DNA from: a virus
Lineage: Duplodnaviria; Caudoviricetes
Virus record (IMG/VR): IMGVR_UViG_3300007512_000037
Location: 1-61,108 of that record
Length of the DNA: 61,108 nt
Strand: one strand, 5' to 3'
The notes beneath the pieces were generated by a model. The model was not told where the DNA came from. It did no database searches and worked only from the letters and a program-made list of their open reading frames with translations. Each line of letters starts with the position of its first letter. The stretch's first letter is position 1. The translations under genes were made by a program, and so were the position numbers. Positions 1 through 61,108 of the stretch are shown here, one piece after another.

Positions 1-94
1 TAGGTAAAACCTAATAAAATAGTTGCGTACAATATTATTAAAATTTAGTAGGGGGTAGTAGGTAAAACCCGCACCTAAAGGCGACTGAGGTATA

Positions 95-577
95 TTACTC
101 AGGAAATTGGATATCTTTGTAGACTATATTCCAAGCCATAAATACTACAGAATTACAGACCTGCTCCATAGAAATAGACTTAACCTGGATAATCGAATTC
201 CAAGGTAATGATCTCCAAGATTCTTCTGTTAACTCATCTATAGAAGTAACACCCTGTTTGCATAAGTAATCTAAAATGAACTTATTATGGACAGAGAAGA
301 AATTGATAGCTTTGTCGGTGAAAGTACAATCTAGGTAGTCTATTAAAGAGTCAACATCGTGATTATCAAAGAACTGAGATACTTCATTTCCTTTTATTCT
401 TAGAGCCTCTAATTCTGGGTTTATAAATTCTACTTCTTGATCAGTTTCTTCTACCAAACCCACTTCAACTAAACTTACACCAGAAGTTTCATTATCTACA
501 CTAACTGAAACTTCTTCTGAGGAAGAGGATAAAGTTTTGATAACTGATTTGTTATTCATTAGAATCCTCCTTCTCAT
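95..577 (-). CDS. hypothetical protein (acidic N-terminal half)
   Basis: 160-aa ORF overlapping the end of 552..1007; true start may be the second Met. No recognisable motif. Confidence 0.65.
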   Translation of the reverse strand: MRRRILMNNKSVIKTLSSSSEEVSVSVDNETSGVSLVEVGLVEETDQEVEFINPELEALRIKGNEVSQFFDNHDVDSLIDYLDCTFTDKAINFFSVHNKFILDYLCKQGVTSIDELTEESWRSLPWNSIIQVKSISMEQVCNSVVFMAWNIVYKDIQFPE

Positions 578-1007
578 CTTTCTCGATCCTATCTAAAAGG
601 TTTTCTAACTTGCAGTAAAGGGATAAACTAATAGCTTGAGATTCACTACAAAACCCATTTAAAATCTCACTAATGATTTTTACAGCTTCTATTCTACTTT
701 CTTTTAAATCAATCTCTGGAAACTGTTCTTTCCAAAAGTCTTCTACAAAAGTAAAGTTTTTATCTGCCCCTACTTCTAACCAACCATGATCTACAGCCAA
801 ATAAAGACTCTGGTTTAAATCATGCCCTGATTGTAAAGAAGAAGTTTGATAACATTCCATACAGTCACGAAGGATAAAAGGTTTAAACCCCTGAAACTTA
901 TTAAGCATTTCCATTAACAAGCTATAAATAAAAGTGCTTTGGGTATCCAAACTATCTAACTCTATCTTCTCATATTTCATGTTTTTCCTTTTTTGCTCAA
1001 TATTCAA
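552..1007 (-). CDS. hypothetical protein
   Basis: 151-aa ORF; start more likely at MKYEK (AAGGA upstream). No recognisable motif. Confidence 0.65.
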   Translation of the reverse strand: MNIEQKRKNMKYEKIELDSLDTQSTFIYSLLMEMLNKFQGFKPFILRDCMECYQTSSLQSGHDLNQSLYLAVDHGWLEVGADKNFTFVEDFWKEQFPEIDLKESRIEAVKIISEILNGFCSESQAISLSLYCKLENLLDRIEKDEKEDSNE

Positions 1008-1091
1008 ATAATATTATAACTATACTTAAGATTACTTAAATACTAGTATAACACAGTGATTAAGAATTGTATGCTATATTCGTATACTATT

Positions 1092-1122
1092 ATAAAAAAG
1101 TGAAACCCCCGAAGGGGTTTCA
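1092..1122 (-). terminator. intrinsic terminator with UUCG tetraloop
   Basis: Minus strand reads TGAAACCCC-TTCG-GGGGTTTCA followed by CTTTTTT: perfect 9-bp stem, C(UUCG)G loop, U tract. Confidence 0.8.
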
Positions 1123-1684
1123 TACTCTTTCGCTGTATTTAACTATCTTCTAGCTTTCATTACCTTCTATTATGTGAAGTTATTTTTTATTTCATACTCA
1201 GACTAAAAAAGAATTTTAACTTATAGAGGCGAAGCCTCAAGTTAATCAAAGCAAGTATCTTTAAAAGAGACACAGATTAAAAGTGTTTACCCTGAGGAGT
1301 TGTATTGTATACAAACATTCTCAGGGCTGTAAATTATTAAAACCATCCCTTACTGGCAGTATTGTGATAGTAATGTGATACCCTGAATCATTCAAAGACT
1401 TATTTCAACTGTCTAAGCCAGTCGAAATTATTCGATAAAGCGAAGCTTCACCTAATAAAAAAAAGAAAGAAAAGGGTAAAAGAAAGAAAAACGATGCCCG
1501 TAGGGGAACATATTTTTTCATATGTTGTCAAATCCGAAATTAAAGTTTTTTTGAAAGTAGGGTAAAAACCCTTTAATACGAATTGAAATAGCTCTAATTT
1601 CTATACAAATACTAGGAAAAACTAGGAATTACGGCTATAAGTAAAAAATTTGTAGCCGGAACTACTGATTAACAGCGGAAACTA

Positions 1685-2323
1685 CTATTTTTTATAAATT
1701 CCACGAAAAAAGAACCAATTTCCATCTTTTTTTATGATTTCGTTTAAAGCTAGGAAATTCATTTTCTTAGGTTGCGGGATATCATACCCGGAGTATCTAA
1801 GCATATTCCACGCACTTTGATAGAGCCTTTCTTGGTGGCGGTCCATTTCTTCTAAAGTACGGAATACCACTTTTATATTTCTACAGGCCAGCTCATATCT
1901 TACTTGCCGGATAAGGAGGAACAGATGGCGGATGCTTTCTTCCTCTATCTCCATTCTAAAATCGAATTCCCAGTTCTCGTAGTCATCCTCGTTTAGCATA
2001 AAAGAGAAGTCTTTGCCTATAACGCATACTGTTACTAATTTATCGTTCTTAGATAAGTAGAGCTTTAATTGCTGGTAAATTTCCTGGAGGTAGGCTACTT
2101 CCCAAGTATCTTTAACTAGCATAGAACGTATGATTGCTCTTTGTTTGCTAACTAAGAATTTGTTATTGAAGAAATCAAACGATATAATACGTATTACATC
2201 GTTCTTTTTAGGTAGCCCAAACTTGAGTTGAACCTTGTTCCTGATCTTCGCCCATTCCCTAGCAAAACTTGGAAGTTTACATAATTGCATTAGCATTTGA
2301 TTTTTTCGTTTATGAGGGTTCAT
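1685..2323 (-). CDS. hypothetical protein
   Basis: 212-aa ORF divergent from the virion operon, AGGAG upstream. Confidence 0.7.
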   Translation of the reverse strand: MNPHKRKNQMLMQLCKLPSFAREWAKIRNKVQLKFGLPKKNDVIRIISFDFFNNKFLVSKQRAIIRSMLVKDTWEVAYLQEIYQQLKLYLSKNDKLVTVCVIGKDFSFMLNEDDYENWEFDFRMEIEEESIRHLFLLIRQVRYELACRNIKVVFRTLEEMDRHQERLYQSAWNMLRYSGYDIPQPKKMNFLALNEIIKKDGNWFFFRGIYKK

Positions 2324-2342
2324 CTAAATAACAATCTCCTAT

Positions 2343-2371
2343 TTGACTTCAAGCTACGTAGACCCGATAAT
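2343..2371 (+). promoter_or_regulatory. sigma70-type promoter for the packaging/virion operon
   Basis: TTGACT (2343-2348), 17-nt spacer, GATAAT (2366-2371), upstream of the ORF at 2439. Confidence 0.6.
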
Positions 2372-2438
2372 ATAACTATAGCGTTATGGTTTGGGATTAT
2401 CATGCAGATAACCGGGTTTTTCCTAATGCTATGTAATC

Positions 2439-3326
2439 ATGCCTGATACAGAAACTCAAAAAGCTAATACTCTCGGCGATCTTTCCGTAAACATAAATAG
2501 GCTTATTGATGGGGAGTCTATCGAGTCTGAGCGTAAAGACTTAGTTGCTTCTTGGTATCTCAATTCCAAGGTGTTTGAAGGGAAGTTGATTCATTCAACT
2601 AAAACCCTTGCTAAAACTATTTCTAAGAAATTAGATACTGAAATTGACCGCAAGGATATAGAACTAGATATAAGGGAAATTAAGTCTACGATTCGGACTT
2701 CCCTTTCCAACGAAGATAAGGCGGAGATAGTACAGGAACAGGTTGGGCTGATTCTTAATGAGGCACAGAAAGATAGGGGGCGGTCAGTAGAACTTTATGA
2801 GCAGTTACTTATCTCTATCGAGATTGAGCAAAAAAGGTTTGAAGAGCATAAAAGGAAAAACCCGGAACTATATGAGGGAACTGTAGAAAATAAAAAAGGC
2901 TTAGTACATCCTAGAGCAGTTTCGTTCTTTGCTACACCGATAGGTAAAAGCCTTCTATTCTATTTACAGACGCAACAACGGGTGTTATTTGAAGCCAATG
3001 ATCGGGTTTCCTCGATGCTACAGAAAATTCTGGACTTTGGTAACTCAAAAGAAACAGCCGAGCATATAAACCGTATTTTGAATCAGAACTCAGATAGCGC
3101 TAAAGAGCCTCTTACGGTTGAAAAAGCTATGGAGCTTCTTACTTACAGCTCCCCTGATCAAGATATATTACCCCAAGAATCCGGGGCGGTGGATATAGAT
3201 TATGATTCGTTTGAGGTTCCTAGCGAAAATTTAACCCCTGCGCTCCCCGGCCCCTTGCCCGGAAAAGCGCAATTAACGGACCTTACGGATGACCCTTTTT
3301 TGGAAGACTACCCGGAAGTAGCTTGA
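2439..3326 (+). CDS. putative terminase small subunit
   Basis: Position directly upstream of TerL; helical/coiled-coil character with HTH-like N-terminal part. Function inferred from synteny only. Confidence 0.5.
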   Translation: MPDTETQKANTLGDLSVNINRLIDGESIESERKDLVASWYLNSKVFEGKLIHSTKTLAKTISKKLDTEIDRKDIELDIREIKSTIRTSLSNEDKAEIVQEQVGLILNEAQKDRGRSVELYEQLLISIEIEQKRFEEHKRKNPELYEGTVENKKGLVHPRAVSFFATPIGKSLLFYLQTQQRVLFEANDRVSSMLQKILDFGNSKETAEHINRILNQNSDSAKEPLTVEKAMELLTYSSPDQDILPQESGAVDIDYDSFEVPSENLTPALPGPLPGKAQLTDLTDDPFLEDYPEVA

Positions 3327-3446
3327 CTTTAATATAAGCTAGAGCTTAGCCTTATATAGTCTATGATTGAATAGGCGTAGTCCGTATCAGGTGTGGCTCC
3401 TTGGTTGGCTTTTGGCTTGTCCAAGGGGCCTTGCTTTTTAGAGACT

Positions 3447-5024
3447 ATGAATCTAATCACCGATCCAAAACAACTTGCAATAATGAAAAAATGCAAGTCA
3501 AACCCTGGATTTTTCATAAATAACCATTGCAAGATCATTGATGCTGTAAAGGGGTTAATAAGATTTAAGCTTTTTAAGTTTCAATATTACTGTCTTGCTA
3601 ATTTTCTAAAATCTAGGTTTAGCATAATCCTAAAACCTAGACAGATGGGTATTTCCTACCTTGTCTCTAATTTCTGCCTTTGGTATGCAATCTTTTTTCC
3701 ATACAAAAATATCCTTATTGTCTCCCTGAGGGAAAGAGAAGCAAAACGCTTTTTAGAGAAAATTAAGATTGCTTATAAGGCGCTACCGGAATATATGCAG
3801 TTAGAAATCACTAACGGAAAAAAGGGGGATTACGGAACTACTACTTTGATGGAGTTTACTAATGGCTCTCGTATAGAGTCTGTGCCTACTTCCAAGGATG
3901 CGGGTAGGTCAGAGGGTTTGTCTTTGCTTGTGATTGATGAGGCAGGCTTTGTATCACATATTGAGGATATTTGGGCCGCTGCTAGACCTACTCTAGCGAC
4001 TGGTGGATCGTGCATAATTATGTCTACCATGAATGGTATAGGAAATTTCTTTTATCAAACCTGGACAAAGGCATTAGAAAAAGCGAACAGCTTTAACCCT
4101 ATAAAGCTACACTACAAAATGTTTCCCGGAAGAGACGAAGTATGGGCGGCTAAGGAATTGGCTGATCTTGGGCCTTTGAGATATGCACAAGAGGTTTTAT
4201 GTGAGGCGTTAACTTCTGGTAGAGCTTACTTTAATCTACTGTTTATGCGGGAGCAGGAGGAAGAAGTAAAAGAGAAATGGGATAAAAAGCAGCGCCCTAT
4301 TGATAAGGTAATGCAATATTTTAAAGAACAGTATGCTATAGATGAGAGTAATTACATACAAAGTGGAAGCCACGGCAGGCCTCCAGTGTATCTATCAGAA
4401 GCTTTAATCAGTAAAGAGGATTTATTGATTTGGGAGGAGCCACGCCCGGAGGCTAGATATTGCATGGGCTGTGATGCGGCTAAAGCTCTAACAGATGAGC
4501 ATGATAACCAAGCATTACAAATTGTAAACTACGAGACAAATGAGTTAGCCCTAGAATACATGGGAAAAATAAGCACTAGTCAATATACTTATTTGATCAT
4601 GTATTTGAGCTTTTATTACAATGATGCGTTTACTGCTATCGAGAGTAATTCTATTGGATGGTCTATAATAGAATTATTACTAGAGCTTGGGTTTCCAGAA
4701 GATAGCCTATATACTCAGATTAAACACCAAAGAAAACGTAGCCAATTTGAAGAAGACCAAGATACAGAAACTTTCGGGTTTTACACTAGTCAGACTACTA
4801 AGCCTATAATACTGCAGTATTTGCAAGGCTTGTATGAAGATGGTAGCTTTAAGCAGAGATCGGTTAGGGCTATAAATCAGCACTACACTTATCATTGGCT
4901 TAATAATACGGCTATAGGTGCGTTGCCGGGTTACTGTGATGACTTAGTTATGGCATCGGCTATAACACAAGAATGCAGAAAAAAATATGAGCCTTATTTT
5001 GATGTTGGGATGAGAGTTGGTTAA
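3447..5024 (+). CDS. terL: terminase large subunit
   Basis: Walker A-like LKPRQMGIS, Walker B LLVIDEAG, coupling motif MST, nuclease acidic motifs MGCD and DDLVMA. Start placed at ATG 3447 rather than GTG 3393, which lies in a hairpin. Confidence 0.95.
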   Translation: MNLITDPKQLAIMKKCKSNPGFFINNHCKIIDAVKGLIRFKLFKFQYYCLANFLKSRFSIILKPRQMGISYLVSNFCLWYAIFFPYKNILIVSLREREAKRFLEKIKIAYKALPEYMQLEITNGKKGDYGTTTLMEFTNGSRIESVPTSKDAGRSEGLSLLVIDEAGFVSHIEDIWAAARPTLATGGSCIIMSTMNGIGNFFYQTWTKALEKANSFNPIKLHYKMFPGRDEVWAAKELADLGPLRYAQEVLCEALTSGRAYFNLLFMREQEEEVKEKWDKKQRPIDKVMQYFKEQYAIDESNYIQSGSHGRPPVYLSEALISKEDLLIWEEPRPEARYCMGCDAAKALTDEHDNQALQIVNYETNELALEYMGKISTSQYTYLIMYLSFYYNDAFTAIESNSIGWSIIELLLELGFPEDSLYTQIKHQRKRSQFEEDQDTETFGFYTSQTTKPIILQYLQGLYEDGSFKQRSVRAINQHYTYHWLNNTAIGALPGYCDDLVMASAITQECRKKYEPYFDVGMRVG

Positions 5025-6460
5025 TGAAAATCTCTAATTTAGTAACTCAGTTTGCAAACCAGATCACAAAACCGGACTTCTCTTTTAGTCTCCTGGAAAA
5101 AGGAGGGGAAGCAGAGATTAAACCTACGGTCGATTTTGACTTAATGAATATTCTTACTGAAAAATCAGTATTAATTCCTGATGTATCCCAAGCGGTAAAG
5201 AATGCTCAAAACACCGGCAATACTGATTATACCCTTGAATATGAGTTCGAGGATTCAGTAAACACCGAGGAGAAGAAAGCTGAGATAATCGAAAAAGCGG
5301 CGGATGAGATTCGTAAATTTGCCCGGACTGTTTACCCTTCCTCAAATTTAAAGGGGTTTATTAACGATGCTATCGGTAACATTATGCGTAATGGTGCGAT
5401 TGGTGTTGAATGGGTTCCAAGAAATGACTTAGAGGGAATGCAAAAAGTATTGATTATCCCTACCTACTCAATCCGGTGGTTTAGAAAAAAGGCCGGAAAA
5501 CTTGAGCTAAGGCAAAAAGTACCGATCCGGCTTATGCTTGGACAGAGTAGAACTACCTTTAAGCAGTATATTAAACTCAATGCTAAAACTGTTATTTACA
5601 AAGCTTTGGAAACTATCGATGGAAACCCATACGGCGTTCCCCCTTTCTTATCTGTTTTAACCCCTCTTCAAACTCAAGAAAACTTCTTTGATAACTTGAG
5701 AAAATACGTCAAGAAACTTGGGGTAATGGGGTTTTTGAAAATTCTGTTTAGGCCTCCTGCTAAAGGAAGATCCGAGAGTGATTCTGCCTACGCCGCAAGA
5801 TTGGAGAAACTACTTGATGACAATGTGGAAAAATATAGAGGTAATTTTTCTGATGGCTTAGCCGTAGGGTTCCAAAAACATCACGAAATAGAACACCAGG
5901 ATATAGGAGCGTCAGGGAGCGCAGACGGAGCATATAAGCTTAATCAGATGAATGAGGAGCAGGTGTTTTCCGCCCTTAATCAAGACCCCGCACTAGGAGG
6001 CAGAACCTACTCTACTACTGAAACCTACGCCGGGGTAGTTTATGACAAATACCTTAACGGTATGCACATGCCTCAAAGTATGATTGCCGATATCTTATCT
6101 GTAGGATTGCAGATGCACTTAATAATGAAAGGGTTGCCAATAAAAGAAGTAACTGTAAAGTTTAAGAAAGCAAAATCCCTTACTAATAAAGTCGATGCAG
6201 AAGCTAGTTTTATGGAGCAGAAAGTTCAGCATGGTTTGTATGAAGATGGTATTACAGACCAGAATCAATATGCCGGTAATATGGGCTTTGATAAACCCTC
6301 TTTATCTGAACCTCGTTATCCCTATGCTTCGGATGTTGAAACACAAGCTGAGTTTGATAATCAAGTAAGTAAAAGGGAGGATGAAAATGGCACAAGACAA
6401 ACTAAAGACGAAAAAGAAAAAGGGGTTAAAAAATCTGAGTCAAGAACAAAGAGAAAATGA
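5024..6460 (+). CDS. portal protein
   Basis: 478 aa, coupled to TerL (TAATG); NPYGVPP motif typical of portals. Confidence 0.85.
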   Translation: MKISNLVTQFANQITKPDFSFSLLEKGGEAEIKPTVDFDLMNILTEKSVLIPDVSQAVKNAQNTGNTDYTLEYEFEDSVNTEEKKAEIIEKAADEIRKFARTVYPSSNLKGFINDAIGNIMRNGAIGVEWVPRNDLEGMQKVLIIPTYSIRWFRKKAGKLELRQKVPIRLMLGQSRTTFKQYIKLNAKTVIYKALETIDGNPYGVPPFLSVLTPLQTQENFFDNLRKYVKKLGVMGFLKILFRPPAKGRSESDSAYAARLEKLLDDNVEKYRGNFSDGLAVGFQKHHEIEHQDIGASGSADGAYKLNQMNEEQVFSALNQDPALGGRTYSTTETYAGVVYDKYLNGMHMPQSMIADILSVGLQMHLIMKGLPIKEVTVKFKKAKSLTNKVDAEASFMEQKVQHGLYEDGITDQNQYAGNMGFDKPSLSEPRYPYASDVETQAEFDNQVSKREDENGTRQTKDEKEKGVKKSESRTKRK

Positions 6461-6551
6461 AATAGAGCAACTAAAGTTTAAGAAACAAAATCTTGATGTT
6501 GACTTTATTAGGGTAAGTTCGGATATTATTAGAGGTAGTACACAGGAGTAA
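6387..6551 (+). CDS. small hypothetical protein (54 aa, not in ORF track)
   Basis: AGGGAGG SD 6 nt before ATG 6387; open frame MAQDKLKTKKKKG...RGSTQE ends 5 nt before the next gene. Confidence 0.5.
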   Translation: MAQDKLKTKKKKGLKNLSQEQRENEIEQLKFKKQNLDVDFIRVSSDIIRGSTQE

Positions 6552-6556
6552 TCACT

Positions 6557-7858
6557 ATGAAATTCACAAAAGAGCAAGTTATACAGTTCTTAAAAGCCCT
6601 CACAGAAGCAGGCAAAGAAGTAAGAACTGAGAAAGAAACTAAGGCTTTAGCTACTCTTCACGGAGAAGATGGGTCTAGTTTTCAAACTACGTTTTCCCTT
6701 AGTGAGGCTGTTGTGCAAGAAGATTCGTTACCTGAGGAAACTAAGTTAACGGAAGAGGGAGTCGCTAAGTTTGAAAAAGGGCTAGACGGCTCAAAACATA
6801 AAAGAAAAATCGAGGCCGATAAAGATAACTTTGTTTCAAAAGTTTATCGAATGCTTTCCGAGCAGGTTGTAGCCGGAATTTATGATTTTTCTCATGTCCC
6901 AGACGGTAAGAAAATTACCGCTTTAGCGCAGGCACAGAAAGATAAAAAATTCGATGATCTAAAATTCTATAAAGATCATGACCTTTCTGTGGACAAGTTG
7001 GTAGGGCTAACTACTAAATCCTGGTTCGATAATAAGAGTGAGGTTTCCGGGGTTAATACTTCGGTTTTTGTTTATAAGCCTCTGGACGAGTCTTTTGCTA
7101 TTAAATTTGCAAAGGAATTTGTGGATTCAGTTAGTGTGGGGGTTTCTTTTGAGAAGAAGCGTTCCCACGAATTTGAAGACCCCTGGGATTTTTGGTATCT
7201 GCTCGGTCACGAGGTAGATGGGGAGCTGGTTAGGTTTCTGGTAACTGAGATTAACTTTGTTCAAGAGCTGTCTTCCGTATATGACGGGGCCGATCCTTCC
7301 GCTAAAGTGGATGGTGGGTTTAGTAAGTCAGAAGCAGAAACTTTTTCTAAGCAAGAAGCTCAGGAAATGATAGAAGCAGGCACTAAGCCCCTCACTGATC
7401 AAATCACAGCCCTAACGAAAGAGCGGGACACCCTGGCAGATGACAAAGAAAATCTACAAAAACAGGTAGATGAGTTCGGTAATGCAGAAGAGTTTCAAAC
7501 TCTAAAATCCGCTTACGGGGTTAGTTTATCTACTTTTGCCAAGTTTGGTTATGATGAATTTGAACGCAAAAAGAAAGAATTACTCAAGTTTTTGCGTTTG
7601 AAAGGTAAACAGAGTTTTATTCCCACAATCGAAAAATCAGAAGATTTCAAAATGGTTTCCGATTTCTTTACTTTATACAAAGAGGAGATTGAAACTGAGT
7701 TTGCTTTGAAATGTTCGGCTTGTGGAAATGATACTACTGTAGACAGGCAATCGTCTCAAGAAGTCGAGTCGGAGCCTGTAGAGCTAACAGTTACTAGTGT
7801 GGACAAAGAGCAAGAAAAAGCTTTAGACGTATTTTGTGAAAAAGTTCACGGAAATTAA
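6557..7858 (+). CDS. prohead protease / scaffold fusion
   Basis: Between portal and capsid; KDHD, SVSVG and ELSSVYDGADP motifs resemble HK97/herpes-type maturation proteases; C-terminal coiled coil with CxxC. Confidence 0.75.
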   Translation: MKFTKEQVIQFLKALTEAGKEVRTEKETKALATLHGEDGSSFQTTFSLSEAVVQEDSLPEETKLTEEGVAKFEKGLDGSKHKRKIEADKDNFVSKVYRMLSEQVVAGIYDFSHVPDGKKITALAQAQKDKKFDDLKFYKDHDLSVDKLVGLTTKSWFDNKSEVSGVNTSVFVYKPLDESFAIKFAKEFVDSVSVGVSFEKKRSHEFEDPWDFWYLLGHEVDGELVRFLVTEINFVQELSSVYDGADPSAKVDGGFSKSEAETFSKQEAQEMIEAGTKPLTDQITALTKERDTLADDKENLQKQVDEFGNAEEFQTLKSAYGVSLSTFAKFGYDEFERKKKELLKFLRLKGKQSFIPTIEKSEDFKMVSDFFTLYKEEIETEFALKCSACGNDTTVDRQSSQEVESEPVELTVTSVDKEQEKALDVFCEKVHGN

Positions 7859-7878
7859 ACTAATTTGGAGGAATTGAC

Positions 7879-8589
7879 ATGGCTAAAAATCGAATGGTGC
7901 AGGAACGGGGCTTACAGCTTACGTTTACACCTAAAACAGGGGTAACTCTGGCGGAAAATGATCAAGTCAGCCTGTCGGGATCGAAAGAAGTTACTAAGAG
8001 TAGTAACGGCAATCCCTTAGCCCTTGGGCGAGTAATTGTCGATGCGACTGGCGTTGTTAACAACTCCAAAGTAACTGTTAGAACCGATTACGGCTCTTTG
8101 ATTAATTATGTAGCGGGCGAGGCTATTAGTGCCGGGCCTGTAATCTTGGGCGCTGATGGTAAAGTCTACGAATGGCATAGAAATACTGCTAACGGCGGGG
8201 CTACTATTACAATCGCAGGAGGAAATGCAGCAGGAACTACTGGGAATAAGATCACGATTGACGGTGTAGACATTACGTTTAACACAGCAAACGGGGATAC
8301 TCCTACAGTTACAGCTACGGCTATTACGGCTCTTATTAATGACAATATTGAGCTAATTAATAAAGGATTGTTTGCTACCTCATCGGGGGCTGTAGTTACT
8401 GTCTCTGCTCCGGGTAAAACTGGAAACGGAATGACAATGGCTAAGACTATTGATGCGGGGGAAACACAGACGTATACTATTCCGGCTACTATTGCCAGCG
8501 GGGTAGGGTATATTGACGCAGCTTTGCATGGATTAGCAATCGAAACCAAGGCTATTACTGAAACTGTGCAAGTTTTGGTGAAGGAGTAA
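7879..8589 (+). CDS. head decoration / cement protein with inserted beta domain
   Basis: Directly upstream of the capsid gene; AGEAISAG and HGLAIE..TETVQVL motifs typical of decoration proteins. Confidence 0.65.
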   Translation: MAKNRMVQERGLQLTFTPKTGVTLAENDQVSLSGSKEVTKSSNGNPLALGRVIVDATGVVNNSKVTVRTDYGSLINYVAGEAISAGPVILGADGKVYEWHRNTANGGATITIAGGNAAGTTGNKITIDGVDITFNTANGDTPTVTATAITALINDNIELINKGLFATSSGAVVTVSAPGKTGNGMTMAKTIDAGETQTYTIPATIASGVGYIDAALHGLAIETKAITETVQVLVKE

Positions 8590-8593
8590 TATC

Positions 8594-9877
8594 ATGCCGA
8601 TTAATTTAAACGTAGTTGATAAGCGGAAAACTCACGAATTCGGAGTTATCCGACAAATCGGTGATGTTACGCAGGAAGGGGAAGAGACTACAGTTAGTCT
8701 TACCGCTCCCGATGTTACGCCGAAAGAGTTCGCTAATTATGATGATTCCCATGTTTTTTATGACAAAGATCATGGAATGGTTAGTATCAAAGAAAATCTG
8801 TCTATTAAGCGGATTATGGCTAACCTTAATAAGCAGCGTAGGGAAGGGTTTCATAACTTAAGCTTGGATGAGTACCTTAAAGGGGCTAATTACAAGAACT
8901 TCAAAACTGGAGAGCCATTTACGATTAAAGACATTTATCGTCAAATGGGTTTTAACCCCGCAAGGGACACGGTTCAGTTTTTGTTAAGCACGGATAAGGT
9001 TACCGGTTCCAGGGAGTTAGTGCCTGAAATTATTCGGGCTTTTATTACCAAAGATTTGATTGAGCAGGGGATGTGGAAAAGCCTAGTCGCTACTGAGCGC
9101 TCTATCTCACAGCCTCAAGAGGATGCTCCCCATATCAACTATTCCGGGTCTAGCGCCCAGATGGAAGAAATAGGGGAAGCTGAGCATGTACCTCTGGGTG
9201 AAGTATCTTTTGGTCGAAAGACTGTAAAGATTACTCGTACCGGGGTGGGTATTGCTCTTACTGATCCTGTTAAGCAGTATGTAACTGTAGACCAGCTTGG
9301 TATTTATTTAGCTGATGTTAGTACCCGACTTAATAATGATCTTACAAGTAAGGCTATTGATATCCTTCTGAATGGGGATAAGCCTAATTTGACTGATCCT
9401 ATCGGGGCTTTAGGGGTTGATAACGTGGGGAATAAAATCAAGTACAAGGATTACATTCGTGCTTTCTTGCGCTATATGAGAACGGCTTATCGTCCTACTC
9501 AGATTATCGCAAACGAGGCCGAGGCTCTAAGGCAATTCCTTGATGCTGATTTTTCTCCTAGTGCTAACAATGCCTCGGCAAGGTTTCAGCTTAATCTGGG
9601 AAATACCAGTGTTCTTTCTAGTGCTACGATGTGGGTTCATGATGACATTGCTAATGATAAGCAGTTGTTTCTTGACCCAAAAGCAGCTCTTGAGTATTTG
9701 GTGTCGGAGCCTATGCACGTTGAAGAGGAGAGAAAGGCTAGTATTGAAACTAACGCTTACTACATTCGTATGACGAGCGGGTTTGCTAACCTGATTCAGG
9801 CGGCTAAGTTCCTTATGGACGGTACCCAGACGTTTGCATCAACTGGCTTTCCTTCCTACTTAGCGTTGAAAAAGTAG
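8594..9877 (+). CDS. major capsid protein (HK97 fold)
   Basis: 427 aa; LVPEII, EIGEAEHVP, and KTVKITRTGVGIALT segments fit the HK97 fold; followed by a strong terminator. Confidence 0.9.
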   Translation: MPINLNVVDKRKTHEFGVIRQIGDVTQEGEETTVSLTAPDVTPKEFANYDDSHVFYDKDHGMVSIKENLSIKRIMANLNKQRREGFHNLSLDEYLKGANYKNFKTGEPFTIKDIYRQMGFNPARDTVQFLLSTDKVTGSRELVPEIIRAFITKDLIEQGMWKSLVATERSISQPQEDAPHINYSGSSAQMEEIGEAEHVPLGEVSFGRKTVKITRTGVGIALTDPVKQYVTVDQLGIYLADVSTRLNNDLTSKAIDILLNGDKPNLTDPIGALGVDNVGNKIKYKDYIRAFLRYMRTAYRPTQIIANEAEALRQFLDADFSPSANNASARFQLNLGNTSVLSSATMWVHDDIANDKQLFLDPKAALEYLVSEPMHVEEERKASIETNAYYIRMTSGFANLIQAAKFLMDGTQTFASTGFPSYLALKK

Positions 9878-9893
9878 AGGAATTTGTTAACTT

Positions 9894-9927
9894 AAATTAG
9901 GGTGGGGTAAAACCTGCCCTAATTTTT
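9894..9927 (+). terminator. intrinsic terminator after capsid gene
   Basis: AAATTAGGGTGGG-GTAAAA-CCTGCCCTAATTT stem-loop with T tract. Confidence 0.8.
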
Positions 9928-9939
9928 ACACCAAGGATA

Positions 9940-10404
9940 TTGACTATGTTTATTGGAATTTCAAGAATTGGAGACTTGTTCTGCAAGGAAACCAGAGTTT
10001 CTTTCGGGCCTAATTACTATACTCTTTTCTTTGATAAGAGTACGGATGTTATTAACCAAGCAATTAATAACTTTGGTAATCATGAGAATAAGTTTGGGGC
10101 AGCTATTGAGCTTATTTCGCCTGATGATAAGGCAGACCCTAAACTTTTAAAAGCTTTGATTACCGGGTCTACTTTTCCAGGCTCCGGGGTTGAGACTGTA
10201 GACGCTCTTGCGAATGCAAACGAAAACCAGCTTATGAACTGGATTAAAGCATTTCCTAAAGCATTTCCTAAAGAGATTGTAGATAAGCTTAAGAATAAGT
10301 ATAAGACTGCTCCTTCCTGGGAAGATCCTGAGGACGAAGACGAAGAGGGTAAACAACCTCATCCAGACCAGAAAAAAGGAAGAGGAAGGGCTAGAGCTGT
10401 GTAA
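9940..10404 (+). CDS. hypothetical head-module protein
   Basis: 154-aa ORF coupled to next gene; contains a 12-nt tandem duplication (KAFPKAFPK). Confidence 0.7.
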   Translation: MTMFIGISRIGDLFCKETRVSFGPNYYTLFFDKSTDVINQAINNFGNHENKFGAAIELISPDDKADPKLLKALITGSTFPGSGVETVDALANANENQLMNWIKAFPKAFPKEIVDKLKNKYKTAPSWEDPEDEDEEGKQPHPDQKKGRGRARAV

Positions 10405-10823
10405 TGGCTGCCTCCCTGCTAAACAGAGTAACGCTTAACCTTATCGGGTTTGAGCCTTTGTTTGCAGGGGCTGCTCTGTATACCTTTAACAAGGTACTTA
10501 CAGATATTATAGCTTATACTCTTGAAGACTATGGGCTTACTGAGGGTGACTTAGCGGCAGACGAAGTATTAAGGGAAGGTTTTGTATTAAGAGCTACCCT
10601 TAATGCTTTACTGCCTATAAAAACTATCTATACCAATATACCTAAAAGAAGGCGCATAGAAGTAGGCGTAGAGTCTGAATACCAAGATTATGCTAAAACC
10701 TTAGATAGGTTGTCTGATGATCTTAAAAAAATGATCAGAGAAGTTGATGATAGGCTAGAAGGGTCTAATACTTTTATCCTAAAGTCTATAAACCCAGATA
10801 CAGATGGCTCAAGTGATGCTTAG
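10404..10823 (+). CDS. putative head-tail adaptor
   Basis: Size, helical character and position after the capsid gene. Confidence 0.5.
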   Translation: MAASLLNRVTLNLIGFEPLFAGAALYTFNKVLTDIIAYTLEDYGLTEGDLAADEVLREGFVLRATLNALLPIKTIYTNIPKRRRIEVGVESEYQDYAKTLDRLSDDLKKMIREVDDRLEGSNTFILKSINPDTDGSSDA

Positions 10824-11172
10824 CCCTAGAACTAAAATAGTAACTATTCTTCACCAGCTCCGGGCTTTGGTGCCGGATGAAAAAGATAGCAATAATGAAA
10901 GCTTAATGTACGACGATGATTTTTATGAGTCGTTAATCACTAGAACAGGGTATAATTCTAATGCTCATTATGCCTCCTTATCCGAGACACAGTATAGAAA
11001 TATGGTTGTTTCTGTGTGGGCTTTTATGGCTGGCGATCATCAAAAAATACGCAAGATGGAAGAGTTAGGCATAATCCAGGGCGAAGCTAATGTCTGGTCA
11101 CATATAAGGATGCTTAAGTTCCACGGATCACAATTTGAAAAGGCTGTGTTCGGTGAAGTATCCATCCCATAG
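10804..11172 (+). CDS. putative head-tail connector protein
   Basis: Synteny; LRALVPD...MYDDD N-terminus resembles connector proteins. Confidence 0.5.
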   Translation: MAQVMLSPRTKIVTILHQLRALVPDEKDSNNESLMYDDDFYESLITRTGYNSNAHYASLSETQYRNMVVSVWAFMAGDHQKIRKMEELGIIQGEANVWSHIRMLKFHGSQFEKAVFGEVSIP

Positions 11173-11491
11173 ATTTAAGCTTACAGTCCTAAAAAACGAT
11201 GCTTCTGTAGTCGATCCTTGGTCTGTAGAAGTAATTTCTAAGCAGGCGTGTAACTTTCGCTCTCAGCTTGATACGGCTACACAAACAGCTAACGAGTACC
11301 AAGACTTTTTTTCGTCTAAAGGGTATTGTGTACTAAAACTCCCCTTTACCGGGTCCGGGGCTATAGAGTCCGGGCAAAGGGCGGTAGTATATAATTCTAA
11401 AGAAGAGGAGCTAGGTAAGTTTGTTATAAGTAAGGTAATGTCACAGGGCAGAACTATGGTTATGGGACTAGATAGAGATTCCGATGAATGA
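11135..11491 (+). CDS. putative head closure (stopper) protein
   Basis: 118 aa, beta-rich, expected position. Confidence 0.5.
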   Translation: MKRLCSVKYPSHRFKLTVLKNDASVVDPWSVEVISKQACNFRSQLDTATQTANEYQDFFSSKGYCVLKLPFTGSGAIESGQRAVVYNSKEEELGKFVISKVMSQGRTMVMGLDRDSDE

Positions 11492-12209
11492 GCTAAATAG
11501 TATCTTATACCCGTTGATTGTTGATAAGGCCTCAGAAGCCACTTTAAATATAGTTCAGCCTGTTATGAATTTATCAGTAATGCACAGCTTACAAACTCAG
11601 TATAAAATGCTTAAAGCTACTCAAAACTGGCTACAAAGGAGAGAGTCTTTTCTGTATGGGGCTTTTACTGGGACAGAAGTTGCAAACACAAAAAGAGCCG
11701 GGAACCCGATAACTGGCGCAAAAGCCGGAGCTAGGGCTAGAATGCAGGCCGTGTTTAAAAGGACTAAACTAAGAAATAAGTGGGCTAAGAAAAGGAAAGG
11801 TCTTAGAATGCCTTATACAGATCATACCGGGCAGGCCTCTGGTAGTATAACTATAGATTCTCGGTGGGTTGGGTCCAGTAGTGGTTTAGGCTCCTCCGCA
11901 AATATTAATATAGGTATAGGCGGTTTTATCGACATGATAAAAGGGCATGAGTATGTGGAGAATCTTGATAATATATCCCGTAAAAAATATGGAAAAGGGA
12001 TTATACAGTTTGCGCTACATAGAGCAAAAATTCCTATAAGGCAAAAAATTCGCTGGAAAGACTCTTATGCTACAGTTAAAAGCAGGCTCGGAGATTTCCA
12101 ATTAGGAAGGAAAAAGCACGAAATATCGAAAGCTAAAATGTTGCGTATGATTGCCACAGCTAACGCTCCCGGTAATATTAATACCAAAAATACTACTAAG
12201 ATGGACTAA
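11484..12209 (+). CDS. putative tail completion / neck protein
   Basis: Basic protein with DHTG..SGSI and EYVE motifs resembling HK97 gp10-like proteins; synteny. Confidence 0.5.
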   Translation: MNELNSILYPLIVDKASEATLNIVQPVMNLSVMHSLQTQYKMLKATQNWLQRRESFLYGAFTGTEVANTKRAGNPITGAKAGARARMQAVFKRTKLRNKWAKKRKGLRMPYTDHTGQASGSITIDSRWVGSSSGLGSSANINIGIGGFIDMIKGHEYVENLDNISRKKYGKGIIQFALHRAKIPIRQKIRWKDSYATVKSRLGDFQLGRKKHEISKAKMLRMIATANAPGNINTKNTTKMD

Positions 12210-12622
12210 TGGCTACCGGGGATTTAGAGACTAAAGTATTAACAGCCTTAAAAGCTGATGGTACTCTAACTGCTCAAGTTCTGGCTTCTGGTATGTTTGA
12301 TGCCCAGGTTCCGGCTAACACTAAATTAACAACCCCTTATTTAATAATTTCTAGCGATACTAGAAATGTAGGCCCACAAGGTACTAGAATAGGAGAGGGC
12401 CTTTTAGAGATAATTATATTTGATAAGGCTAATAATTATTCTAGGATAAATTCAATAATTGAAGATTTGATTAGAATTTTACATGATAAACATTTTATAA
12501 TCACAGGGAGCTACTTCTGTTTTTTATCTCATGAAGCAGTTTCTATCATGCCGGTGGATGAGGCGAGACAAAGCTTAATATCAAAAAATTGTGTTTTTTC
12601 CATTCACGAATCACATTCTTAA
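12209..12622 (+). CDS. tail terminator protein
   Basis: 137 aa directly before tail tube; ALKADGTL...MFDAQVP...PYLII pattern typical of tail terminators. Confidence 0.7.
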   Translation: MATGDLETKVLTALKADGTLTAQVLASGMFDAQVPANTKLTTPYLIISSDTRNVGPQGTRIGEGLLEIIIFDKANNYSRINSIIEDLIRILHDKHFIITGSYFCFLSHEAVSIMPVDEARQSLISKNCVFSIHESHS

Positions 12623-12634
12623 AAGGAGTTTGAA

Positions 12635-13180
12635 ATGACAACTAGAAATATTTTGGTTTTCGGTGTTAGGGATTTGAAAATTCAAGCTGTAGCTACCGAT
12701 CCTGAGGGCAATAACCCTATGACTTACCCTAATGTTGCGGGGAGTATTATCAGTATTCATGGTATTAATAATGCTAATTTAACCCTGGAACAGGAAGAGG
12801 TCGAGGCTAGAGGAGATGACGTTGTTCAAGGCATAGTAGCCACCCCTGCTAATGTACGTCTTGATTTAGGCAACGCTCAGCTTAATCTCGATGCTATGGG
12901 TGTTTTGTTTGGGGGGGCTAAAACCGATGTTTCCCCAGATGAAATTTTTACGATGGACGGTAGAACATTCGGCCAGTATTTTAGAGCTGAATTTATTGCG
13001 CTTACTGATGATGGTAAGCAGTTTAAAGTAGAGATTGCCAAGATGAAAGCCAGTCAATCTACTGCCCCTTTCGCCGATAAGCAGTTCGCTTCGCCTACTT
13101 TCCAGGCCAGAGGCGTACCGCCTAAAGGCAAAGGTGCAAGTGCTACGCCGATGCTTAAAATGACTTATACCTATGGGTAA
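12635..13180 (+). CDS. major tail (tube) protein
   Basis: FGVRDLKI start, EARGDD motif, strong SD, followed by terminator and chaperone. Confidence 0.85.
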   Translation: MTTRNILVFGVRDLKIQAVATDPEGNNPMTYPNVAGSIISIHGINNANLTLEQEEVEARGDDVVQGIVATPANVRLDLGNAQLNLDAMGVLFGGAKTDVSPDEIFTMDGRTFGQYFRAEFIALTDDGKQFKVEIAKMKASQSTAPFADKQFASPTFQARGVPPKGKGASATPMLKMTYTYG

Positions 13181-13204
13181 GTCTTAGTATTAGTTACTAA
13201 TAAG

Positions 13205-13244
13205 TAGGTAGGGTTGGCTTTAGGGCTGCTCTGCCTATTTTTTT
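13205..13244 (+). terminator. intrinsic terminator after tail tube gene
   Basis: TAGGTAGGG...CTCTGCCTA stem (with G-U pairs) and T7 tract. Confidence 0.7.
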
Positions 13245-13261
13245 ATATAAGGAGATTTTGA

Positions 13262-13867
13262 ATGGAGCAATTACCTGTTGCGGAAGTTATGGAAGAGTAT
13301 AGGATTACAGATAAAAATGGTATTTCTTTAGTTCTTCAAATTAAAAATGTACCCGTAGTTCAAACAGCTAATAAACTAGCTAAAGCGTTGCGTACAATAA
13401 AGAATCATTGGTTTAGTTCCGAGATTATGGAATCTAATTTAGTTGAGCAGCTAAAAGATGATATCCGTAAATTGCGGGATGAGTTCGATGACTTGGAGGC
13501 TAAGGTTCCTGATTTAAAACAGGAGAATACAGAAGACTTGAAGGTATTCATTGAAATTAATGAGAAGCTGGAAAAGTTAGGAAAAGACTTAGCAAATAAA
13601 ACCCAGGAACTAGAGTTTGAAAAGCTGGTAGTCTCTATAGAGAGAGGGTCCACTATGCCCTTGATCGTTATTAAAGAAGTGCTAGGTATTATATGCCCAG
13701 GGACTAACGTAACCGATGATTTAGCTGAGTGTATTTCTTTTAAGGATATCTTAGGCTTAGCTGAAAAGTTCATGGAGGTAAATAAGCTTGACCAGATACC
13801 AAAAAAGCTCCTACCTCAGGGAATGAAAGAACAGATTCAAAAGCTAATCTCTGGGGGTCTGGCTTAG
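13262..13867 (+). CDS. tail assembly chaperone (gpG-like)
   Basis: Between tail tube and tape measure; carries in-frame slippery site A AAA AAG. Confidence 0.85.
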   Translation: MEQLPVAEVMEEYRITDKNGISLVLQIKNVPVVQTANKLAKALRTIKNHWFSSEIMESNLVEQLKDDIRKLRDEFDDLEAKVPDLKQENTEDLKVFIEINEKLEKLGKDLANKTQELEFEKLVVSIERGSTMPLIVIKEVLGIICPGTNVTDDLAECISFKDILGLAEKFMEVNKLDQIPKKLLPQGMKEQIQKLISGGLA

Positions 13868-14073
13868 TATGGTTATTGGGGTTAGGTTATAGTAGAGACG
13901 ACATTATTTTAAAGATACGGTTTCCAGAATTGGTTACGCTTATAAGGACGCAATATGCAATGAATGAGCAAATGAACAAAGCTTCTGGTAGCCCAGGAGG
14001 GCTAACCCCTTCCTCGGACCCAAGAATCCAAGCAATGATTTCACAGGCGGAAGCTAAAAAATCTAAAGGTTAA
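13262..14073 (+). CDS. tail assembly chaperone frameshift product (gpGT-like)
   Basis: -1 shift joins ...DQIPKK to APTSGNERTDSKANLWGSGLVWLLGLGYSRDD..., absorbing ORF 13876..14073. Confidence 0.8.
13801..13807 (+). other. programmed -1 ribosomal frameshift site
   Basis: A-AAA-AAG in X XXY YYZ register; -1 frame is open from here through 14073. Confidence 0.85.
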
Positions 14074-14075
14074 TT

Positions 14076-17000
14076 ATGACAGAAACTCACACTATAGTAG
14101 TAAAAGCTGATATATCTGATGTTAAAAGACAGCTCAGAAGTCTTGAGGACTTCGCTAAGCGTATGGAGGCTCTAAAAGTAGATGGGAAGTTTGACAGAAA
14201 TAGGGTTATAGAAAAACAAAAAGGTCGAGTAAGAATCTTAACCCGTGAAGCATCAAATCTTCTACATATTCATGAGCAAATAGAAGAAACACAAGGTAAG
14301 ATAAATACACAGTATAAGCAGGCCTTAGCCACTGTTCAGGCAGTAAGAGGCCCTAAACACGCACACCGATTTTTTCAAGAGAGGGTAGTAAATCCTGAAA
14401 CAGGTAAAATGAACTTTCAGGATATTGCAAGAGGGGATACACCTACAGGCGTTTTAAAATTTAAGAGGGGCTTAACCGACGAAGCTAAACAAGCGTATAG
14501 GCAGGCGGCGGAGATTACTTCTATATCTGCTCTAGGGAATGTAGATACTTACGACAAGCAGCTACGAACAGCTAAAAGAAAAGCAGATAGATTGTTTGGG
14601 TCTGATGTGGGGTCCGTAACGGATTCTATAGACAGGATGGTCAGCTCCGTAACTGAGGAATCTTTTCTCAGAAAGGGCGGAGTAGTAGCAAATAACAGAG
14701 GTAATCCGGTATTCCCAGACCCCACTAAGCAACTAACAAATGAGCAAGTTGTCAGCATGTTTAAGGCTAATAACCCGCAAGCTAGTAAAGCAGCCCTAAA
14801 CAATTACTTAAAAAGACTGGATAACGACAATTATTTCAGTGATGAATTCGGTAAAGGTAAAACTACGGCTCAGGTAGACTACAGGGTAAAGCAAAGTGAG
14901 GAGGCATTTAAAAAAGCTAAAGGGGCAAAAGACCTTAAGCATATGGAAAAGCTTAGGGGGTCGTTGGAGCAGTATTCTAAAAAATTCATGCACCCTTCTT
15001 TATTGGATAAGGTGCAGCGCTCTTTGGATAAATACGATACGGCTATACGAGTCAGAAGGGATAAGGTAGAGGCGGCGGCCACAAAAGCAGCAACTAGGGC
15101 GGCCAAAGTACAACTCGAACAAACCCACGATAGGCGAATGGGGGAGCTGTCTGGCAAATCCGAGAAGCAAGTTAAAAGCGAGCTTAAGAAGTCTTTAAAA
15201 GCAGAGCAAAAAGCAGCAAAGACTCTTGAAAAATACGGAACCGAAAAGGCTAAAACAGCTCTTGAGCAGGCAACCCTTTATAGAAAAGGGCTTACTACCT
15301 TGGTAGCAAACAAGGAAAAAGAAGCACAAGCTGTGAGTAAAAAACAAAAATCAGATGCCGAAGCTTCTAAAGTAAAGAGAATAGTTGATAGACAAAGAGA
15401 CTTAGGTAATAAGTTTAAAGTCGCTGTTGGTAAAAAAGATTATGCCGATATCCGCAAAGTGGAGGCTATAGCAGCGCAAAGAGGTAAATTTTTAGCAAAG
15501 GATTTCCCGCAGGAGGCAGCTAAATATGATGCTTTATCCGCTAATGCTCAGTCTAAGCTGGAGGGGAGAGGTTTAGGCGTAGGAGGAGGGGCAGTACCTA
15601 GGGGGGTTATAGAGCAGGCAGCTAAACTTAAATCCCTGTCGGAGGCTAATACAGCAGTACAGGCTCAGCAAGCTAGGCTAAGAAAAGCAACCGTAGCTCT
15701 AGGTAAAGAAGATAATGACGTAAATGCCCAGGCGGTAGAACGAGAACGAAAATCTTTAGACCTGCTTAAGGGAAGCCAAAAGGAGTTCAGGGCGCAGGCG
15801 GTAGTACGGAGAAACTTATTCACCAGCTCCTTGCAAGAGGACGTTAAAACAATGTCTGTTCAGCAGTTAAAGAATAAGCTTCTGAGAACAGAAAAGGAAA
15901 TTAAAGAGCAGAGGACTAAAACCGGAACCAGCAGGGATAGTTATGATCTGGCTATTCTTAAGGAACACGAAAAGCGTAAAGGAATTATAGAAAAAGGGAT
16001 TAACGCTAAAGAAAGAGCAGTCAGTAACCAGAAGATTCAAAAGCAGAAGGACACTACCTCATTAATAGATTCTGAGATTAACAGATTAAAGACAAAACAA
16101 AGAGCGTTAAAAAAGGAAGAAAACACCAGAAAAGCTATAACAGAGGCTACTAAGCAATCAGCTTTTGCTAGTAAGGCAGCGGCTTCTATAGTAGGCAGAA
16201 GAGATACTTTACTTAGTAAAGGCTCTTCAAGAACTGCAGCGGAGGGTAGCGAGCTTGACGGGCTTGAAAAAAGGTATGGGAAATTAAGAGGTCTGGAAAG
16301 TAGTTTTAATAACATAGTCACTAAAAACCAAAACGCCAGAGATAGAAAAGCAAAGCAACTCCTGAATCAAAGAGGTCAAAGGAAAAGAAAACAGGAAGCC
16401 GACGATAAAAACAGGGCTAGGTTCGGCAGAAAGGTAGCTGCCGAAGAGTCGAGATTAGCCAAGATTACGGCAACAAATCTAGTAGGCCTTAGAGCAGAGG
16501 CCTCCAAGTATAGGGCAGAGCAAAACCGCATTACGCAGGAGCTTAGAAAGCAGTATAACGCAGGTGAAAAATTAGGAATAGCCCAAGAAGATATGATAGC
16601 CAAAAGTCAAAGATTGGCTAAAAAAGAAAGAGAAGTTCTTAACTTGATTAGGGCGCAGGAAGCGGCGGAATCTTCTGCAGCGTCATTAAGGGAAGGTAAA
16701 ATAGCAAAAGCGGTAAGTAACCGCTACCAAGGGGTAGATACTAAAGTAGGTGCCATATATAGCCGGGGAGCTGCCGGAAAGAGTAGTTTTCTTCCTACTG
16801 TAAGAACTCAAAGGTCTATCTCCCTGCTTAGTAAAGAGCTGGCGCTTACTAGAGAAAAGCTATCTGTTTTAAATAAAACCAAGGAAACTCAACGTAATAC
16901 TTTTCTGATACAAAAGAAAAAGAACGCTTTATTACAGCTTGAGGCTAGTTTGGTGGGCAGAATAGGCAAACTTCAAAAGTTGCAAGGCAGGTTTTGGGGG

Positions 17001-20000
17001 GAGGCCCAGAGAAGTTTTACCCAGTTTAGGCAAGTATTTTTTACTGCTTTAATCGCCTCTGCTACTTTTGTATATCCTATGATGAGGCTTATACGCACAG
17101 CGGGGGAGGCAGAAAAAGCGTTAAATGCTTTGAATAGGCAGGCTAGGTTTAGCGGGATATTTGGGGATAGGGCGCAAAAGACCGTAGCTAATTTAGATAT
17201 TGTTCAGAAAGGTCTAGTATCTATAGGCGAGGCAGGTAAAGCAGTAAGAAATCTAATGAGGATGGGTTTTACTTTTGATGAGGCCGTAGCAGCAGCAAAA
17301 CAAATTACAGAAATATCCATTGAAAATAAACAGTCTGCATTAACACTGGGCCAAGCCCTTGTTTCTACTACCGAGGGTTTTCGTCAAAACTTGTCCGTGT
17401 TGGCCGATGCCGGTGGTATTACTAAAAATATATCACAGATTAATAAAGAGTATGCTGATTCTATAGGTAAGACTGTGGCTCAACTCACGAAAAGAGAGAG
17501 GGTGATGGCCTTACAAAGGGAAATTAGTATAGAGGCTACCCTTGCTTCTGGGGCTTTAGAATCCGTTATGTCTACTTTGGCTGGGTCGGTTGATAGCACT
17601 TCCGGGGCTTTTACTATTATGCAACAAAAACTAGGCTTGGAGCTTAAGCCAGCTATTATTTATATAACGAAGCAACTAAAAGAGTGGATCAAAAGTTTCA
17701 GCGATACTGCTACCGGAGTAGGAAATGTTACATCACGTATAGGGGTTGCTATTTTTGCTATGACTAAGTTTGCGGCTGTTATAGCAATATTGGCTGCGAA
17801 TATTTTCTTGGTTAAAGGGGTTTTAAATAGTTTTGCCGGGGCCATAGCCTGGATTATACCTTTGCTTATTAAAGGGGGCGCTGTGGCGGGTTTTTTAGGC
17901 TCAGCAGCAGGCCCAATAGCTCTCCTTGGTTTAGCTATAGCGGGGTTGACTTACTATATTTACTCAGAAATACAGGCAATGGAAGACCTTACTAAAAAGA
18001 ATAGGGAAGCAGTTAGGCCTATTCACCTAGTAAAAAAAGCTGTGAATGATTTAGGCAGAGAAGCAAATAAAAATCAAAGGGATTTAGCCGACCTTAAAGC
18101 TAGTGTTGATGCTTTTAAAGACACCGGGGAAGGGGTAGATCAGCTAAAGAGTAAGTTTCTACAGTTAGCTGAGGTTCAAAATAGTGCTTTTTTAACCGGT
18201 ATGGTAAATGCTGATAATTTTGGGACTAAAGTAGATAAGGTTTTAGGTATAGTTGAAAGACGAATGAAAGAAACTATGCGCTTAAAGGCCTTAGCTGAGC
18301 GAGATTTAATAAGAACCGAAATTAAGACTAAGGAAGAGGGCTTAAGGAGCTACGGGTCTAGCAAAGGAAATTTTGTAAGATCAAACATAATAGCTGCCAA
18401 GGTTTTAGACGATGAAAACTTTGCTAAACTACCAGGTAACTTTACCTCGGATGATTCACAATTACTGGAGAGGTTTTTACAAAGTACTACCCCGGAGGAG
18501 TTGGCAAATTTAAGGAGCACAGATACTAAAAGCAGGACAGGGGATAGGCTACTGCATATGGTGATGGGTTTATCTGATAGTGCTTTTGGCCCAAACGTAG
18601 CGAATAATATAAAAAAGTATTTTAGGCTCAGCAGCAGGCCCAATAGCTCTCCCGGTTATGGACCCGCAGATCCAGTTCCTGGTAGTAATAGGCAATACGC
18701 TAATAGGCCTAAAGTGCTAGAGGTTCTATATTCTTTGATGGAGAGATATACAGAAGAAGCAAGACAAGGGGAAATTAAAAATCTGGAAGAGCTTAGGTCT
18801 AGGCTAGAGTTAACGAATAAAATTATAGCCGGGAGAGTATTTAAAACTTCTGGGTTATCGTCTGGGGAAGAGGTAACGGAAGACACCACAAAAGAAGATT
18901 TGGAAACAACCCTTAAAAAATTCAAAACATTTGAGAATTTAACAGCCGCTAACTTAGAAATGCAGACCAGATTATCTATAACAGTAAACAACTTACCGAA
19001 AGGTACCCCAAAAGAAAAAAAGAGCTTTTACAGCTCCCTTATCGAGGCTCTAAGAGGTCCTGATAATGAAATAGAGCTAACAAGGGAGGAAATTTCAAAT
19101 TTAACTGAAGAGGAGGTGGAAATAGCAGAACAGGTAAAAAAATTGCTAATAGCCAGGGAGAAGGTTAGGGAAGCAAGAGAAAAGCAAGATGCCAAAAACT
19201 CTAAGAGAAGAGATGAACGGCTAGGCAGAGATTTAGCCGCTTATTCTAATCTTGAAGATTTAGTAAAAGATAAAGGAAAAGAGATAAAGGGTTTGGAAAC
19301 AGAGATTAAAATGCAATATGAGATTCAGGACTTGAACGAAGAACTGAACAAAGCAGAGGAAGGGGGTAAAGCCTCAATACAGGCACAAATTCAAAATCTT
19401 CAAAGAAAGCAAAAACTTGGCAGAATAGTAAATAAATTAATGGGGGAGGCTATAAGACATGAAGATACTACTGCCGAAATGACTTTCTACAAAGACAGGA
19501 AAACAGAGGAGCAAATAAAGGAACACTTAAAAAATGTTCAAGCCCTTATTGCCGTTAAACAGAAGCGATTAAAGCTTGCTAAATCTTTAGGGGTTATAGA
19601 TAAACAACATATAGAAATACTAGAAAAGCAAATTAGCGATAGGGAGAAAGAAGTAAAACATTATCGGGCGCAATTAGCAGATAAGCAAGTACAAAACAGA
19701 GCTTATACGCAAATCCTGGAAAAGGAAAAAGCCTTAAATGAGAAGTATAGAAACAGAATTATCCAAGTGTTTGAGCGCATTAAACTTCGTAGTCAATTAA
19801 GTAAACTTCTGGAAAAAGCTCAAACCGACCCAGCTAAGAATAGGATTAAAAACAAGATATCGACGTTTGATGAAAAGAATCGCCGGGGTATACAGAACTT
19901 AAGTGATCTAAAATCCTACGGTATCGGTGGGGGTATACGAGAGTTGGAGGCCGAGAAGGAAGCAGTAGATAAACTAAGAGAAAGGATCACAAAAGACACT

Positions 20001-20498
20001 AGTATAAACAGAAAAAGTGAGGAGGCTCAGCTTAAAGACTCAGGGGATAGGCTTATACAGATTGATCAACAAATAGCTAATGAGAGAATTCGTATTACTC
20101 AGCAAACAGCTAATACTATGAAAGAAACTTGGACTAGTGGGTTCGCTGATATAATTAAAGGTACTAAAACATGGGGGGATATGCTCTATGATGTTTTTGC
20201 CGGGATTATGGATCGCTTAAATAAATTAGTTATGGAAAGGGCTATAGAAGAATCTTTTTTAGGTAATCTATTTGATAGCATTGCCGGGTCTGTAACTAAG
20301 GGCGGCTTAGGCGGAGCGGATGGTATGCCTAGTTATTTAAGTCCTTCATTAAGCAAAGTGGGTGGCGGGGATATTCATATTAATATTGAAGGGGATGTAA
20401 TGGACCCCGAAGCTATGGTAGAAAAAAGAATGGCTCCGGCAATACAAAAAGTAGTTTATGATACTGGTAGAAAAACTAACTTATTCAAAGGAAATTAG
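14076..20498 (+). CDS. tape measure protein
   Basis: 2140 aa, helical, after chaperones; tape-measure core and hydrophobic stretch around aa 990-1300; C-terminal GGDIHINIEG. Confidence 0.92.
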   Translation: MTETHTIVVKADISDVKRQLRSLEDFAKRMEALKVDGKFDRNRVIEKQKGRVRILTREASNLLHIHEQIEETQGKINTQYKQALATVQAVRGPKHAHRFFQERVVNPETGKMNFQDIARGDTPTGVLKFKRGLTDEAKQAYRQAAEITSISALGNVDTYDKQLRTAKRKADRLFGSDVGSVTDSIDRMVSSVTEESFLRKGGVVANNRGNPVFPDPTKQLTNEQVVSMFKANNPQASKAALNNYLKRLDNDNYFSDEFGKGKTTAQVDYRVKQSEEAFKKAKGAKDLKHMEKLRGSLEQYSKKFMHPSLLDKVQRSLDKYDTAIRVRRDKVEAAATKAATRAAKVQLEQTHDRRMGELSGKSEKQVKSELKKSLKAEQKAAKTLEKYGTEKAKTALEQATLYRKGLTTLVANKEKEAQAVSKKQKSDAEASKVKRIVDRQRDLGNKFKVAVGKKDYADIRKVEAIAAQRGKFLAKDFPQEAAKYDALSANAQSKLEGRGLGVGGGAVPRGVIEQAAKLKSLSEANTAVQAQQARLRKATVALGKEDNDVNAQAVERERKSLDLLKGSQKEFRAQAVVRRNLFTSSLQEDVKTMSVQQLKNKLLRTEKEIKEQRTKTGTSRDSYDLAILKEHEKRKGIIEKGINAKERAVSNQKIQKQKDTTSLIDSEINRLKTKQRALKKEENTRKAITEATKQSAFASKAAASIVGRRDTLLSKGSSRTAAEGSELDGLEKRYGKLRGLESSFNNIVTKNQNARDRKAKQLLNQRGQRKRKQEADDKNRARFGRKVAAEESRLAKITATNLVGLRAEASKYRAEQNRITQELRKQYNAGEKLGIAQEDMIAKSQRLAKKEREVLNLIRAQEAAESSAASLREGKIAKAVSNRYQGVDTKVGAIYSRGAAGKSSFLPTVRTQRSISLLSKELALTREKLSVLNKTKETQRNTFLIQKKKNALLQLEASLVGRIGKLQKLQGRFWGEAQRSFTQFRQVFFTALIASATFVYPMMRLIRTAGEAEKALNALNRQARFSGIFGDRAQKTVANLDIVQKGLVSIGEAGKAVRNLMRMGFTFDEAVAAAKQITEISIENKQSALTLGQALVSTTEGFRQNLSVLADAGGITKNISQINKEYADSIGKTVAQLTKRERVMALQREISIEATLASGALESVMSTLAGSVDSTSGAFTIMQQKLGLELKPAIIYITKQLKEWIKSFSDTATGVGNVTSRIGVAIFAMTKFAAVIAILAANIFLVKGVLNSFAGAIAWIIPLLIKGGAVAGFLGSAAGPIALLGLAIAGLTYYIYSEIQAMEDLTKKNREAVRPIHLVKKAVNDLGREANKNQRDLADLKASVDAFKDTGEGVDQLKSKFLQLAEVQNSAFLTGMVNADNFGTKVDKVLGIVERRMKETMRLKALAERDLIRTEIKTKEEGLRSYGSSKGNFVRSNIIAAKVLDDENFAKLPGNFTSDDSQLLERFLQSTTPEELANLRSTDTKSRTGDRLLHMVMGLSDSAFGPNVANNIKKYFRLSSRPNSSPGYGPADPVPGSNRQYANRPKVLEVLYSLMERYTEEARQGEIKNLEELRSRLELTNKIIAGRVFKTSGLSSGEEVTEDTTKEDLETTLKKFKTFENLTAANLEMQTRLSITVNNLPKGTPKEKKSFYSSLIEALRGPDNEIELTREEISNLTEEEVEIAEQVKKLLIAREKVREAREKQDAKNSKRRDERLGRDLAAYSNLEDLVKDKGKEIKGLETEIKMQYEIQDLNEELNKAEEGGKASIQAQIQNLQRKQKLGRIVNKLMGEAIRHEDTTAEMTFYKDRKTEEQIKEHLKNVQALIAVKQKRLKLAKSLGVIDKQHIEILEKQISDREKEVKHYRAQLADKQVQNRAYTQILEKEKALNEKYRNRIIQVFERIKLRSQLSKLLEKAQTDPAKNRIKNKISTFDEKNRRGIQNLSDLKSYGIGGGIRELEAEKEAVDKLRERITKDTSINRKSEEAQLKDSGDRLIQIDQQIANERIRITQQTANTMKETWTSGFADIIKGTKTWGDMLYDVFAGIMDRLNKLVMERAIEESFLGNLFDSIAGSVTKGGLGGADGMPSYLSPSLSKVGGGDIHINIEGDVMDPEAMVEKRMAPAIQKVVYDTGRKTNLFKGN
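16068..16111 (+). repeat. 44-nt segment with inverted copy at 60933-60976
   Basis: 42/44 identity to reverse complement of 60933-60976. Confidence 0.9.
17893..17925 (+). repeat. 33-nt direct repeat, copy 1
   Basis: TTTTAGGCTCAGCAGCAGGCCCAATAGCTCTCC identical to 18620-18652. Confidence 0.9.
18620..18652 (+). repeat. 33-nt direct repeat, copy 2 (different reading frame)
   Basis: Identical to 17893-17925. Confidence 0.9.
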
Positions 20499-20500
20499 AT

Positions 20501-20899
20501 ATGGGCGTTCTCTCCCCCTATGTTACTAATCCTGGAGATTTTAAATGGAAGCCGAAGCACACTATTTCGGTGGATGAGGATATACCGAAAGTTTTAAGCA
20601 CTACCGGAACCAATGTTGTAAAAACCGCAATTATAGGTAGTGCGCCTGCTAGATCATGGGAGTTAGAGTTTGAGTGTAGTTTAGCTATTTATCAAGAAAT
20701 TTACACCTTTCTAAGGTCTAAGCGTTTCGGCGGTTTAGAATTTACTTGGAGGGACCAAGAAATAAATAAGCTCTTCACGGTAAGGCAGGCAGAAAAATTG
20801 AAAAGAAAGGTTTATTCAGATAACACAGATAACCAAGATACCCTAGCGGTTCATTTTTCTTTATCTCTAATCCAATCTACGGATGTTGCGACGATCTAA
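20501..20899 (+). CDS. distal tail protein (lambda gpM-like)
   Basis: 132 aa after TMP; RSWELEF and FTWRD patterns. Confidence 0.7.
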   Translation: MGVLSPYVTNPGDFKWKPKHTISVDEDIPKVLSTTGTNVVKTAIIGSAPARSWELEFECSLAIYQEIYTFLRSKRFGGLEFTWRDQEINKLFTVRQAEKLKRKVYSDNTDNQDTLAVHFSLSLIQSTDVATI

Positions 20900-22074
20900 T
20901 GCCTAAAGTTGACCCAGAAATTTCAGCCTATTTCCAAAACCATACGGTTAATATAAGCTTTTTTATGGAAATAGAAGTATCTGTAGGAAGCCCTAATATT
21001 TACTACCGTTACTGCATTAATAATTTCCCGCTAATAACAGATAGCGCTACTGTTAATTGGCTCCCTTGGCCTATTGATATAGAAGAGTTTTTACACCGAT
21101 TAAACGAAACCTCACATTCTGCAAGGGTTAATATTTTTGATCCTGCCGGTATCAATACTCCTGGGTCTATTAAGTCTTTGTTACAAAATGAGCAAATACT
21201 TAATAGGTCTACTTTCAGGATGTGGCTAGTACCTCTGGGCGTTAGAGATAATACTTTTACTACCTGTAAAATACACAGTACAGACCTAAATAAAGTGGTT
21301 AATTTTGCAGGTAATCCGGGGCTTGGGGTTACTGATCTTATAGAGGTAGGGGATAGTAACGGTAACTATGCCGGAGAAGTAATAGCTGTAACTATGAACG
21401 GTGCTGCCGAGGAGATAGAGGTAGATTACGGAGGTAACGGGCCTCAGACATTAAACCAAAACGCCACTATAAAAATACCATTTTATAAGGACAGGCAATT
21501 TTGGGTACAAATGTATGTAGGAAAATTGAATACCGCATCCCCCGGCGAGAGTGGGGTATCTATTGAACTACAGTCAGAGGTTGATTTTTTATCTGGGGAA
21601 ATTCCTAAAGTAACTTATAGCTATACCTGCCCGTATAATACAGGAGACATACATTGCAGTAGAATTACTTCTAATTTTGTTAAAAGTGCCACTTATGATG
21701 TTATTTCCGGGTCTGGTAAAACAATCACAGTAGACAATATACAACCTAGCGGAACGGTAGTCCCCCCCGCAGGGGCTACTGATTTAGCTTATTGGACAAT
21801 GGGGTTATGCACTTTCAAAACTGGGGGGCTGTCTGGTCTTTACAGGATAATCAGGTCTTGTGTTCAAAACGGTACGGGTTACGATTTAACTTTGGATAGG
21901 GCAATACCTGGTTCTATATCCTCTGGAACGGCAGAACTAAAACCAAATTGTAATAGGACTTTCAAAGACTGTAAAGATAGGTTTACTAACAATGTAAATT
22001 TCGATGGTAAGCAGTCTATTATTCGTAGTGTTGGAGGGCTTAATGTGCCACGTACAGAAAATTTTACAGGATGA
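20899..22074 (+). CDS. tail hub / minor tail protein (gpL / GTA BR0599-like C-terminus)
   Basis: CPY....C and CNRTFKDCKDRFTNNVNFDG cysteine motifs. Confidence 0.8.
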   Translation: MPKVDPEISAYFQNHTVNISFFMEIEVSVGSPNIYYRYCINNFPLITDSATVNWLPWPIDIEEFLHRLNETSHSARVNIFDPAGINTPGSIKSLLQNEQILNRSTFRMWLVPLGVRDNTFTTCKIHSTDLNKVVNFAGNPGLGVTDLIEVGDSNGNYAGEVIAVTMNGAAEEIEVDYGGNGPQTLNQNATIKIPFYKDRQFWVQMYVGKLNTASPGESGVSIELQSEVDFLSGEIPKVTYSYTCPYNTGDIHCSRITSNFVKSATYDVISGSGKTITVDNIQPSGTVVPPAGATDLAYWTMGLCTFKTGGLSGLYRIIRSCVQNGTGYDLTLDRAIPGSISSGTAELKPNCNRTFKDCKDRFTNNVNFDGKQSIIRSVGGLNVPRTENFTG

Positions 22075-22477
22075 GTTTTTAGGCAAGCCTTACGTTATAG
22101 GGGGCAGAGGGGATCAAGGCTTTGATTGTTTAACTCTTACTATGGGAGTTCTTAGCAGGTTCAAGGGCATAGTAACAGATAGAGAAGTGATTAAGAAATA
22201 TCGAGAATTCTACTCTTTCAACGATGTTAGGTTTTTATTTAAGGAAATGCAGAAACACTTAGAACTAGTTTGGAAAGGGTCTTACACTAATTTTAAGTGG
22301 CCGCCACTCAAACAGTTCGATGTTTTGATTTTCAGGGTAGAAACTATCCCATGCCACTTAGGTACTTACATAGGAAATAATGAAGTAATAACCACTACGC
22401 AAGATAGTTGTGTGCGTATTATATCCTTAACCGATCCTCATTGGTTTAAAAGGATATACGCACAGTTTAGGGGGTAA
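22043..22477 (+). CDS. NlpC/P60 tail assembly peptidase (gpK-like)
   Basis: GKPYVIGGRGDQGFDC and HLGTYIG catalytic Cys/His motifs; start taken at internal Met (track start 22004). Confidence 0.88.
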   Translation: MCHVQKILQDEFLGKPYVIGGRGDQGFDCLTLTMGVLSRFKGIVTDREVIKKYREFYSFNDVRFLFKEMQKHLELVWKGSYTNFKWPPLKQFDVLIFRVETIPCHLGTYIGNNEVITTTQDSCVRIISLTDPHWFKRIYAQFRG

Positions 22478-22479
22478 CT

Positions 22480-25400
22480 ATGCCCGGCGCAGCTACAGCA
22501 ATAATAGGCGGCCTAATGGCCGGAATGCACGTAGGTCAGTTAATTTGGTATGTATCTAGTAATGTAGCATTAAACGCTTGGACTAGGCATAGAAATAAGA
22601 AAAAGCCCCAAGAAATAGGAGGGCGGCAATCCTCAGCCCCTGGAACCAATGTAACTATAGGTGATCCTATAATAGTTGTATTTGGGGTAGTTAACACAGG
22701 CGGGACTTTGTTTGACTCCCTAACCCCATCAAGCGGGGCTTACCCGGTTCACGGCGGTATAGGGTATGCCTTGCCTAGATACTTTTCAGAGGGTATAGAG
22801 CTTATAGATAGAAACTCAATAGCTTTTGATGGGCCTCAGGAATCCTTAAACTATGCAAAATTAACTAAGGATGCAGAGAGTGGAGCAGCGGTTTATGATC
22901 AAACCGAAATCAGAAAAGCTTTAAAGTTCTCTAACGATTCCAACAAAAAAGCTAATAATTTAATCCTAAAGTTTTTTAGTAAAGGAGGTTTTAGTGCGGG
23001 GTCCACTGGGGATATTCTTACTCTTTATGAAAAAATTAATCCTGATAAAAACCCTTTTGTGGTAATACCGCAAGATAGGTATTCAAGAGGCGTACCAAGC
23101 GGAGGTTATGTAAGATCACAAGGATTTTATTTAGATTACTCTTTACCTCCTATAAACGGCGAACCTGCTACACAAATACAAAAAGGTGATATTCTTATTT
23201 TTTATACTGGTAGTGATTTTGTTACTAGGGAAGTTAACGCTGTTGTTTATCCTTATGTAAGAAAGGATTATAGTGGAACTCAGGCTGAGCCTCGATTAGT
23301 AGGTACTACCACGTTCCCAAATACAGTTTTGGTTATGTTCACTACGCCTGTGCGCAGGGATACTTTACAAAAAATAAGCCATGTATGGACTAATTACACT
23401 AAAATTGACGTACTTAGATTTAATGGTGTAACAAACCGTAACCCCGATTCTTTTTTAAGGTTCTCCCAATCAAATTATAATAATAATAATCATCTTGGCT
23501 GGCTTAGTGTAGAGGTTAGAGAGCCCCTCCCCACCACAGACCCTAACGTACAGGAAAAAATAAATAAGACTTCTGTATCTACTGTGCCTAGTATTGTAGG
23601 GTTAATTGCTGATGAGTCCATGCAAATGAGCGTAACTTTGCCCACAAACGCAAACAATGAAACTTTTGCGTTTAGGGTTTCGGGTATTAGCAAAATGTGG
23701 ACTAACCCAATAGCGATTATATATGAGATTTTAACTGATCCAGGTATAGGGCTTGGGCTTGATCCTAAAATTCATATTGATATGGATAATTTTGTAACAA
23801 ACTATAATAAATGCAAAGCCACGGATACTAGTTTAAAACCATCAGGGGGGGATGAGGCTTGGAGGTTCGGCGGTTATGTTTTAGCTAATGTTCAAGAAGC
23901 TAGGGAATACATACAAGATATTCTTAATCACATTCATGGAGACTATGTATGGGATGAAGAAGGAAAATTTAAAATTTTCTTGAATGCAGATGAAGACTAT
24001 ACGCAGTCTTTCACTCAAATCGACATGCGACACATTGTTAGATCAGAGGCTAGGAAAGGGGCTTCTATAGGTTCTTTAATGTTTAAAAGCTCATATACGG
24101 AAGCTAATGATAGGTATAACGAGCTAAACGTGCGCTATATAAAACCAGATAAGGAATTTATAGCAGACTACTTTTTGAAGCTGGTAGACCTACCAGATAT
24201 TACGTTTTCTGGGACTCGTAAAACTAAGAATATGGATTTGTTAGGGTTTATGGAAGATAAATATGCCAGCAAGTCAGCTAACATCCATATGGCTAGAAAT
24301 GCTTTAGAAGATGAGTTTTTTGAAATGGAGCTTAATACTTCTAGGGTAGAGATAACAGCCGGACAGATAATAGAGTTAGTAGCTTTTGATTCTGCGGAAG
24401 ATAACGCAAACATAGAAAGCCAGTATTTTACGGTTAACTCAGTAGAGTCTGATGCTGGGGATCATATTTTAGTCTTTGATGATTCTGAGAATGTACTTAC
24501 CCATGCAGAGATAGAAGCTGGTCAATCTATAGTTAAAGGGCCGACCGTAGGGCCAATAGGAAGACCCGCTAATACTTTTGGTAAACCTAAGATATCTTGG
24601 GGTAAAAACGAGGTTACTTTAACCTTGGATGTAGACCCTACAACTTTGGGGATAGCTGTAAATTCCTGGTTTTCGGTAACGTCCGGTGGTGTTACTAGAG
24701 TTCTGTGCTGTAAAGCTTTGGGCGGTTTTTATGGCGTAACTGCCGCTCTAAGGATTAATGAACTAAAGCCTGGGGATAAGGTAGAGTCTGGAGGAGAAAC
24801 CTTAATTATAGAAGAGGTTGGGCATAAAGAAACAGGAGAGTATTTCGCTAGAGTTACCGGAACTTTTACTACCCCTCCAGTAGGTATACCCGTAAACCTA
24901 AAAAGGCTTAATGGTATTAGACAACTTAAAGAAAGTGTTTTAGCTAGGATAATGGAGGTTAAAGTAAGCCCGGAGTTAAAACTTACTGTAACAGCTAGGA
25001 AAATAGCACCAGAGGCTTATGGGGCAGAAAACCTTAACTTTATCACAGCCTCCTCGCCTGATTATGTAATAAATGATAGCTTATTTTTAACTCCGGGCGC
25101 TCCGGCTTTTACTGAGTTTAAAATATATTCCGCACAAACACCCGCAGGCAGGGGAACCTATGAAGCTTTCGCACAGTTAATAGGGGTTTCTGGTACCAAT
25201 GTAAATAGAACTATAGTTACTATTTATGCTAAAGACTTGAATTTAATGCAGGAAGATCAGGTAGTATTTACTCAAACTTTATATAGAGGGCAAAGCTCTA
25301 TTACTGCTAATCTTAGTAGGGTAACTCAATTTCTAACTGAAAATAATGTTTCTTTTTATGCTTCTGCTATTAACTATAATGAACATAATTTAAGCTCTGA

Positions 25401-28362
25401 AATTGCTTATTCCGATGGTGCTGTAGAGGATGGCGGAGTAGGGGGTTTAGTAGAGTTATCTCCCGATGATTTACCACCAGAGCCGGGCGAGTGGGATTTG
25501 GCTTACTATGATTCTGAGGCCGGTGGTGTGGTATCCGGCAAATTCGGCAAAACGATAACTTTAGCAACTAAAAAATATACGGCTGAAATATACGCCGGAT
25601 TAGAAATAAGAACCTCAGACTCTAACTGGGGGTTAAAAGCCAATAACACAGCAGACGGAAATTTAGTAACTAGAGGTCCACAGCAATTATTTTTTGAAAT
25701 TAAGGAAAATTTACCTACTACTCGTAGTGTATCTTACTTTTTGAAAACTTATAACACCGAAGGAACTTATTCTACTTTAGCCAAAGAGCTTCAATTAGTA
25801 GACTCCCAGCCGGCCTTAATTCCGAGCGGTAATATAAGCGTTAAAGAAACAGGAAATGCTATTCACATAGATGTAACTCCTTACATTAGCGGGGCTTACG
25901 AAAACGATATAGTTGAATATATACTGTACGTGGAAAACACGGGGCAGCATATAGACGGGGCGCAAGCTTCAAACGTGTATATAGAAGTTGACAGAAAGAC
26001 TACCCCCCATTTCCTATACTCGGTTCCTTACTCTTTATTTACAGGAGAAACCTTTACAGGAAATATAAAAGTAGTGGCGGAAGACAGACTTACTCCTATA
26101 GTTGCCGATAACCAAGAACCATCAGCCGCTATAGTTGCGTATACTATGCGTAAAGTGGCTTCTGCTGATGTAGCGATTGACGCTTTAGCTTCTGATTTAA
26201 GTGATAATAAATTCCTATTGGCTAATTGGGGATCGGACGAATACCGGGATAATTTTGGGTATTCTTTGGCGGTTTTAAATGCTGATAATTTTTCACAGTC
26301 TATAACGCTTAAGGCATCTACTAACTATGTCTTATCTTTTGAAGCAAAAAAGACTAATGTAAATATAGGTATTACTGTGTCTGGCAGTAATAACGGATCA
26401 GTAACAACAAGCAATACCGGAAATTTCGAGTTATTAACATTTAAGTTTACGACTCCTGTAAGCACTGTTAATAACCAAACAGTATTTACTATTACGGGCG
26501 AAGGTAATATTAAGAAAATTATGCTAAATGAAGGTACGCATGCTATGGCATATACCCTTCATGCAGACGATCAGATAGATAATGCCAGAAACCGTGAACA
26601 CAAAAAACAGCTCGCAAACGAAGTGTTAACAATTCTGTCTAATATGCAGACAGTTAATACTGATGTTGATACAGAAAGGGCTAGGATTGATGTAGCAGAA
26701 GATAATATTAATCTTAGAGTTAAAGGGGATGATGTAATTAATTCCATTAATCTTAGCGAGGAGGGTATAGCTATCGCCGGTAAAGCTCTGATAATAGATG
26801 CGGTAACTAGGTTTATAGACAGTACTGGTACTGTTTATGGTGTGGTTCTGTCGGTAGATGCCGGAAACCAGACCATAGTCGTATACAATCAGGCTAAAAC
26901 TATATGGGCTTCCGGGTTAGGTACTATGGTTTCTTATGATACAGACGGGCTACAAGCTCCTAGTGGAGGCAGTTTTGATTACGGAGATTTTGTTATAGAC
27001 CCAGGCAACGGAAGAAAGGTTACTTTAACTGGGGTTACAGGCACTTTCCCGGCAGTAGGGGATTTTTTCACTAATGATGCTAACGATAAGGGGCAAACCA
27101 AGATTAGCGGAGGTAAAATTCAAACCGATGCTATTATTGCAAATCATATATTAGCCGGAGAAATAGGGGCGGAAAAGCTAGCTGCGGAAAGTATAACCAC
27201 CAATTTCCTAAGTTTAATAGGGCAGCAGAATATAATCTTAGACAAGGATAAGGGCATTCTTATCTTTGATGCTTCCGAGACTGCGACTGTTAATACCACT
27301 ATAACTACTCAAACTAGGTTTACTTTTTCTCAGAATTATGGGCTACAAGTAGGGGATTACTTTAAAGTAGAAAACGGGAATAATAAGGGACTGGTTTTAA
27401 AAATAACAGCGGTTAATGCGGGTAATTTTACGGCAGATTTTAACCAAGTGCCTAATGACTTCTTAGATAACCAGCCTCAACCACAGCACGAAAACGTAGT
27501 ATCCGTTACTTATTACAAGGCTGCTGGAAATAATTTTATACAGATAGGGTTAGACTCCGGTAATAAGGGCGTTATACATATCGGGGATGGTAATAGCTCT
27601 ACAAAACTAAGTACATCGGGGTTGGAGATTAAAGACGGTAGTTTAAAAGTAGGAGCTGGGCAAGATTGGTTACAGTATAATGGCTCAGAGGGTTTGTGGT
27701 TAGGAACTAATACCCCAAACGATTTTACTTTTGACAAAGGAAAATTTAGGGTTGATCTTGCTGGTAATGTACAGGCTAATAGTATCGATGTTGCAGCATT
27801 AAACCAATTTTTTGACGGTATTACTGTTTCCCAGAGTTTTGTGGATATTTGGAATAACCCAATGAGCGGGTACGACTATGTACCTGTTCTACGTACTGCT
27901 GTTAACTTACCCCCTGAGGTAGTACAAACATCGAATTTAAAAAGCATTTTTGTAACTACCGCCTTCCAAGTATCTATGAATACTAGTATAGTACGAGATG
28001 TTAGCCCTATTGACATAAGAATAACCATAGCTCAACCAGACCCTAATGCCCCAGAAGACATTATACCCGTTATAAGAACCGGCTTTGATGTAAATGTTAC
28101 TTTTCCTTATACTGGCGGGGTAACTTGGAATAATAGGGTGGTTACAGGTTTAATTAGCGGATCAATTACAGACGCTTTGCAAAACTATTCAGGGTCTAAT
28201 AATTTTGGTCAACTAAGTGATTTAACTCCGGGGCAAATGTATTTAATAAATTTTGACATCTTTCCTTTAAACCCCCCTCCTCCTTTATTAGCCATACAAC
28301 AAGTTCGAGTTTTTTCTGCTACCGCACACTTAAGGTTTCTAACTAAAACAGACTTAATATAG
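22480..28362 (+). CDS. tail tip / host specificity protein (gpJ-like)
   Basis: 1960 aa; WTNPIAIIYEILTDPGIGLG motif, beta-rich repeats, INSINLSEEGI and ANHILAGEIGAEKL segments common in tail tips. Confidence 0.88.
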   Translation: MPGAATAIIGGLMAGMHVGQLIWYVSSNVALNAWTRHRNKKKPQEIGGRQSSAPGTNVTIGDPIIVVFGVVNTGGTLFDSLTPSSGAYPVHGGIGYALPRYFSEGIELIDRNSIAFDGPQESLNYAKLTKDAESGAAVYDQTEIRKALKFSNDSNKKANNLILKFFSKGGFSAGSTGDILTLYEKINPDKNPFVVIPQDRYSRGVPSGGYVRSQGFYLDYSLPPINGEPATQIQKGDILIFYTGSDFVTREVNAVVYPYVRKDYSGTQAEPRLVGTTTFPNTVLVMFTTPVRRDTLQKISHVWTNYTKIDVLRFNGVTNRNPDSFLRFSQSNYNNNNHLGWLSVEVREPLPTTDPNVQEKINKTSVSTVPSIVGLIADESMQMSVTLPTNANNETFAFRVSGISKMWTNPIAIIYEILTDPGIGLGLDPKIHIDMDNFVTNYNKCKATDTSLKPSGGDEAWRFGGYVLANVQEAREYIQDILNHIHGDYVWDEEGKFKIFLNADEDYTQSFTQIDMRHIVRSEARKGASIGSLMFKSSYTEANDRYNELNVRYIKPDKEFIADYFLKLVDLPDITFSGTRKTKNMDLLGFMEDKYASKSANIHMARNALEDEFFEMELNTSRVEITAGQIIELVAFDSAEDNANIESQYFTVNSVESDAGDHILVFDDSENVLTHAEIEAGQSIVKGPTVGPIGRPANTFGKPKISWGKNEVTLTLDVDPTTLGIAVNSWFSVTSGGVTRVLCCKALGGFYGVTAALRINELKPGDKVESGGETLIIEEVGHKETGEYFARVTGTFTTPPVGIPVNLKRLNGIRQLKESVLARIMEVKVSPELKLTVTARKIAPEAYGAENLNFITASSPDYVINDSLFLTPGAPAFTEFKIYSAQTPAGRGTYEAFAQLIGVSGTNVNRTIVTIYAKDLNLMQEDQVVFTQTLYRGQSSITANLSRVTQFLTENNVSFYASAINYNEHNLSSEIAYSDGAVEDGGVGGLVELSPDDLPPEPGEWDLAYYDSEAGGVVSGKFGKTITLATKKYTAEIYAGLEIRTSDSNWGLKANNTADGNLVTRGPQQLFFEIKENLPTTRSVSYFLKTYNTEGTYSTLAKELQLVDSQPALIPSGNISVKETGNAIHIDVTPYISGAYENDIVEYILYVENTGQHIDGAQASNVYIEVDRKTTPHFLYSVPYSLFTGETFTGNIKVVAEDRLTPIVADNQEPSAAIVAYTMRKVASADVAIDALASDLSDNKFLLANWGSDEYRDNFGYSLAVLNADNFSQSITLKASTNYVLSFEAKKTNVNIGITVSGSNNGSVTTSNTGNFELLTFKFTTPVSTVNNQTVFTITGEGNIKKIMLNEGTHAMAYTLHADDQIDNARNREHKKQLANEVLTILSNMQTVNTDVDTERARIDVAEDNINLRVKGDDVINSINLSEEGIAIAGKALIIDAVTRFIDSTGTVYGVVLSVDAGNQTIVVYNQAKTIWASGLGTMVSYDTDGLQAPSGGSFDYGDFVIDPGNGRKVTLTGVTGTFPAVGDFFTNDANDKGQTKISGGKIQTDAIIANHILAGEIGAEKLAAESITTNFLSLIGQQNIILDKDKGILIFDASETATVNTTITTQTRFTFSQNYGLQVGDYFKVENGNNKGLVLKITAVNAGNFTADFNQVPNDFLDNQPQPQHENVVSVTYYKAAGNNFIQIGLDSGNKGVIHIGDGNSSTKLSTSGLEIKDGSLKVGAGQDWLQYNGSEGLWLGTNTPNDFTFDKGKFRVDLAGNVQANSIDVAALNQFFDGITVSQSFVDIWNNPMSGYDYVPVLRTAVNLPPEVVQTSNLKSIFVTTAFQVSMNTSIVRDVSPIDIRITIAQPDPNAPEDIIPVIRTGFDVNVTFPYTGGVTWNNRVVTGLISGSITDALQNYSGSNNFGQLSDLTPGQMYLINFDIFPLNPPPPLLAIQQVRVFSATAHLRFLTKTDLI

Positions 28363-28371
28363 GATATAAAT

Positions 28372-31300
28372 ATGAGTAATTTTGATTCAGAAGACCTGCA
28401 AACAATAGGCCAGATTCAGACTGATATAAGCACTAATACTCAAACCTTATCTACTGTTCAAGCTGATGTTCTAGCTCAGGATTATCGAAACTATGTTAAA
28501 GACACGCAGCATAATTTCGTACTGCTCGGTTGTTTTGTAACTCTAGGGACTGCTGCAAATAAGATATCTATTGGCAAAGGCTCGGATACTAAAAATAGAT
28601 TCTATATTCAGGGTAAGTTAATAGAAATAAATGATTCAGCGGATTTTGTAACTTTCTCTTACCCGGCCACAGGACCACGATACGATATTATTTATATCAA
28701 ATCAGACGGGACTTTCGGCGTACACGCAGGCTCAGAAGGGGGCATACAGCCTAATTTCGCAGCCATTACTAGTACGCAGCTACCTGTCGCACAGGTGTTA
28801 GTCCCGCAGTCTAGCGGCGCTATAATTATCACTCAAACTAGGCAAATGTACCGGGTAGGGTATTATAACAGTCAGCAATTTTTACCCGGCACTATTTTTG
28901 AAGTTCCAGTTGATATACCAGAGAATACGGTTACTTCTGGTATTTGGTATAAGGGGTTGGGGGGGTTCATAACGAAAATGGCGGGGTTTAATGAACCTAA
29001 TGTTACGGCATCTTCGTCCGGGGTTTTAGGCAGAATTGCTGTATGGACAGATGCAGATTCTTTAGCCGCCGGGATGCTAACTGATGATGGAACGACTATA
29101 CACTTTAAAGCCGGTAATAATAACAACTGGAAAGCTACTTCATCGGGGCATTTAGAGCCTAGTGCTGATAATGCACACGATATAGGGTCTGTAGGGCTTT
29201 GGGCTAGAAGCGTGTTCACTTGTGGCATTTCCGGGATGATGGATTTCGCATCAGCTCAAAACTTAATTACTTTTAATATCTCGTTTACTAACCATTACAA
29301 GATGGATACTGCTGCCTTTTTTCCGGTAGGTGCTAGAGATTTAGGCAAAACTGCTTCGGGTTTTAAAGACCTATATTTTACCAGTGAGCTAAAAAGAGGC
29401 GGGAATAATACTATATTTGACGGTTGGAGTAATAACAAAGCTCAAATAAATTGGAATAATGTAATAAACAGACCTTCTGAGCTTGCTTATTTAACCGGAG
29501 TCACAAGCTCAATACAAACTCAACTAGACGGTAAAACGTCAACATCAGGAGGGGTTTTATCCGGGAATATCGGACGCTCGGCTCATAGTTCGGGTCATCT
29601 CGAAGGCTCTTATAGCAATGTCGGTGTAAACGGAGCAAAAACTAATCCAATCTACACAATAGGAAGTGCTTATAACCCAACAGATACAGCATTATCACCA
29701 AATATGTATGGAATTGGGTTTGCTAGTTGTGCTCCAGTCAGCGCAGGAGGCGCAGGAGGTTCTTTTCTTTCGTCGTTTAACAACTTAGGAAATTGGGGGT
29801 TATATGTGGCCGCCGATGGAGATGCCAGAATTTTCCTGGATGGAACTTATGGACATGTGATGGGGCTTGGTCGGACTTTCATGTGGTCAGGAACATCAAC
29901 AAATCCAACTTATTCTTTTCGTACTGATATGAATACCGGAATGTATAATCCTGGGGATGGGAGACTTGGTTTTGTTTGTAATGCGGTCAAACGATTAGAG
30001 ATTACTGCGAGTGGTCATTTAATACCAAATGGGGCCAATGTTTGTGATATAGGAGATGTAACAAATTATTTCCGAACTATATATGCCCAAACATTTCAAG
30101 AAGGCGGCACAGCTTTATCTTCTAAATACTTAGCTTTATCTGGGGGTAATCTTATTGGTCAAGTAAGTATAGGCTTTGCCGTTGACGGGGGAGCCCAAAG
30201 CCTAATACTAAACAATTCTAAACCCAGTGTGGTTAGTTCGTTAAATGAAACAGTAGAACAAGTATTTCAGTTTGGTGGAGTAGATGCTTGTATTTTGTCT
30301 GCTACTAAAGATGAAGATTTTACTTCTACCGCCAAGGAAACATCCTCTTTTAGTATATCTACTAAACTCGACGGGGTTATGACCCCTATTATTAAAGTGG
30401 GCGGGCTTTCCGGAGTTTTGAATTTCGGTGCAAATAATACCGTATCGGGCGCATACGGAACAGCTTTCGGTACAAATATTATTGTATCTGGTGTATACGG
30501 AACAGCTTTCGGGCGTAAAATAAATATTTCTGGTGATTATTCTTTCGGGATCAGCTTAAATGAACCCGTCTCTGATTACCTTCTTACTCAAGCAAACACA
30601 ATGGCTGTTATGGGTGGGAAGATGGGGGTTGATGTTCTTTCTCCTGTTGAAAAACTAGAAGTAGGCGGTGCAATTAAAGTAGGTACTACTGCCACCGCTT
30701 CCCCCGCTAACGGTGTAATTAGATATGAAAATCAAGATTTTGAAGGCTATAAAGAAGGTGCTTGGGTTTCTTTATCTGGTGGTGCTGGTGGTGCTGGTGG
30801 TGCTGGTGGGGGTACACAATATCCATCCAAATTTACAGACTTAGAGGCTATCAATTCAAAGTGGAAAGGGCCAATGGCTGTTAAAGCCAATGCAGACTGG
30901 ATTTGTGTTGGCGGGGGTTACACGTATGGCGCAACTCCAAATAACAGGAATTGGGTAGCTGTTTTCAATAAAGCCACAGGGGTATGGGCAGATGTGTCTG
31001 GAATTAGTATAGCGGCAGTTGGGTTTTTGGCCTTAGATGGGGATATTTTATGGGCTAAAAACTATAATGGATATGAAAATAATGTTCATAGGATTGATTT
31101 AAACACTCTTGCCGTTACTGACACTATTAATGCTATAGCTACCGCATCACAAGTCGGGGGAATAGCGCAGGATGCTACTTACGTATATTTTTTATACGGG
31201 CAAAGATCGGGAGCTTATATTTCAAAAATTACCCGCATAAATAAAACTACTAAAGTGAAAGACCCCACAGAAATAGATTTGGGGTATGAGTACATAGTCG

Positions 31301-31866
31301 GCGGGTGTGTATACGGCGGGTTTCTTTATTGTACTACTTATACTGACGGGGGAAGGATACATAAATTAGACTTGTCTACCTGGGGGGCTTCACCGACTGT
31401 TACATCAATTTCAACAGCTAGTATCCACGTTAGTATTGATCGTCCCGTTTATCCGGTTGCTGGTAGTGACGGGTTTATTTATTGCATGAATTTTGATAGT
31501 GATGCCGTGCAAAAAATGTTTAAAATTCCAGTAAATAATTTCACAATAGGCGGGGCAGTAGTTATTGATTTGCCAAATAACATTGAAACTCATGAAATGG
31601 GGGTCGGGGTCGGGGCTGGTGGTAAAATTTGGGTAGGTATGAATTATTTTCTCAATGGGCCTACCCATTGGTGTCAGATAAATATGGCTACTAATGCGGT
31701 TTCTGATTTTAGTGTAATAAATGAGGTTCCTGGTGCAGAACAAAAAGGGGATTTAAGATTCGACGGAGTGGATGAAATAAATGTTTACGCTGTTCGTCGA
31801 TCGGAAAATTTTAGTAATTATAGAAGCGATTTAATAACTTTACCAATAAATGGAACTTTCACATAG
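28372..31866 (+). CDS. tail fibre / receptor-binding protein
   Basis: 1164 aa Gly/Ser/Thr-rich mosaic; PRYDIIYI N-terminal attachment motif, LTGVTSSIQTQLDGK, YadA-like repeats, propeller-like C-terminus. Confidence 0.85.
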   Translation: MSNFDSEDLQTIGQIQTDISTNTQTLSTVQADVLAQDYRNYVKDTQHNFVLLGCFVTLGTAANKISIGKGSDTKNRFYIQGKLIEINDSADFVTFSYPATGPRYDIIYIKSDGTFGVHAGSEGGIQPNFAAITSTQLPVAQVLVPQSSGAIIITQTRQMYRVGYYNSQQFLPGTIFEVPVDIPENTVTSGIWYKGLGGFITKMAGFNEPNVTASSSGVLGRIAVWTDADSLAAGMLTDDGTTIHFKAGNNNNWKATSSGHLEPSADNAHDIGSVGLWARSVFTCGISGMMDFASAQNLITFNISFTNHYKMDTAAFFPVGARDLGKTASGFKDLYFTSELKRGGNNTIFDGWSNNKAQINWNNVINRPSELAYLTGVTSSIQTQLDGKTSTSGGVLSGNIGRSAHSSGHLEGSYSNVGVNGAKTNPIYTIGSAYNPTDTALSPNMYGIGFASCAPVSAGGAGGSFLSSFNNLGNWGLYVAADGDARIFLDGTYGHVMGLGRTFMWSGTSTNPTYSFRTDMNTGMYNPGDGRLGFVCNAVKRLEITASGHLIPNGANVCDIGDVTNYFRTIYAQTFQEGGTALSSKYLALSGGNLIGQVSIGFAVDGGAQSLILNNSKPSVVSSLNETVEQVFQFGGVDACILSATKDEDFTSTAKETSSFSISTKLDGVMTPIIKVGGLSGVLNFGANNTVSGAYGTAFGTNIIVSGVYGTAFGRKINISGDYSFGISLNEPVSDYLLTQANTMAVMGGKMGVDVLSPVEKLEVGGAIKVGTTATASPANGVIRYENQDFEGYKEGAWVSLSGGAGGAGGAGGGTQYPSKFTDLEAINSKWKGPMAVKANADWICVGGGYTYGATPNNRNWVAVFNKATGVWADVSGISIAAVGFLALDGDILWAKNYNGYENNVHRIDLNTLAVTDTINAIATASQVGGIAQDATYVYFLYGQRSGAYISKITRINKTTKVKDPTEIDLGYEYIVGGCVYGGFLYCTTYTDGGRIHKLDLSTWGASPTVTSISTASIHVSIDRPVYPVAGSDGFIYCMNFDSDAVQKMFKIPVNNFTIGGAVVIDLPNNIETHEMGVGVGAGGKIWVGMNYFLNGPTHWCQINMATNAVSDFSVINEVPGAEQKGDLRFDGVDEINVYAVRRSENFSNYRSDLITLPINGTFT
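30778..30810 (+). repeat. 9-nt tandem repeat (GGTGGTGCT)x3 encoding a Gly/Ala hinge
   Basis: Directly visible; encodes GGAGGAGGAGG. Confidence 0.85.
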
Positions 31867-31876
31867 GAGTATATAA

Positions 31877-32209
31877 ATGGACCCAGTTGATGCCCTAAGA
31901 ATTGAAAAATCAAAGGAACAAAAAGAGCTTGATTTACCTATTCTTGTTAAAAAGAAAAAGGCTCAATTATCTAAAATCTTGCATGATGCCCTAGTCTCGT
32001 CCGACTGGGTTGATACTTCTAAATTTTTAAAAAAATCTAGTGAAGATAAACACAAAGTGATTAGGAAAAACAGGAAAGCTCAGTATGACATAATTCGTAA
32101 TCTAAAAGATGAATTATGCAAATGTGATTATGATTCTGCGTTGGATTTTTATATAGAGCAAAAGCTTATATCCACAGGATTTTATGAATTGACTTATGAT
32201 TTTAGTTAG
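31877..32209 (+). CDS. hypothetical protein, possible fibre assembly chaperone
   Basis: Follows fibre; ALVSSDW motif resembles fibre-associated proteins. Confidence 0.55.
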   Translation: MDPVDALRIEKSKEQKELDLPILVKKKKAQLSKILHDALVSSDWVDTSKFLKKSSEDKHKVIRKNRKAQYDIIRNLKDELCKCDYDSALDFYIEQKLISTGFYELTYDFS

Positions 32210-32218
32210 GAGATTAAA

Positions 32219-32602
32219 ATGAACATTATTGAACCTGCCAGCGAACTTACACAAAATGCTTTGAATGTAGATGGATGGAAACTTAAAGAAAGGGCCATTC
32301 CTAAGGGGCCAAGAAAACTCAGGAATTTGATTTCTATGCCTAACGATTTCCCAGATAATTGTGAGCCTACCTATGACTTCCATAAAGATGAATTCTCATT
32401 CGGGGAAGTGAAAGATGGGACAAAGCTTAATAGGCATCATAGAGATTATTTACACGGCCAACTTCACCGGTTAATGCACCTTGCAGATTACTTTAAAAAT
32501 AAAGATCAATTTGGTATTCAAAAGATTACTACTTCGTCCACGGATTTAGAAACTGATAAAAATGAAGTTACTGAAAACTTCCAGATTTACCAAAAATCTT
32601 AA
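32219..32602 (+). CDS. hypothetical protein
   Basis: 127-aa ORF with AGGAG SD. Confidence 0.7.
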   Translation: MNIIEPASELTQNALNVDGWKLKERAIPKGPRKLRNLISMPNDFPDNCEPTYDFHKDEFSFGEVKDGTKLNRHHRDYLHGQLHRLMHLADYFKNKDQFGIQKITTSSTDLETDKNEVTENFQIYQKS

Positions 32603-32651
32603 ATACTAATTTTCTACTATTGGCTACTAATTTTAGTAGAAGGACGTTACC

Positions 32652-33689
32652 ATGCCTCTACCGTTAGAAGAGGGGAAAGGACTTTTCGTGAATAGGGATA
32701 ACGCTATGCGGCACATTTTAGTAGTAGAGGATAGTGAAGGCTTCGCTAACCTAATCAAAAAACGATTCCAGGTAGATGCAAACACCAGAGTAACGATATT
32801 AGACTCCGGGGAAAAAGTAATTGATTTTCTAAGTAGGTACAACGGTGTCCACGTCTTAGTTGTGGATATGAACCTACCCGGAATGAATGGTATAGATTTA
32901 TACCTAGCTCTAAAAGACCTCTACAATCGAACCGACTCAAAAATCACTAAAAAATATCACAAAATGATGGTATTGGTGAGTGAAGATTATGAGGCAATGT
33001 CAGCCGCCGAAGCTCATAAAATCGGCAGAGTTAAAAAACCTTGCTTTGATGATCCCGAACAAGAAGCTAAAGAATGGTTTACATTTATGCAAATCATTGA
33101 GCAGAAAATAGCTCAAACTGAATCATTTCGGACAATCAAAGATATAGAAAAAAATGTTGGTTCATTGAGAATATTGTTCGATGATCTAAGCAAGGATACG
33201 ACCAGTAAATTACAAGAAGCAAGAAACGAAACTAAAAAAGATATTCAAGCTCTTAGAGCTTCTACCGATGAACAATTCGCAGGAATCAATTCTAAGCTGG
33301 ATATCATGACCGAAAATCAAAAAGCGTTTCAGGAATCTAGTTCTTGTGTTACTGCTATTTCTAGTGATGTAGAAATAGAACCGGGTCAGCATGAAAATGT
33401 TATTAAAATGTTACACGGAATAACTAAGCTCATTGAAAATAATCCAGAAAAATCGCTTAAAGTACATAACGTGGAAATGCAAACTTCTGAATCCTATAAA
33501 GAAGTAATCCGCAATACTCCATTAACAGTAAATAACCTTGGGACTATTGTAGGTTCGCTGTTTTTAAAAAGTATTTTTTCCTGGGGCGGGAGAATTGCTT
33601 GGTTATGTTTCTTGTTTCTTTTGTATAAGTTTCAGCCTAAGGCTTTGCCTTTTTTTAAAGCTACTTATACTATTTTAATGGCCCCGTAA
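32652..33689 (+). CDS. response-regulator receiver (REC) domain + coiled coil + C-terminal membrane segment
   Basis: ILVVEDS, LVVDMNLPGMNGIDL (phospho-acceptor Asp), VLVS, KKP; heptad region; IAWLCFLFLLY hydrophobic helix near C-terminus. Confidence 0.88.
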   Translation: MPLPLEEGKGLFVNRDNAMRHILVVEDSEGFANLIKKRFQVDANTRVTILDSGEKVIDFLSRYNGVHVLVVDMNLPGMNGIDLYLALKDLYNRTDSKITKKYHKMMVLVSEDYEAMSAAEAHKIGRVKKPCFDDPEQEAKEWFTFMQIIEQKIAQTESFRTIKDIEKNVGSLRILFDDLSKDTTSKLQEARNETKKDIQALRASTDEQFAGINSKLDIMTENQKAFQESSSCVTAISSDVEIEPGQHENVIKMLHGITKLIENNPEKSLKVHNVEMQTSESYKEVIRNTPLTVNNLGTIVGSLFLKSIFSWGGRIAWLCFLFLLYKFQPKALPFFKATYTILMAP

Positions 33690-33753
33690 AAATTTTAATA
33701 TCTATGGTAACATGGGTATAGTAATCACTTGATACGACTATAAGGAGGCTAAA

Positions 33754-34089
33754 GTGCCTAAACTAAACCTAACCCAAGAGATCAAAGCTTTGGACTATGA
33801 GACTACCCTTAAGGACAGTAATTCAGAAGATGATGTAACTATTAAATCTGTCCTTACTATGTCTCTCAGAAATGAGGGGCAGCAATTAACCAACCATCAA
33901 ACCGGTAAGATTGATACCGATGCTAGATATAATCAAGCAAAGCTCTTAGAGAAAATCATGAAATTAAATGGGGATGTGGAAATTGATCTAACACACGAAC
34001 AGTTAAAACTGTGTGAAAACGCCATACTAAATAATCCCATGATCGAAGGTTTTGTTGCTGCTCAAGCAGTAGATATGATTAGGGGGTAG
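33754..34089 (+). CDS. hypothetical phage protein
   Basis: TAAGGAGG SD before GTG; 111 aa. Confidence 0.75.
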   Translation: MPKLNLTQEIKALDYETTLKDSNSEDDVTIKSVLTMSLRNEGQQLTNHQTGKIDTDARYNQAKLLEKIMKLNGDVEIDLTHEQLKLCENAILNNPMIEGFVAAQAVDMIRG

Positions 34090-34091
34090 GT

Positions 34092-34682
34092 GTGCATTTT
34101 GATAAATGTATGCAAATAGTATGGGGCAATGAGGGGGTTTACTTTAACGAAGACGGAACCCTAAAAAAGGATGGAACCTATACCGCAGACGGAACGAGTA
34201 CAAAATTTGGCATAGCGTATAAGTTTAATAAGGCCGAACTTTTAGAGTTTGGTATTAATAGCCCAGAACAGATGAACCAGCTTGGGGTTACCGCTGCTGC
34301 CGAAATTTACAAACGTAAATATTGGCACAAGTGCGGAGCAGAGACAATAAAAGATTATGCTCTTGCATACCTGATTTTTGATTGTGCTGTAAACCAGGGC
34401 ATAGGAGCCTCTATAAGGATAGTGCAGGAGGCAATAAATACATTATCGGATAAGAAACCCATCAAAATAGACGGGGGCTTAGGGCCAGTTACCAAGGCTA
34501 AAATTTTAGAAGTTTCTGCTAATTATTCTCATAGTTTTGCTAAGTTAGTTAGGATTCTCAGAGAACGAGAATACTACCAATCTTTATTTAACAGGTGCTT
34601 AAAAGCCCCGGACGAGGCAGAAGCTCTATTTCAAAGATTTGAAACCTCCTGGATGCGTAGACTAACAAAGGTAGAGCTGTGA
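34092..34682 (+). CDS. endolysin, glycoside hydrolase family 108
   Basis: NEGVY, TKFGI, AAEIYKRKYW, FDCAVNQG, IDGGLGPVT and WMRR motifs. Confidence 0.92.
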   Translation: MHFDKCMQIVWGNEGVYFNEDGTLKKDGTYTADGTSTKFGIAYKFNKAELLEFGINSPEQMNQLGVTAAAEIYKRKYWHKCGAETIKDYALAYLIFDCAVNQGIGASIRIVQEAINTLSDKKPIKIDGGLGPVTKAKILEVSANYSHSFAKLVRILREREYYQSLFNRCLKAPDEAEALFQRFETSWMRRLTKVEL

Positions 34683-35350
34683 ATATATTCAAAAAAGCTT
34701 TAAAAGTTCTACGCAAAGGAGCCGACTCTGGGTTAATGGATTTCATACCTGGGGGTAAGGTTTTATCTGGTATTAGCAGTATCTTAGGCAAAGGAAAAAT
34801 AACCGATGCCAGGGGTAATGTGATAGAAGGGGGGAAGTTTACCCTTACCCCTGAGCAAGGCAAGGAGCTTCAAGTAAAGAGTATGCAAATAAGCTTGCAG
34901 GAACTTGAAGAGAACCATGAGCATATAGAAAAAAAGATGAGGCTAGAAATTGATCACTTTGAGGCGGAAACCCAAAGAACAGTAGCTTTTGAGGGTAGTT
35001 TCAAAGATATACCAGAAGAAGCAAAGCTTAAGCGATCTATGATTAGGCCCGATATTGTTAGGGATGTTTGGAATTTAGGTAAATGGATGTTCGGCGTAGA
35101 GGGTATTATACAGGTAGGAGTTCTAAGCTTTTCCATGTATAAGGCAGCTTCAATAGGGGGTAGTAGTGAAATAACCCAGGAAGCTGTTAATGCCTCTTTA
35201 CAGGCATTAGAATCGTTTAAGTATAGGCTGTACCTACCTTGGGACTTCTATAGTTGGGTATTTTCAGGTACAGTTATGGTCTTTTTTGGAAGCAGAACCT
35301 TAGATAAAGGTGTTGCTACATATAAAAAGGGCGATAGTGCGGGGGTTTAA
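34679..35350 (+). CDS. holin (GTA 3TM-like)
   Basis: Overlaps endolysin; IRP followed by hydrophobic segments and C-terminal FFGSRTLDK motif. Confidence 0.72.
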   Translation: MNIFKKALKVLRKGADSGLMDFIPGGKVLSGISSILGKGKITDARGNVIEGGKFTLTPEQGKELQVKSMQISLQELEENHEHIEKKMRLEIDHFEAETQRTVAFEGSFKDIPEEAKLKRSMIRPDIVRDVWNLGKWMFGVEGIIQVGVLSFSMYKAASIGGSSEITQEAVNASLQALESFKYRLYLPWDFYSWVFSGTVMVFFGSRTLDKGVATYKKGDSAGV

Positions 35351-35973
35351 TGCCTAATAGAACAGAGATTTTTTTAGATAAAGCGGAATCGGAAATTTTA
35401 TCTTTCGATTTCTCTGCCCTGCTCAGCGCAGGTGAGGCATATATAGCTTCGACTTACGCAGCTTTGCTTAATCAGGCTCTTACCTATACGGCAATTAAGC
35501 CAGGAACAGCAGGGAACGCAGTTACTATTACCCTAGTTGACCCAGGTACATTACAAGCAACTACTACTTTTTCTGACTCAGGGAATGCTATAACTATAAC
35601 CCTTAGGCACGACGGGGCCGCAATCACGGCTACGGCAACCAACTTAGTTTCTGACTTTGCTTCTGCCCCTTCTTCTGTAAAGGCTTTGTTAAATATTACT
35701 GGGTCCGGGGCCTCGGTGCTTATGGCTGTGAGCAGTACGGCTTTATCTGGTGGAGTAGACAATTTAACGATTACTTGTTATGAGGTTTCTGGGACTACAG
35801 TAATAGATAAGACAGGGACTACGCTTCCGACTTTGCCGGTAAATATAATTAGTAATAAAGTAGAAACTAGGTTTGCCGGGGGGGACTCAACTAGGACTTA
35901 TAGTGTTGAAGTACTAGTAAATACAGATAAGGGGCGGGTACTAAAAGCAGTACAGTACGTTAGTATTTACTAA
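35350..35973 (+). CDS. fibre-tail adaptor-like structural protein with inserted beta domain
   Basis: N-terminal ILSFDFSALLSAGE and C-terminal FAGG...YSVEVLVNTDKGRVL flank a Thr/Ala/Gly-rich insert. Confidence 0.6.
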   Translation: MPNRTEIFLDKAESEILSFDFSALLSAGEAYIASTYAALLNQALTYTAIKPGTAGNAVTITLVDPGTLQATTTFSDSGNAITITLRHDGAAITATATNLVSDFASAPSSVKALLNITGSGASVLMAVSSTALSGGVDNLTITCYEVSGTTVIDKTGTTLPTLPVNIISNKVETRFAGGDSTRTYSVEVLVNTDKGRVLKAVQYVSIY

Positions 35974-36335
35974 TGGGAGTAAAGAATTCTACATATTTTA
36001 AAATCCCGCAAAAAGCAGATGCTATTTTGGAAGATGGATCAATTTATTTTGATCCCGCCGATAAATTAAAAGTAACTGATTACAATTCAGTTGAAAAAAC
36101 AGTAGCTTTTACTGGGGAAAATTCGGTAACATTTATTACTGGACCTGCAACTACGCATATAATTAATCACGGACTCGGTAAAGAAGACTTGGTTTATCAG
36201 GTAAGACTAGATAACGGGGGGAGTCCCGGACAATTACTAGAAGTCGAATCTGAGCCTACAGTAGGGAGTGAAACTACAGCAATCACCCATAGAACGGTGC
36301 AATCTTTAAAGCTTCACACTACTATTTTAAATTAA
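35973..36335 (+). CDS. putative virion structural protein
   Basis: HIINHGLG motif similar to TITHNLN in the next gene. Confidence 0.55.
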   Translation: MGVKNSTYFKIPQKADAILEDGSIYFDPADKLKVTDYNSVEKTVAFTGENSVTFITGPATTHIINHGLGKEDLVYQVRLDNGGSPGQLLEVESEPTVGSETTAITHRTVQSLKLHTTILN

Positions 36336-36356
36336 TTATGACTTTGGAGGTCTAAA

Positions 36357-37562
36357 ATGGCTAAGCGTTTTGGTTCAAATATTCTTTTTCCACTCAATTC
36401 GAGTGATCCCGGCACACCTACGGAGGCGGAAGTCTGGTATAACAGCACTTTGGATAAGTTCAAGTACCAGGACGGTGCTGGAACTAAGGTTATCATGAGT
36501 GAGGAGCTTCTTGCTTCAACCACAGGAGGCGAAGGTTCCGGGCTTGTTGGGTTTTCCGATCCTACCAGTAACTTTACTGCTACTACTGTCCAAGCTGCCC
36601 TTGCTGAGATTAGAGATGATCTTCTTAGCGCAGCTAATGGTAATGGTGCTAGTACCGTTGGAGTAGAGGATTCAGTAGGAAACTTTACTGGGACGGATGT
36701 AGAAGCTGTATTGGCAGAAATTGATCTACGTATTGATGGTATCACTACTGATCGAGACTTCGTTAATTCCGTTAACTTAGACGTTAACTATCTAATGAAT
36801 GCTACGGGAACTCCCGCAGCAGGTTCAGGTAAAACAGAAGGTGAAATTCTGATCAATGCCGTTGATGAAAAGTATTGGAAAGTAGTTTCCGGTGCTTGGG
36901 CAGATCAAGGAGCCTTAGGTACTAAGCGTTTCGTTTTCAAAACAAGCGGTACCGGTACTGGAATGGCTAATGTTACTGCCACCAGCAATAACAAAATTTA
37001 TGACGGAGAATTTTTCTCTACTGCCTTTACCCCTACGATTGGAACTACTTTCGATCATGAAGCAGATCAAAGACAGTGGACGTTTAATAATTCAAGTGTC
37101 TGGGTTAAAACCGGGGCCAGAATTAATCACAATGATCATCCAGATTTGCAGGGCGGGGGAGCAGGAGACTACAACCACCTTACAACCGCAGAGCTAAATC
37201 TACTTCAAGAGATTGATAGTACGGCAGCTACAGAGGGGGCTACTAGAATTGCTCTGGATGCGGCTAGTACGGTTGGTGGTGTTTATTCTAATGTTCAAGC
37301 AGCTCTTACAGCCTTGTATGACGCAGGAGTAAATGCAACCGATACTTATACCGAAGGGGCAACTACCTTAGTAGCCACGGTTGCAGAAACTATTACCCAT
37401 AATCTTAATAGCCGGTATGTTCACGTAACGGCTTATACAGACAACGCTGGTAATCCACAGAATGAGGAAGCGCTTGAAATTGCTGTTACAGGTTTAAACA
37501 CCATTACAGCTACTTCTGTTCCTGGCGGAGCTTATCACTTTGTTGTATCTGCAAAAGAGTAA
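36357..37562 (+). CDS. putative fibre protein
   Basis: Three imperfect repeats of type GASTVG..D..GNFT.T.V.A.LAEI; strong SD; followed by terminator. Confidence 0.7.
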   Translation: MAKRFGSNILFPLNSSDPGTPTEAEVWYNSTLDKFKYQDGAGTKVIMSEELLASTTGGEGSGLVGFSDPTSNFTATTVQAALAEIRDDLLSAANGNGASTVGVEDSVGNFTGTDVEAVLAEIDLRIDGITTDRDFVNSVNLDVNYLMNATGTPAAGSGKTEGEILINAVDEKYWKVVSGAWADQGALGTKRFVFKTSGTGTGMANVTATSNNKIYDGEFFSTAFTPTIGTTFDHEADQRQWTFNNSSVWVKTGARINHNDHPDLQGGGAGDYNHLTTAELNLLQEIDSTAATEGATRIALDAASTVGGVYSNVQAALTALYDAGVNATDTYTEGATTLVATVAETITHNLNSRYVHVTAYTDNAGNPQNEEALEIAVTGLNTITATSVPGGAYHFVVSAKE

Positions 37563-37578
37563 TAGTTTCTGTTAAGAT

Positions 37579-37620
37579 ATAGTGAGCTGAGGGTTACACC
37601 TGTCCTCACTCACTATTTTT
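37579..37620 (+). terminator. intrinsic terminator
   Basis: ATAGTGAG-c-TGAGG...CCTCA-CTCACTAT stem with T tract. Confidence 0.75.
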
Positions 37621-37637
37621 GTATAAAAGGAAAGGCT

Positions 37638-38099
37638 ATGTCTAAAATTACTAAAATCAGCAAAAAGAAGGAAGATTTACCAGCATTCGATCCTGAACAG
37701 GTAAAACGAATGACAATAAACGAAGAAGACTCTGAGCGACTTGAGAAATTATATGATAAGCAAACAGAGTATGAGCAGGCTTTTATTAGGGCGCAGCTTC
37801 AAATAGAGGAAGCAGAGCGTCAAGTGGCAAAATGGCAGGGGGTACTTGCAACTTCTAAAAAAGAAAAAACTAAGTATATGATTGGCATTGAAGACAGCTC
37901 CAAACAAGCAGAAACGGCTCTGAAAGCTACAATTCTTAAATACTTACCAGAGGTTGCCAAAAAAGATATCCCTGAGGATAAATTAGATGAAAAACTAGAG
38001 GGAGCGATTCGTCTTGGGCCTAACGTGGAACTAGCAAAAAGGCAAGTCACCATCAACCCCAAGATTGAACTAAGATGGGATGATTCAGTATCTAGTTAA
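37638..38099 (+). CDS. hypothetical coiled-coil protein
   Basis: 153 aa, AAGGA SD. Confidence 0.7.
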   Translation: MSKITKISKKKEDLPAFDPEQVKRMTINEEDSERLEKLYDKQTEYEQAFIRAQLQIEEAERQVAKWQGVLATSKKEKTKYMIGIEDSSKQAETALKATILKYLPEVAKKDIPEDKLDEKLEGAIRLGPNVELAKRQVTINPKIELRWDDSVSS

Positions 38100-39111
38100 T
38101 AATAGCACAGGGAACGCAGAAATCTCAGAAGTGGGGTTCGTTCCTTATGAGTTTGAATTTACAACTCAAGCTAAATCTGATGGCTATTTTGACTTAGGTT
38201 TCCTAGTATCTAACCCTAAAGAAGTCTTTGCTAAGATACCCGGAGGCCCGTGGCTGGATAACAGTTTATGGCTTTCTACCGATCCCCCGGACTTTATTTT
38301 AAGCACAGTATCTAACCAAACTAGGTTTACTTTTGTTGACCCTAGTTTATCTGCCGGGCTTCCAAAAACAGGAACTAAGCTTATAGTATTGGTTAAGAAG
38401 CTGGATAATAAAGGAGAGGTAGCCTTGAACAGTGGTATAAGAACTAATGTCTCCTATTTAAAAAGTACCGATACCTTATCTATAGAAGCTTGGTTTACAC
38501 AGAACAGCAAGACTGTACTAACTGCTACTAGCTGTACCATTACTGTTTATAATGATGACGGAGGTATTATTTATGCTCCGGCTGCAAGCACAGACTCAAA
38601 CGGGGAAGGCGTATTCAAGTTTAGTAAAAACCCCTCAGGACTAGTACCGGAAGATTCCTACAGAGCTAAAATTGTAATTGTCATAGACGGGAATACCTAT
38701 AATGAAATGATCTCCATAGGGAAAATTGATATTACTGATAATCCCGTTGGGATAGCAGACCAAGTATGGGACGAGCTTTTAGCAGAACATACTATAGCAG
38801 GCTCTATGGCTCAATCTATGGATGATGCAGTAGAAGGTAACTTAGGTGATATAGCGGAAGCAGTCTGGGATGCAGTTATCAAAAATTATGACGATCCTGG
38901 CAGCTCAGGAAGAGCTTTAAATGATATTTGGGGTATCTCAGGTGTTAATCATAAGAAAACCTTCTCATACCTCGCTAATGGGAGCCTGGATACCGTTACT
39001 ATAAATCTTTACTGGGATAAGAACCTTACAGACCTTAGAAAGACTATTACAGGTCAGGTTTCAAGCTACCTAGGAGCTTTACCGGGTCTTTTAGAAATTA
39101 AGGATTCATAA
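38080..39111 (+). CDS. putative virion structural protein
   Basis: Ig-like beta region plus repeated IADQVWDE / IAEAVWDA motif seen in phage structural proteins. Confidence 0.6.
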   Translation: MIQYLVNNSTGNAEISEVGFVPYEFEFTTQAKSDGYFDLGFLVSNPKEVFAKIPGGPWLDNSLWLSTDPPDFILSTVSNQTRFTFVDPSLSAGLPKTGTKLIVLVKKLDNKGEVALNSGIRTNVSYLKSTDTLSIEAWFTQNSKTVLTATSCTITVYNDDGGIIYAPAASTDSNGEGVFKFSKNPSGLVPEDSYRAKIVIVIDGNTYNEMISIGKIDITDNPVGIADQVWDELLAEHTIAGSMAQSMDDAVEGNLGDIAEAVWDAVIKNYDDPGSSGRALNDIWGISGVNHKKTFSYLANGSLDTVTINLYWDKNLTDLRKTITGQVSSYLGALPGLLEIKDS

Positions 39112-39359
39112 TGCCTGTGGCTACTGTTAAGGGGTATGTAAGGGGAGTAGAAGAAGATACCCATAAAAAGCCCCTAGAAATTACCAGTCCGGGGATAACA
39201 GGAGATTCTTTAGGGTGCTTAACCGGGGGTGTTTTATCTGCTAAAGCCCACCTTAAAACCGTGGCTATAACTAAAGGGTATATAACTTCCGTAGCAAAAA
39301 CCGTAAAAGGGTTTATAGGCAATAGCCCTATAATTATCAAAGGATTTGTAAAAAGATGA
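39111..39359 (+). CDS. small repetitive protein
   Basis: 82 aa, coupled at both ends; four xxxKG(Y/F)(V/I) repeats. Confidence 0.6.
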   Translation: MPVATVKGYVRGVEEDTHKKPLEITSPGITGDSLGCLTGGVLSAKAHLKTVAITKGYITSVAKTVKGFIGNSPIIIKGFVKR

Positions 39360-39712
39360 GTGTACCTGTAATAAAAATAGGCGAAGGCAGAACTATAAGG
39401 TATGAGCATCACACAGACCCGGACGATCCTTTGAAAAACATTGATTCCACACCCATCGAAGACCTATCAACGATCACTCTTGCGCTGTCAAAAATGTTCT
39501 TTAGAAGCCCCGCTTTGCAGGTGACAGAAATAGTACCGTCGTTCACTACAGACGGCTCTGATGGCCTTCTTGAGTATGCGATACAAGGCAATGAGGAGTG
39601 GTTGGATGTTGCAGGGGATTGGCTTTTTTGGACTCAGCCATACTTCTCAGCAGGATCAGCCCCTATGTCCGATCCTAAGCCTTTTACTGTTAAATACGCA
39701 GTAGATTTGTAA
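39356..39712 (+). CDS. BppU N-terminal-like baseplate/adaptor protein
   Basis: TDGSDGLLEY...LDVAGDW...FTV pattern. Confidence 0.55.
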   Translation: MSVPVIKIGEGRTIRYEHHTDPDDPLKNIDSTPIEDLSTITLALSKMFFRSPALQVTEIVPSFTTDGSDGLLEYAIQGNEEWLDVAGDWLFWTQPYFSAGSAPMSDPKPFTVKYAVDL

Positions 39713-39799
39713 GTGATATTACAAATACAAGCAGAAATATCCCTATTATTAAAGCACAGGATAAATAATCTACTAAATCCTTCTTAAAGCTACGCTTTT

Positions 39800-40327
39800 C
39801 TACAGTTTTCTTCGATTTCGCAAGTCTATTCCGTATTTATTAAGCATTTTAATAAGCACTTTTTTATCGTGTAAATTAAATATGGGTATGCCTAAATCCC
39901 TGGCAAATCGTAAAGCTTGACCGGTTCCGCCGGAATCTAATCCGTCCCTTGTCCAGCAGATAACAGCTTTACTGTGTGTTTTATTAGCTAGTCCGACAAT
40001 TTGGTGCATGTTTCTAGCCATAAGAGCTTTCACGCCTCGTTTTAAAGAGTACCAATTTGGGTGGTATTTCTCTGCTAACTTATAGGCCCAGTCTTGAGGC
40101 TCAAAGAAAGGGGATTGGTTACCATTAAAACCCTCCCAAGGTAGGTATATATGTTTATTTATGTGATTAGTAACTCCAAACTCGAAAGCAGAGTCTGCAC
40201 CGTAGGCTCCGCCCGATCTAAGCGTGTACCCTCTGCTCTCTAAGTGCCTAGCAATCCTAATCATGTATGCTCGTATTTTTGTAGGGGTAGCTCTTGCCCC
40301 TATGCCTGTATAGTATTTACGTGTCAC
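39800..40327 (-). CDS. SLOG / DprA-like nucleotide-binding protein
   Basis: YTGIGAR, LRSGGAYGADSAFE, ARN, SGGTGQA motifs. Confidence 0.85.
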   Translation of the reverse strand: MTRKYYTGIGARATPTKIRAYMIRIARHLESRGYTLRSGGAYGADSAFEFGVTNHINKHIYLPWEGFNGNQSPFFEPQDWAYKLAEKYHPNWYSLKRGVKALMARNMHQIVGLANKTHSKAVICWTRDGLDSGGTGQALRFARDLGIPIFNLHDKKVLIKMLNKYGIDLRNRRKL

Positions 40328-40365
40328 TCAAGCTCTCCATAACTCTAACGTGGTGGGATATTCCA

Positions 40366-41700
40366 TTACTCTTCCTCCATTCTTAATCTAGTCATATCAA
40401 CCTTAACCATCACGGTTTTATACTTATTCCCTACCCTGTTTCTGGCTATGTAGAAGATAAATTTTACGTCTTCCATATCCTGATTTTCATTCTTCTGCAG
40501 TTCATTGATAGATACCAAGCAATCCGGCACTTGCCCCACGGCTTTAGCCTTTCCACAATTCTGTAATTTCAGGGTTTTTACTCTAGGGTCTTTTTCCGCT
40601 GCCTGTATTGCTCCAATACCCGCAACCTCCAATTTTCTAAAAACCCTTTTTACTGCCCTATGTATATCTTCTATTTGTTTCCAGTTCCCCTGTCCCCCCT
40701 CTTCCCCTTCCACTTTAGTTTCCGGTTCTAATAGTTGGGGGTAATCAATAATCACAATATCAAGCTTGATACCTTCTACCTTCTCTAGTTTTCTGGCTAA
40801 GTTATACACTCCCGTAGGCGTAAGCTTATACTCATCACGTTCTACCACAAATAACTTGCCTAATCTCTTATTATCTACTAATTCCTCATGTTTTTGTATA
40901 GCTTTGCTTGCTGCCATGTCCGGCGTTAATCTATGCCTTTGCACACCGGTAGCGGCAGAAACATACTTTTTATAGATTTCTGCTTTGCTGTCCTCAAGGG
41001 TAATATGTAGTACATTTCTGAGGTTTAGCCTTGCTTGATGCCCAAGAGCAACCATAGCAGTAGTTTTACATACGTTCGGGTAACTTAGGAAACAGAAGTA
41101 CTCTCCTCTCGCTATCCCGCCATCTAAAATACTCTGATCATTCAGCGTAGGGGTAAATGTAGGGCAAACTATCTCCCTGGTCTTAGGGTCTAGTAATATG
41201 TGTATATCTTTGGATATCTCTGTAAAGTCTGCCTCTCCTACTTTTCCGATATCAGCCAGCTTTTCCATATCCACCATCATTCGATTGAAGTCTATTTTTC
41301 CGCTTTCTTCAAAAGAATCAACATGAGAATTTAGAAATTTAATCCCTTCCATGTGCTGAATAAATGGGATTAGCTTATCTGATACCCAATCAGAATCAGG
41401 TAGGTTAGACCACACAGATTTAACTAAAGTGTAAACATCCTGCTTAGCGGCGGCGTTCTTTAAAGCATCCGGTAGATTATTACTGTCGTACAGTGTTTTT
41501 ATATGTATCCCTATTTCGCTCTTTTTAGGGCAACGTTCATATTTTTTGGCAAAGTCTACTAATACTGCCAATAGTATTTTCTGTGATGCAGACCTAAAGT
41601 ATGCCTCATCTAGCACAGAGTAAAAATTAAGTAAAAATTCCCTATTCTGTAGGCATAGAGATAAAACCTGTTTTGCAAAGTTGTTGTTATCAAACAGCAC
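40366..41700 (-). CDS. dnaB: DnaB-like replicative helicase
   Basis: LDGGIARGE, Walker A-like SYPNVCKT, HITLE, IIDYPQLL, ARNR. Confidence 0.9.
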   Translation of the reverse strand: MLFDNNNFAKQVLSLCLQNREFLLNFYSVLDEAYFRSASQKILLAVLVDFAKKYERCPKKSEIGIHIKTLYDSNNLPDALKNAAAKQDVYTLVKSVWSNLPDSDWVSDKLIPFIQHMEGIKFLNSHVDSFEESGKIDFNRMMVDMEKLADIGKVGEADFTEISKDIHILLDPKTREIVCPTFTPTLNDQSILDGGIARGEYFCFLSYPNVCKTTAMVALGHQARLNLRNVLHITLEDSKAEIYKKYVSAATGVQRHRLTPDMAASKAIQKHEELVDNKRLGKLFVVERDEYKLTPTGVYNLARKLEKVEGIKLDIVIIDYPQLLEPETKVEGEEGGQGNWKQIEDIHRAVKRVFRKLEVAGIGAIQAAEKDPRVKTLKLQNCGKAKAVGQVPDCLVSINELQKNENQDMEDVKFIFYIARNRVGNKYKTVMVKVDMTRLRMEEE

Positions 41701-42316
41701 TTGAATTCTCCTTCTTGTAAAATTTAAGCCAATACCACGTATTAAACGGGTACATAGCTTTTTCGTACTCCTTCATTATTTGTTTTCCTATCTGGAATTG
41801 ATTAATTACTTTTAACCTTTTAGTAAAATCATCCGGCAAAGAACCCCACACTAAGCATGGGTAGTGTAATGCCTTCCACCAAGAGTATATTAAGGGGTTT
41901 GCTTGTATTAGAAGGTACTTATCTTCGTCTTCCCGCATACTGTGATACTTGGTAAAGTATTCTTGAGAGGATTTCTGAATCCTGCTTCTTATTTTCTCCA
42001 GGTCTAGCCTATTCCCATTTTCTTGATTAAATTTCTCCGGGAAAATGTTTTCTCTATTAAGTAGTATCCTTTTAATGGCAAACTCAAAATCCCCTCTTAT
42101 CATTCCCGACGGCTTAAAAACCAAATCATAGTCTTTGCAGTACCATATCCACCATTTTACTAGAGCTTCTATAGGCATTTTGTATTGGTTTTCCACGTAG
42201 CCTAAACAATCCCCTAAAAGTTTTGTTTTAGACTCAGTTAACCCCCATTTTAATTCTTCATCATAGAATTTTAGGTATAGTCTACTGACTAATTCTTTTA
42301 TATCTTCATTGTCCAT
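41690..42316 (-). CDS. hypothetical protein upstream of helicase
   Basis: 208 aa overlapping the helicase start; loader role is speculation. Confidence 0.65.
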   Translation of the reverse strand: MDNEDIKELVSRLYLKFYDEELKWGLTESKTKLLGDCLGYVENQYKMPIEALVKWWIWYCKDYDLVFKPSGMIRGDFEFAIKRILLNRENIFPEKFNQENGNRLDLEKIRSRIQKSSQEYFTKYHSMREDEDKYLLIQANPLIYSWWKALHYPCLVWGSLPDDFTKRLKVINQFQIGKQIMKEYEKAMYPFNTWYWLKFYKKENSSAV

Positions 42317-42415
42317 AAAATCTCTTACTGTTTGGTTTGGTAGGGTACAGGCATCAATAAGAATAAAGTCTGTACCCCTTGAAAAGAAAAAAGGGTAAAA
42401 AAGAAAACTGACCCC

Positions 42416-42444
42416 ATGATGCCCCGGTTTTTACCCGGTGTCAA
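42416..42444 (-). promoter_or_regulatory. putative leftward promoter of helicase operon
   Basis: Minus strand TTGACA, 17-nt spacer, CATCAT (weak -10). Confidence 0.4.
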
Positions 42445-42554
42445 ATTGGCTATACAAAGCTCAAAGTAAAATACCTGATCCAAGTTTTGAATTTTGCCGA
42501 ACTTCTCCCAAATTCATACATTTTCAAACAATTTTATACGAATATAGAAAAAGA

Positions 42555-42584
42555 TTGACAAACCCAAACAAGTCGAGGTATATT
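42555..42584 (+). promoter_or_regulatory. sigma70-type promoter of replication operon
   Basis: TTGACA, 18-nt spacer, TATATT; A-rich upstream. Confidence 0.7.
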
Positions 42585-42621
42585 GAAAATGGGCCTCTGA
42601 ATCCGGCCCAGGAGTAAGAGA

Positions 42622-43569
42622 ATGGCCTTAGGCGATAAAAGATTCAAAAGAAAGCAGATTACCTCAAAGTTTTACGGTTTAGTAAATAATACCGAACTTA
42701 GGTATGACTGCCCAGAATGTACGGACACTAAGGGCCGCTTTTTTCTGAATCGTAATACTCAGAAATTTATCTGCCATAATTGCGGTATCCGTGGTCAAGT
42801 TTCTGAATTCGCTGTTGAGCAGTTTAAGAAAGCGGAAACGGGCGAATTGAAATATGCGGGGATGGCGCTATCGGAAGTAGATGCCTCCGAGTATAAGGTT
42901 AGGCTTGACCTAGAAGATGATAAAGAAGCTTTTACTAAGTTTATGTCTTCTAGGGGTTTTCAGGATGTAGAACAGTTTCCTGTTATTCCAATGTGTAAAA
43001 ATGTGCAGTACAGAAATAGATTAGCAATTAAGTGTACTTCTATTTTATCTACTAAAGAGTTTTGGAACTTACGGGATATAACAGGTAAGGCGGATAAGAA
43101 AGTATTGTTTCCTAAAACTTGCGCTAATATTGCTAGAAAATCTAATGCTGTTTTATGGAACCCTGCAGTTAATATTAAAGAATTACTTATAACTAAGGGC
43201 AGTATTATACCTGTAGTAGTAGAGGGGGATATGGCCGCATTATCAGTTTTTAGAAAACTGGGGAATAATTACTACATAGGGTTAGCTGTTTTTGGTAAGG
43301 ATATATCTGCTGCACAGGCTAGGTATTTATCTAGTTTTAAAGAAGTTCTTTATATGCCGGATGCAGACACTACAACTAAAGAACAAGAGAAAGCTATAAA
43401 TAAACTTATGTTGGGCGGTTGCGAAGAAGTTAAAGTTTACCAAGGCTCACAGTATTTAGATGGTAAAGATGACGCTAACGATATTTTTAAGAGACAGGGT
43501 AACTGGGATTGGTTTAACCCTAGTACGTTTACTAAAAGATCAGTTAGTAAGATAAAACTAAAACTTTGA
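42622..43569 (+). CDS. DNA primase (Zn finger + TOPRIM)
   Basis: CPEC...CHNC zinc finger, VVVEG, MPDAD, KDDAND. Confidence 0.9.
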   Translation: MALGDKRFKRKQITSKFYGLVNNTELRYDCPECTDTKGRFFLNRNTQKFICHNCGIRGQVSEFAVEQFKKAETGELKYAGMALSEVDASEYKVRLDLEDDKEAFTKFMSSRGFQDVEQFPVIPMCKNVQYRNRLAIKCTSILSTKEFWNLRDITGKADKKVLFPKTCANIARKSNAVLWNPAVNIKELLITKGSIIPVVVEGDMAALSVFRKLGNNYYIGLAVFGKDISAAQARYLSSFKEVLYMPDADTTTKEQEKAINKLMLGGCEEVKVYQGSQYLDGKDDANDIFKRQGNWDWFNPSTFTKRSVSKIKLKL

Positions 43570-43632
43570 ATCAGTGTTCAAAGATTAACAGGTTACAGGC
43601 TGACCTACTAAAAGCCTATAAGGAGATTTGAT

Positions 43633-44091
43633 ATGGGAAATATTACTTTTAAAGTAAAAAAGATGGATCAGCTTGAAATTTGTATTGAAGGTGTTGATAC
43701 AAACTCTTTAGCTCAGGCACTTGCATATGCGGGTATTCTTAATACAGAAAGTAAAGTGCAAGTTCCGGGCCATGTAAGGGCCTTAGGTAAGGTCGAAGAC
43801 TCCGAGGACTTTCTGTCTGAAACAGAAGAAATTGTTAAAGATACGAAAAGCTCTAAAAAAGAGGCAAGTAAAGGTAAGGCAAAGGAAGATCCTAAAAAGG
43901 AGCCTGAGCCTAAGGAAACAAAAGTTGAAGAACCTGAGGAAAGCTTTAAAGATTCTGTTTCATCGGATGATGATTTTGATGATGAGCCTTTTAAAGATGA
44001 TGAATCTTTGGGGGATGATTTTGAGAACGATTCAAAGGAGGCTACTGATACGGACGATTTTGAATTTTCAGACGACGATTTCAAGGACTAA
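43633..44091 (+). CDS. hypothetical protein with very acidic C-terminus
   Basis: TAAGGAG SD; ends DTDDFEFSDDDFKD. Confidence 0.75.
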   Translation: MGNITFKVKKMDQLEICIEGVDTNSLAQALAYAGILNTESKVQVPGHVRALGKVEDSEDFLSETEEIVKDTKSSKKEASKGKAKEDPKKEPEPKETKVEEPEESFKDSVSSDDDFDDEPFKDDESLGDDFENDSKEATDTDDFEFSDDDFKD

Positions 44092-44116
44092 AGACCCCAT
44101 GCTTTAGTTTTTGAAA

Positions 44117-44193
44117 GGCGGGTAGTGAGGCCTTGTTTTCACGTTCTCTAGTGAAACCCTACTTTCACGCTCTCACGGTTTACACTACCCGCC
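44117..44193 (+). promoter_or_regulatory. structured leader upstream of polymerase gene
   Basis: 11-bp perfect stem GGCGGGTAGTG/CACTACCCGCC enclosing alternative inner hairpins; ends 12 nt before GGAGG SD. Confidence 0.6.
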
Positions 44194-44216
44194 ACTAACT
44201 TTTATGGAGGAAGATA

Positions 44217-46427
44217 ATGAGTAAAGAATGTACGAAATGCGAATTACATAGGTATGTAAGTGACGAATATCTGGAACAGTACCATAGGACTATTCAGAAA
44301 ATTAATCATGTAGAAGGGGAAGCTCCTGCTTTGCTGGTAATTATGCCTGCTCCTGATTTTGAACAAGATAGAAGAGTAAAGCAGTTTAGAAATCTTATGG
44401 ACAAACATTATAGGCACTATGATGATACTCAGATTTATTTATTTCACGCTGTTAGCTGTAACTACCCGAAGGGGAAAACTCTAAGTAAAAAGTGGATCGG
44501 TTTGTGTTCAGATAATCTAAAATTCGCAATAGAGGCCATAAAGAAAAAGCATAATGTTCTATCGGCCCTAGCTTGCGGGGTTGACTCTATTGTAGCGCTT
44601 AAGAAACTAGGGTTTGAGTTCTCAGATAAGCATAAGTCTTCAATCATGTATAACCGTAGGGTTAGGCATACTATAAATCCTTATGGTATTCCTACTTTTT
44701 GCGCTAGGACGTTCGATAAGCAGACTGTGGGTTCTTATAACGAAATGGTATGGGCTAGTGATCTAAAGTTTATGTGTGATTCCTTGGAAGGAAAGGTAAA
44801 GAAGCTTTCATATAAGCACCAATTAGTTTTAGGATCAGATCAAATAAAGAAGTTACATAGAGTAATTGAGAGAAAAATAAAGGAAAATGGAGAAATATGT
44901 GTATCAATAGATACAGAAACTAATAAGCTATCTATATACGGCAGAGAGTTAAGATTAAAGCTTCTAACAGTTCAGCTATCCTTCGAGTCCGGCAGAGCGT
45001 TTGTAATTCCTATTCAACATAAAGAGACTCCTAAGTTTGAGGATGATTTGAATATTAAATTCCTGCGCTGGTTTCTAAAGAATCCTAAAATCAAAAAAAT
45101 TGCTCATAACGGTATGTACGATTGGAGAGTTTTTAGAAAGTTAGGGTTTCAAATTAATGGGTGGGATTGGGATACCATTCTATTACATCATCTAGCTTAT
45201 GCTACTGAACCTCATGCGTTATCATATATAACTAAAGTTTTCACAGACTATGGGGATTACGACTCCGAGCTAGAGCATTATAAGTCAGATAATCCAGAGG
45301 CAGACCCTGGAAAAGGGGGAACTTACGCTAATGTACCTCTTAAAATACTGGCTAAGTATGGGGCCGGGGATGCGGTAGTTACATACGATTTACTGGCTAT
45401 TTTATTGGATGCTGTGGATGAGCTGGGGTTAAAGGAGTTTTATTTTAATCATGTGCGACGAGCGCAATTAGCTTTTCTGAATATGTCACATACGGGGATG
45501 AATTTAGATGAGGATAAATTGCGCTCGTATTTTAAGGAATACCAAGAGGAGCTGGATAGGTATTACAGGGAAGAAATATCACAACTACCCACAGTAATAG
45601 AGTTTGAAAAGAATAATGAAAAGAATAAGGAATACTGGGAGTTTATTAAAGATAGAGACGCATGGTGGAAAGCTAATCCTAGAAAGAAGAAGCCGCCACA
45701 AAAAAAGGAGTTTAACCCTAAAAGTTCGGATCAGTTAGGGGTATTTTTATCAGAGTTTTGTGATTTGCCTGTATTACTTAGGAGTAAAGGAAAGCAGTTA
45801 CCTTCCTATAGTAAAGAAGTAAGGGAGCATTTAATGTCCCTGCCTGAGGAGAAAAACGAGTATGGGGTAAGCTTTAGAATAGTCCATATTTTACATGACC
45901 ATCTTCTACAACGTCATGAGTTTAATACCTATATAAAAGGGATGTTAAATTCGGATATTATAGGATTAGATGGACGAATTCACGGTAATTTCAAGCTATT
46001 TGGTGCTGTTACTGGTAGAACTAGCTCTAGTGATCCCAATATGCAGAATATCCCAAGAAAGCCGCTGGTTGAGAAGTTTAATATTAAAGGACTGTTCACC
46101 GCGCCTAAAGGTAAAAAAATAATACAAGCCGACTACGGGCAAATGGAGCTTAGAGTAGCGGCCTCGGTATCCCAGGATGAGGGTATGCTTAAAGCTTTTA
46201 ATGACGGGGTGGATATTCATACTCTTACGGCGGCTAGGTTATATGGAATATCTACAGAAGAAGTGACAGATTTACAAAGGTTTTCAGCCAAGGCTATTAA
46301 CTTTGGGCTTATTTACGGCAAGGGGGAGGCTGCCTTAGCAGCCGACTACTACAAAGCGCTAGACGGGGATAAGGAAAAAGCTAAGGAAATGTATAGGAAG
46401 CTAGAACTGGAGGGCTACGGTGTATAG
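44217..46427 (+). CDS. polA: family A DNA polymerase, N-terminal fragment (UDG-like, 3'-5' exonuclease, thumb, motifs A and B)
   Basis: IDTET, HNGMYD, YGAGD, TGRTSSSDPNMQNIP, ADYGQMELRV, RFSAKAINFGLIYG; stops 36 codons after motif B. Confidence 0.95.
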   Translation: MSKECTKCELHRYVSDEYLEQYHRTIQKINHVEGEAPALLVIMPAPDFEQDRRVKQFRNLMDKHYRHYDDTQIYLFHAVSCNYPKGKTLSKKWIGLCSDNLKFAIEAIKKKHNVLSALACGVDSIVALKKLGFEFSDKHKSSIMYNRRVRHTINPYGIPTFCARTFDKQTVGSYNEMVWASDLKFMCDSLEGKVKKLSYKHQLVLGSDQIKKLHRVIERKIKENGEICVSIDTETNKLSIYGRELRLKLLTVQLSFESGRAFVIPIQHKETPKFEDDLNIKFLRWFLKNPKIKKIAHNGMYDWRVFRKLGFQINGWDWDTILLHHLAYATEPHALSYITKVFTDYGDYDSELEHYKSDNPEADPGKGGTYANVPLKILAKYGAGDAVVTYDLLAILLDAVDELGLKEFYFNHVRRAQLAFLNMSHTGMNLDEDKLRSYFKEYQEELDRYYREEISQLPTVIEFEKNNEKNKEYWEFIKDRDAWWKANPRKKKPPQKKEFNPKSSDQLGVFLSEFCDLPVLLRSKGKQLPSYSKEVREHLMSLPEEKNEYGVSFRIVHILHDHLLQRHEFNTYIKGMLNSDIIGLDGRIHGNFKLFGAVTGRTSSSDPNMQNIPRKPLVEKFNIKGLFTAPKGKKIIQADYGQMELRVAASVSQDEGMLKAFNDGVDIHTLTAARLYGISTEEVTDLQRFSAKAINFGLIYGKGEAALAADYYKALDGDKEKAKEMYRKLELEGYGV

Positions 46428-46836
46428 GGGCATTATAGATTATAGGAATGCAGAGCTGGAAGATCATTGTTTATGTAATGACCTAAACACAAGGCGGAAG
46501 TTTAAGGCTACCCATGAAAGTACGCCATCCGAGATAGTGTGCATTAGGTGTTTTAAAAAGTATTGGTATGTGTATTCTGATTATTTTACAGATAAGAAAT
46601 TCTTGTTCCCTATAAGAGCTTATACAGAACTGGAAAAGGCTATAAGCATTTTAGGGCTGCCCGAATTAGGCGCACCTAGTTCATGGACTGAGCGCAGGTA
46701 TAACGAAATTTGTGAGCTTGTTTGTATTGACGAAGGGCATAGATCGGAGTTCTTTAATTTTTTTGATGCTTTTAGGTACGGTGTGCTTGAGCATAAGGCA
46801 GATTTGGGGGTTATGAATGGCTCGTTTAGACATTGA
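46420..46836 (+). CDS. Cys-rich orphan gene inserted within polA
   Basis: GGAGGG SD 5 nt before GTG 46420; CxC and CxxC; overlaps both polA parts. Confidence 0.7.
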   Translation: MYRGIIDYRNAELEDHCLCNDLNTRRKFKATHESTPSEIVCIRCFKKYWYVYSDYFTDKKFLFPIRAYTELEKAISILGLPELGAPSSWTERRYNEICELVCIDEGHRSEFFNFFDAFRYGVLEHKADLGVMNGSFRH

Positions 46837-47332
46837 AAGACCTGAGATTTTTGATAAATTAGCAGGCGCTATGATGAAGAAGTATTTTGCGGAATTTCCA
46901 GGGATTGCGGATTGGATTAAGCATACGCAAAGACAGGCTACCCAGGATCAAGTAACGGTTTCTATTTGGGGTAGGCGGGAAGATTTACCAGATATAACTT
47001 CTAAACATAGGATGAAGAAAGAGGAGGCCCTTAGGCAGGCTATTAATATGCCTATTCAGTCTGCTGCTAGTGATATCACTTTAGCAGCAGTATTTAAGGT
47101 GCATGAGTGGATTAATACTGACCCGAAATGTGAAGAAGCGGGATTGGTGATGGTGAATTCGGTTCATGATTCTATCGTATTTGAGTGTAAGGAGAACTAT
47201 GTAGAATGGGCATGTAAGAAAATTAAGTTAATCATGGAGGACAAGACAGGATTAGATTGGTTACTGTGTGTTCCTTCTGTAGATTTTGAAGTTGGAGATA
47301 ATTACGGGGAGCTGGAAGCTCTCGATATTTAA
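46817..47332 (+). CDS. polA: family A DNA polymerase, C-terminal fragment (motif C)
   Basis: YFAEFPGI, WGRR, RQAINMPIQSAASD, VHDSIVFE; GGGGG SD-like run 6 nt before ATG, in-frame TGA immediately upstream. Confidence 0.95.
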   Translation: MARLDIERPEIFDKLAGAMMKKYFAEFPGIADWIKHTQRQATQDQVTVSIWGRREDLPDITSKHRMKKEEALRQAINMPIQSAASDITLAAVFKVHEWINTDPKCEEAGLVMVNSVHDSIVFECKENYVEWACKKIKLIMEDKTGLDWLLCVPSVDFEVGDNYGELEALDI

Positions 47333-47343
47333 GGAGAAATATT

Positions 47344-48153
47344 ATGGCTTTAAATAGAGCTAATTTTAAGGGTAGAAAAAAGCTGAGCGATAAGTACCAA
47401 AAGAGTAAAGGGTATGGCCTGGAGTTTAGACCAGAAAAGGACGTTGAATATCAGATAGCTATTATTCCTTTGATGGATATGGAAGGTAATACTTTCCCTA
47501 ATCCAGATGCCGATTTGGTGGATACTGTTAGAGTTCATCAACAAGTAGGAAAAGATAAAAAGCAATCTGTTCTATGTGCTTCTTCTTTTGGCGCTAGGTG
47601 TCAGGTTTGTGAAATTGCTAAAGGGAGGATAACTACCAGGGCTGTTCATACAGTAGTTCTGCTTAAGGAGAGGAAAACTGAGGCAGGTAGTAAGTTTATT
47701 CCAGTTAGTTTACCTATGTCTTTTAATTGCCCTCTTCAAGAACTTGGGGATGGTTACATTGACTGTATTATGAATGAGGATTTTCCTGCTAATGATGATA
47801 TCCGTAAACTTGCGATATTTAAGTATTTTGTGACCGGGGAAAAGATTGATACAGAACATAAACTTACAATCCGCCCCTCCGGTTTTATTTTTGATGTTGC
47901 TACTCTTAGGCGGATAAGGAAGGATGATAATGGGAAAGTAGTCTATGATCCACAAGCCGATAAGGATGAGCTAGTTTTTAAAACTAAGACCGAGCTAATG
48001 ACTGAGCTTTCGTTGCCAGCAGTAGAGAGATTAAGTTGTCCGTATGAAAATCAGCAACTCGCAGCCGCTCGCGGGTTTGATGCTTATGAGAAGAAAGACA
48101 AGCTAGAAAGAATTCTTAGGAAGAATGAAATTATAGGAGGAGAAAATGAGTAA
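47344..48153 (+). CDS. putative single-stranded DNA-binding protein (gp32-like)
   Basis: YQIAIIP, H...C......CxxC zinc pattern, position after polymerase. Confidence 0.65.
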   Translation: MALNRANFKGRKKLSDKYQKSKGYGLEFRPEKDVEYQIAIIPLMDMEGNTFPNPDADLVDTVRVHQQVGKDKKQSVLCASSFGARCQVCEIAKGRITTRAVHTVVLLKERKTEAGSKFIPVSLPMSFNCPLQELGDGYIDCIMNEDFPANDDIRKLAIFKYFVTGEKIDTEHKLTIRPSGFIFDVATLRRIRKDDNGKVVYDPQADKDELVFKTKTELMTELSLPAVERLSCPYENQQLAAARGFDAYEKKDKLERILRKNEIIGGENE

Positions 48154-48436
48154 AGTAAAAAGTTTAAGTTTTGCGCTAGGTATGACTATAGCATTGCCTA
48201 ACTATGAGAATATCAAATTGGATGTTAGCGTGGATATTGATACAGACGTAACAAGCAAGGAAGATATTACAAAAGCATGTAACAAAGCTAAGAAGATTTT
48301 GTTCGCTCAGTTAGAAGAATGCTCAGACAAAAAATTTACAGCTAAGGTTAACGGGCTTAAGCACGAAGCCAGAGAGCTATGGGTTGATACTATGAAGGAA
48401 CAAACCCAGAAGCACCTTAAGCGTTTAGGTAAATGA
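48146..48436 (+). CDS. hypothetical protein
   Basis: AGGAGG SD; TIALPNYENIKLDV motif common in small phage replication-region proteins. Confidence 0.75.
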   Translation: MSKVKSLSFALGMTIALPNYENIKLDVSVDIDTDVTSKEDITKACNKAKKILFAQLEECSDKKFTAKVNGLKHEARELWVDTMKEQTQKHLKRLGK

Positions 48437-49479
48437 AGCCCTATTCTACAAAAGTAAAGGGCGAGGAATATGCAGGCGGAAAAGTTTGCAAAAATACTCG
48501 CCCTACGCTTGCTTTAATCGACGGTAATAATTGGTGTATACGTGCTTATTTTACCAGCCAGAAACCCGATGAAGGAGATATAGACTTACGCACACAGGCT
48601 TTTGTAATGATTAGTAAATTTCTAAGCACCTACGAGGTTGATGCTTTGGTATTCACCTTTGACGGGGGCCGGGAATGGAGAACGAAACTTATAGAAACTG
48701 GAGATTGGCGTACTAAGTCTGGGAAGAAAGGCTATAAAGGCACTAGAACCTTCCACGATGATAGGGAGTATGCGGTTATAAAGGCAAGCATAAAACAGTT
48801 TGCTCATGATCTCCCTATAAGATTAGGTATACCAGTATTGATGCTAGATACGGTAGAGGCTGATGATGTTATTTTCACGGCTACTAAAATGCTACGAGGC
48901 GTTAATAAGCTGGTTGTATCTACAGATGAGGATTTGGTATTAGCCTGTTTAAACCCTAATACCTACTGGTATTCCCCTTTAAAGGGGATTGTAGTAAGTA
49001 AGCACACATATCCTGATTATAACTACGGTATGCCTTTAAAAGCTTACTCTACCTTAAAGGCTATAGTAGGAGATACTTCGGATAACATAGAGGGGGTTGC
49101 AGGCATTGGAGAACAGACCCTATTTACTTGGGCTAAAAAATCTGGGGTATACCCTTGGAAGTTTTTTGATTGGGTAGATAGGTTTGGGACAATTAACCAA
49201 AAGAAGAAGTATTTGATCGACCCAGGATTTAGAAAGAATTTTCAATTAGCTTTAAAGGCTATTGATTTGAGATTGTATGAAGGTCAAAATTACTCAGAGT
49301 TGGGCTTGCTTAGTGATTTATTAGCTATTAAGCCTTTGGATAGGGTAGAGGTTAAAAAGTTTTGTAAGGAAATTAATTTGGACGTAAAAATACTATCGCA
49401 GATGCACAGACTTATATCTTCGATAGAAAGTAATCAAAGAGGGTTACAAAGGATGGGTAGGATATGGAAAAATCTGTAA
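48433..49479 (+). CDS. 5'-3' exonuclease / flap endonuclease
   Basis: LIDGNN, TFDG, YKGTR, EADD, STDED, GDTSDNIEGVAGIGE. Confidence 0.93.
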   Translation: MKPYSTKVKGEEYAGGKVCKNTRPTLALIDGNNWCIRAYFTSQKPDEGDIDLRTQAFVMISKFLSTYEVDALVFTFDGGREWRTKLIETGDWRTKSGKKGYKGTRTFHDDREYAVIKASIKQFAHDLPIRLGIPVLMLDTVEADDVIFTATKMLRGVNKLVVSTDEDLVLACLNPNTYWYSPLKGIVVSKHTYPDYNYGMPLKAYSTLKAIVGDTSDNIEGVAGIGEQTLFTWAKKSGVYPWKFFDWVDRFGTINQKKKYLIDPGFRKNFQLALKAIDLRLYEGQNYSELGLLSDLLAIKPLDRVEVKKFCKEINLDVKILSQMHRLISSIESNQRGLQRMGRIWKNL

Positions 49480-50813
49480 TTTTTAGGTTATATGCTTTAT
49501 TTAATAGCATTAAGCAAGAATCATCAAGAAATGCTAAGGCGGATATCTTTGAGGCTTTTATGGCTTTAGAGATAGACAAAGGAACATGGGCTGGAGATTT
49601 ACAGTGGCTTTATATGATGTTTTGCGGTGAGTCCACTTTTGGAGTGAGTAAACTGCCAGATTATGAAACTATACCCTTTACAGATGGGGTGTTTAAAGAT
49701 GAGGAAATGTGGAATTTATTGCGTAAGCTAGAAGAAAGGAGATTGACAGGGGATAATGCTAAGAACGCTATTATAGAGTTACTTACTGGCTCAGATTGTC
49801 GGTCCTACGATGTTTTGCATTGGATTGTGAATAAAGACCCGAAAGCAGGGTTTTCTATCAAGTCTATAAATAAGCAGTTAGCTGAGCCTATTCCTACTTT
49901 TGAAAACCACAAAGCTGAGAAAGTCTTCGATATAGGGGAAGACGGGAAGACGGTTATTTTGTGGGATAAGTTACCGGACTTACCCAACTACCTAGTAACT
50001 GTAAAGTATGATGGCAGGAGAACTTATATTGTTATTCCTAAGGAAGGTGCTGAGTTTGCGTATGCCTTGTCTTCTAAGGGGTTTGAAGTACCCGCTGTAA
50101 AGAATTTATGTGTGAAAATAGCAGAACATTTAGATCGTCCTGGCATAGTGTTAGATGGGGAATTCTTTTATAAGGATTTAAACGAGACACAAAGCATTAT
50201 GAGCAAGGATGAGGACCAAGGCACTGAGACAGGGCTTAAGTTCTACTGTATAGGTGCTTTATCTATGAGTGAATGGAAAACAAGTGCCAGGACTTCCTTG
50301 AAAGTGCAGTTAGGAACTATGAGGAATAGAGCAAAGAAGCTGATAGGAGATTCTACTAAGTACCTAACTATGACTAGTGGCAGAATGGTGGCCGGTAAAG
50401 ACAAAACAAAAATTCAGCATTTAATGGACTTGGCTGTGCGTAAGGGGTTCGAGGGGCTAGTAATTCTAAACCCGGAAGAGGTTTACAGCAGATTTAAAGA
50501 AAACCGTAAGGGTATGTGGAAGGCGAAGTATGTAGATGAGTATGATGCTACGATTGTGGATTTTGAAGAAGGTACCGGTAAGCTGAAAGGTAGACTAGGG
50601 GCTTTTATTGTTGAGTTTAACGGTGTTAGGTCTAATGTGGGGGGATCGTTAAAGATAAACAAAGTATCTACACTAGGCGAAGCCGAGCGATTACAGTTTT
50701 GGACACAAAAAACTGAGCTAGTAGATAAAGTTATCCGTGTTCGTTCCTACGGAATAACGGCTGATGGCTGTTTTAGGCACGCCGGTTTTGTCGGTTTTCA
50801 TGAAGGGAAATAA
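49464..50813 (+). CDS. lig: ATP-dependent DNA ligase
   Basis: KYDG, LDGE, EGLVI, WKAK, EGTGK and FRH motifs. Confidence 0.95.
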   Translation: MEKSVIFRLYALFNSIKQESSRNAKADIFEAFMALEIDKGTWAGDLQWLYMMFCGESTFGVSKLPDYETIPFTDGVFKDEEMWNLLRKLEERRLTGDNAKNAIIELLTGSDCRSYDVLHWIVNKDPKAGFSIKSINKQLAEPIPTFENHKAEKVFDIGEDGKTVILWDKLPDLPNYLVTVKYDGRRTYIVIPKEGAEFAYALSSKGFEVPAVKNLCVKIAEHLDRPGIVLDGEFFYKDLNETQSIMSKDEDQGTETGLKFYCIGALSMSEWKTSARTSLKVQLGTMRNRAKKLIGDSTKYLTMTSGRMVAGKDKTKIQHLMDLAVRKGFEGLVILNPEEVYSRFKENRKGMWKAKYVDEYDATIVDFEEGTGKLKGRLGAFIVEFNGVRSNVGGSLKINKVSTLGEAERLQFWTQKTELVDKVIRVRSYGITADGCFRHAGFVGFHEGK

Positions 50814-50815
50814 CA

Positions 50816-51391
50816 ATGAGTAGAAAAGTAAATTTCTCAGATGTAGGTTCTGAGTTCACGCATAAAGCGGCAATGTTTGATAATTCCTTGCCTTTAACAG
50901 AGTGGGTAAACGCACTACTAAAGTACGGCGTAGTCCCTGGGCCAACGACGGACTTAATATGTACTTTACCTTATTTGTCTGGGCTAACTTCCTTGGCAGC
51001 CACAAACAAGGATACAGTAGGGGAAAGTAAGATTTTGTTATCTATGTCTCACTTGCTGTTCCCAGGGTATAAGCCTATAGCTTGTATGTACAAAGGGAAT
51101 ATCTCTGATAACGTAGGGGTATGGAAAGTAAAACACCACGAACCTATAGGGCCAGCCTTTAATGAGTTGGCAGAGTTTAGGAGAGAAAGCGCTAATAAAA
51201 ATCTTGATATTATTCTGCTAGACAGTATTAAATTTTGTACGTTTTCCCTGTTCAAAGTATTTGATGATACTGAGGATACAAAAGGGCTAATGAATATAAT
51301 TCATAAGGGTTTTGAGTTTAATACGGCCAGGTTTAGTTACTATATAGAGGAAGAGGCTTTTAGCCCATCTATGTTAGGTGAGGGGTGTTAG
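50816..51391 (+). CDS. hypothetical protein
   Basis: 191-aa ORF in operon. Confidence 0.7.
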   Translation: MSRKVNFSDVGSEFTHKAAMFDNSLPLTEWVNALLKYGVVPGPTTDLICTLPYLSGLTSLAATNKDTVGESKILLSMSHLLFPGYKPIACMYKGNISDNVGVWKVKHHEPIGPAFNELAEFRRESANKNLDIILLDSIKFCTFSLFKVFDDTEDTKGLMNIIHKGFEFNTARFSYYIEEEAFSPSMLGEGC

Positions 51392-52383
51392 TTATGTCTT
51401 GCTTAGTAGTAGGAGATTTACACTTAGATACTTACCCTAGTTTTGGAGTTAACTGTGACGGGTTCCCTAAGCGTTTGGATGATATGTCAAAAGCGCTGAA
51501 CTTTTACCTTGAGCAAGCCCGTGAAGACGGGCATAGCTATATAGTCTTCACAGGGGATATTTTTGATAGTAGATTTAGCATTCATGCCCTGGCTTTAGTA
51601 GTTTGGGGTAATTTTTTAGATTGTGCCGCTATTGATGGTATTAAGATCATAGTGTGTGAAGGTAATCATGATCAGTTTGATGATTTCATAAGCTCACTAC
51701 AGGCTTTTAAGTCTAATATTGTTTTGGTTTCTAGCGTTGAGTGCCTAGAGTTGGCAGACGGTACGATATTGGGCGTGATCCCTTATTCTAAAAGCACAGA
51801 AACTCTTATAGAAAATATACAAACTGTTAAAGACTGCGACTTAGTAGTAGGGCATTTTGGCATGGGGGATGTAGAGCTACAGAAAGGGTTTTGCGAAAAG
51901 GATAAGCCTATAGCAGAAGATTTATCGGAAGTTAAGGGTCATGTAATTTTAGGACATTACCACAATTACCACGAAGTAACAGACAGGATCAGGTTTATTG
52001 GTACTCCTTTGGGTATAACATTTGCGGAAGCTAATCAGAAAAAGTACATAGCTGCCTTTGATTTGGCTTCTGGGGTAGAGCTTATAAGCACAGACCACTT
52101 TCCGCAGCTTAGAGAGCTAGGCCCGGAACAAGCTAAGACTATAGGTAAGATGAATGATAATCATTATTACAAAGTTTGGCATACTTCCGACACTAAACCT
52201 CCAAAGAATAAAAAAATAGTACGTACTGTAATGGTGAAAGCAAACGTCGCAAAGAGAATTCAAAACATAGGAAAGAAAACAAAAACGCAGCTAGTAGGAG
52301 AATTCATTAGTAATAAAGAGGATTTACCTTTTAAGAATACCTTATTCAATATGTGTAAAGCTATAGTCACAGAAGCTGCTTAA
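51385..52383 (+). CDS. sbcD: SbcD/Mre11-like nuclease
   Basis: GDLH, GDIFD, GNHD, GHYH; next to SbcC-like gene. Confidence 0.92.
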   Translation: MLVMSCLVVGDLHLDTYPSFGVNCDGFPKRLDDMSKALNFYLEQAREDGHSYIVFTGDIFDSRFSIHALALVVWGNFLDCAAIDGIKIIVCEGNHDQFDDFISSLQAFKSNIVLVSSVECLELADGTILGVIPYSKSTETLIENIQTVKDCDLVVGHFGMGDVELQKGFCEKDKPIAEDLSEVKGHVILGHYHNYHEVTDRIRFIGTPLGITFAEANQKKYIAAFDLASGVELISTDHFPQLRELGPEQAKTIGKMNDNHYYKVWHTSDTKPPKNKKIVRTVMVKANVAKRIQNIGKKTKTQLVGEFISNKEDLPFKNTLFNMCKAIVTEAA

Positions 52384-52404
52384 AACGGCTTTTTAGGAGA
52401 AAAA

Positions 52405-54222
52405 ATGATATTAAATATAAGTCATATCTATGCCAAAAATTTTCTTAGTTATGATGAGCTTTCCTATGATTTTCAGGAAGGGACTACGATCATACTAGGG
52501 GAAAATCGGGATGAAATGAAGTCTAACGGAGCGGGTAAAACAGCAATATTTGAAGCTGTATACTATGGATTATATGGTGCGCTGATGTTTACCAAGGATC
52601 GTCCTACCAAGACCGGAAAAAAGCAGATGGAGCTTAGGTTAAAGCTGTCTGCTGATGACCAAGAAGTAGAGGTAAGGAGATTTATTAACGGGGCGGCAAG
52701 CCCTAGTCTTCAAGTTTATATAGACTGTAAAGACGCTAGCCGGGGAACTACTACGTTATCTCAGGAGCTTCTACAGGATATTATTAAAGTATCCCCTACT
52801 GTGTTTCTTAATACGGTTATTTTTGGGGGTAAAGCTTCTTCTTTCGCTTATGGGACTGATGCTACACAAAAGCCTATATTAAACAAGATTCTTGGGCTGG
52901 ATGACTGGGAAATTTACCAAGATAAAGCTAAAAAAATAAGAACAAACCACCTGTATAAAAGACAGGAGCTTATAGGGCAAAGAGGCAGCGCAGAGCAGAG
53001 AATTAAACTTTTAGAGGGGGATATAGAAAACTATAAAGAGGACTATGTAAAAGCTGTCGGGGATGTGCCGGTTGATAAATTTGATGAGCGGTTCACGTCC
53101 TTAAAAGAAGAGTACGACCGTGAACGTAAAAGACTGGTAAAAATGGAAGCAAAAGTATCCGAGGAGTCTGTTAGAAACGAGGTAGCAGAAACTAACAAAA
53201 CTACACTAAGCCACTTCAAAGGAGTCCTTAAAGAAGAGCTGTCTCGATGTGAGTTGCTGTCTAAAGAAATCCACGAACTGAATAAAGGCAAGGCCAAGGC
53301 TCAGAGCGGGGTATGCCCTACGTGTGGGCAGACAGTAAAGGATTCCGGCAAGATGGATTCTTACTTGAAAAAATTAGCAGCCAAGGTAGACATATTCCAG
53401 AAAACAGAGAAAAGGAAAGATGAAAGCAGCAGAAAAGTAGCCGACCTGGAAAGTAGTTTAGATGGTTATGACTTTGGGAAGTTTATTAGTATGCAGGCAG
53501 CATTAGATAAGCAAAGAAAAAGAGTATCCATATTATCTAATACAGTAAATGATAGGATCGCAGCCAAGGCAGAACATGATATTAAAGTTGCGGAAGCTAA
53601 TCAAAGAGTGAAAGAAATAAATAGAGCCATAGATAAGGCACGTAAAGATAAAAAAGCAGAAGAGTTATCTATACAAGAGATTGGCCGTAAAATGTCTTAT
53701 CAAGACAAGATGCTTACTTGCTGTGATAACGCAATAGAAATGTTTAGTAGGCAGGGCATACAGTCTCAGCTAATCGGAGATTTTGAGGAAGTTTTAAATC
53801 TTGGGATTGGAAAGTATTTTTCTGCTTTTAATTTCAAAAGTGTAAAACTGTCATTAAGCACACAGAAGAAAAATAGAAATGGGGAATTCAGAGATAAGAT
53901 TGATTTGAAATTAGTGAATAAAGACGGTAAGAAGAGGTCTTTTAGCTCTTTCTCCCCTGGTGAGTGTAAAAGGATAGAGCTGGCTATATTCCTTGCTTTA
54001 AGAGAGGCGGGTGAGGCGGAGGTAGAAATAAACCTAATGCTTATAGATGAGGCCTTGGATAAAGGGGATGAGGACTTACTTTTTAGTCTTATGGAGATTA
54101 TTGATGATCATTTCCCCTATAAATGGAAGTATTTAACATCCCCTAGACTGGTTCAGGGTATGGTATTTAGTAGATCAATAACAGCCGTAAAAAGTAAAGG
54201 GATTTCTAGGTTAGTAGAATGA
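52405..54222 (+). CDS. sbcC: SbcC/Rad50-like ATPase
   Basis: KNFLSY, SNGAGKT, CPTCGQ zinc hook, FSPGE signature, LIDE. Confidence 0.95.
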   Translation: MILNISHIYAKNFLSYDELSYDFQEGTTIILGENRDEMKSNGAGKTAIFEAVYYGLYGALMFTKDRPTKTGKKQMELRLKLSADDQEVEVRRFINGAASPSLQVYIDCKDASRGTTTLSQELLQDIIKVSPTVFLNTVIFGGKASSFAYGTDATQKPILNKILGLDDWEIYQDKAKKIRTNHLYKRQELIGQRGSAEQRIKLLEGDIENYKEDYVKAVGDVPVDKFDERFTSLKEEYDRERKRLVKMEAKVSEESVRNEVAETNKTTLSHFKGVLKEELSRCELLSKEIHELNKGKAKAQSGVCPTCGQTVKDSGKMDSYLKKLAAKVDIFQKTEKRKDESSRKVADLESSLDGYDFGKFISMQAALDKQRKRVSILSNTVNDRIAAKAEHDIKVAEANQRVKEINRAIDKARKDKKAEELSIQEIGRKMSYQDKMLTCCDNAIEMFSRQGIQSQLIGDFEEVLNLGIGKYFSAFNFKSVKLSLSTQKKNRNGEFRDKIDLKLVNKDGKKRSFSSFSPGECKRIELAIFLALREAGEAEVEINLMLIDEALDKGDEDLLFSLMEIIDDHFPYKWKYLTSPRLVQGMVFSRSITAVKSKGISRLVE

Positions 54223-54464
54223 AAATACATAAATCATGCAAGCGCTCTTTATTTAAAATTTTCTCTGCTTTTGATTTTGTGGGCGAAGGTTTAACAAGAA
54301 GGGAAATAGTGCAAAGAGCGGGGGTGGCTACTACTACCTTTTCAAAAAATGTATTTAAGCTTTCTATGCTCGGTATTATAGAAAGCTCCGGCGCAAGGCC
54401 TGTGGTTTACAGAACGATAGCAAATGAGGATTATTTTAGAAAGGTGGTTAAATTTTATGAGTAA
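54219..54464 (+). CDS. winged-helix DNA-binding protein
   Basis: LTRREIVQRAGVATTTFSKNVFKL...GII...VY pattern. Confidence 0.75.
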   Translation: MKIHKSCKRSLFKIFSAFDFVGEGLTRREIVQRAGVATTTFSKNVFKLSMLGIIESSGARPVVYRTIANEDYFRKVVKFYE

Positions 54465-54627
54465 GGTAAAGATATGCAGAAGGCAAAACCAAAGAAGAGA
54501 AGTAGATAGAGCTTCTACTATGATAGAGCCTGGAAAATTATTCAATGCCGGGGAAGTTACTTTCATTGCTTTATTATGTTTCGGTATTGGCATATTCTTA
54601 GGATATTGCAGGAGTTTTTATTTCTAA
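54457..54627 (+). CDS. small membrane protein
   Basis: AAGGTGG SD before ATG 54457; hydrophobic FIALLCFGIGIFLGY. Confidence 0.55.
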   Translation: MSKVKICRRQNQRREVDRASTMIEPGKLFNAGEVTFIALLCFGIGIFLGYCRSFYF

Positions 54628-55070
54628 TGACTAAAAATACTTATTTAATTTTCGTGAAATCCAAGTCTATAAAAGGCTGGCTTATTAGGTTAGTAACAGG
54701 AGAGGATATAGACCATGTAGCTATATATAGCCCTAGAACTAAGACAGTTTACGAAATGGTAGATGGGGGTTTAGAGGGGGTTTTGATGGTTGGTTATAGG
54801 CCAACTATTATCGGGCAGGTTGAGCTATTGTGCTGGGACGTAGTTAGTGATTGGTTAGTGACAAATAGCAAAGTCAAGTATGACTGGGGGCGCACTATTC
54901 TCTGGCCCTTCCGTAAGCTATTTACAGCAGATGACCCTTTTAAGCTTAATTGTGTAGAAATGGGGGAAAGCTTGCCCAAGGCGCACAGGTATGAGCCAGA
55001 GACAGAGCAAAACAGAAGCCCAGGGAAACTATATAAAAGTTTAACTAATGGGCATTGGAAGATTACATGA
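54627..55070 (+). CDS. permuted papain-like (NlpC/P60) enzyme
   Basis: IRLVTG..DHVAI precedes KYDW...LNCVE (His before Cys); start at TAATG coupling. Confidence 0.75.
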   Translation: MTKNTYLIFVKSKSIKGWLIRLVTGEDIDHVAIYSPRTKTVYEMVDGGLEGVLMVGYRPTIIGQVELLCWDVVSDWLVTNSKVKYDWGRTILWPFRKLFTADDPFKLNCVEMGESLPKAHRYEPETEQNRSPGKLYKSLTNGHWKIT

Positions 55071-55276
55071 GAAAAGATAAAAAACCTGCTAAAGACAAGG
55101 TTATAAAGCATTTAAGCTTAGTTAATCCTTTGAATACGAGCCAGCTTATGAGGCTTACTGGGTTAAGTAAGCCATCGGTAAATCAAGCCATAAGAGAGCT
55201 AGAAAAAGAAAGCAGGATAAGAATATCAGAAGCGCTTAGGAATAGAGTTTACACTTTAAAGGAGGAGAATGCATGA
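55055..55276 (+). CDS. winged-helix DNA-binding protein
   Basis: TSQLMRLTGLSKPSVNQAIRELEKESRI. Confidence 0.8.
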   Translation: MEDYMRKDKKPAKDKVIKHLSLVNPLNTSQLMRLTGLSKPSVNQAIRELEKESRIRISEALRNRVYTLKEENA

Positions 55277-56163
55277 GATTAAGAAGTCCTATACTCTGGT
55301 TTGGAGGCAAGGGTAATTTCAGAAAAAAAACTTACCCCTACTTGCCCAAAACAAAGTCGTATGTAGAACCGTTCGGAGGGGGTGCTTCTGTTTTGATGGG
55401 CAGAGAGCCGTCAGAAATCGAAACTTATAATGACCTGGACGGGGCCGTGTATGACCTTTTTACGGTCTTGGCAGACCCAGAACTTTTTGAACAATTTTAT
55501 CGCAGGGTTAGTGCGCTCCCGTATTCCAGGCGACTCTTTCTCGAATGTAGAGAGGGCTGGCAGGCCGAGCCAGACAGAATCAAGCGCGTTTCGATGTGGT
55601 ATGTGGTGGCTCGACAGGCGTTTAGTGGGGACCTTGGGTCTGGTTGGGGCTTTGTCTGTACTTCCTCAAGGCGTGGCATGGCCGCCCACGTCAGCAAATG
55701 GCTTACGGCGATTGACAACCTTCCTGAAATCCACAAAAGGCTCTCAAGGGTGCAGATAGAAAACTCAGATTTCAGAAACATTTTTCAGAATTATGATACT
55801 CAGGACACGCTTTTTTATTGTGATCCCCCTTACGTACTGGGAACTAGAAAAAAGGGGGGATACTCATGCGAAATGAGCGACCAAGACCACGCTGATTTAG
55901 TTGACTGTCTGCTCGGCTTGTCTGGGATGGCTGTACTGAGCGGATACAACAGCGGAGTGTACGACGCACTAGAGCAAAACGGATGGATAAGAAAAGATTT
56001 TGAAACCGCTTGCTACGCCGCAGGTCGAACAAAAGCATCGGGCCTTCAAGGTAGGGGCGCGGCACTGGAAAAACAAGCAAGGGTCGAAAGTCTTTGGATA
56101 TGCCCGAAAACTCAAAAACGGCTACAGATGCCCATGCAGATGCCGCTGTTCAAGGTTGGGTAG
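55273..56163 (+). CDS. DNA adenine methyltransferase (Dam/D12 class)
   Basis: WFGGK, YVEPFGGGASV, YNDLD, YCDPPY. Confidence 0.95.
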   Translation: MRLRSPILWFGGKGNFRKKTYPYLPKTKSYVEPFGGGASVLMGREPSEIETYNDLDGAVYDLFTVLADPELFEQFYRRVSALPYSRRLFLECREGWQAEPDRIKRVSMWYVVARQAFSGDLGSGWGFVCTSSRRGMAAHVSKWLTAIDNLPEIHKRLSRVQIENSDFRNIFQNYDTQDTLFYCDPPYVLGTRKKGGYSCEMSDQDHADLVDCLLGLSGMAVLSGYNSGVYDALEQNGWIRKDFETACYAAGRTKASGLQGRGAALEKQARVESLWICPKTQKRLQMPMQMPLFKVG

Positions 56164-56214
56164 CCGGTATGTTTTTTAACTTAGGGGGATCGCGTAATTG
56201 GAAAGGAATTAAAA

Positions 56215-56388
56215 ATGGAACTAAAAGCTATAGAACTAACTAAAAAACGCAAGCTTGAAATCCTCCGATCATCGAGAGACAGACTAGACGCGGCCATGTC
56301 TCGTCACCTGGAGGCCGCAAGGTCTTGTGAGCGGGAGTCGAATAGGCTTGAGCGTGAGATTTTGGAGATTGAGAGGGGGCTGGTATGA
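56215..56388 (+). CDS. small coiled-coil protein (57 aa, not in ORF track)
   Basis: AAGGA SD; MELKAIELTKKRKLE...IERGLV; ATGA overlap with next gene. Confidence 0.65.
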   Translation: MELKAIELTKKRKLEILRSSRDRLDAAMSRHLEAARSCERESNRLEREILEIERGLV

Positions 56389-56951
56389 CACCAGAAAACT
56401 TCAAGCAAGCCATCAGGGGCTTAAAAGACAACCGCCCCACATTTGAGATTGTAGCGGCTCAGTGGTGCGTTGAGTCAGACTATGGGCAATCGGCCTTGTC
56501 CATGTTTAGTCATAACTTTGCTGGCTTGAAATGGCGTGATGACATAGTAGAGCACATGCCAAGCGGCTCTAAGCATCTGATAAGCAAGGGCGACCCGCAC
56601 GAAGATTGGGACAACAAGCTAGATGAGTATGTCTACTGTGCAGACCCCTACTATTTTTATCTGATTTATTTTGCGTTTTTGGAGAGAAGCCCATACGCTA
56701 AATCAACTTGGATTGATTACAAGGGCGACTCGTTACACCTGCAGGTAACTATAAAGTCTTTTCATGACCAACCCTTATCCTTCATGGCGCATATAGTCGA
56801 GTGCGGGTTCTGTGCCTCAGTAAGCGGCTTTCACCGCAAAAACTATAAAACAGACATGGGATACAAAAGAGCGGTTCAAGCAGAGTATATGCGCAGAGTT
56901 TTGAAGGCTTGGTCTAGTAAGAAGTTTAGAGGCTTGATTGAAGCAATTTAA
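56385..56951 (+). CDS. GH73 glucosaminidase-like peptidoglycan hydrolase
   Basis: IVAAQWCVESDYGQS...HNFAGLKW resembles AQAxLESGWG...NxFGIK. Confidence 0.7.
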   Translation: MTPENFKQAIRGLKDNRPTFEIVAAQWCVESDYGQSALSMFSHNFAGLKWRDDIVEHMPSGSKHLISKGDPHEDWDNKLDEYVYCADPYYFYLIYFAFLERSPYAKSTWIDYKGDSLHLQVTIKSFHDQPLSFMAHIVECGFCASVSGFHRKNYKTDMGYKRAVQAEYMRRVLKAWSSKKFRGLIEAI

Positions 56952-56962
56952 CAGGAGGAAAA

Positions 56963-57382
56963 ATGAAAAAACCAACAGATATTCCAGAAGCCGTAGACTT
57001 GCGATCCTTGCTTCCTAGCGTATCCCTGATGGATGCCTGGGGTGGGGAAACCGTCATGGGGTACTCGTTCGAACCCGGAAAGGATGAACCCGTCAAGGAA
57101 AACCAAGGCCAGTCCTGCATCGGGGGCATGGTCGATAGCCTAGTAAATCGAATACTGGTAGACCTTGTGCGCTCCAGACCCGTACTGCCAAAGCCAGAGC
57201 CCGTAGACTACTACGAACTAAAAAACACCCTACTGCTACAGGTGGATGGCTTTTTAGTCGCAATGAACAAAGACGACTATGAGGCATGGTATGGCAAACT
57301 AGGGGAAAAAGACTGGGCGGAGATAAGGCGCAAGGCAGACTGGATGGAGGCAAAATATGAACAAGAAACAAAAGCCAAGTGA
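56963..57382 (+). CDS. hypothetical protein
   Basis: AGGAGG SD, 139 aa. Confidence 0.7.
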   Translation: MKKPTDIPEAVDLRSLLPSVSLMDAWGGETVMGYSFEPGKDEPVKENQGQSCIGGMVDSLVNRILVDLVRSRPVLPKPEPVDYYELKNTLLLQVDGFLVAMNKDDYEAWYGKLGEKDWAEIRRKADWMEAKYEQETKAK

Positions 57383-57731
57383 AAAAACCAGTGATGATGT
57401 GGTGTTGTCCTGGAAACTCTCTGGCCCCAGTGGGGAGTTAGCAACCCCCCCAGCGGCGCTGTTTTCCAAGGCCACACCCCATATAATGTCTGTCCTGGAG
57501 GTTGCGGTGTCAGGCGGATGTAGCCTCCACCCCAAACCAATCCCGCTGTATGAAAACAGGGGGTCAATCGTTTTTATGTGGGGTGATTTTGTTTCGGCCA
57601 CTACCAGGCAAAAATATCAAGCCACCTACGGCCCCATCGAAAAGAATGATTTTTACCACCAGAGAATGACGAGGGAGGGTATACGTGCGGGATATTACTG
57701 GGGAAGATTACGAAGTACAGGAAACGTATGA
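57357..57731 (+). CDS. hypothetical protein
   Basis: GGAGG SD, 124 aa. Confidence 0.6.
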   Translation: MNKKQKPSEKTSDDVVLSWKLSGPSGELATPPAALFSKATPHIMSVLEVAVSGGCSLHPKPIPLYENRGSIVFMWGDFVSATTRQKYQATYGPIEKNDFYHQRMTREGIRAGYYWGRLRSTGNV

Positions 57732-57764
57732 GGAGCTTATGAGTAAGCTTTTTAAAGGTGGGCT

Positions 57765-58049
57765 TTGTTCCTTATGAATACGTGGTACAAAGTGTTTAAA
57801 TCTGATTTAGCTTACAGCCCAGCAGGGATAGGTTTAAGAGAAACTGAAAACTATGTAGATTTAGAAAGCGGAGGCAGTATATCTAGGGTAAAAAAGAATT
57901 CAAAGTTATTTATGTATTTTAGGGATAAAAGAAGGGCTTTAGATTACTGTGAAAGAAATTTAACAATCAGAATGGAGTCTCTACAATTTAAAGTAAGTGT
58001 ACTGAGCCATAAAAGATCGGCAGTACGGGGGGAGCTGAGAAAATGTTGA
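57765..58049 (+). CDS. hypothetical protein
   Basis: 94-aa ORF overlapping next gene; start uncertain. Confidence 0.55.
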   Translation: MFLMNTWYKVFKSDLAYSPAGIGLRETENYVDLESGGSISRVKKNSKLFMYFRDKRRALDYCERNLTIRMESLQFKVSVLSHKRSAVRGELRKC

Positions 58050-58600
58050 TATTAGGATTAGCGGGACATGCAGGAACGGGGAAAGATTTTCTTTGTGAGC
58101 AGATAATTAAGAACTACCCTGAGTATAGGTTTCATAGGTATGCGTTAGCAGATTTTCTTAAGGAGCTGATGTGTGTTGTACTCGATATGTCTATGGAGGA
58201 GATTAACGAGAGGAAAGGGGATAAAGACTTTAGGCAAAGGTTAATTGATTTTTCAGAGCTTGGGATTAAAAAAGTGGATCATGAGTTCTGGATTAAGAAG
58301 TTTTGGAAGGATGCACAACAAAAACGCAGGAACTACATTATTACCGATCTTAGATACCATGAAGAGCTTCATTTTATGGAAAAGCTACACGGCAAAGATA
58401 ACGTAGTATTCTTTTCTACTTACGTAAAAAGGGTACATGCAGGTGTTTATAGGCATTGCGGGATGCAGATTGCGCCTTTTCAGTGTGATACATATATTGA
58501 TCATATAGATATAAGTAATCTGGAAAGATATAAAGATAATCTTAGGCAACTTATTAGGACTGTTAATAGGGCCGTAAGCGCCTCTTGTATACGGGCTTGA
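58043..58600 (+). CDS. deoxynucleoside monophosphate kinase
   Basis: GLAGHAGTGKD P-loop, LADFLKE, FW, IITDLRY.EE. Confidence 0.88.
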   Translation: MLILGLAGHAGTGKDFLCEQIIKNYPEYRFHRYALADFLKELMCVVLDMSMEEINERKGDKDFRQRLIDFSELGIKKVDHEFWIKKFWKDAQQKRRNYIITDLRYHEELHFMEKLHGKDNVVFFSTYVKRVHAGVYRHCGMQIAPFQCDTYIDHIDISNLERYKDNLRQLIRTVNRAVSASCIRA

Positions 58601-58699
58601 TCAGATAAAAACTAAAAATTAAAATCAAATTGCCAAATCACGAAAATTTATTTTAGTAAATTTTAGTAGGGGGTAGTCCTAAAATAAAGGAGAAAGATA

Positions 58700-59185
58700 A
58701 TGAATGGAAAAGGTAGGCAAAATAAAGGCAAGAACTGGGAAAGACGCTGTGCTAAAGCTCTCAGTGATTGGTCTGGCATAGAATTTCGCAGAACAAAAGG
58801 ATCGGGGGCGGATAAGGATGCTTATACCCTAGCCCACGAATTAGGGGATATTAGGCCGAAAGACCCCCTGCATTTTGAGCAATTTCCGTTATTAGTTGAA
58901 TGCAAGGCAGTAGGAAAATTCCCATTTCACCAGATTTTACTAGGACAATGTAAGGTTTTGGATTCGTGGATAGGGCAGGTATTTGGAGATAGAAAGATAT
59001 TGCAGGAGAAGGCGGGACTTAAAAAGGACTGTATAGTGATATTTAAGGCTAATAACGTGCCTGCTATGGTAGTCATAAATATACCTGTTTTAAGTAACTG
59101 TATTTATAGGGGTTGGAGGGTATTAGCTCTTGATACCTTACTGTCAACCTTTAGCTTAAAAGACCTTTGCAATTATAAAAAGTAG
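58700..59185 (+). CDS. Holliday junction resolvase-like PD-(D/E)xK nuclease
   Basis: KGKNWER, RRTKGSGA, GDI, VECK. Confidence 0.85.
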   Translation: MNGKGRQNKGKNWERRCAKALSDWSGIEFRRTKGSGADKDAYTLAHELGDIRPKDPLHFEQFPLLVECKAVGKFPFHQILLGQCKVLDSWIGQVFGDRKILQEKAGLKKDCIVIFKANNVPAMVVINIPVLSNCIYRGWRVLALDTLLSTFSLKDLCNYKK

Positions 59186-59190
59186 GGTGT

Positions 59191-59430
59191 ATGATCAGGT
59201 GTGAGGGATGTGGCTTTTCCTCGGTGGATTTTCGGGATTTCAAAACTACTATTATCCCATTCCCAAGAGGCCGAAAAATAGACCCCAACATAAGCGATAG
59301 GAATAAGTTATTCGTTGTGTTGGAAGGCAATTTCGTTAGCTTTCGCTGTCCCAAGTGTAAAACGCTTTATACAACTAAACCAAGCGAGATTACTTTGATT
59401 TCGCTTCAAACAAAAGGACAGGGTGATTAG
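59191..59430 (+). CDS. small zinc-ribbon protein
   Basis: CEGC and CPKC. Confidence 0.7.
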   Translation: MIRCEGCGFSSVDFRDFKTTIIPFPRGRKIDPNISDRNKLFVVLEGNFVSFRCPKCKTLYTTKPSEITLISLQTKGQGD

Positions 59431-59431
59431 T

Positions 59432-59596
59432 GTGGAATCTTTACCTATAGTTAAAGATGATGAGATAATTACAAATTACTACACAGGCGAGAAGTGGTAT
59501 TTAGTGAGCATAAACGGTAATCAAACATATGTAAATGAGGCAAAGTATAAGCAATTACAAGGCCCAAGCGAGAAATTAATTCCTAATATTACTTGA
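59432..59596 (+). CDS. small hypothetical protein (54 aa, not in ORF track)
   Basis: GTG start 1 nt after previous stop, AGGGTG upstream, open frame to TGA 59594-59596. Confidence 0.45.
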   Translation: MESLPIVKDDEIITNYYTGEKWYLVSINGNQTYVNEAKYKQLQGPSEKLIPNIT

Positions 59597-59621
59597 TTTT
59601 ATACTATATTCGCAGTAAACT
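59593..59621 (+). promoter_or_regulatory. putative sigma70-type promoter
   Basis: TTGATT, 17-nt spacer, TAAACT. Confidence 0.5.
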
Positions 59622-59647
59622 AAAAATAACCGAAGTAAGCCACCATT

Positions 59648-59684
59648 AAACGGTAAGGATTTTTATAGTTCTTACCGTTTTTTT
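59648..59684 (+). terminator. terminator-like hairpin abutting the next start codon
   Basis: AAACGGTAAG/CTTACCGTTT stem followed by T run then ATG. Confidence 0.6.
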
Positions 59685-60101
59685 ATGCCTGATAAACTTT
59701 CAAACGAATTCGAGAAAAGGGCAAAAGCCTTAAAATCCAAAACATTTAAAAACATAGCGTCTAGGAAGACCATACTAAAGCTTCTTAGGCCTATATACCC
59801 GGATAAGCCTGACAGCTTCTTATGGTCTGTTTGGCAAACTCAGATGGATGTTTTAGTTAATCTTGTATGCCTGGGTTATGGGGTGGGTATAGCAGGCCAG
59901 CATTTCACAGCCGGGGTGCTTCACCCGGATACCCGAAAAGGTAAAACTATGGTCAATATTCGCAACACCGGGGAGCTAATAGATATGGACCCGAAAGTAA
60001 TGATCAAGTTCAAGCATTACCCTGATTTTTTAAAAACCATGAACGCCGTGTACTACTCTGATTTAAAAGAGATTGTCCCGGAGCTATTTGGTGATGACTA
60101 A
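59685..60101 (+). CDS. divergent HU/IHF-like DNA-binding protein
   Basis: GYGVGIAG...RKG...NTGELIDMDPKVMIKFK resembles HU arm RNPxTGExIxIPAxxVxxFK. Confidence 0.6.
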   Translation: MPDKLSNEFEKRAKALKSKTFKNIASRKTILKLLRPIYPDKPDSFLWSVWQTQMDVLVNLVCLGYGVGIAGQHFTAGVLHPDTRKGKTMVNIRNTGELIDMDPKVMIKFKHYPDFLKTMNAVYYSDLKEIVPELFGDD

Positions 60102-60888
60102 CAAATATTTTCAAAATTTTGTTATCAACGAAGCGGCGCTGAAAAACATACCTTTATTAACTAAAACTCACAGCCTAAAATCTTTACGTGGAAAATTTGA
60201 AATTGAAGTCGTAGGCAGTCAAAAAGTTAATAAAGCATGGCAGATAGAAATACCTAAAAGTAAAAGAAGTGGTAGGGTTTCTTCTTTATTGTCTACAGAA
60301 TACATGGAAGATCAGGTAATAGTAGTTTCCGAACCTGAGATTACACGAACTATTACCTCCCTGGATCGTAAAATTGTTTTTCGAGCTTGCGATATAATCT
60401 TAGTCGAGTCCTGTGATTTATCTTGGCTATCTCTAACTTCCACAGGCCATGTGGAGTTAGCTGATTGCAATTTGTATAAAATACAGGATACAAAGGTTAG
60501 AGCTTCTGCGGGAGTTAACCCGGAGTCCGGGTTATCCGTTCATAGGTATTCTATTCCAGATAATCAGTTATTGACTATAGCGGAGCTTTTAAGGCCTAAA
60601 GGGGTAAGAAGCATAGAAGATATGCCTTACTGCTGGTTATGCCCCCCCAAGCAGGAATACACAGATATAGAGATAGAGCTTGAGGGGCAGGTTTGGCATA
60701 CTAGGAAAGACTTACTATTGGGCTACTGCTTGTTAAAGAGGTTTTTGTATAGCACGAACTCTAGCATACGCCACTACTCTCCTCTTGACGCTTTGGGCTG
60801 GTTATACCTAGAAAAGGCTTTTATATCTGAGGAAATAGGAACGATCCTGCAAAACATAAGCCCTACAGGATCGAAATTGATTCTCTAA
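60073..60888 (+). CDS. hypothetical protein
   Basis: 271-aa ORF; start likely at internal Met near 60094. Confidence 0.65.
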   Translation: MSRSYLVMTNKYFQNFVINEAALKNIPLLTKTHSLKSLRGKFEIEVVGSQKVNKAWQIEIPKSKRSGRVSSLLSTEYMEDQVIVVSEPEITRTITSLDRKIVFRACDIILVESCDLSWLSLTSTGHVELADCNLYKIQDTKVRASAGVNPESGLSVHRYSIPDNQLLTIAELLRPKGVRSIEDMPYCWLCPPKQEYTDIEIELEGQVWHTRKDLLLGYCLLKRFLYSTNSSIRHYSPLDALGWLYLEKAFISEEIGTILQNISPTGSKLIL

Positions 60889-60932
60889 TCAGGTAACCTG
60901 ACTGCTACCAGTAATTTACCCTTGGATATATG

Positions 60933-60976
60933 TTTAACGCTCTTTGTTTTACCTTTAATCTGTTAATCTCAGAATC
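60933..60976 (-). repeat. inverted copy of tape-measure segment 16068-16111
   Basis: GATTCTGAGATTAACAGATTAAAG-(GT vs AC)-AAAACAAAGAGCGTTAAA. Confidence 0.9.
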
Positions 60977-61108
60977 CGTTGTGCGGTTGATTTGTATTTT
61001 CTTTAGTGGCCATTTCTATTTACTTTTTCCTGGTGTGACAGTGCTTGATTGTGAATCCGCAAGATAAGCTGCAACTGCTTCATTTATTAGGCCTTTCTAA
61101 GAATAAGG

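What the first reader, a model, noticed from the sequence alone, without database searches (positions are those of the whole stretch)
32652..33689. Membrane-anchored phosphorylatable receiver domain near the lysis genes
Seen: REC domain with all key residues (ED acidic pair, phospho-acceptor D, S, KP), then a coiled coil and a C-terminal hydrophobic helix; no DNA-binding output and no histidine kinase in the window; located two genes before endolysin and holin; three in-frame starts (32652, 32688, 32706) each have SD-like sequences. Known: coiled coil plus terminal TM proteins (XhlA/BhlA type) occupy this position in many lysis cassettes. Inference: a lysis-timing or membrane effector controlled by host two-component phosphorylation or acetyl-phosphate, which could link lysis to host state. 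Alternatively a phosphate sink moron.
Basis: partly seen in the sequence, partly recalled or inferred. Interest (0 to 1): 0.75.

Follow-up and report, generated by a model that had tools for sequence, protein, structure and literature searches.

The report
Membrane-anchored receiver protein of a marine phage
A marine phage carries a gene for a two-component-type phosphate-receiving domain attached by a long helix to a membrane anchor; this combination is rare and undescribed, and it sits near the cell-bursting genes, but no evidence yet shows that it controls bursting.

Summary
ORF 32652-33689 (+, 345 aa) starts with a genuine receiver (REC) domain. It scores over the Pfam cut-off, models confidently as a (beta-alpha)5 fold, and has all five active-site residues (E26, D27, D72, S110, K129). 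Helix alpha5 runs on as a helix of about 95 residues, and the protein ends in hydrophobic helices. The 61-kb viral record has no histidine kinase, HisKA or Hpt.

A search of 1.84 billion representative proteins found about 10 relatives, all with the same REC, stalk and C-terminal hydrophobic layout. All come from metagenomes. None was found in 50,697 phage records, in IMG/VR, or in 185,579 species genomes by the patterns used. The anchor is a clear transmembrane segment in 9 of 11 aligned rows. It is borderline in this protein.

The lysis interpretation is not established. The GH108 endolysin is real, but the "holin" is an orphan with only weak support, and XhlA does not match. The one other retrievable context has a PHP-domain gene next to the homologue and no lysis gene.

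Best reading: a phosphorylatable receiver protein, probably anchored by its C-terminus, encoded among the late genes, that acts at the membrane. Lysis timing is the leading guess at about 25%, with a tethered phosphate sink close behind. I class it as a new variant of a known kind, of moderate interest.

The parts
32652..33689 (+). Whole ORF, 345 aa: REC, helical stalk and C-terminal hydrophobic anchor
   Evidence: An identical protein was seen on 6 contigs, the longest 76,667 bases.
32652..32708 (+). N-terminal extension (residues 1-19) holding the alternative in-frame starts GTG 32688 and ATG 32706
   Evidence: SD-like motifs lie before all three starts. In homologue P0151, 14 of 17 residues at positions 3-19 are identical. 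An R-D-N motif before beta1 is shared by 5 of 10 family clusters. This favours a start upstream of 32706.
32709..33053 (+). Receiver (REC) domain, residues 20-134. Active-site codons: E26/D27, D72 (32865-32867), S110 (32979-32981), K129 (33036-33038)
   Evidence: PF00072 scores 39 bits against a cut-off of 30.2. AF2 block mean pLDDT is 92-97 with a dip to 71 at residues 91-100. Foldseek hits to solved REC domains. Active-site table.
33054..33341 (+). Continuous helix, residues 135-230: alpha5 of REC running on as a stalk with heptad character
   Evidence: DSSP on the AF2 model, with block pLDDT 85-97. Heptad analysis in 10 family members. W142 is invariant.
33393..33467 (+). Second helical segment, residues 248-272, flanked by low-confidence linkers
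   Evidence: helices 248-263 and 265-272; pLDDT is under 50 at 233-242 and 269-291.
33528..33680 (+). C-terminal hydrophobic region, residues 293-343: the putative membrane anchor, made of two short hydrophobic helices and an amphipathic tail
   Evidence: It is at the homologous position to clear TM segments in relatives and is conserved in P0151.
33754..34089 (+). Intervening 111-aa ORF of unknown function, with no hydrophobic segment
   Evidence: No family in Pfam, PHROGs or NCBIfam at E 0.1 or better; PADLOC gave only two marginal hits to PD-Lambda-5_B at E about 0.007. Best hydropathy window 0.96.
34092..34682 (+). GH108-type endolysin
   Evidence: PF05838 E=7.7e-12, phrog_315 E=6.1e-23. 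tblastn matches in 61 phage records, several annotated as endolysin.
34679..35350 (+). 223-aa orphan whose start overlaps the endolysin stop; a holin candidate with weak evidence only
   Evidence: Overlap. Atlas feature likeness of 0.91-0.92 to clusters where 26-28% of members carry PF11351, with recognition below the usual mark. No HMM hit. Only itself found in the protein collection. Best hydropathy window 1.2.

Best explanation
The gene encodes a phosphorylatable receiver protein, probably anchored to the membrane by its C-terminus, and lies in the phage's structural/lysis gene block. It is therefore presumably expressed late, although no transcription data exist.

Shown:
- An N-terminal REC domain with a complete active site.
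- Helix alpha5 continuing as a helix of about 95 residues.
- A C-terminal hydrophobic region at the position where relatives have clear transmembrane segments.
- No kinase, HisKA or Hpt in the phage record.

Inferred:
- The REC domain stays in the cytoplasm and is tethered to the inner membrane by the C-terminus.
- D72 is phosphorylated by a host histidine kinase, by a phosphotransfer protein, or by acetyl phosphate.
- As in other receivers, phosphorylation remodels the alpha4-beta5-alpha5 face.
- Because alpha5 is continuous with the stalk, the change passes to the stalk and anchor. It alters self-association or partner binding at the membrane.

The output would then be a membrane event late in infection. 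From the position, two genes before the endolysin, the leading candidate is control of lysis timing according to host signalling state. That step is a guess.

My odds: REC, stalk and anchor architecture 0.85; truly phosphorylated 0.65; role in lysis timing about 0.25.
For: REC identity and fold.

Active site: complete in the window protein and in 9 of 11 aligned family rows, which is 8 of 10 clusters. S110, K129 and P130 are invariant, and D72 is present in 10 of 11 rows.

Stalk: alpha5 continuous to residue 230 at high pLDDT. Heptad pattern in all 10 members examined, with a/d core fraction 0.40-0.75 against 0.18-0.28 elsewhere.

Anchor: a C-terminal hydrophobic segment is present in all 11 rows and reaches 1.83 or more in 9 of them. 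It is conserved between the window protein and P0151, which are 67% identical overall.

No kinase: no HATPase_c, HisKA or Hpt in the record, with controls positive.

Late-gene setting: same strand as tail-fibre genes (phrog_6162 on 28372-31866) and the endolysin, with gaps of 49 and 64 bases. Promoter-like and terminator-like sites are not above shuffled expectation. GC and GC3 resemble the neighbours.

Persistence: the gene is identical over the parts that contigs cover in 4 further marine runs from 2 studies, one of which may be the source campaign. Coverage is complete in X2 and X3 and partial in X4 and X5.
Against: - In this protein the hydrophobic segment is short and broken by K306 and R314. 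Its best window of 1.42 is below the usual 1.6, so membrane insertion is inferred mainly from relatives.
- The window protein, P0151 and P0002 have Arg instead of the aromatic switch residue at K-3. Seven other rows have Phe there. The position's role is taken from passages of PMC12632262.
- Two relatives have degenerate sites: P0006 has D-N at the acidic pair and Glu at the acceptor, and P0008 has E-S at the acidic pair. The family function may therefore not strictly need phosphorylation.
- The single other context (L002) shows a PHP-domain neighbour and no lysis gene.
- The neighbouring 'holin' is unverified.
- The lysis genes themselves lie inside a block of structural-looking genes, so adjacency may mean only 'late gene'.
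- The host is unknown and there are no expression data.
Confidence: 0.4

Rival explanations
1. Membrane-tethered phosphate sink or decoy. The REC domain has no output of its own. Anchored next to the host's membrane histidine kinases, it drains or competes for phosphoryl groups and so blunts a host two-component response, such as an envelope-stress or defence-related one, during infection.
For: No output domain is recognisable after the REC in Pfam, PHROGs, NCBIfam or PADLOC, and the atlas finds nothing usable for residues 135-345. The active site is complete. The membrane anchor would place it beside membrane kinases (inference). Phages are reported to interfere with host two-component systems, for example PIT4 of phage LSL4 (PMC10714779; I saw only the search listing and the start of the abstract).
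Against: Host-takeover genes are usually early, whereas this gene lies within the structural/lysis block. A sink does not need a conserved 95-residue stalk, nor the conserved family motifs outside the active site. Two relatives with degenerate sites could not act as sinks.
Confidence: 0.25
2. Phosphorylation-independent scaffold. The REC fold serves only as a dimerisation or protein-binding module on a membrane-anchored stalk. Possible roles include superinfection exclusion, anchoring of a replication or assembly complex, or another membrane function unrelated to host signalling.
For: P0006 and P0008 lack parts of the active site yet keep the architecture. The window subclade lacks the aromatic K-3 residue. 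In L002 the neighbour is a PHP-domain, replication-type gene. Pseudo-receivers with non-phosphoryl mechanisms are common in bacteria (PMC12632262, passages read).
Against: All five catalytic residues are kept in 9 of 11 rows across sequences only 20-33% identical to the window protein (apart from P0151 at 67%). S, K and P are invariant. This is hard to explain without selection for phosphoryl chemistry.
Confidence: 0.2
3. Soluble response-regulator-like protein. The C-terminal helices pack as a small helical bundle or bind a partner rather than inserting in the membrane.
For: The best hydropathy window is 1.42 with an embedded Arg. The uncharged run is only 11 residues in the window protein and in P0151. 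AF2 draws three short helices with 10-residue block mean pLDDT of 63-85 over residues 291-345.
Against: Relatives have uncharged hydrophobic runs of 15-34 residues (seven of the nine; P0002's run is broken by charges) at the same position, with windows of 1.83-2.71. The segment is conserved in P0151.
Confidence: 0.12

Closest known systems
Single-domain (stand-alone) response regulators such as CheY, DivK and CpdR
   Same: A REC domain with a complete active site and no enzymatic or DNA-binding output, so it would act through protein contacts. The comparison with the named proteins is from general knowledge.
   Different: This protein carries about 210 further residues: a stalk continuous with alpha5 and a C-terminal hydrophobic anchor. 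It is phage-encoded, and the record holds no kinase gene at all.
REC-helical stalk-output regulators, for example WspR-type REC-GGDEF proteins (PDB 3bre and 3i5a appear among the fold hits)
   Same: Alpha5 leads into a long helix that would carry the phosphorylation signal to what lies beyond.
   Different: No GGDEF or other catalytic domain follows. The stalk ends in a membrane anchor.
XhlA/BhlA-type lysis-cassette proteins (coiled coil plus C-terminal TM)
   Same: A similar overall shape in the C-terminal half, and a position near an endolysin.
   Different: The XhlA model PF10779 finds nothing in the window. XhlA-type proteins are short and lack a REC domain (recalled). There is no evidence of homology.
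Other virus-encoded REC proteins
   Same: BFVD holds phage proteins with a REC fold. Examples are 'Response regulator protein' of Myoviridae sp. ctrnx29 (298 aa), Alteromonas phage vB_AmeM_PT11-V22 (149 aa) and uncultured Caudovirales 'TtrR' and 'CheY-like' proteins. PHROGs 731, 5982 and 20458 match the REC part.
   Different: Only the REC part aligns (about 130-170 columns, 14-20% identity). None is a sequence relative: tblastn against 50,697 phage records found nothing real even at E=10. I could not inspect those proteins for a membrane anchor.
cREC domain of jumbo phages (Iyer et al. 2021, PMC7824862; passages read)
   Same: A REC-fold domain encoded by phages.
   Different: cREC is described as never being linked to histidine-kinase signalling and as linked to NAD+/ADP-ribose-processing genes. 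Here the domain matches the classical PF00072 over its cut-off. The BFVD 'cyclic-phosphate processing receiver' hit is far weaker (E=0.059) than classical receivers.
Signal-regulated lysis timing: T4 holin T with antiholin RI, and the regulatory region of N4 pinholin gp63
   Same: The idea that a regulatory part attached to a membrane lysis protein sets lysis timing. The N4 preprint (PMC12642591, passages read) names such a region of gp63 'Receiver domain'.
   Different: The N4 'Receiver domain' is a short region named for its genetics. It is not a two-component REC. No homology to T or gp63 was tested or seen. The T4 details are recalled.
P0199 cluster (325 aa, metagenomic)
   Same: An independent protein with REC, a long helical region and a terminal hydrophobic segment (window 2.22, uncharged run of 25 residues at the very C-terminus).
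   Different: It is related only through the REC domain (E=7.7e-4 to the family profile). It lacks the family motifs, and its context and origin are unknown.

Membership tests
Two-component receiver domain (Pfam PF00072) | Profile score above the curated cut-off | tested here: met
   39 bits against 30.2. 41 bits in the six-frame search.
Two-component receiver domain (Pfam PF00072) | (beta-alpha)5 fold | tested here: met
   The AF2 model has strands 20-25, 45-50, 68-72, 106-110 and 125-128 with alternating helices. Block mean pLDDT is 92-97 apart from 71 at residues 91-100. Foldseek target TM-scores to solved receivers are 0.66-0.80.
Two-component receiver domain (Pfam PF00072) | Five active-site residues: the acidic pair, the acceptor Asp, Ser/Thr and Lys (definition from PMC12632262) | tested here: met
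   E26, D27, D72, S110 and K129 by alignment with canonical receivers and by position at strand ends.
Two-component receiver domain (Pfam PF00072) | Actual phosphorylation on the conserved Asp, and a cognate phosphodonor | not testable with these tools
   No kinase, HisKA or Hpt in the record. The host is unknown.
Pseudo-receiver (atypical receiver) | Lacks at least one of the five active-site residues | tested here: not met
   The window protein has all five. Relatives P0006 and P0008 do qualify as pseudo-receivers.
XhlA (PF10779) lysis-cassette membrane protein | Match to the family profile | tested here: not met
   No match at E of 10 or less anywhere in the window, while the controls did match. 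No Pfam hit at E of 0.1 or less.
Holin or antiholin | Small membrane protein with one or more transmembrane segments and a charged C-terminus, matching a holin family | tested here: not met
   The protein is 345 aa with a 290-residue soluble part. It has no holin family in Pfam or PHROGs, and PF11351 is absent from the window. Several relatives do have a TM followed by a Lys/Glu-rich tail, so a holin-like mode of action is not excluded.
Holin or antiholin | Conserved adjacency to an endolysin in relatives | tested here: inconclusive
   Adjacent in the window. Not adjacent in the one other context, which is only 2,390 bases. The other contigs could not be fetched.
Jumbo-phage cREC | Linked to NAD+/ADP-ribose or cyclic-nucleotide processing genes and never to two-component systems (PMC7824862) | tested here: not met
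   The neighbours are tail-fibre genes, unknown ORFs and the endolysin. The classical REC profile matches. The BFVD cREC-named hit is weak. No cREC profile was available for a direct test.
C-terminally anchored (tail-anchored) membrane protein | A single hydrophobic segment close to the C-terminus that can span the membrane | tested here: inconclusive
   The window protein has a best 19-residue hydropathy of 1.42 with an Arg inside the window. Nine of 11 family rows score 1.83-2.71. No dedicated topology predictor was available.

The most novel reading that the evidence does not exclude
The protein is itself part of the hole-forming machinery: a phosphorylation-gated holin or antiholin. The cytoplasmic REC domain reads a host histidine-kinase signal, for example envelope stress caused by superinfecting phages or by nutrient state. 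Through the rigid alpha5 stalk it switches the C-terminal membrane helices between an inert and an oligomerising or holin-binding state. The phage would thus advance or delay lysis according to host signalling. This would be a lysis-inhibition device wired into two-component phosphotransfer.
Probability: 0.12. Interest if true: 0.85.

Novelty: new variant of a known kind. Interest (0 to 1): 0.55.

Why it matters
Receiver domains are the universal phospho-switch of bacterial signalling. In the published cases I could read, phages drop the receiver instead of keeping it. For example, gut-phage spo0A homologues retain only the DNA-binding part (PMC10294663, passages read).

Here a phage keeps an intact receiver, discards any classical output and ties it to the membrane. 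That implies the phage listens to, or interferes with, host phosphotransfer at the membrane late in infection.

If the link to lysis were real, it would be a new way of setting lysis timing by host physiological state. If the protein is a sink, it would be a new form of host-signal sabotage. In either case, REC joined to a stalk and a C-terminal anchor is a domain combination I could not find described. Four literature searches returned no paper on a membrane-anchored response regulator of this type.

The practical limits are that the family is tiny (about 10 clusters among 1.84 billion representatives), the phage is uncultured and marine, and the host is unknown.

Tried and rejected
Context of homologues:
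The longer contigs carrying P0003 (100,943 bases), P0006 (19,664), P0151 (9,550), P0155 (8,469), P0002 (6,552) and the 76,667-base version of this phage could therefore not be read.
- Three IMG/VR scans with the window protein, the alignment A2 and P0151 found no relative.
- A fourth IMG/VR scan with the terminase found no close relative of the phage.
- The single metagenome scan gave one locus, L002.
- Two scans of species genomes gave no family member. The first gave nothing. The second gave 9 loci, all generic REC matches covering query residues 1-95 only.
- The nearest deposited phage by terminase (MT121964.1, 34% identity) has no REC gene.

Homodimer job: no verdict. The score was 0.07 against a mark of 0.42 and the controls were not run. 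It is reported here only and is not used as evidence.

Sequencing runs: no RNA holder was listed, so nothing can be said on expression. Laying contigs of 4 runs showed no sequence variants in the gene where contigs cover it, so no test of selection was possible.

The palindrome CTACTAATTTTAGTAG at 32624-32639, just upstream of the start, occurs exactly once. The counts with mismatches are not above chance: 4 found, and 16 of 100 shuffles reach that number. No repeat family in 31800-35400 looked meaningful.

The V-ATPase_G (E=0.0014, below cut-off) and tape-measure PHROG (E=0.021) matches on the stalk were judged to be coiled-coil noise. The PADLOC hit C3a156 (E=0.0053) was judged the same way.

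The atlas search with residues 135-345 gave no usable feature hit. It returned only long-helix structural look-alikes with query TM-scores of 0.39-0.55.

The 223-aa neighbour found only itself in the 5.8-billion collection, no tblastn match in phages at E of 1 or less, and no PF11351 hit.

The search of earlier findings gave nothing on this gene.

Eighteen of the nearest non-family REC hits were fetched and read by eye for a C-terminal anchor. None appeared to have one, and several are multi-REC proteins. No hydropathy calculation was run on them.

Supplementary files of the papers were not opened. The datasets of PMC12632262 might list comparable architectures.
Full report
WHAT IS THERE. The window is a single IMG/VR virus record of 61,108 bases, estimated to be about 70% complete, with 39.6% G+C. 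A T4-type large terminase lies at 3393-5024; its best deposited relatives are only 34% identical. A long run of same-strand head and tail genes follows, ending with tail and tail-fibre proteins at 22480-31866. Next come two small unknown ORFs, the gene in question (32652-33689), a 111-aa unknown ORF, a GH108 endolysin (34092-34682), a 223-aa orphan whose start overlaps the endolysin stop, and further unknown, structural-looking ORFs. The replication module begins near 39.8 kb. The same DNA stretch, unchanged where contigs cover it, occurs in contigs of four further runs labelled marine or seawater metagenome. These come from two studies, one of which may be the source campaign.

THE OBSERVATION. 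The ORF is open for 345 codons. Residues 22-92 match Pfam PF00072 at 39 bits, over the 30.2-bit cut-off. The six-frame search gives 41 bits. Some NCBIfam response-regulator models align through residue 134. An AlphaFold2 model was built on a 23-row alignment and has mean pLDDT 81. It gives a canonical (beta-alpha)5 domain for residues 20-134 with block mean pLDDT 92-97, dipping to 71 at residues 91-100. Foldseek places it among solved receiver domains, including XynC, FixJ, CheY, PmrA and CpxR, with target TM-scores of 0.66-0.80.

By the definition given in PMC12632262 (passages read), a true receiver has five residues: an acidic pair, the acceptor Asp, a Ser/Thr and a Lys. Here they are E26/D27, D72, S110 and K129. 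Each sits at the C-terminal end of beta1, beta3, beta4 or beta5 in the model.

Helix alpha5 does not stop. It continues as one helix from 135 to 230, with block pLDDT 85-97. Its heptad bias is moderate, with core residues at 0.40 of a/d positions against 0.24 elsewhere. Low-confidence linkers and a helix at 248-272 follow. The protein ends in helices 293-309, 311-327 and 329-343.

The hydrophobicity of that end is only borderline. The best 19-residue Kyte-Doolittle window is 1.42, with R314 inside it and K306 just upstream.

The record contains no HATPase_c, HisKA or Hpt and no second REC, while the control genomes were positive. The three in-frame starts each have an SD-like motif. Conservation favours translation from upstream of 32706, most simply from 32652. 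Fourteen of 17 residues at positions 3-19 are identical in the 67%-identical homologue P0151, and an R-D-N motif before beta1 is shared by 5 of 10 clusters.

A SMALL FAMILY. The word-indexed search of 5.8 billion proteins found only the protein itself. The exhaustive phmmer search of 1.84 billion representatives found 312 proteins at E of 0.001 or less. Almost all were generic REC matches. Nine stood out with matches extending past the REC domain, or, for the 63-aa fragment P0004, with 81% identity. They are P0002, P0003, P0005, P0006, P0007, P0008, P0013 and P0117, of 263-319 aa, and the fragment, whose full-length cluster mate P0151 (342 aa) is 67% identical to the window protein.

The eleven aligned rows represent 10 clusters. 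They share invariant R20, N64, L75, L87, K88, Y102, S110, K129, P130 and W142. They also share a family-specific insertion with a K-K-Y-H-K-type motif just before beta4 and an E/D-W motif at the start of alpha5. All have a heptad-patterned helix after the REC domain (10 of 10 examined). All have a hydrophobic segment near the C-terminus. In 9 of 11 rows the best window is 1.83-2.71, and seven of those nine have uncharged runs of 15-34 residues (P0002's run is broken by charges). The two weak rows are the window protein (1.42) and P0151 (1.56).

The full catalytic set is present in 9 of 11 rows. P0006 has D-N at the acidic pair and Glu at the acceptor position, and P0008 has E-S at the acidic pair. 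The aromatic residue at K-3 is Phe in 7 rows, Arg in the window protein, P0151 and P0002, and Thr in P0006.

All members come from metagenome-type sources (JGI/IMG, ENA, Logan) apart from one NCBI record on a 2,070-base contig. The only names attached are generic 'CheY-like chemotaxis protein'. No member was found in 50,697 deposited phage records, in IMG/VR, or in one genome for each of 185,579 species by the patterns used. Eighteen of the closest non-family REC matches that I fetched are soluble proteins, several of them multi-REC, and by eye none has a C-terminal anchor.

IS IT A LYSIS GENE? The endolysin call is sound: PF05838 at E=7.7e-12, phrog_315 at E=6.1e-23, and tblastn matches in 61 phage records, mostly phages of Gram-negative hosts and several annotated as endolysin.

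The 223-aa ORF that follows overlaps the endolysin stop. It has no hit in Pfam, PHROGs, NCBIfam or PADLOC, no relative in the 5.8-billion collection, and no relative in phages. Its most hydrophobic window is 1.2. The only positive sign is an atlas feature likeness of 0.91-0.92 to clusters in which 26-28% of members carry PF11351 (GTA_holin_3TM). The recognition value was below the usual mark, and the PF11351 profile itself finds nothing in the window. 'Holin' is therefore a reasonable guess, not a finding.

The one homologue whose surroundings I could read is P0117 on L002, which is 2,390 bases long. It is followed by an ORF with a PHP domain (E=1e-5, exactly at the cut-off) and preceded by an unknown ORF. 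Neither resembles anything in the window. That is 0 of 1 further contexts showing a lysis neighbour, over a very short span.

In the window the lysis genes sit inside a block of structural-type genes with no sign of separate promoters or terminators. The composition of the REC gene is like that of its neighbours. The safest statement is that this gene lies among the late genes, next to the endolysin region. A functional tie to lysis is not shown.

HOW IT MOST LIKELY WORKS. The shown facts are an intact receiver, a rigid continuation of alpha5, a terminal hydrophobic region that is a clear transmembrane segment in most relatives, and no phage kinase.

From the established behaviour of receivers, phosphorylation at the Asp shifts the Ser/Thr and the alpha4-beta5-alpha5 surface, which is often a dimer interface. 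I infer that a host kinase, a phosphotransfer protein or acetyl phosphate loads D72. The change would then travel down the stalk to alter self-association or partner binding of the membrane end. The REC domain must be cytoplasmic to be phosphorylated, so the protein would be anchored by its C-terminus.

The stalk, if straight, is on the order of 14 nm. That estimate assumes about 0.15 nm of rise per residue and was not measured. What sits at that distance from the membrane is unknown.

My odds for the downstream role are as follows:
- Lysis timing, about 0.25. This fits the late position, the membrane location and the proximity to the endolysin.
- Tethered phosphate sink, about 0.25.
- Phosphorylation-independent scaffold, about 0.2.
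- Not membrane-bound at all, about 0.12.

The boldest reading that the data allow is a phosphorylation-gated holin or antiholin, at about 0.12. Several relatives have a transmembrane segment followed by a Lys/Glu-rich tail, which is reminiscent of holin C-termini.

COMPARISON WITH WHAT IS KNOWN. The protein is a member of the classical receiver family. All the testable defining features are met; phosphorylation itself is untestable here. It is not a pseudo-receiver, although two relatives are. It is not an XhlA member and does not match any holin family.

It differs from the divergent cREC of jumbo phages, which is described as tied to NAD+/ADP-ribose processing genes and never to kinase signalling (PMC7824862, passages). 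Other phage-encoded REC-fold proteins exist in BFVD and PHROGs, but they align only over the REC part.

The 'Receiver domain' of N4 pinholin gp63 is a genetic name for a short region and is not this fold (PMC12642591, passages). Gut-phage spo0A homologues keep the output domain and drop the receiver (PMC10294663, passages), which is the opposite of what is seen here.

An unrelated metagenomic cluster, P0199, shows the same REC, helix and terminal-TM layout. The architecture may therefore have arisen more than once.

I searched the literature for four membrane-anchored/-bound/-associated and transmembrane 'response regulator' phrases (0 papers) and for 'receiver domain' with 'tail-anchored' (9 papers, 6 listed, none on such a protein by title; one checked). 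I also searched 'receiver domain' with holin, endolysin and phage (4 papers, 3 listed) and response regulator, C-terminal transmembrane, receiver domain and coiled-coil (2 papers). None returned a description of this type. The library lacks most subscription journals, so this is not proof of absence.

VERDICT. The architecture is, as far as I could find, undescribed, and it occurs in an uncultured marine phage. The lysis-timing interpretation is attractive but rests on one genome's gene order, and the single other context does not repeat it. I rate it a new variant of a known kind, with interest 0.55.

Noticed in passing
window 34679-35350 (+): A 223-aa orphan ORF whose GTG start overlaps the endolysin stop. 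It has two weakly hydrophobic C-terminal segments. Its atlas features resemble clusters that partly carry GTA_holin_3TM, but no HMM or sequence relative was found.
   Followed up: partly
proteins P0199 and P0207-P0211 (no locus): A separate metagenomic cluster of 325-aa proteins with an N-terminal REC, a long helical region and a hydrophobic segment at the very C-terminus. It is related to the phage family only through the REC domain. The same architecture may have arisen independently.
   Followed up: partly
L002 1383-2390 (+): Directly downstream of the homologue P0117 lies an ORF, open at its 3' end, with a PHP domain at residues 184-319 and a 180-residue N-terminal part with no family match.
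   Followed up: partly
window 32624-32639: A near-perfect 16-base palindrome (7-bp arms) lies 13 bases upstream of the ATG at 32652 and overlaps a short direct repeat. It occurs exactly once in the window, and its frequency with mismatches is not above chance.
   Followed up: yes
window 54424-54627 (+): A 67-aa ORF in an otherwise gene-poor gap, with a strongly hydrophobic C-terminal segment (window 1.99), overlapping the next gene by about 50 bases. It is a possible small membrane protein and the only strong TM candidate outside larger genes that I looked at.
   Followed up: no
proteins P0009, P0015, P0022 (no locus): The nearest non-family matches are 415-422-aa proteins made of three REC domains. 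The last REC of each seems to carry an insertion between alpha3 and beta4, like the phage family. They may mark the cellular lineage from which the phage REC was taken.
   Followed up: no
window 35350-37562 (+): The genes just after the endolysin region (207, 120 and 401 aa) have no PHROG match and look structural or fibre-like. The lysis genes therefore appear embedded within the virion-gene block instead of forming a separate cassette.
   Followed up: no
window 34250: A single T>C difference inside the endolysin gene in one of the four marine runs laid. Otherwise the 3.5-kb stretch is identical across the runs.
   Followed up: no
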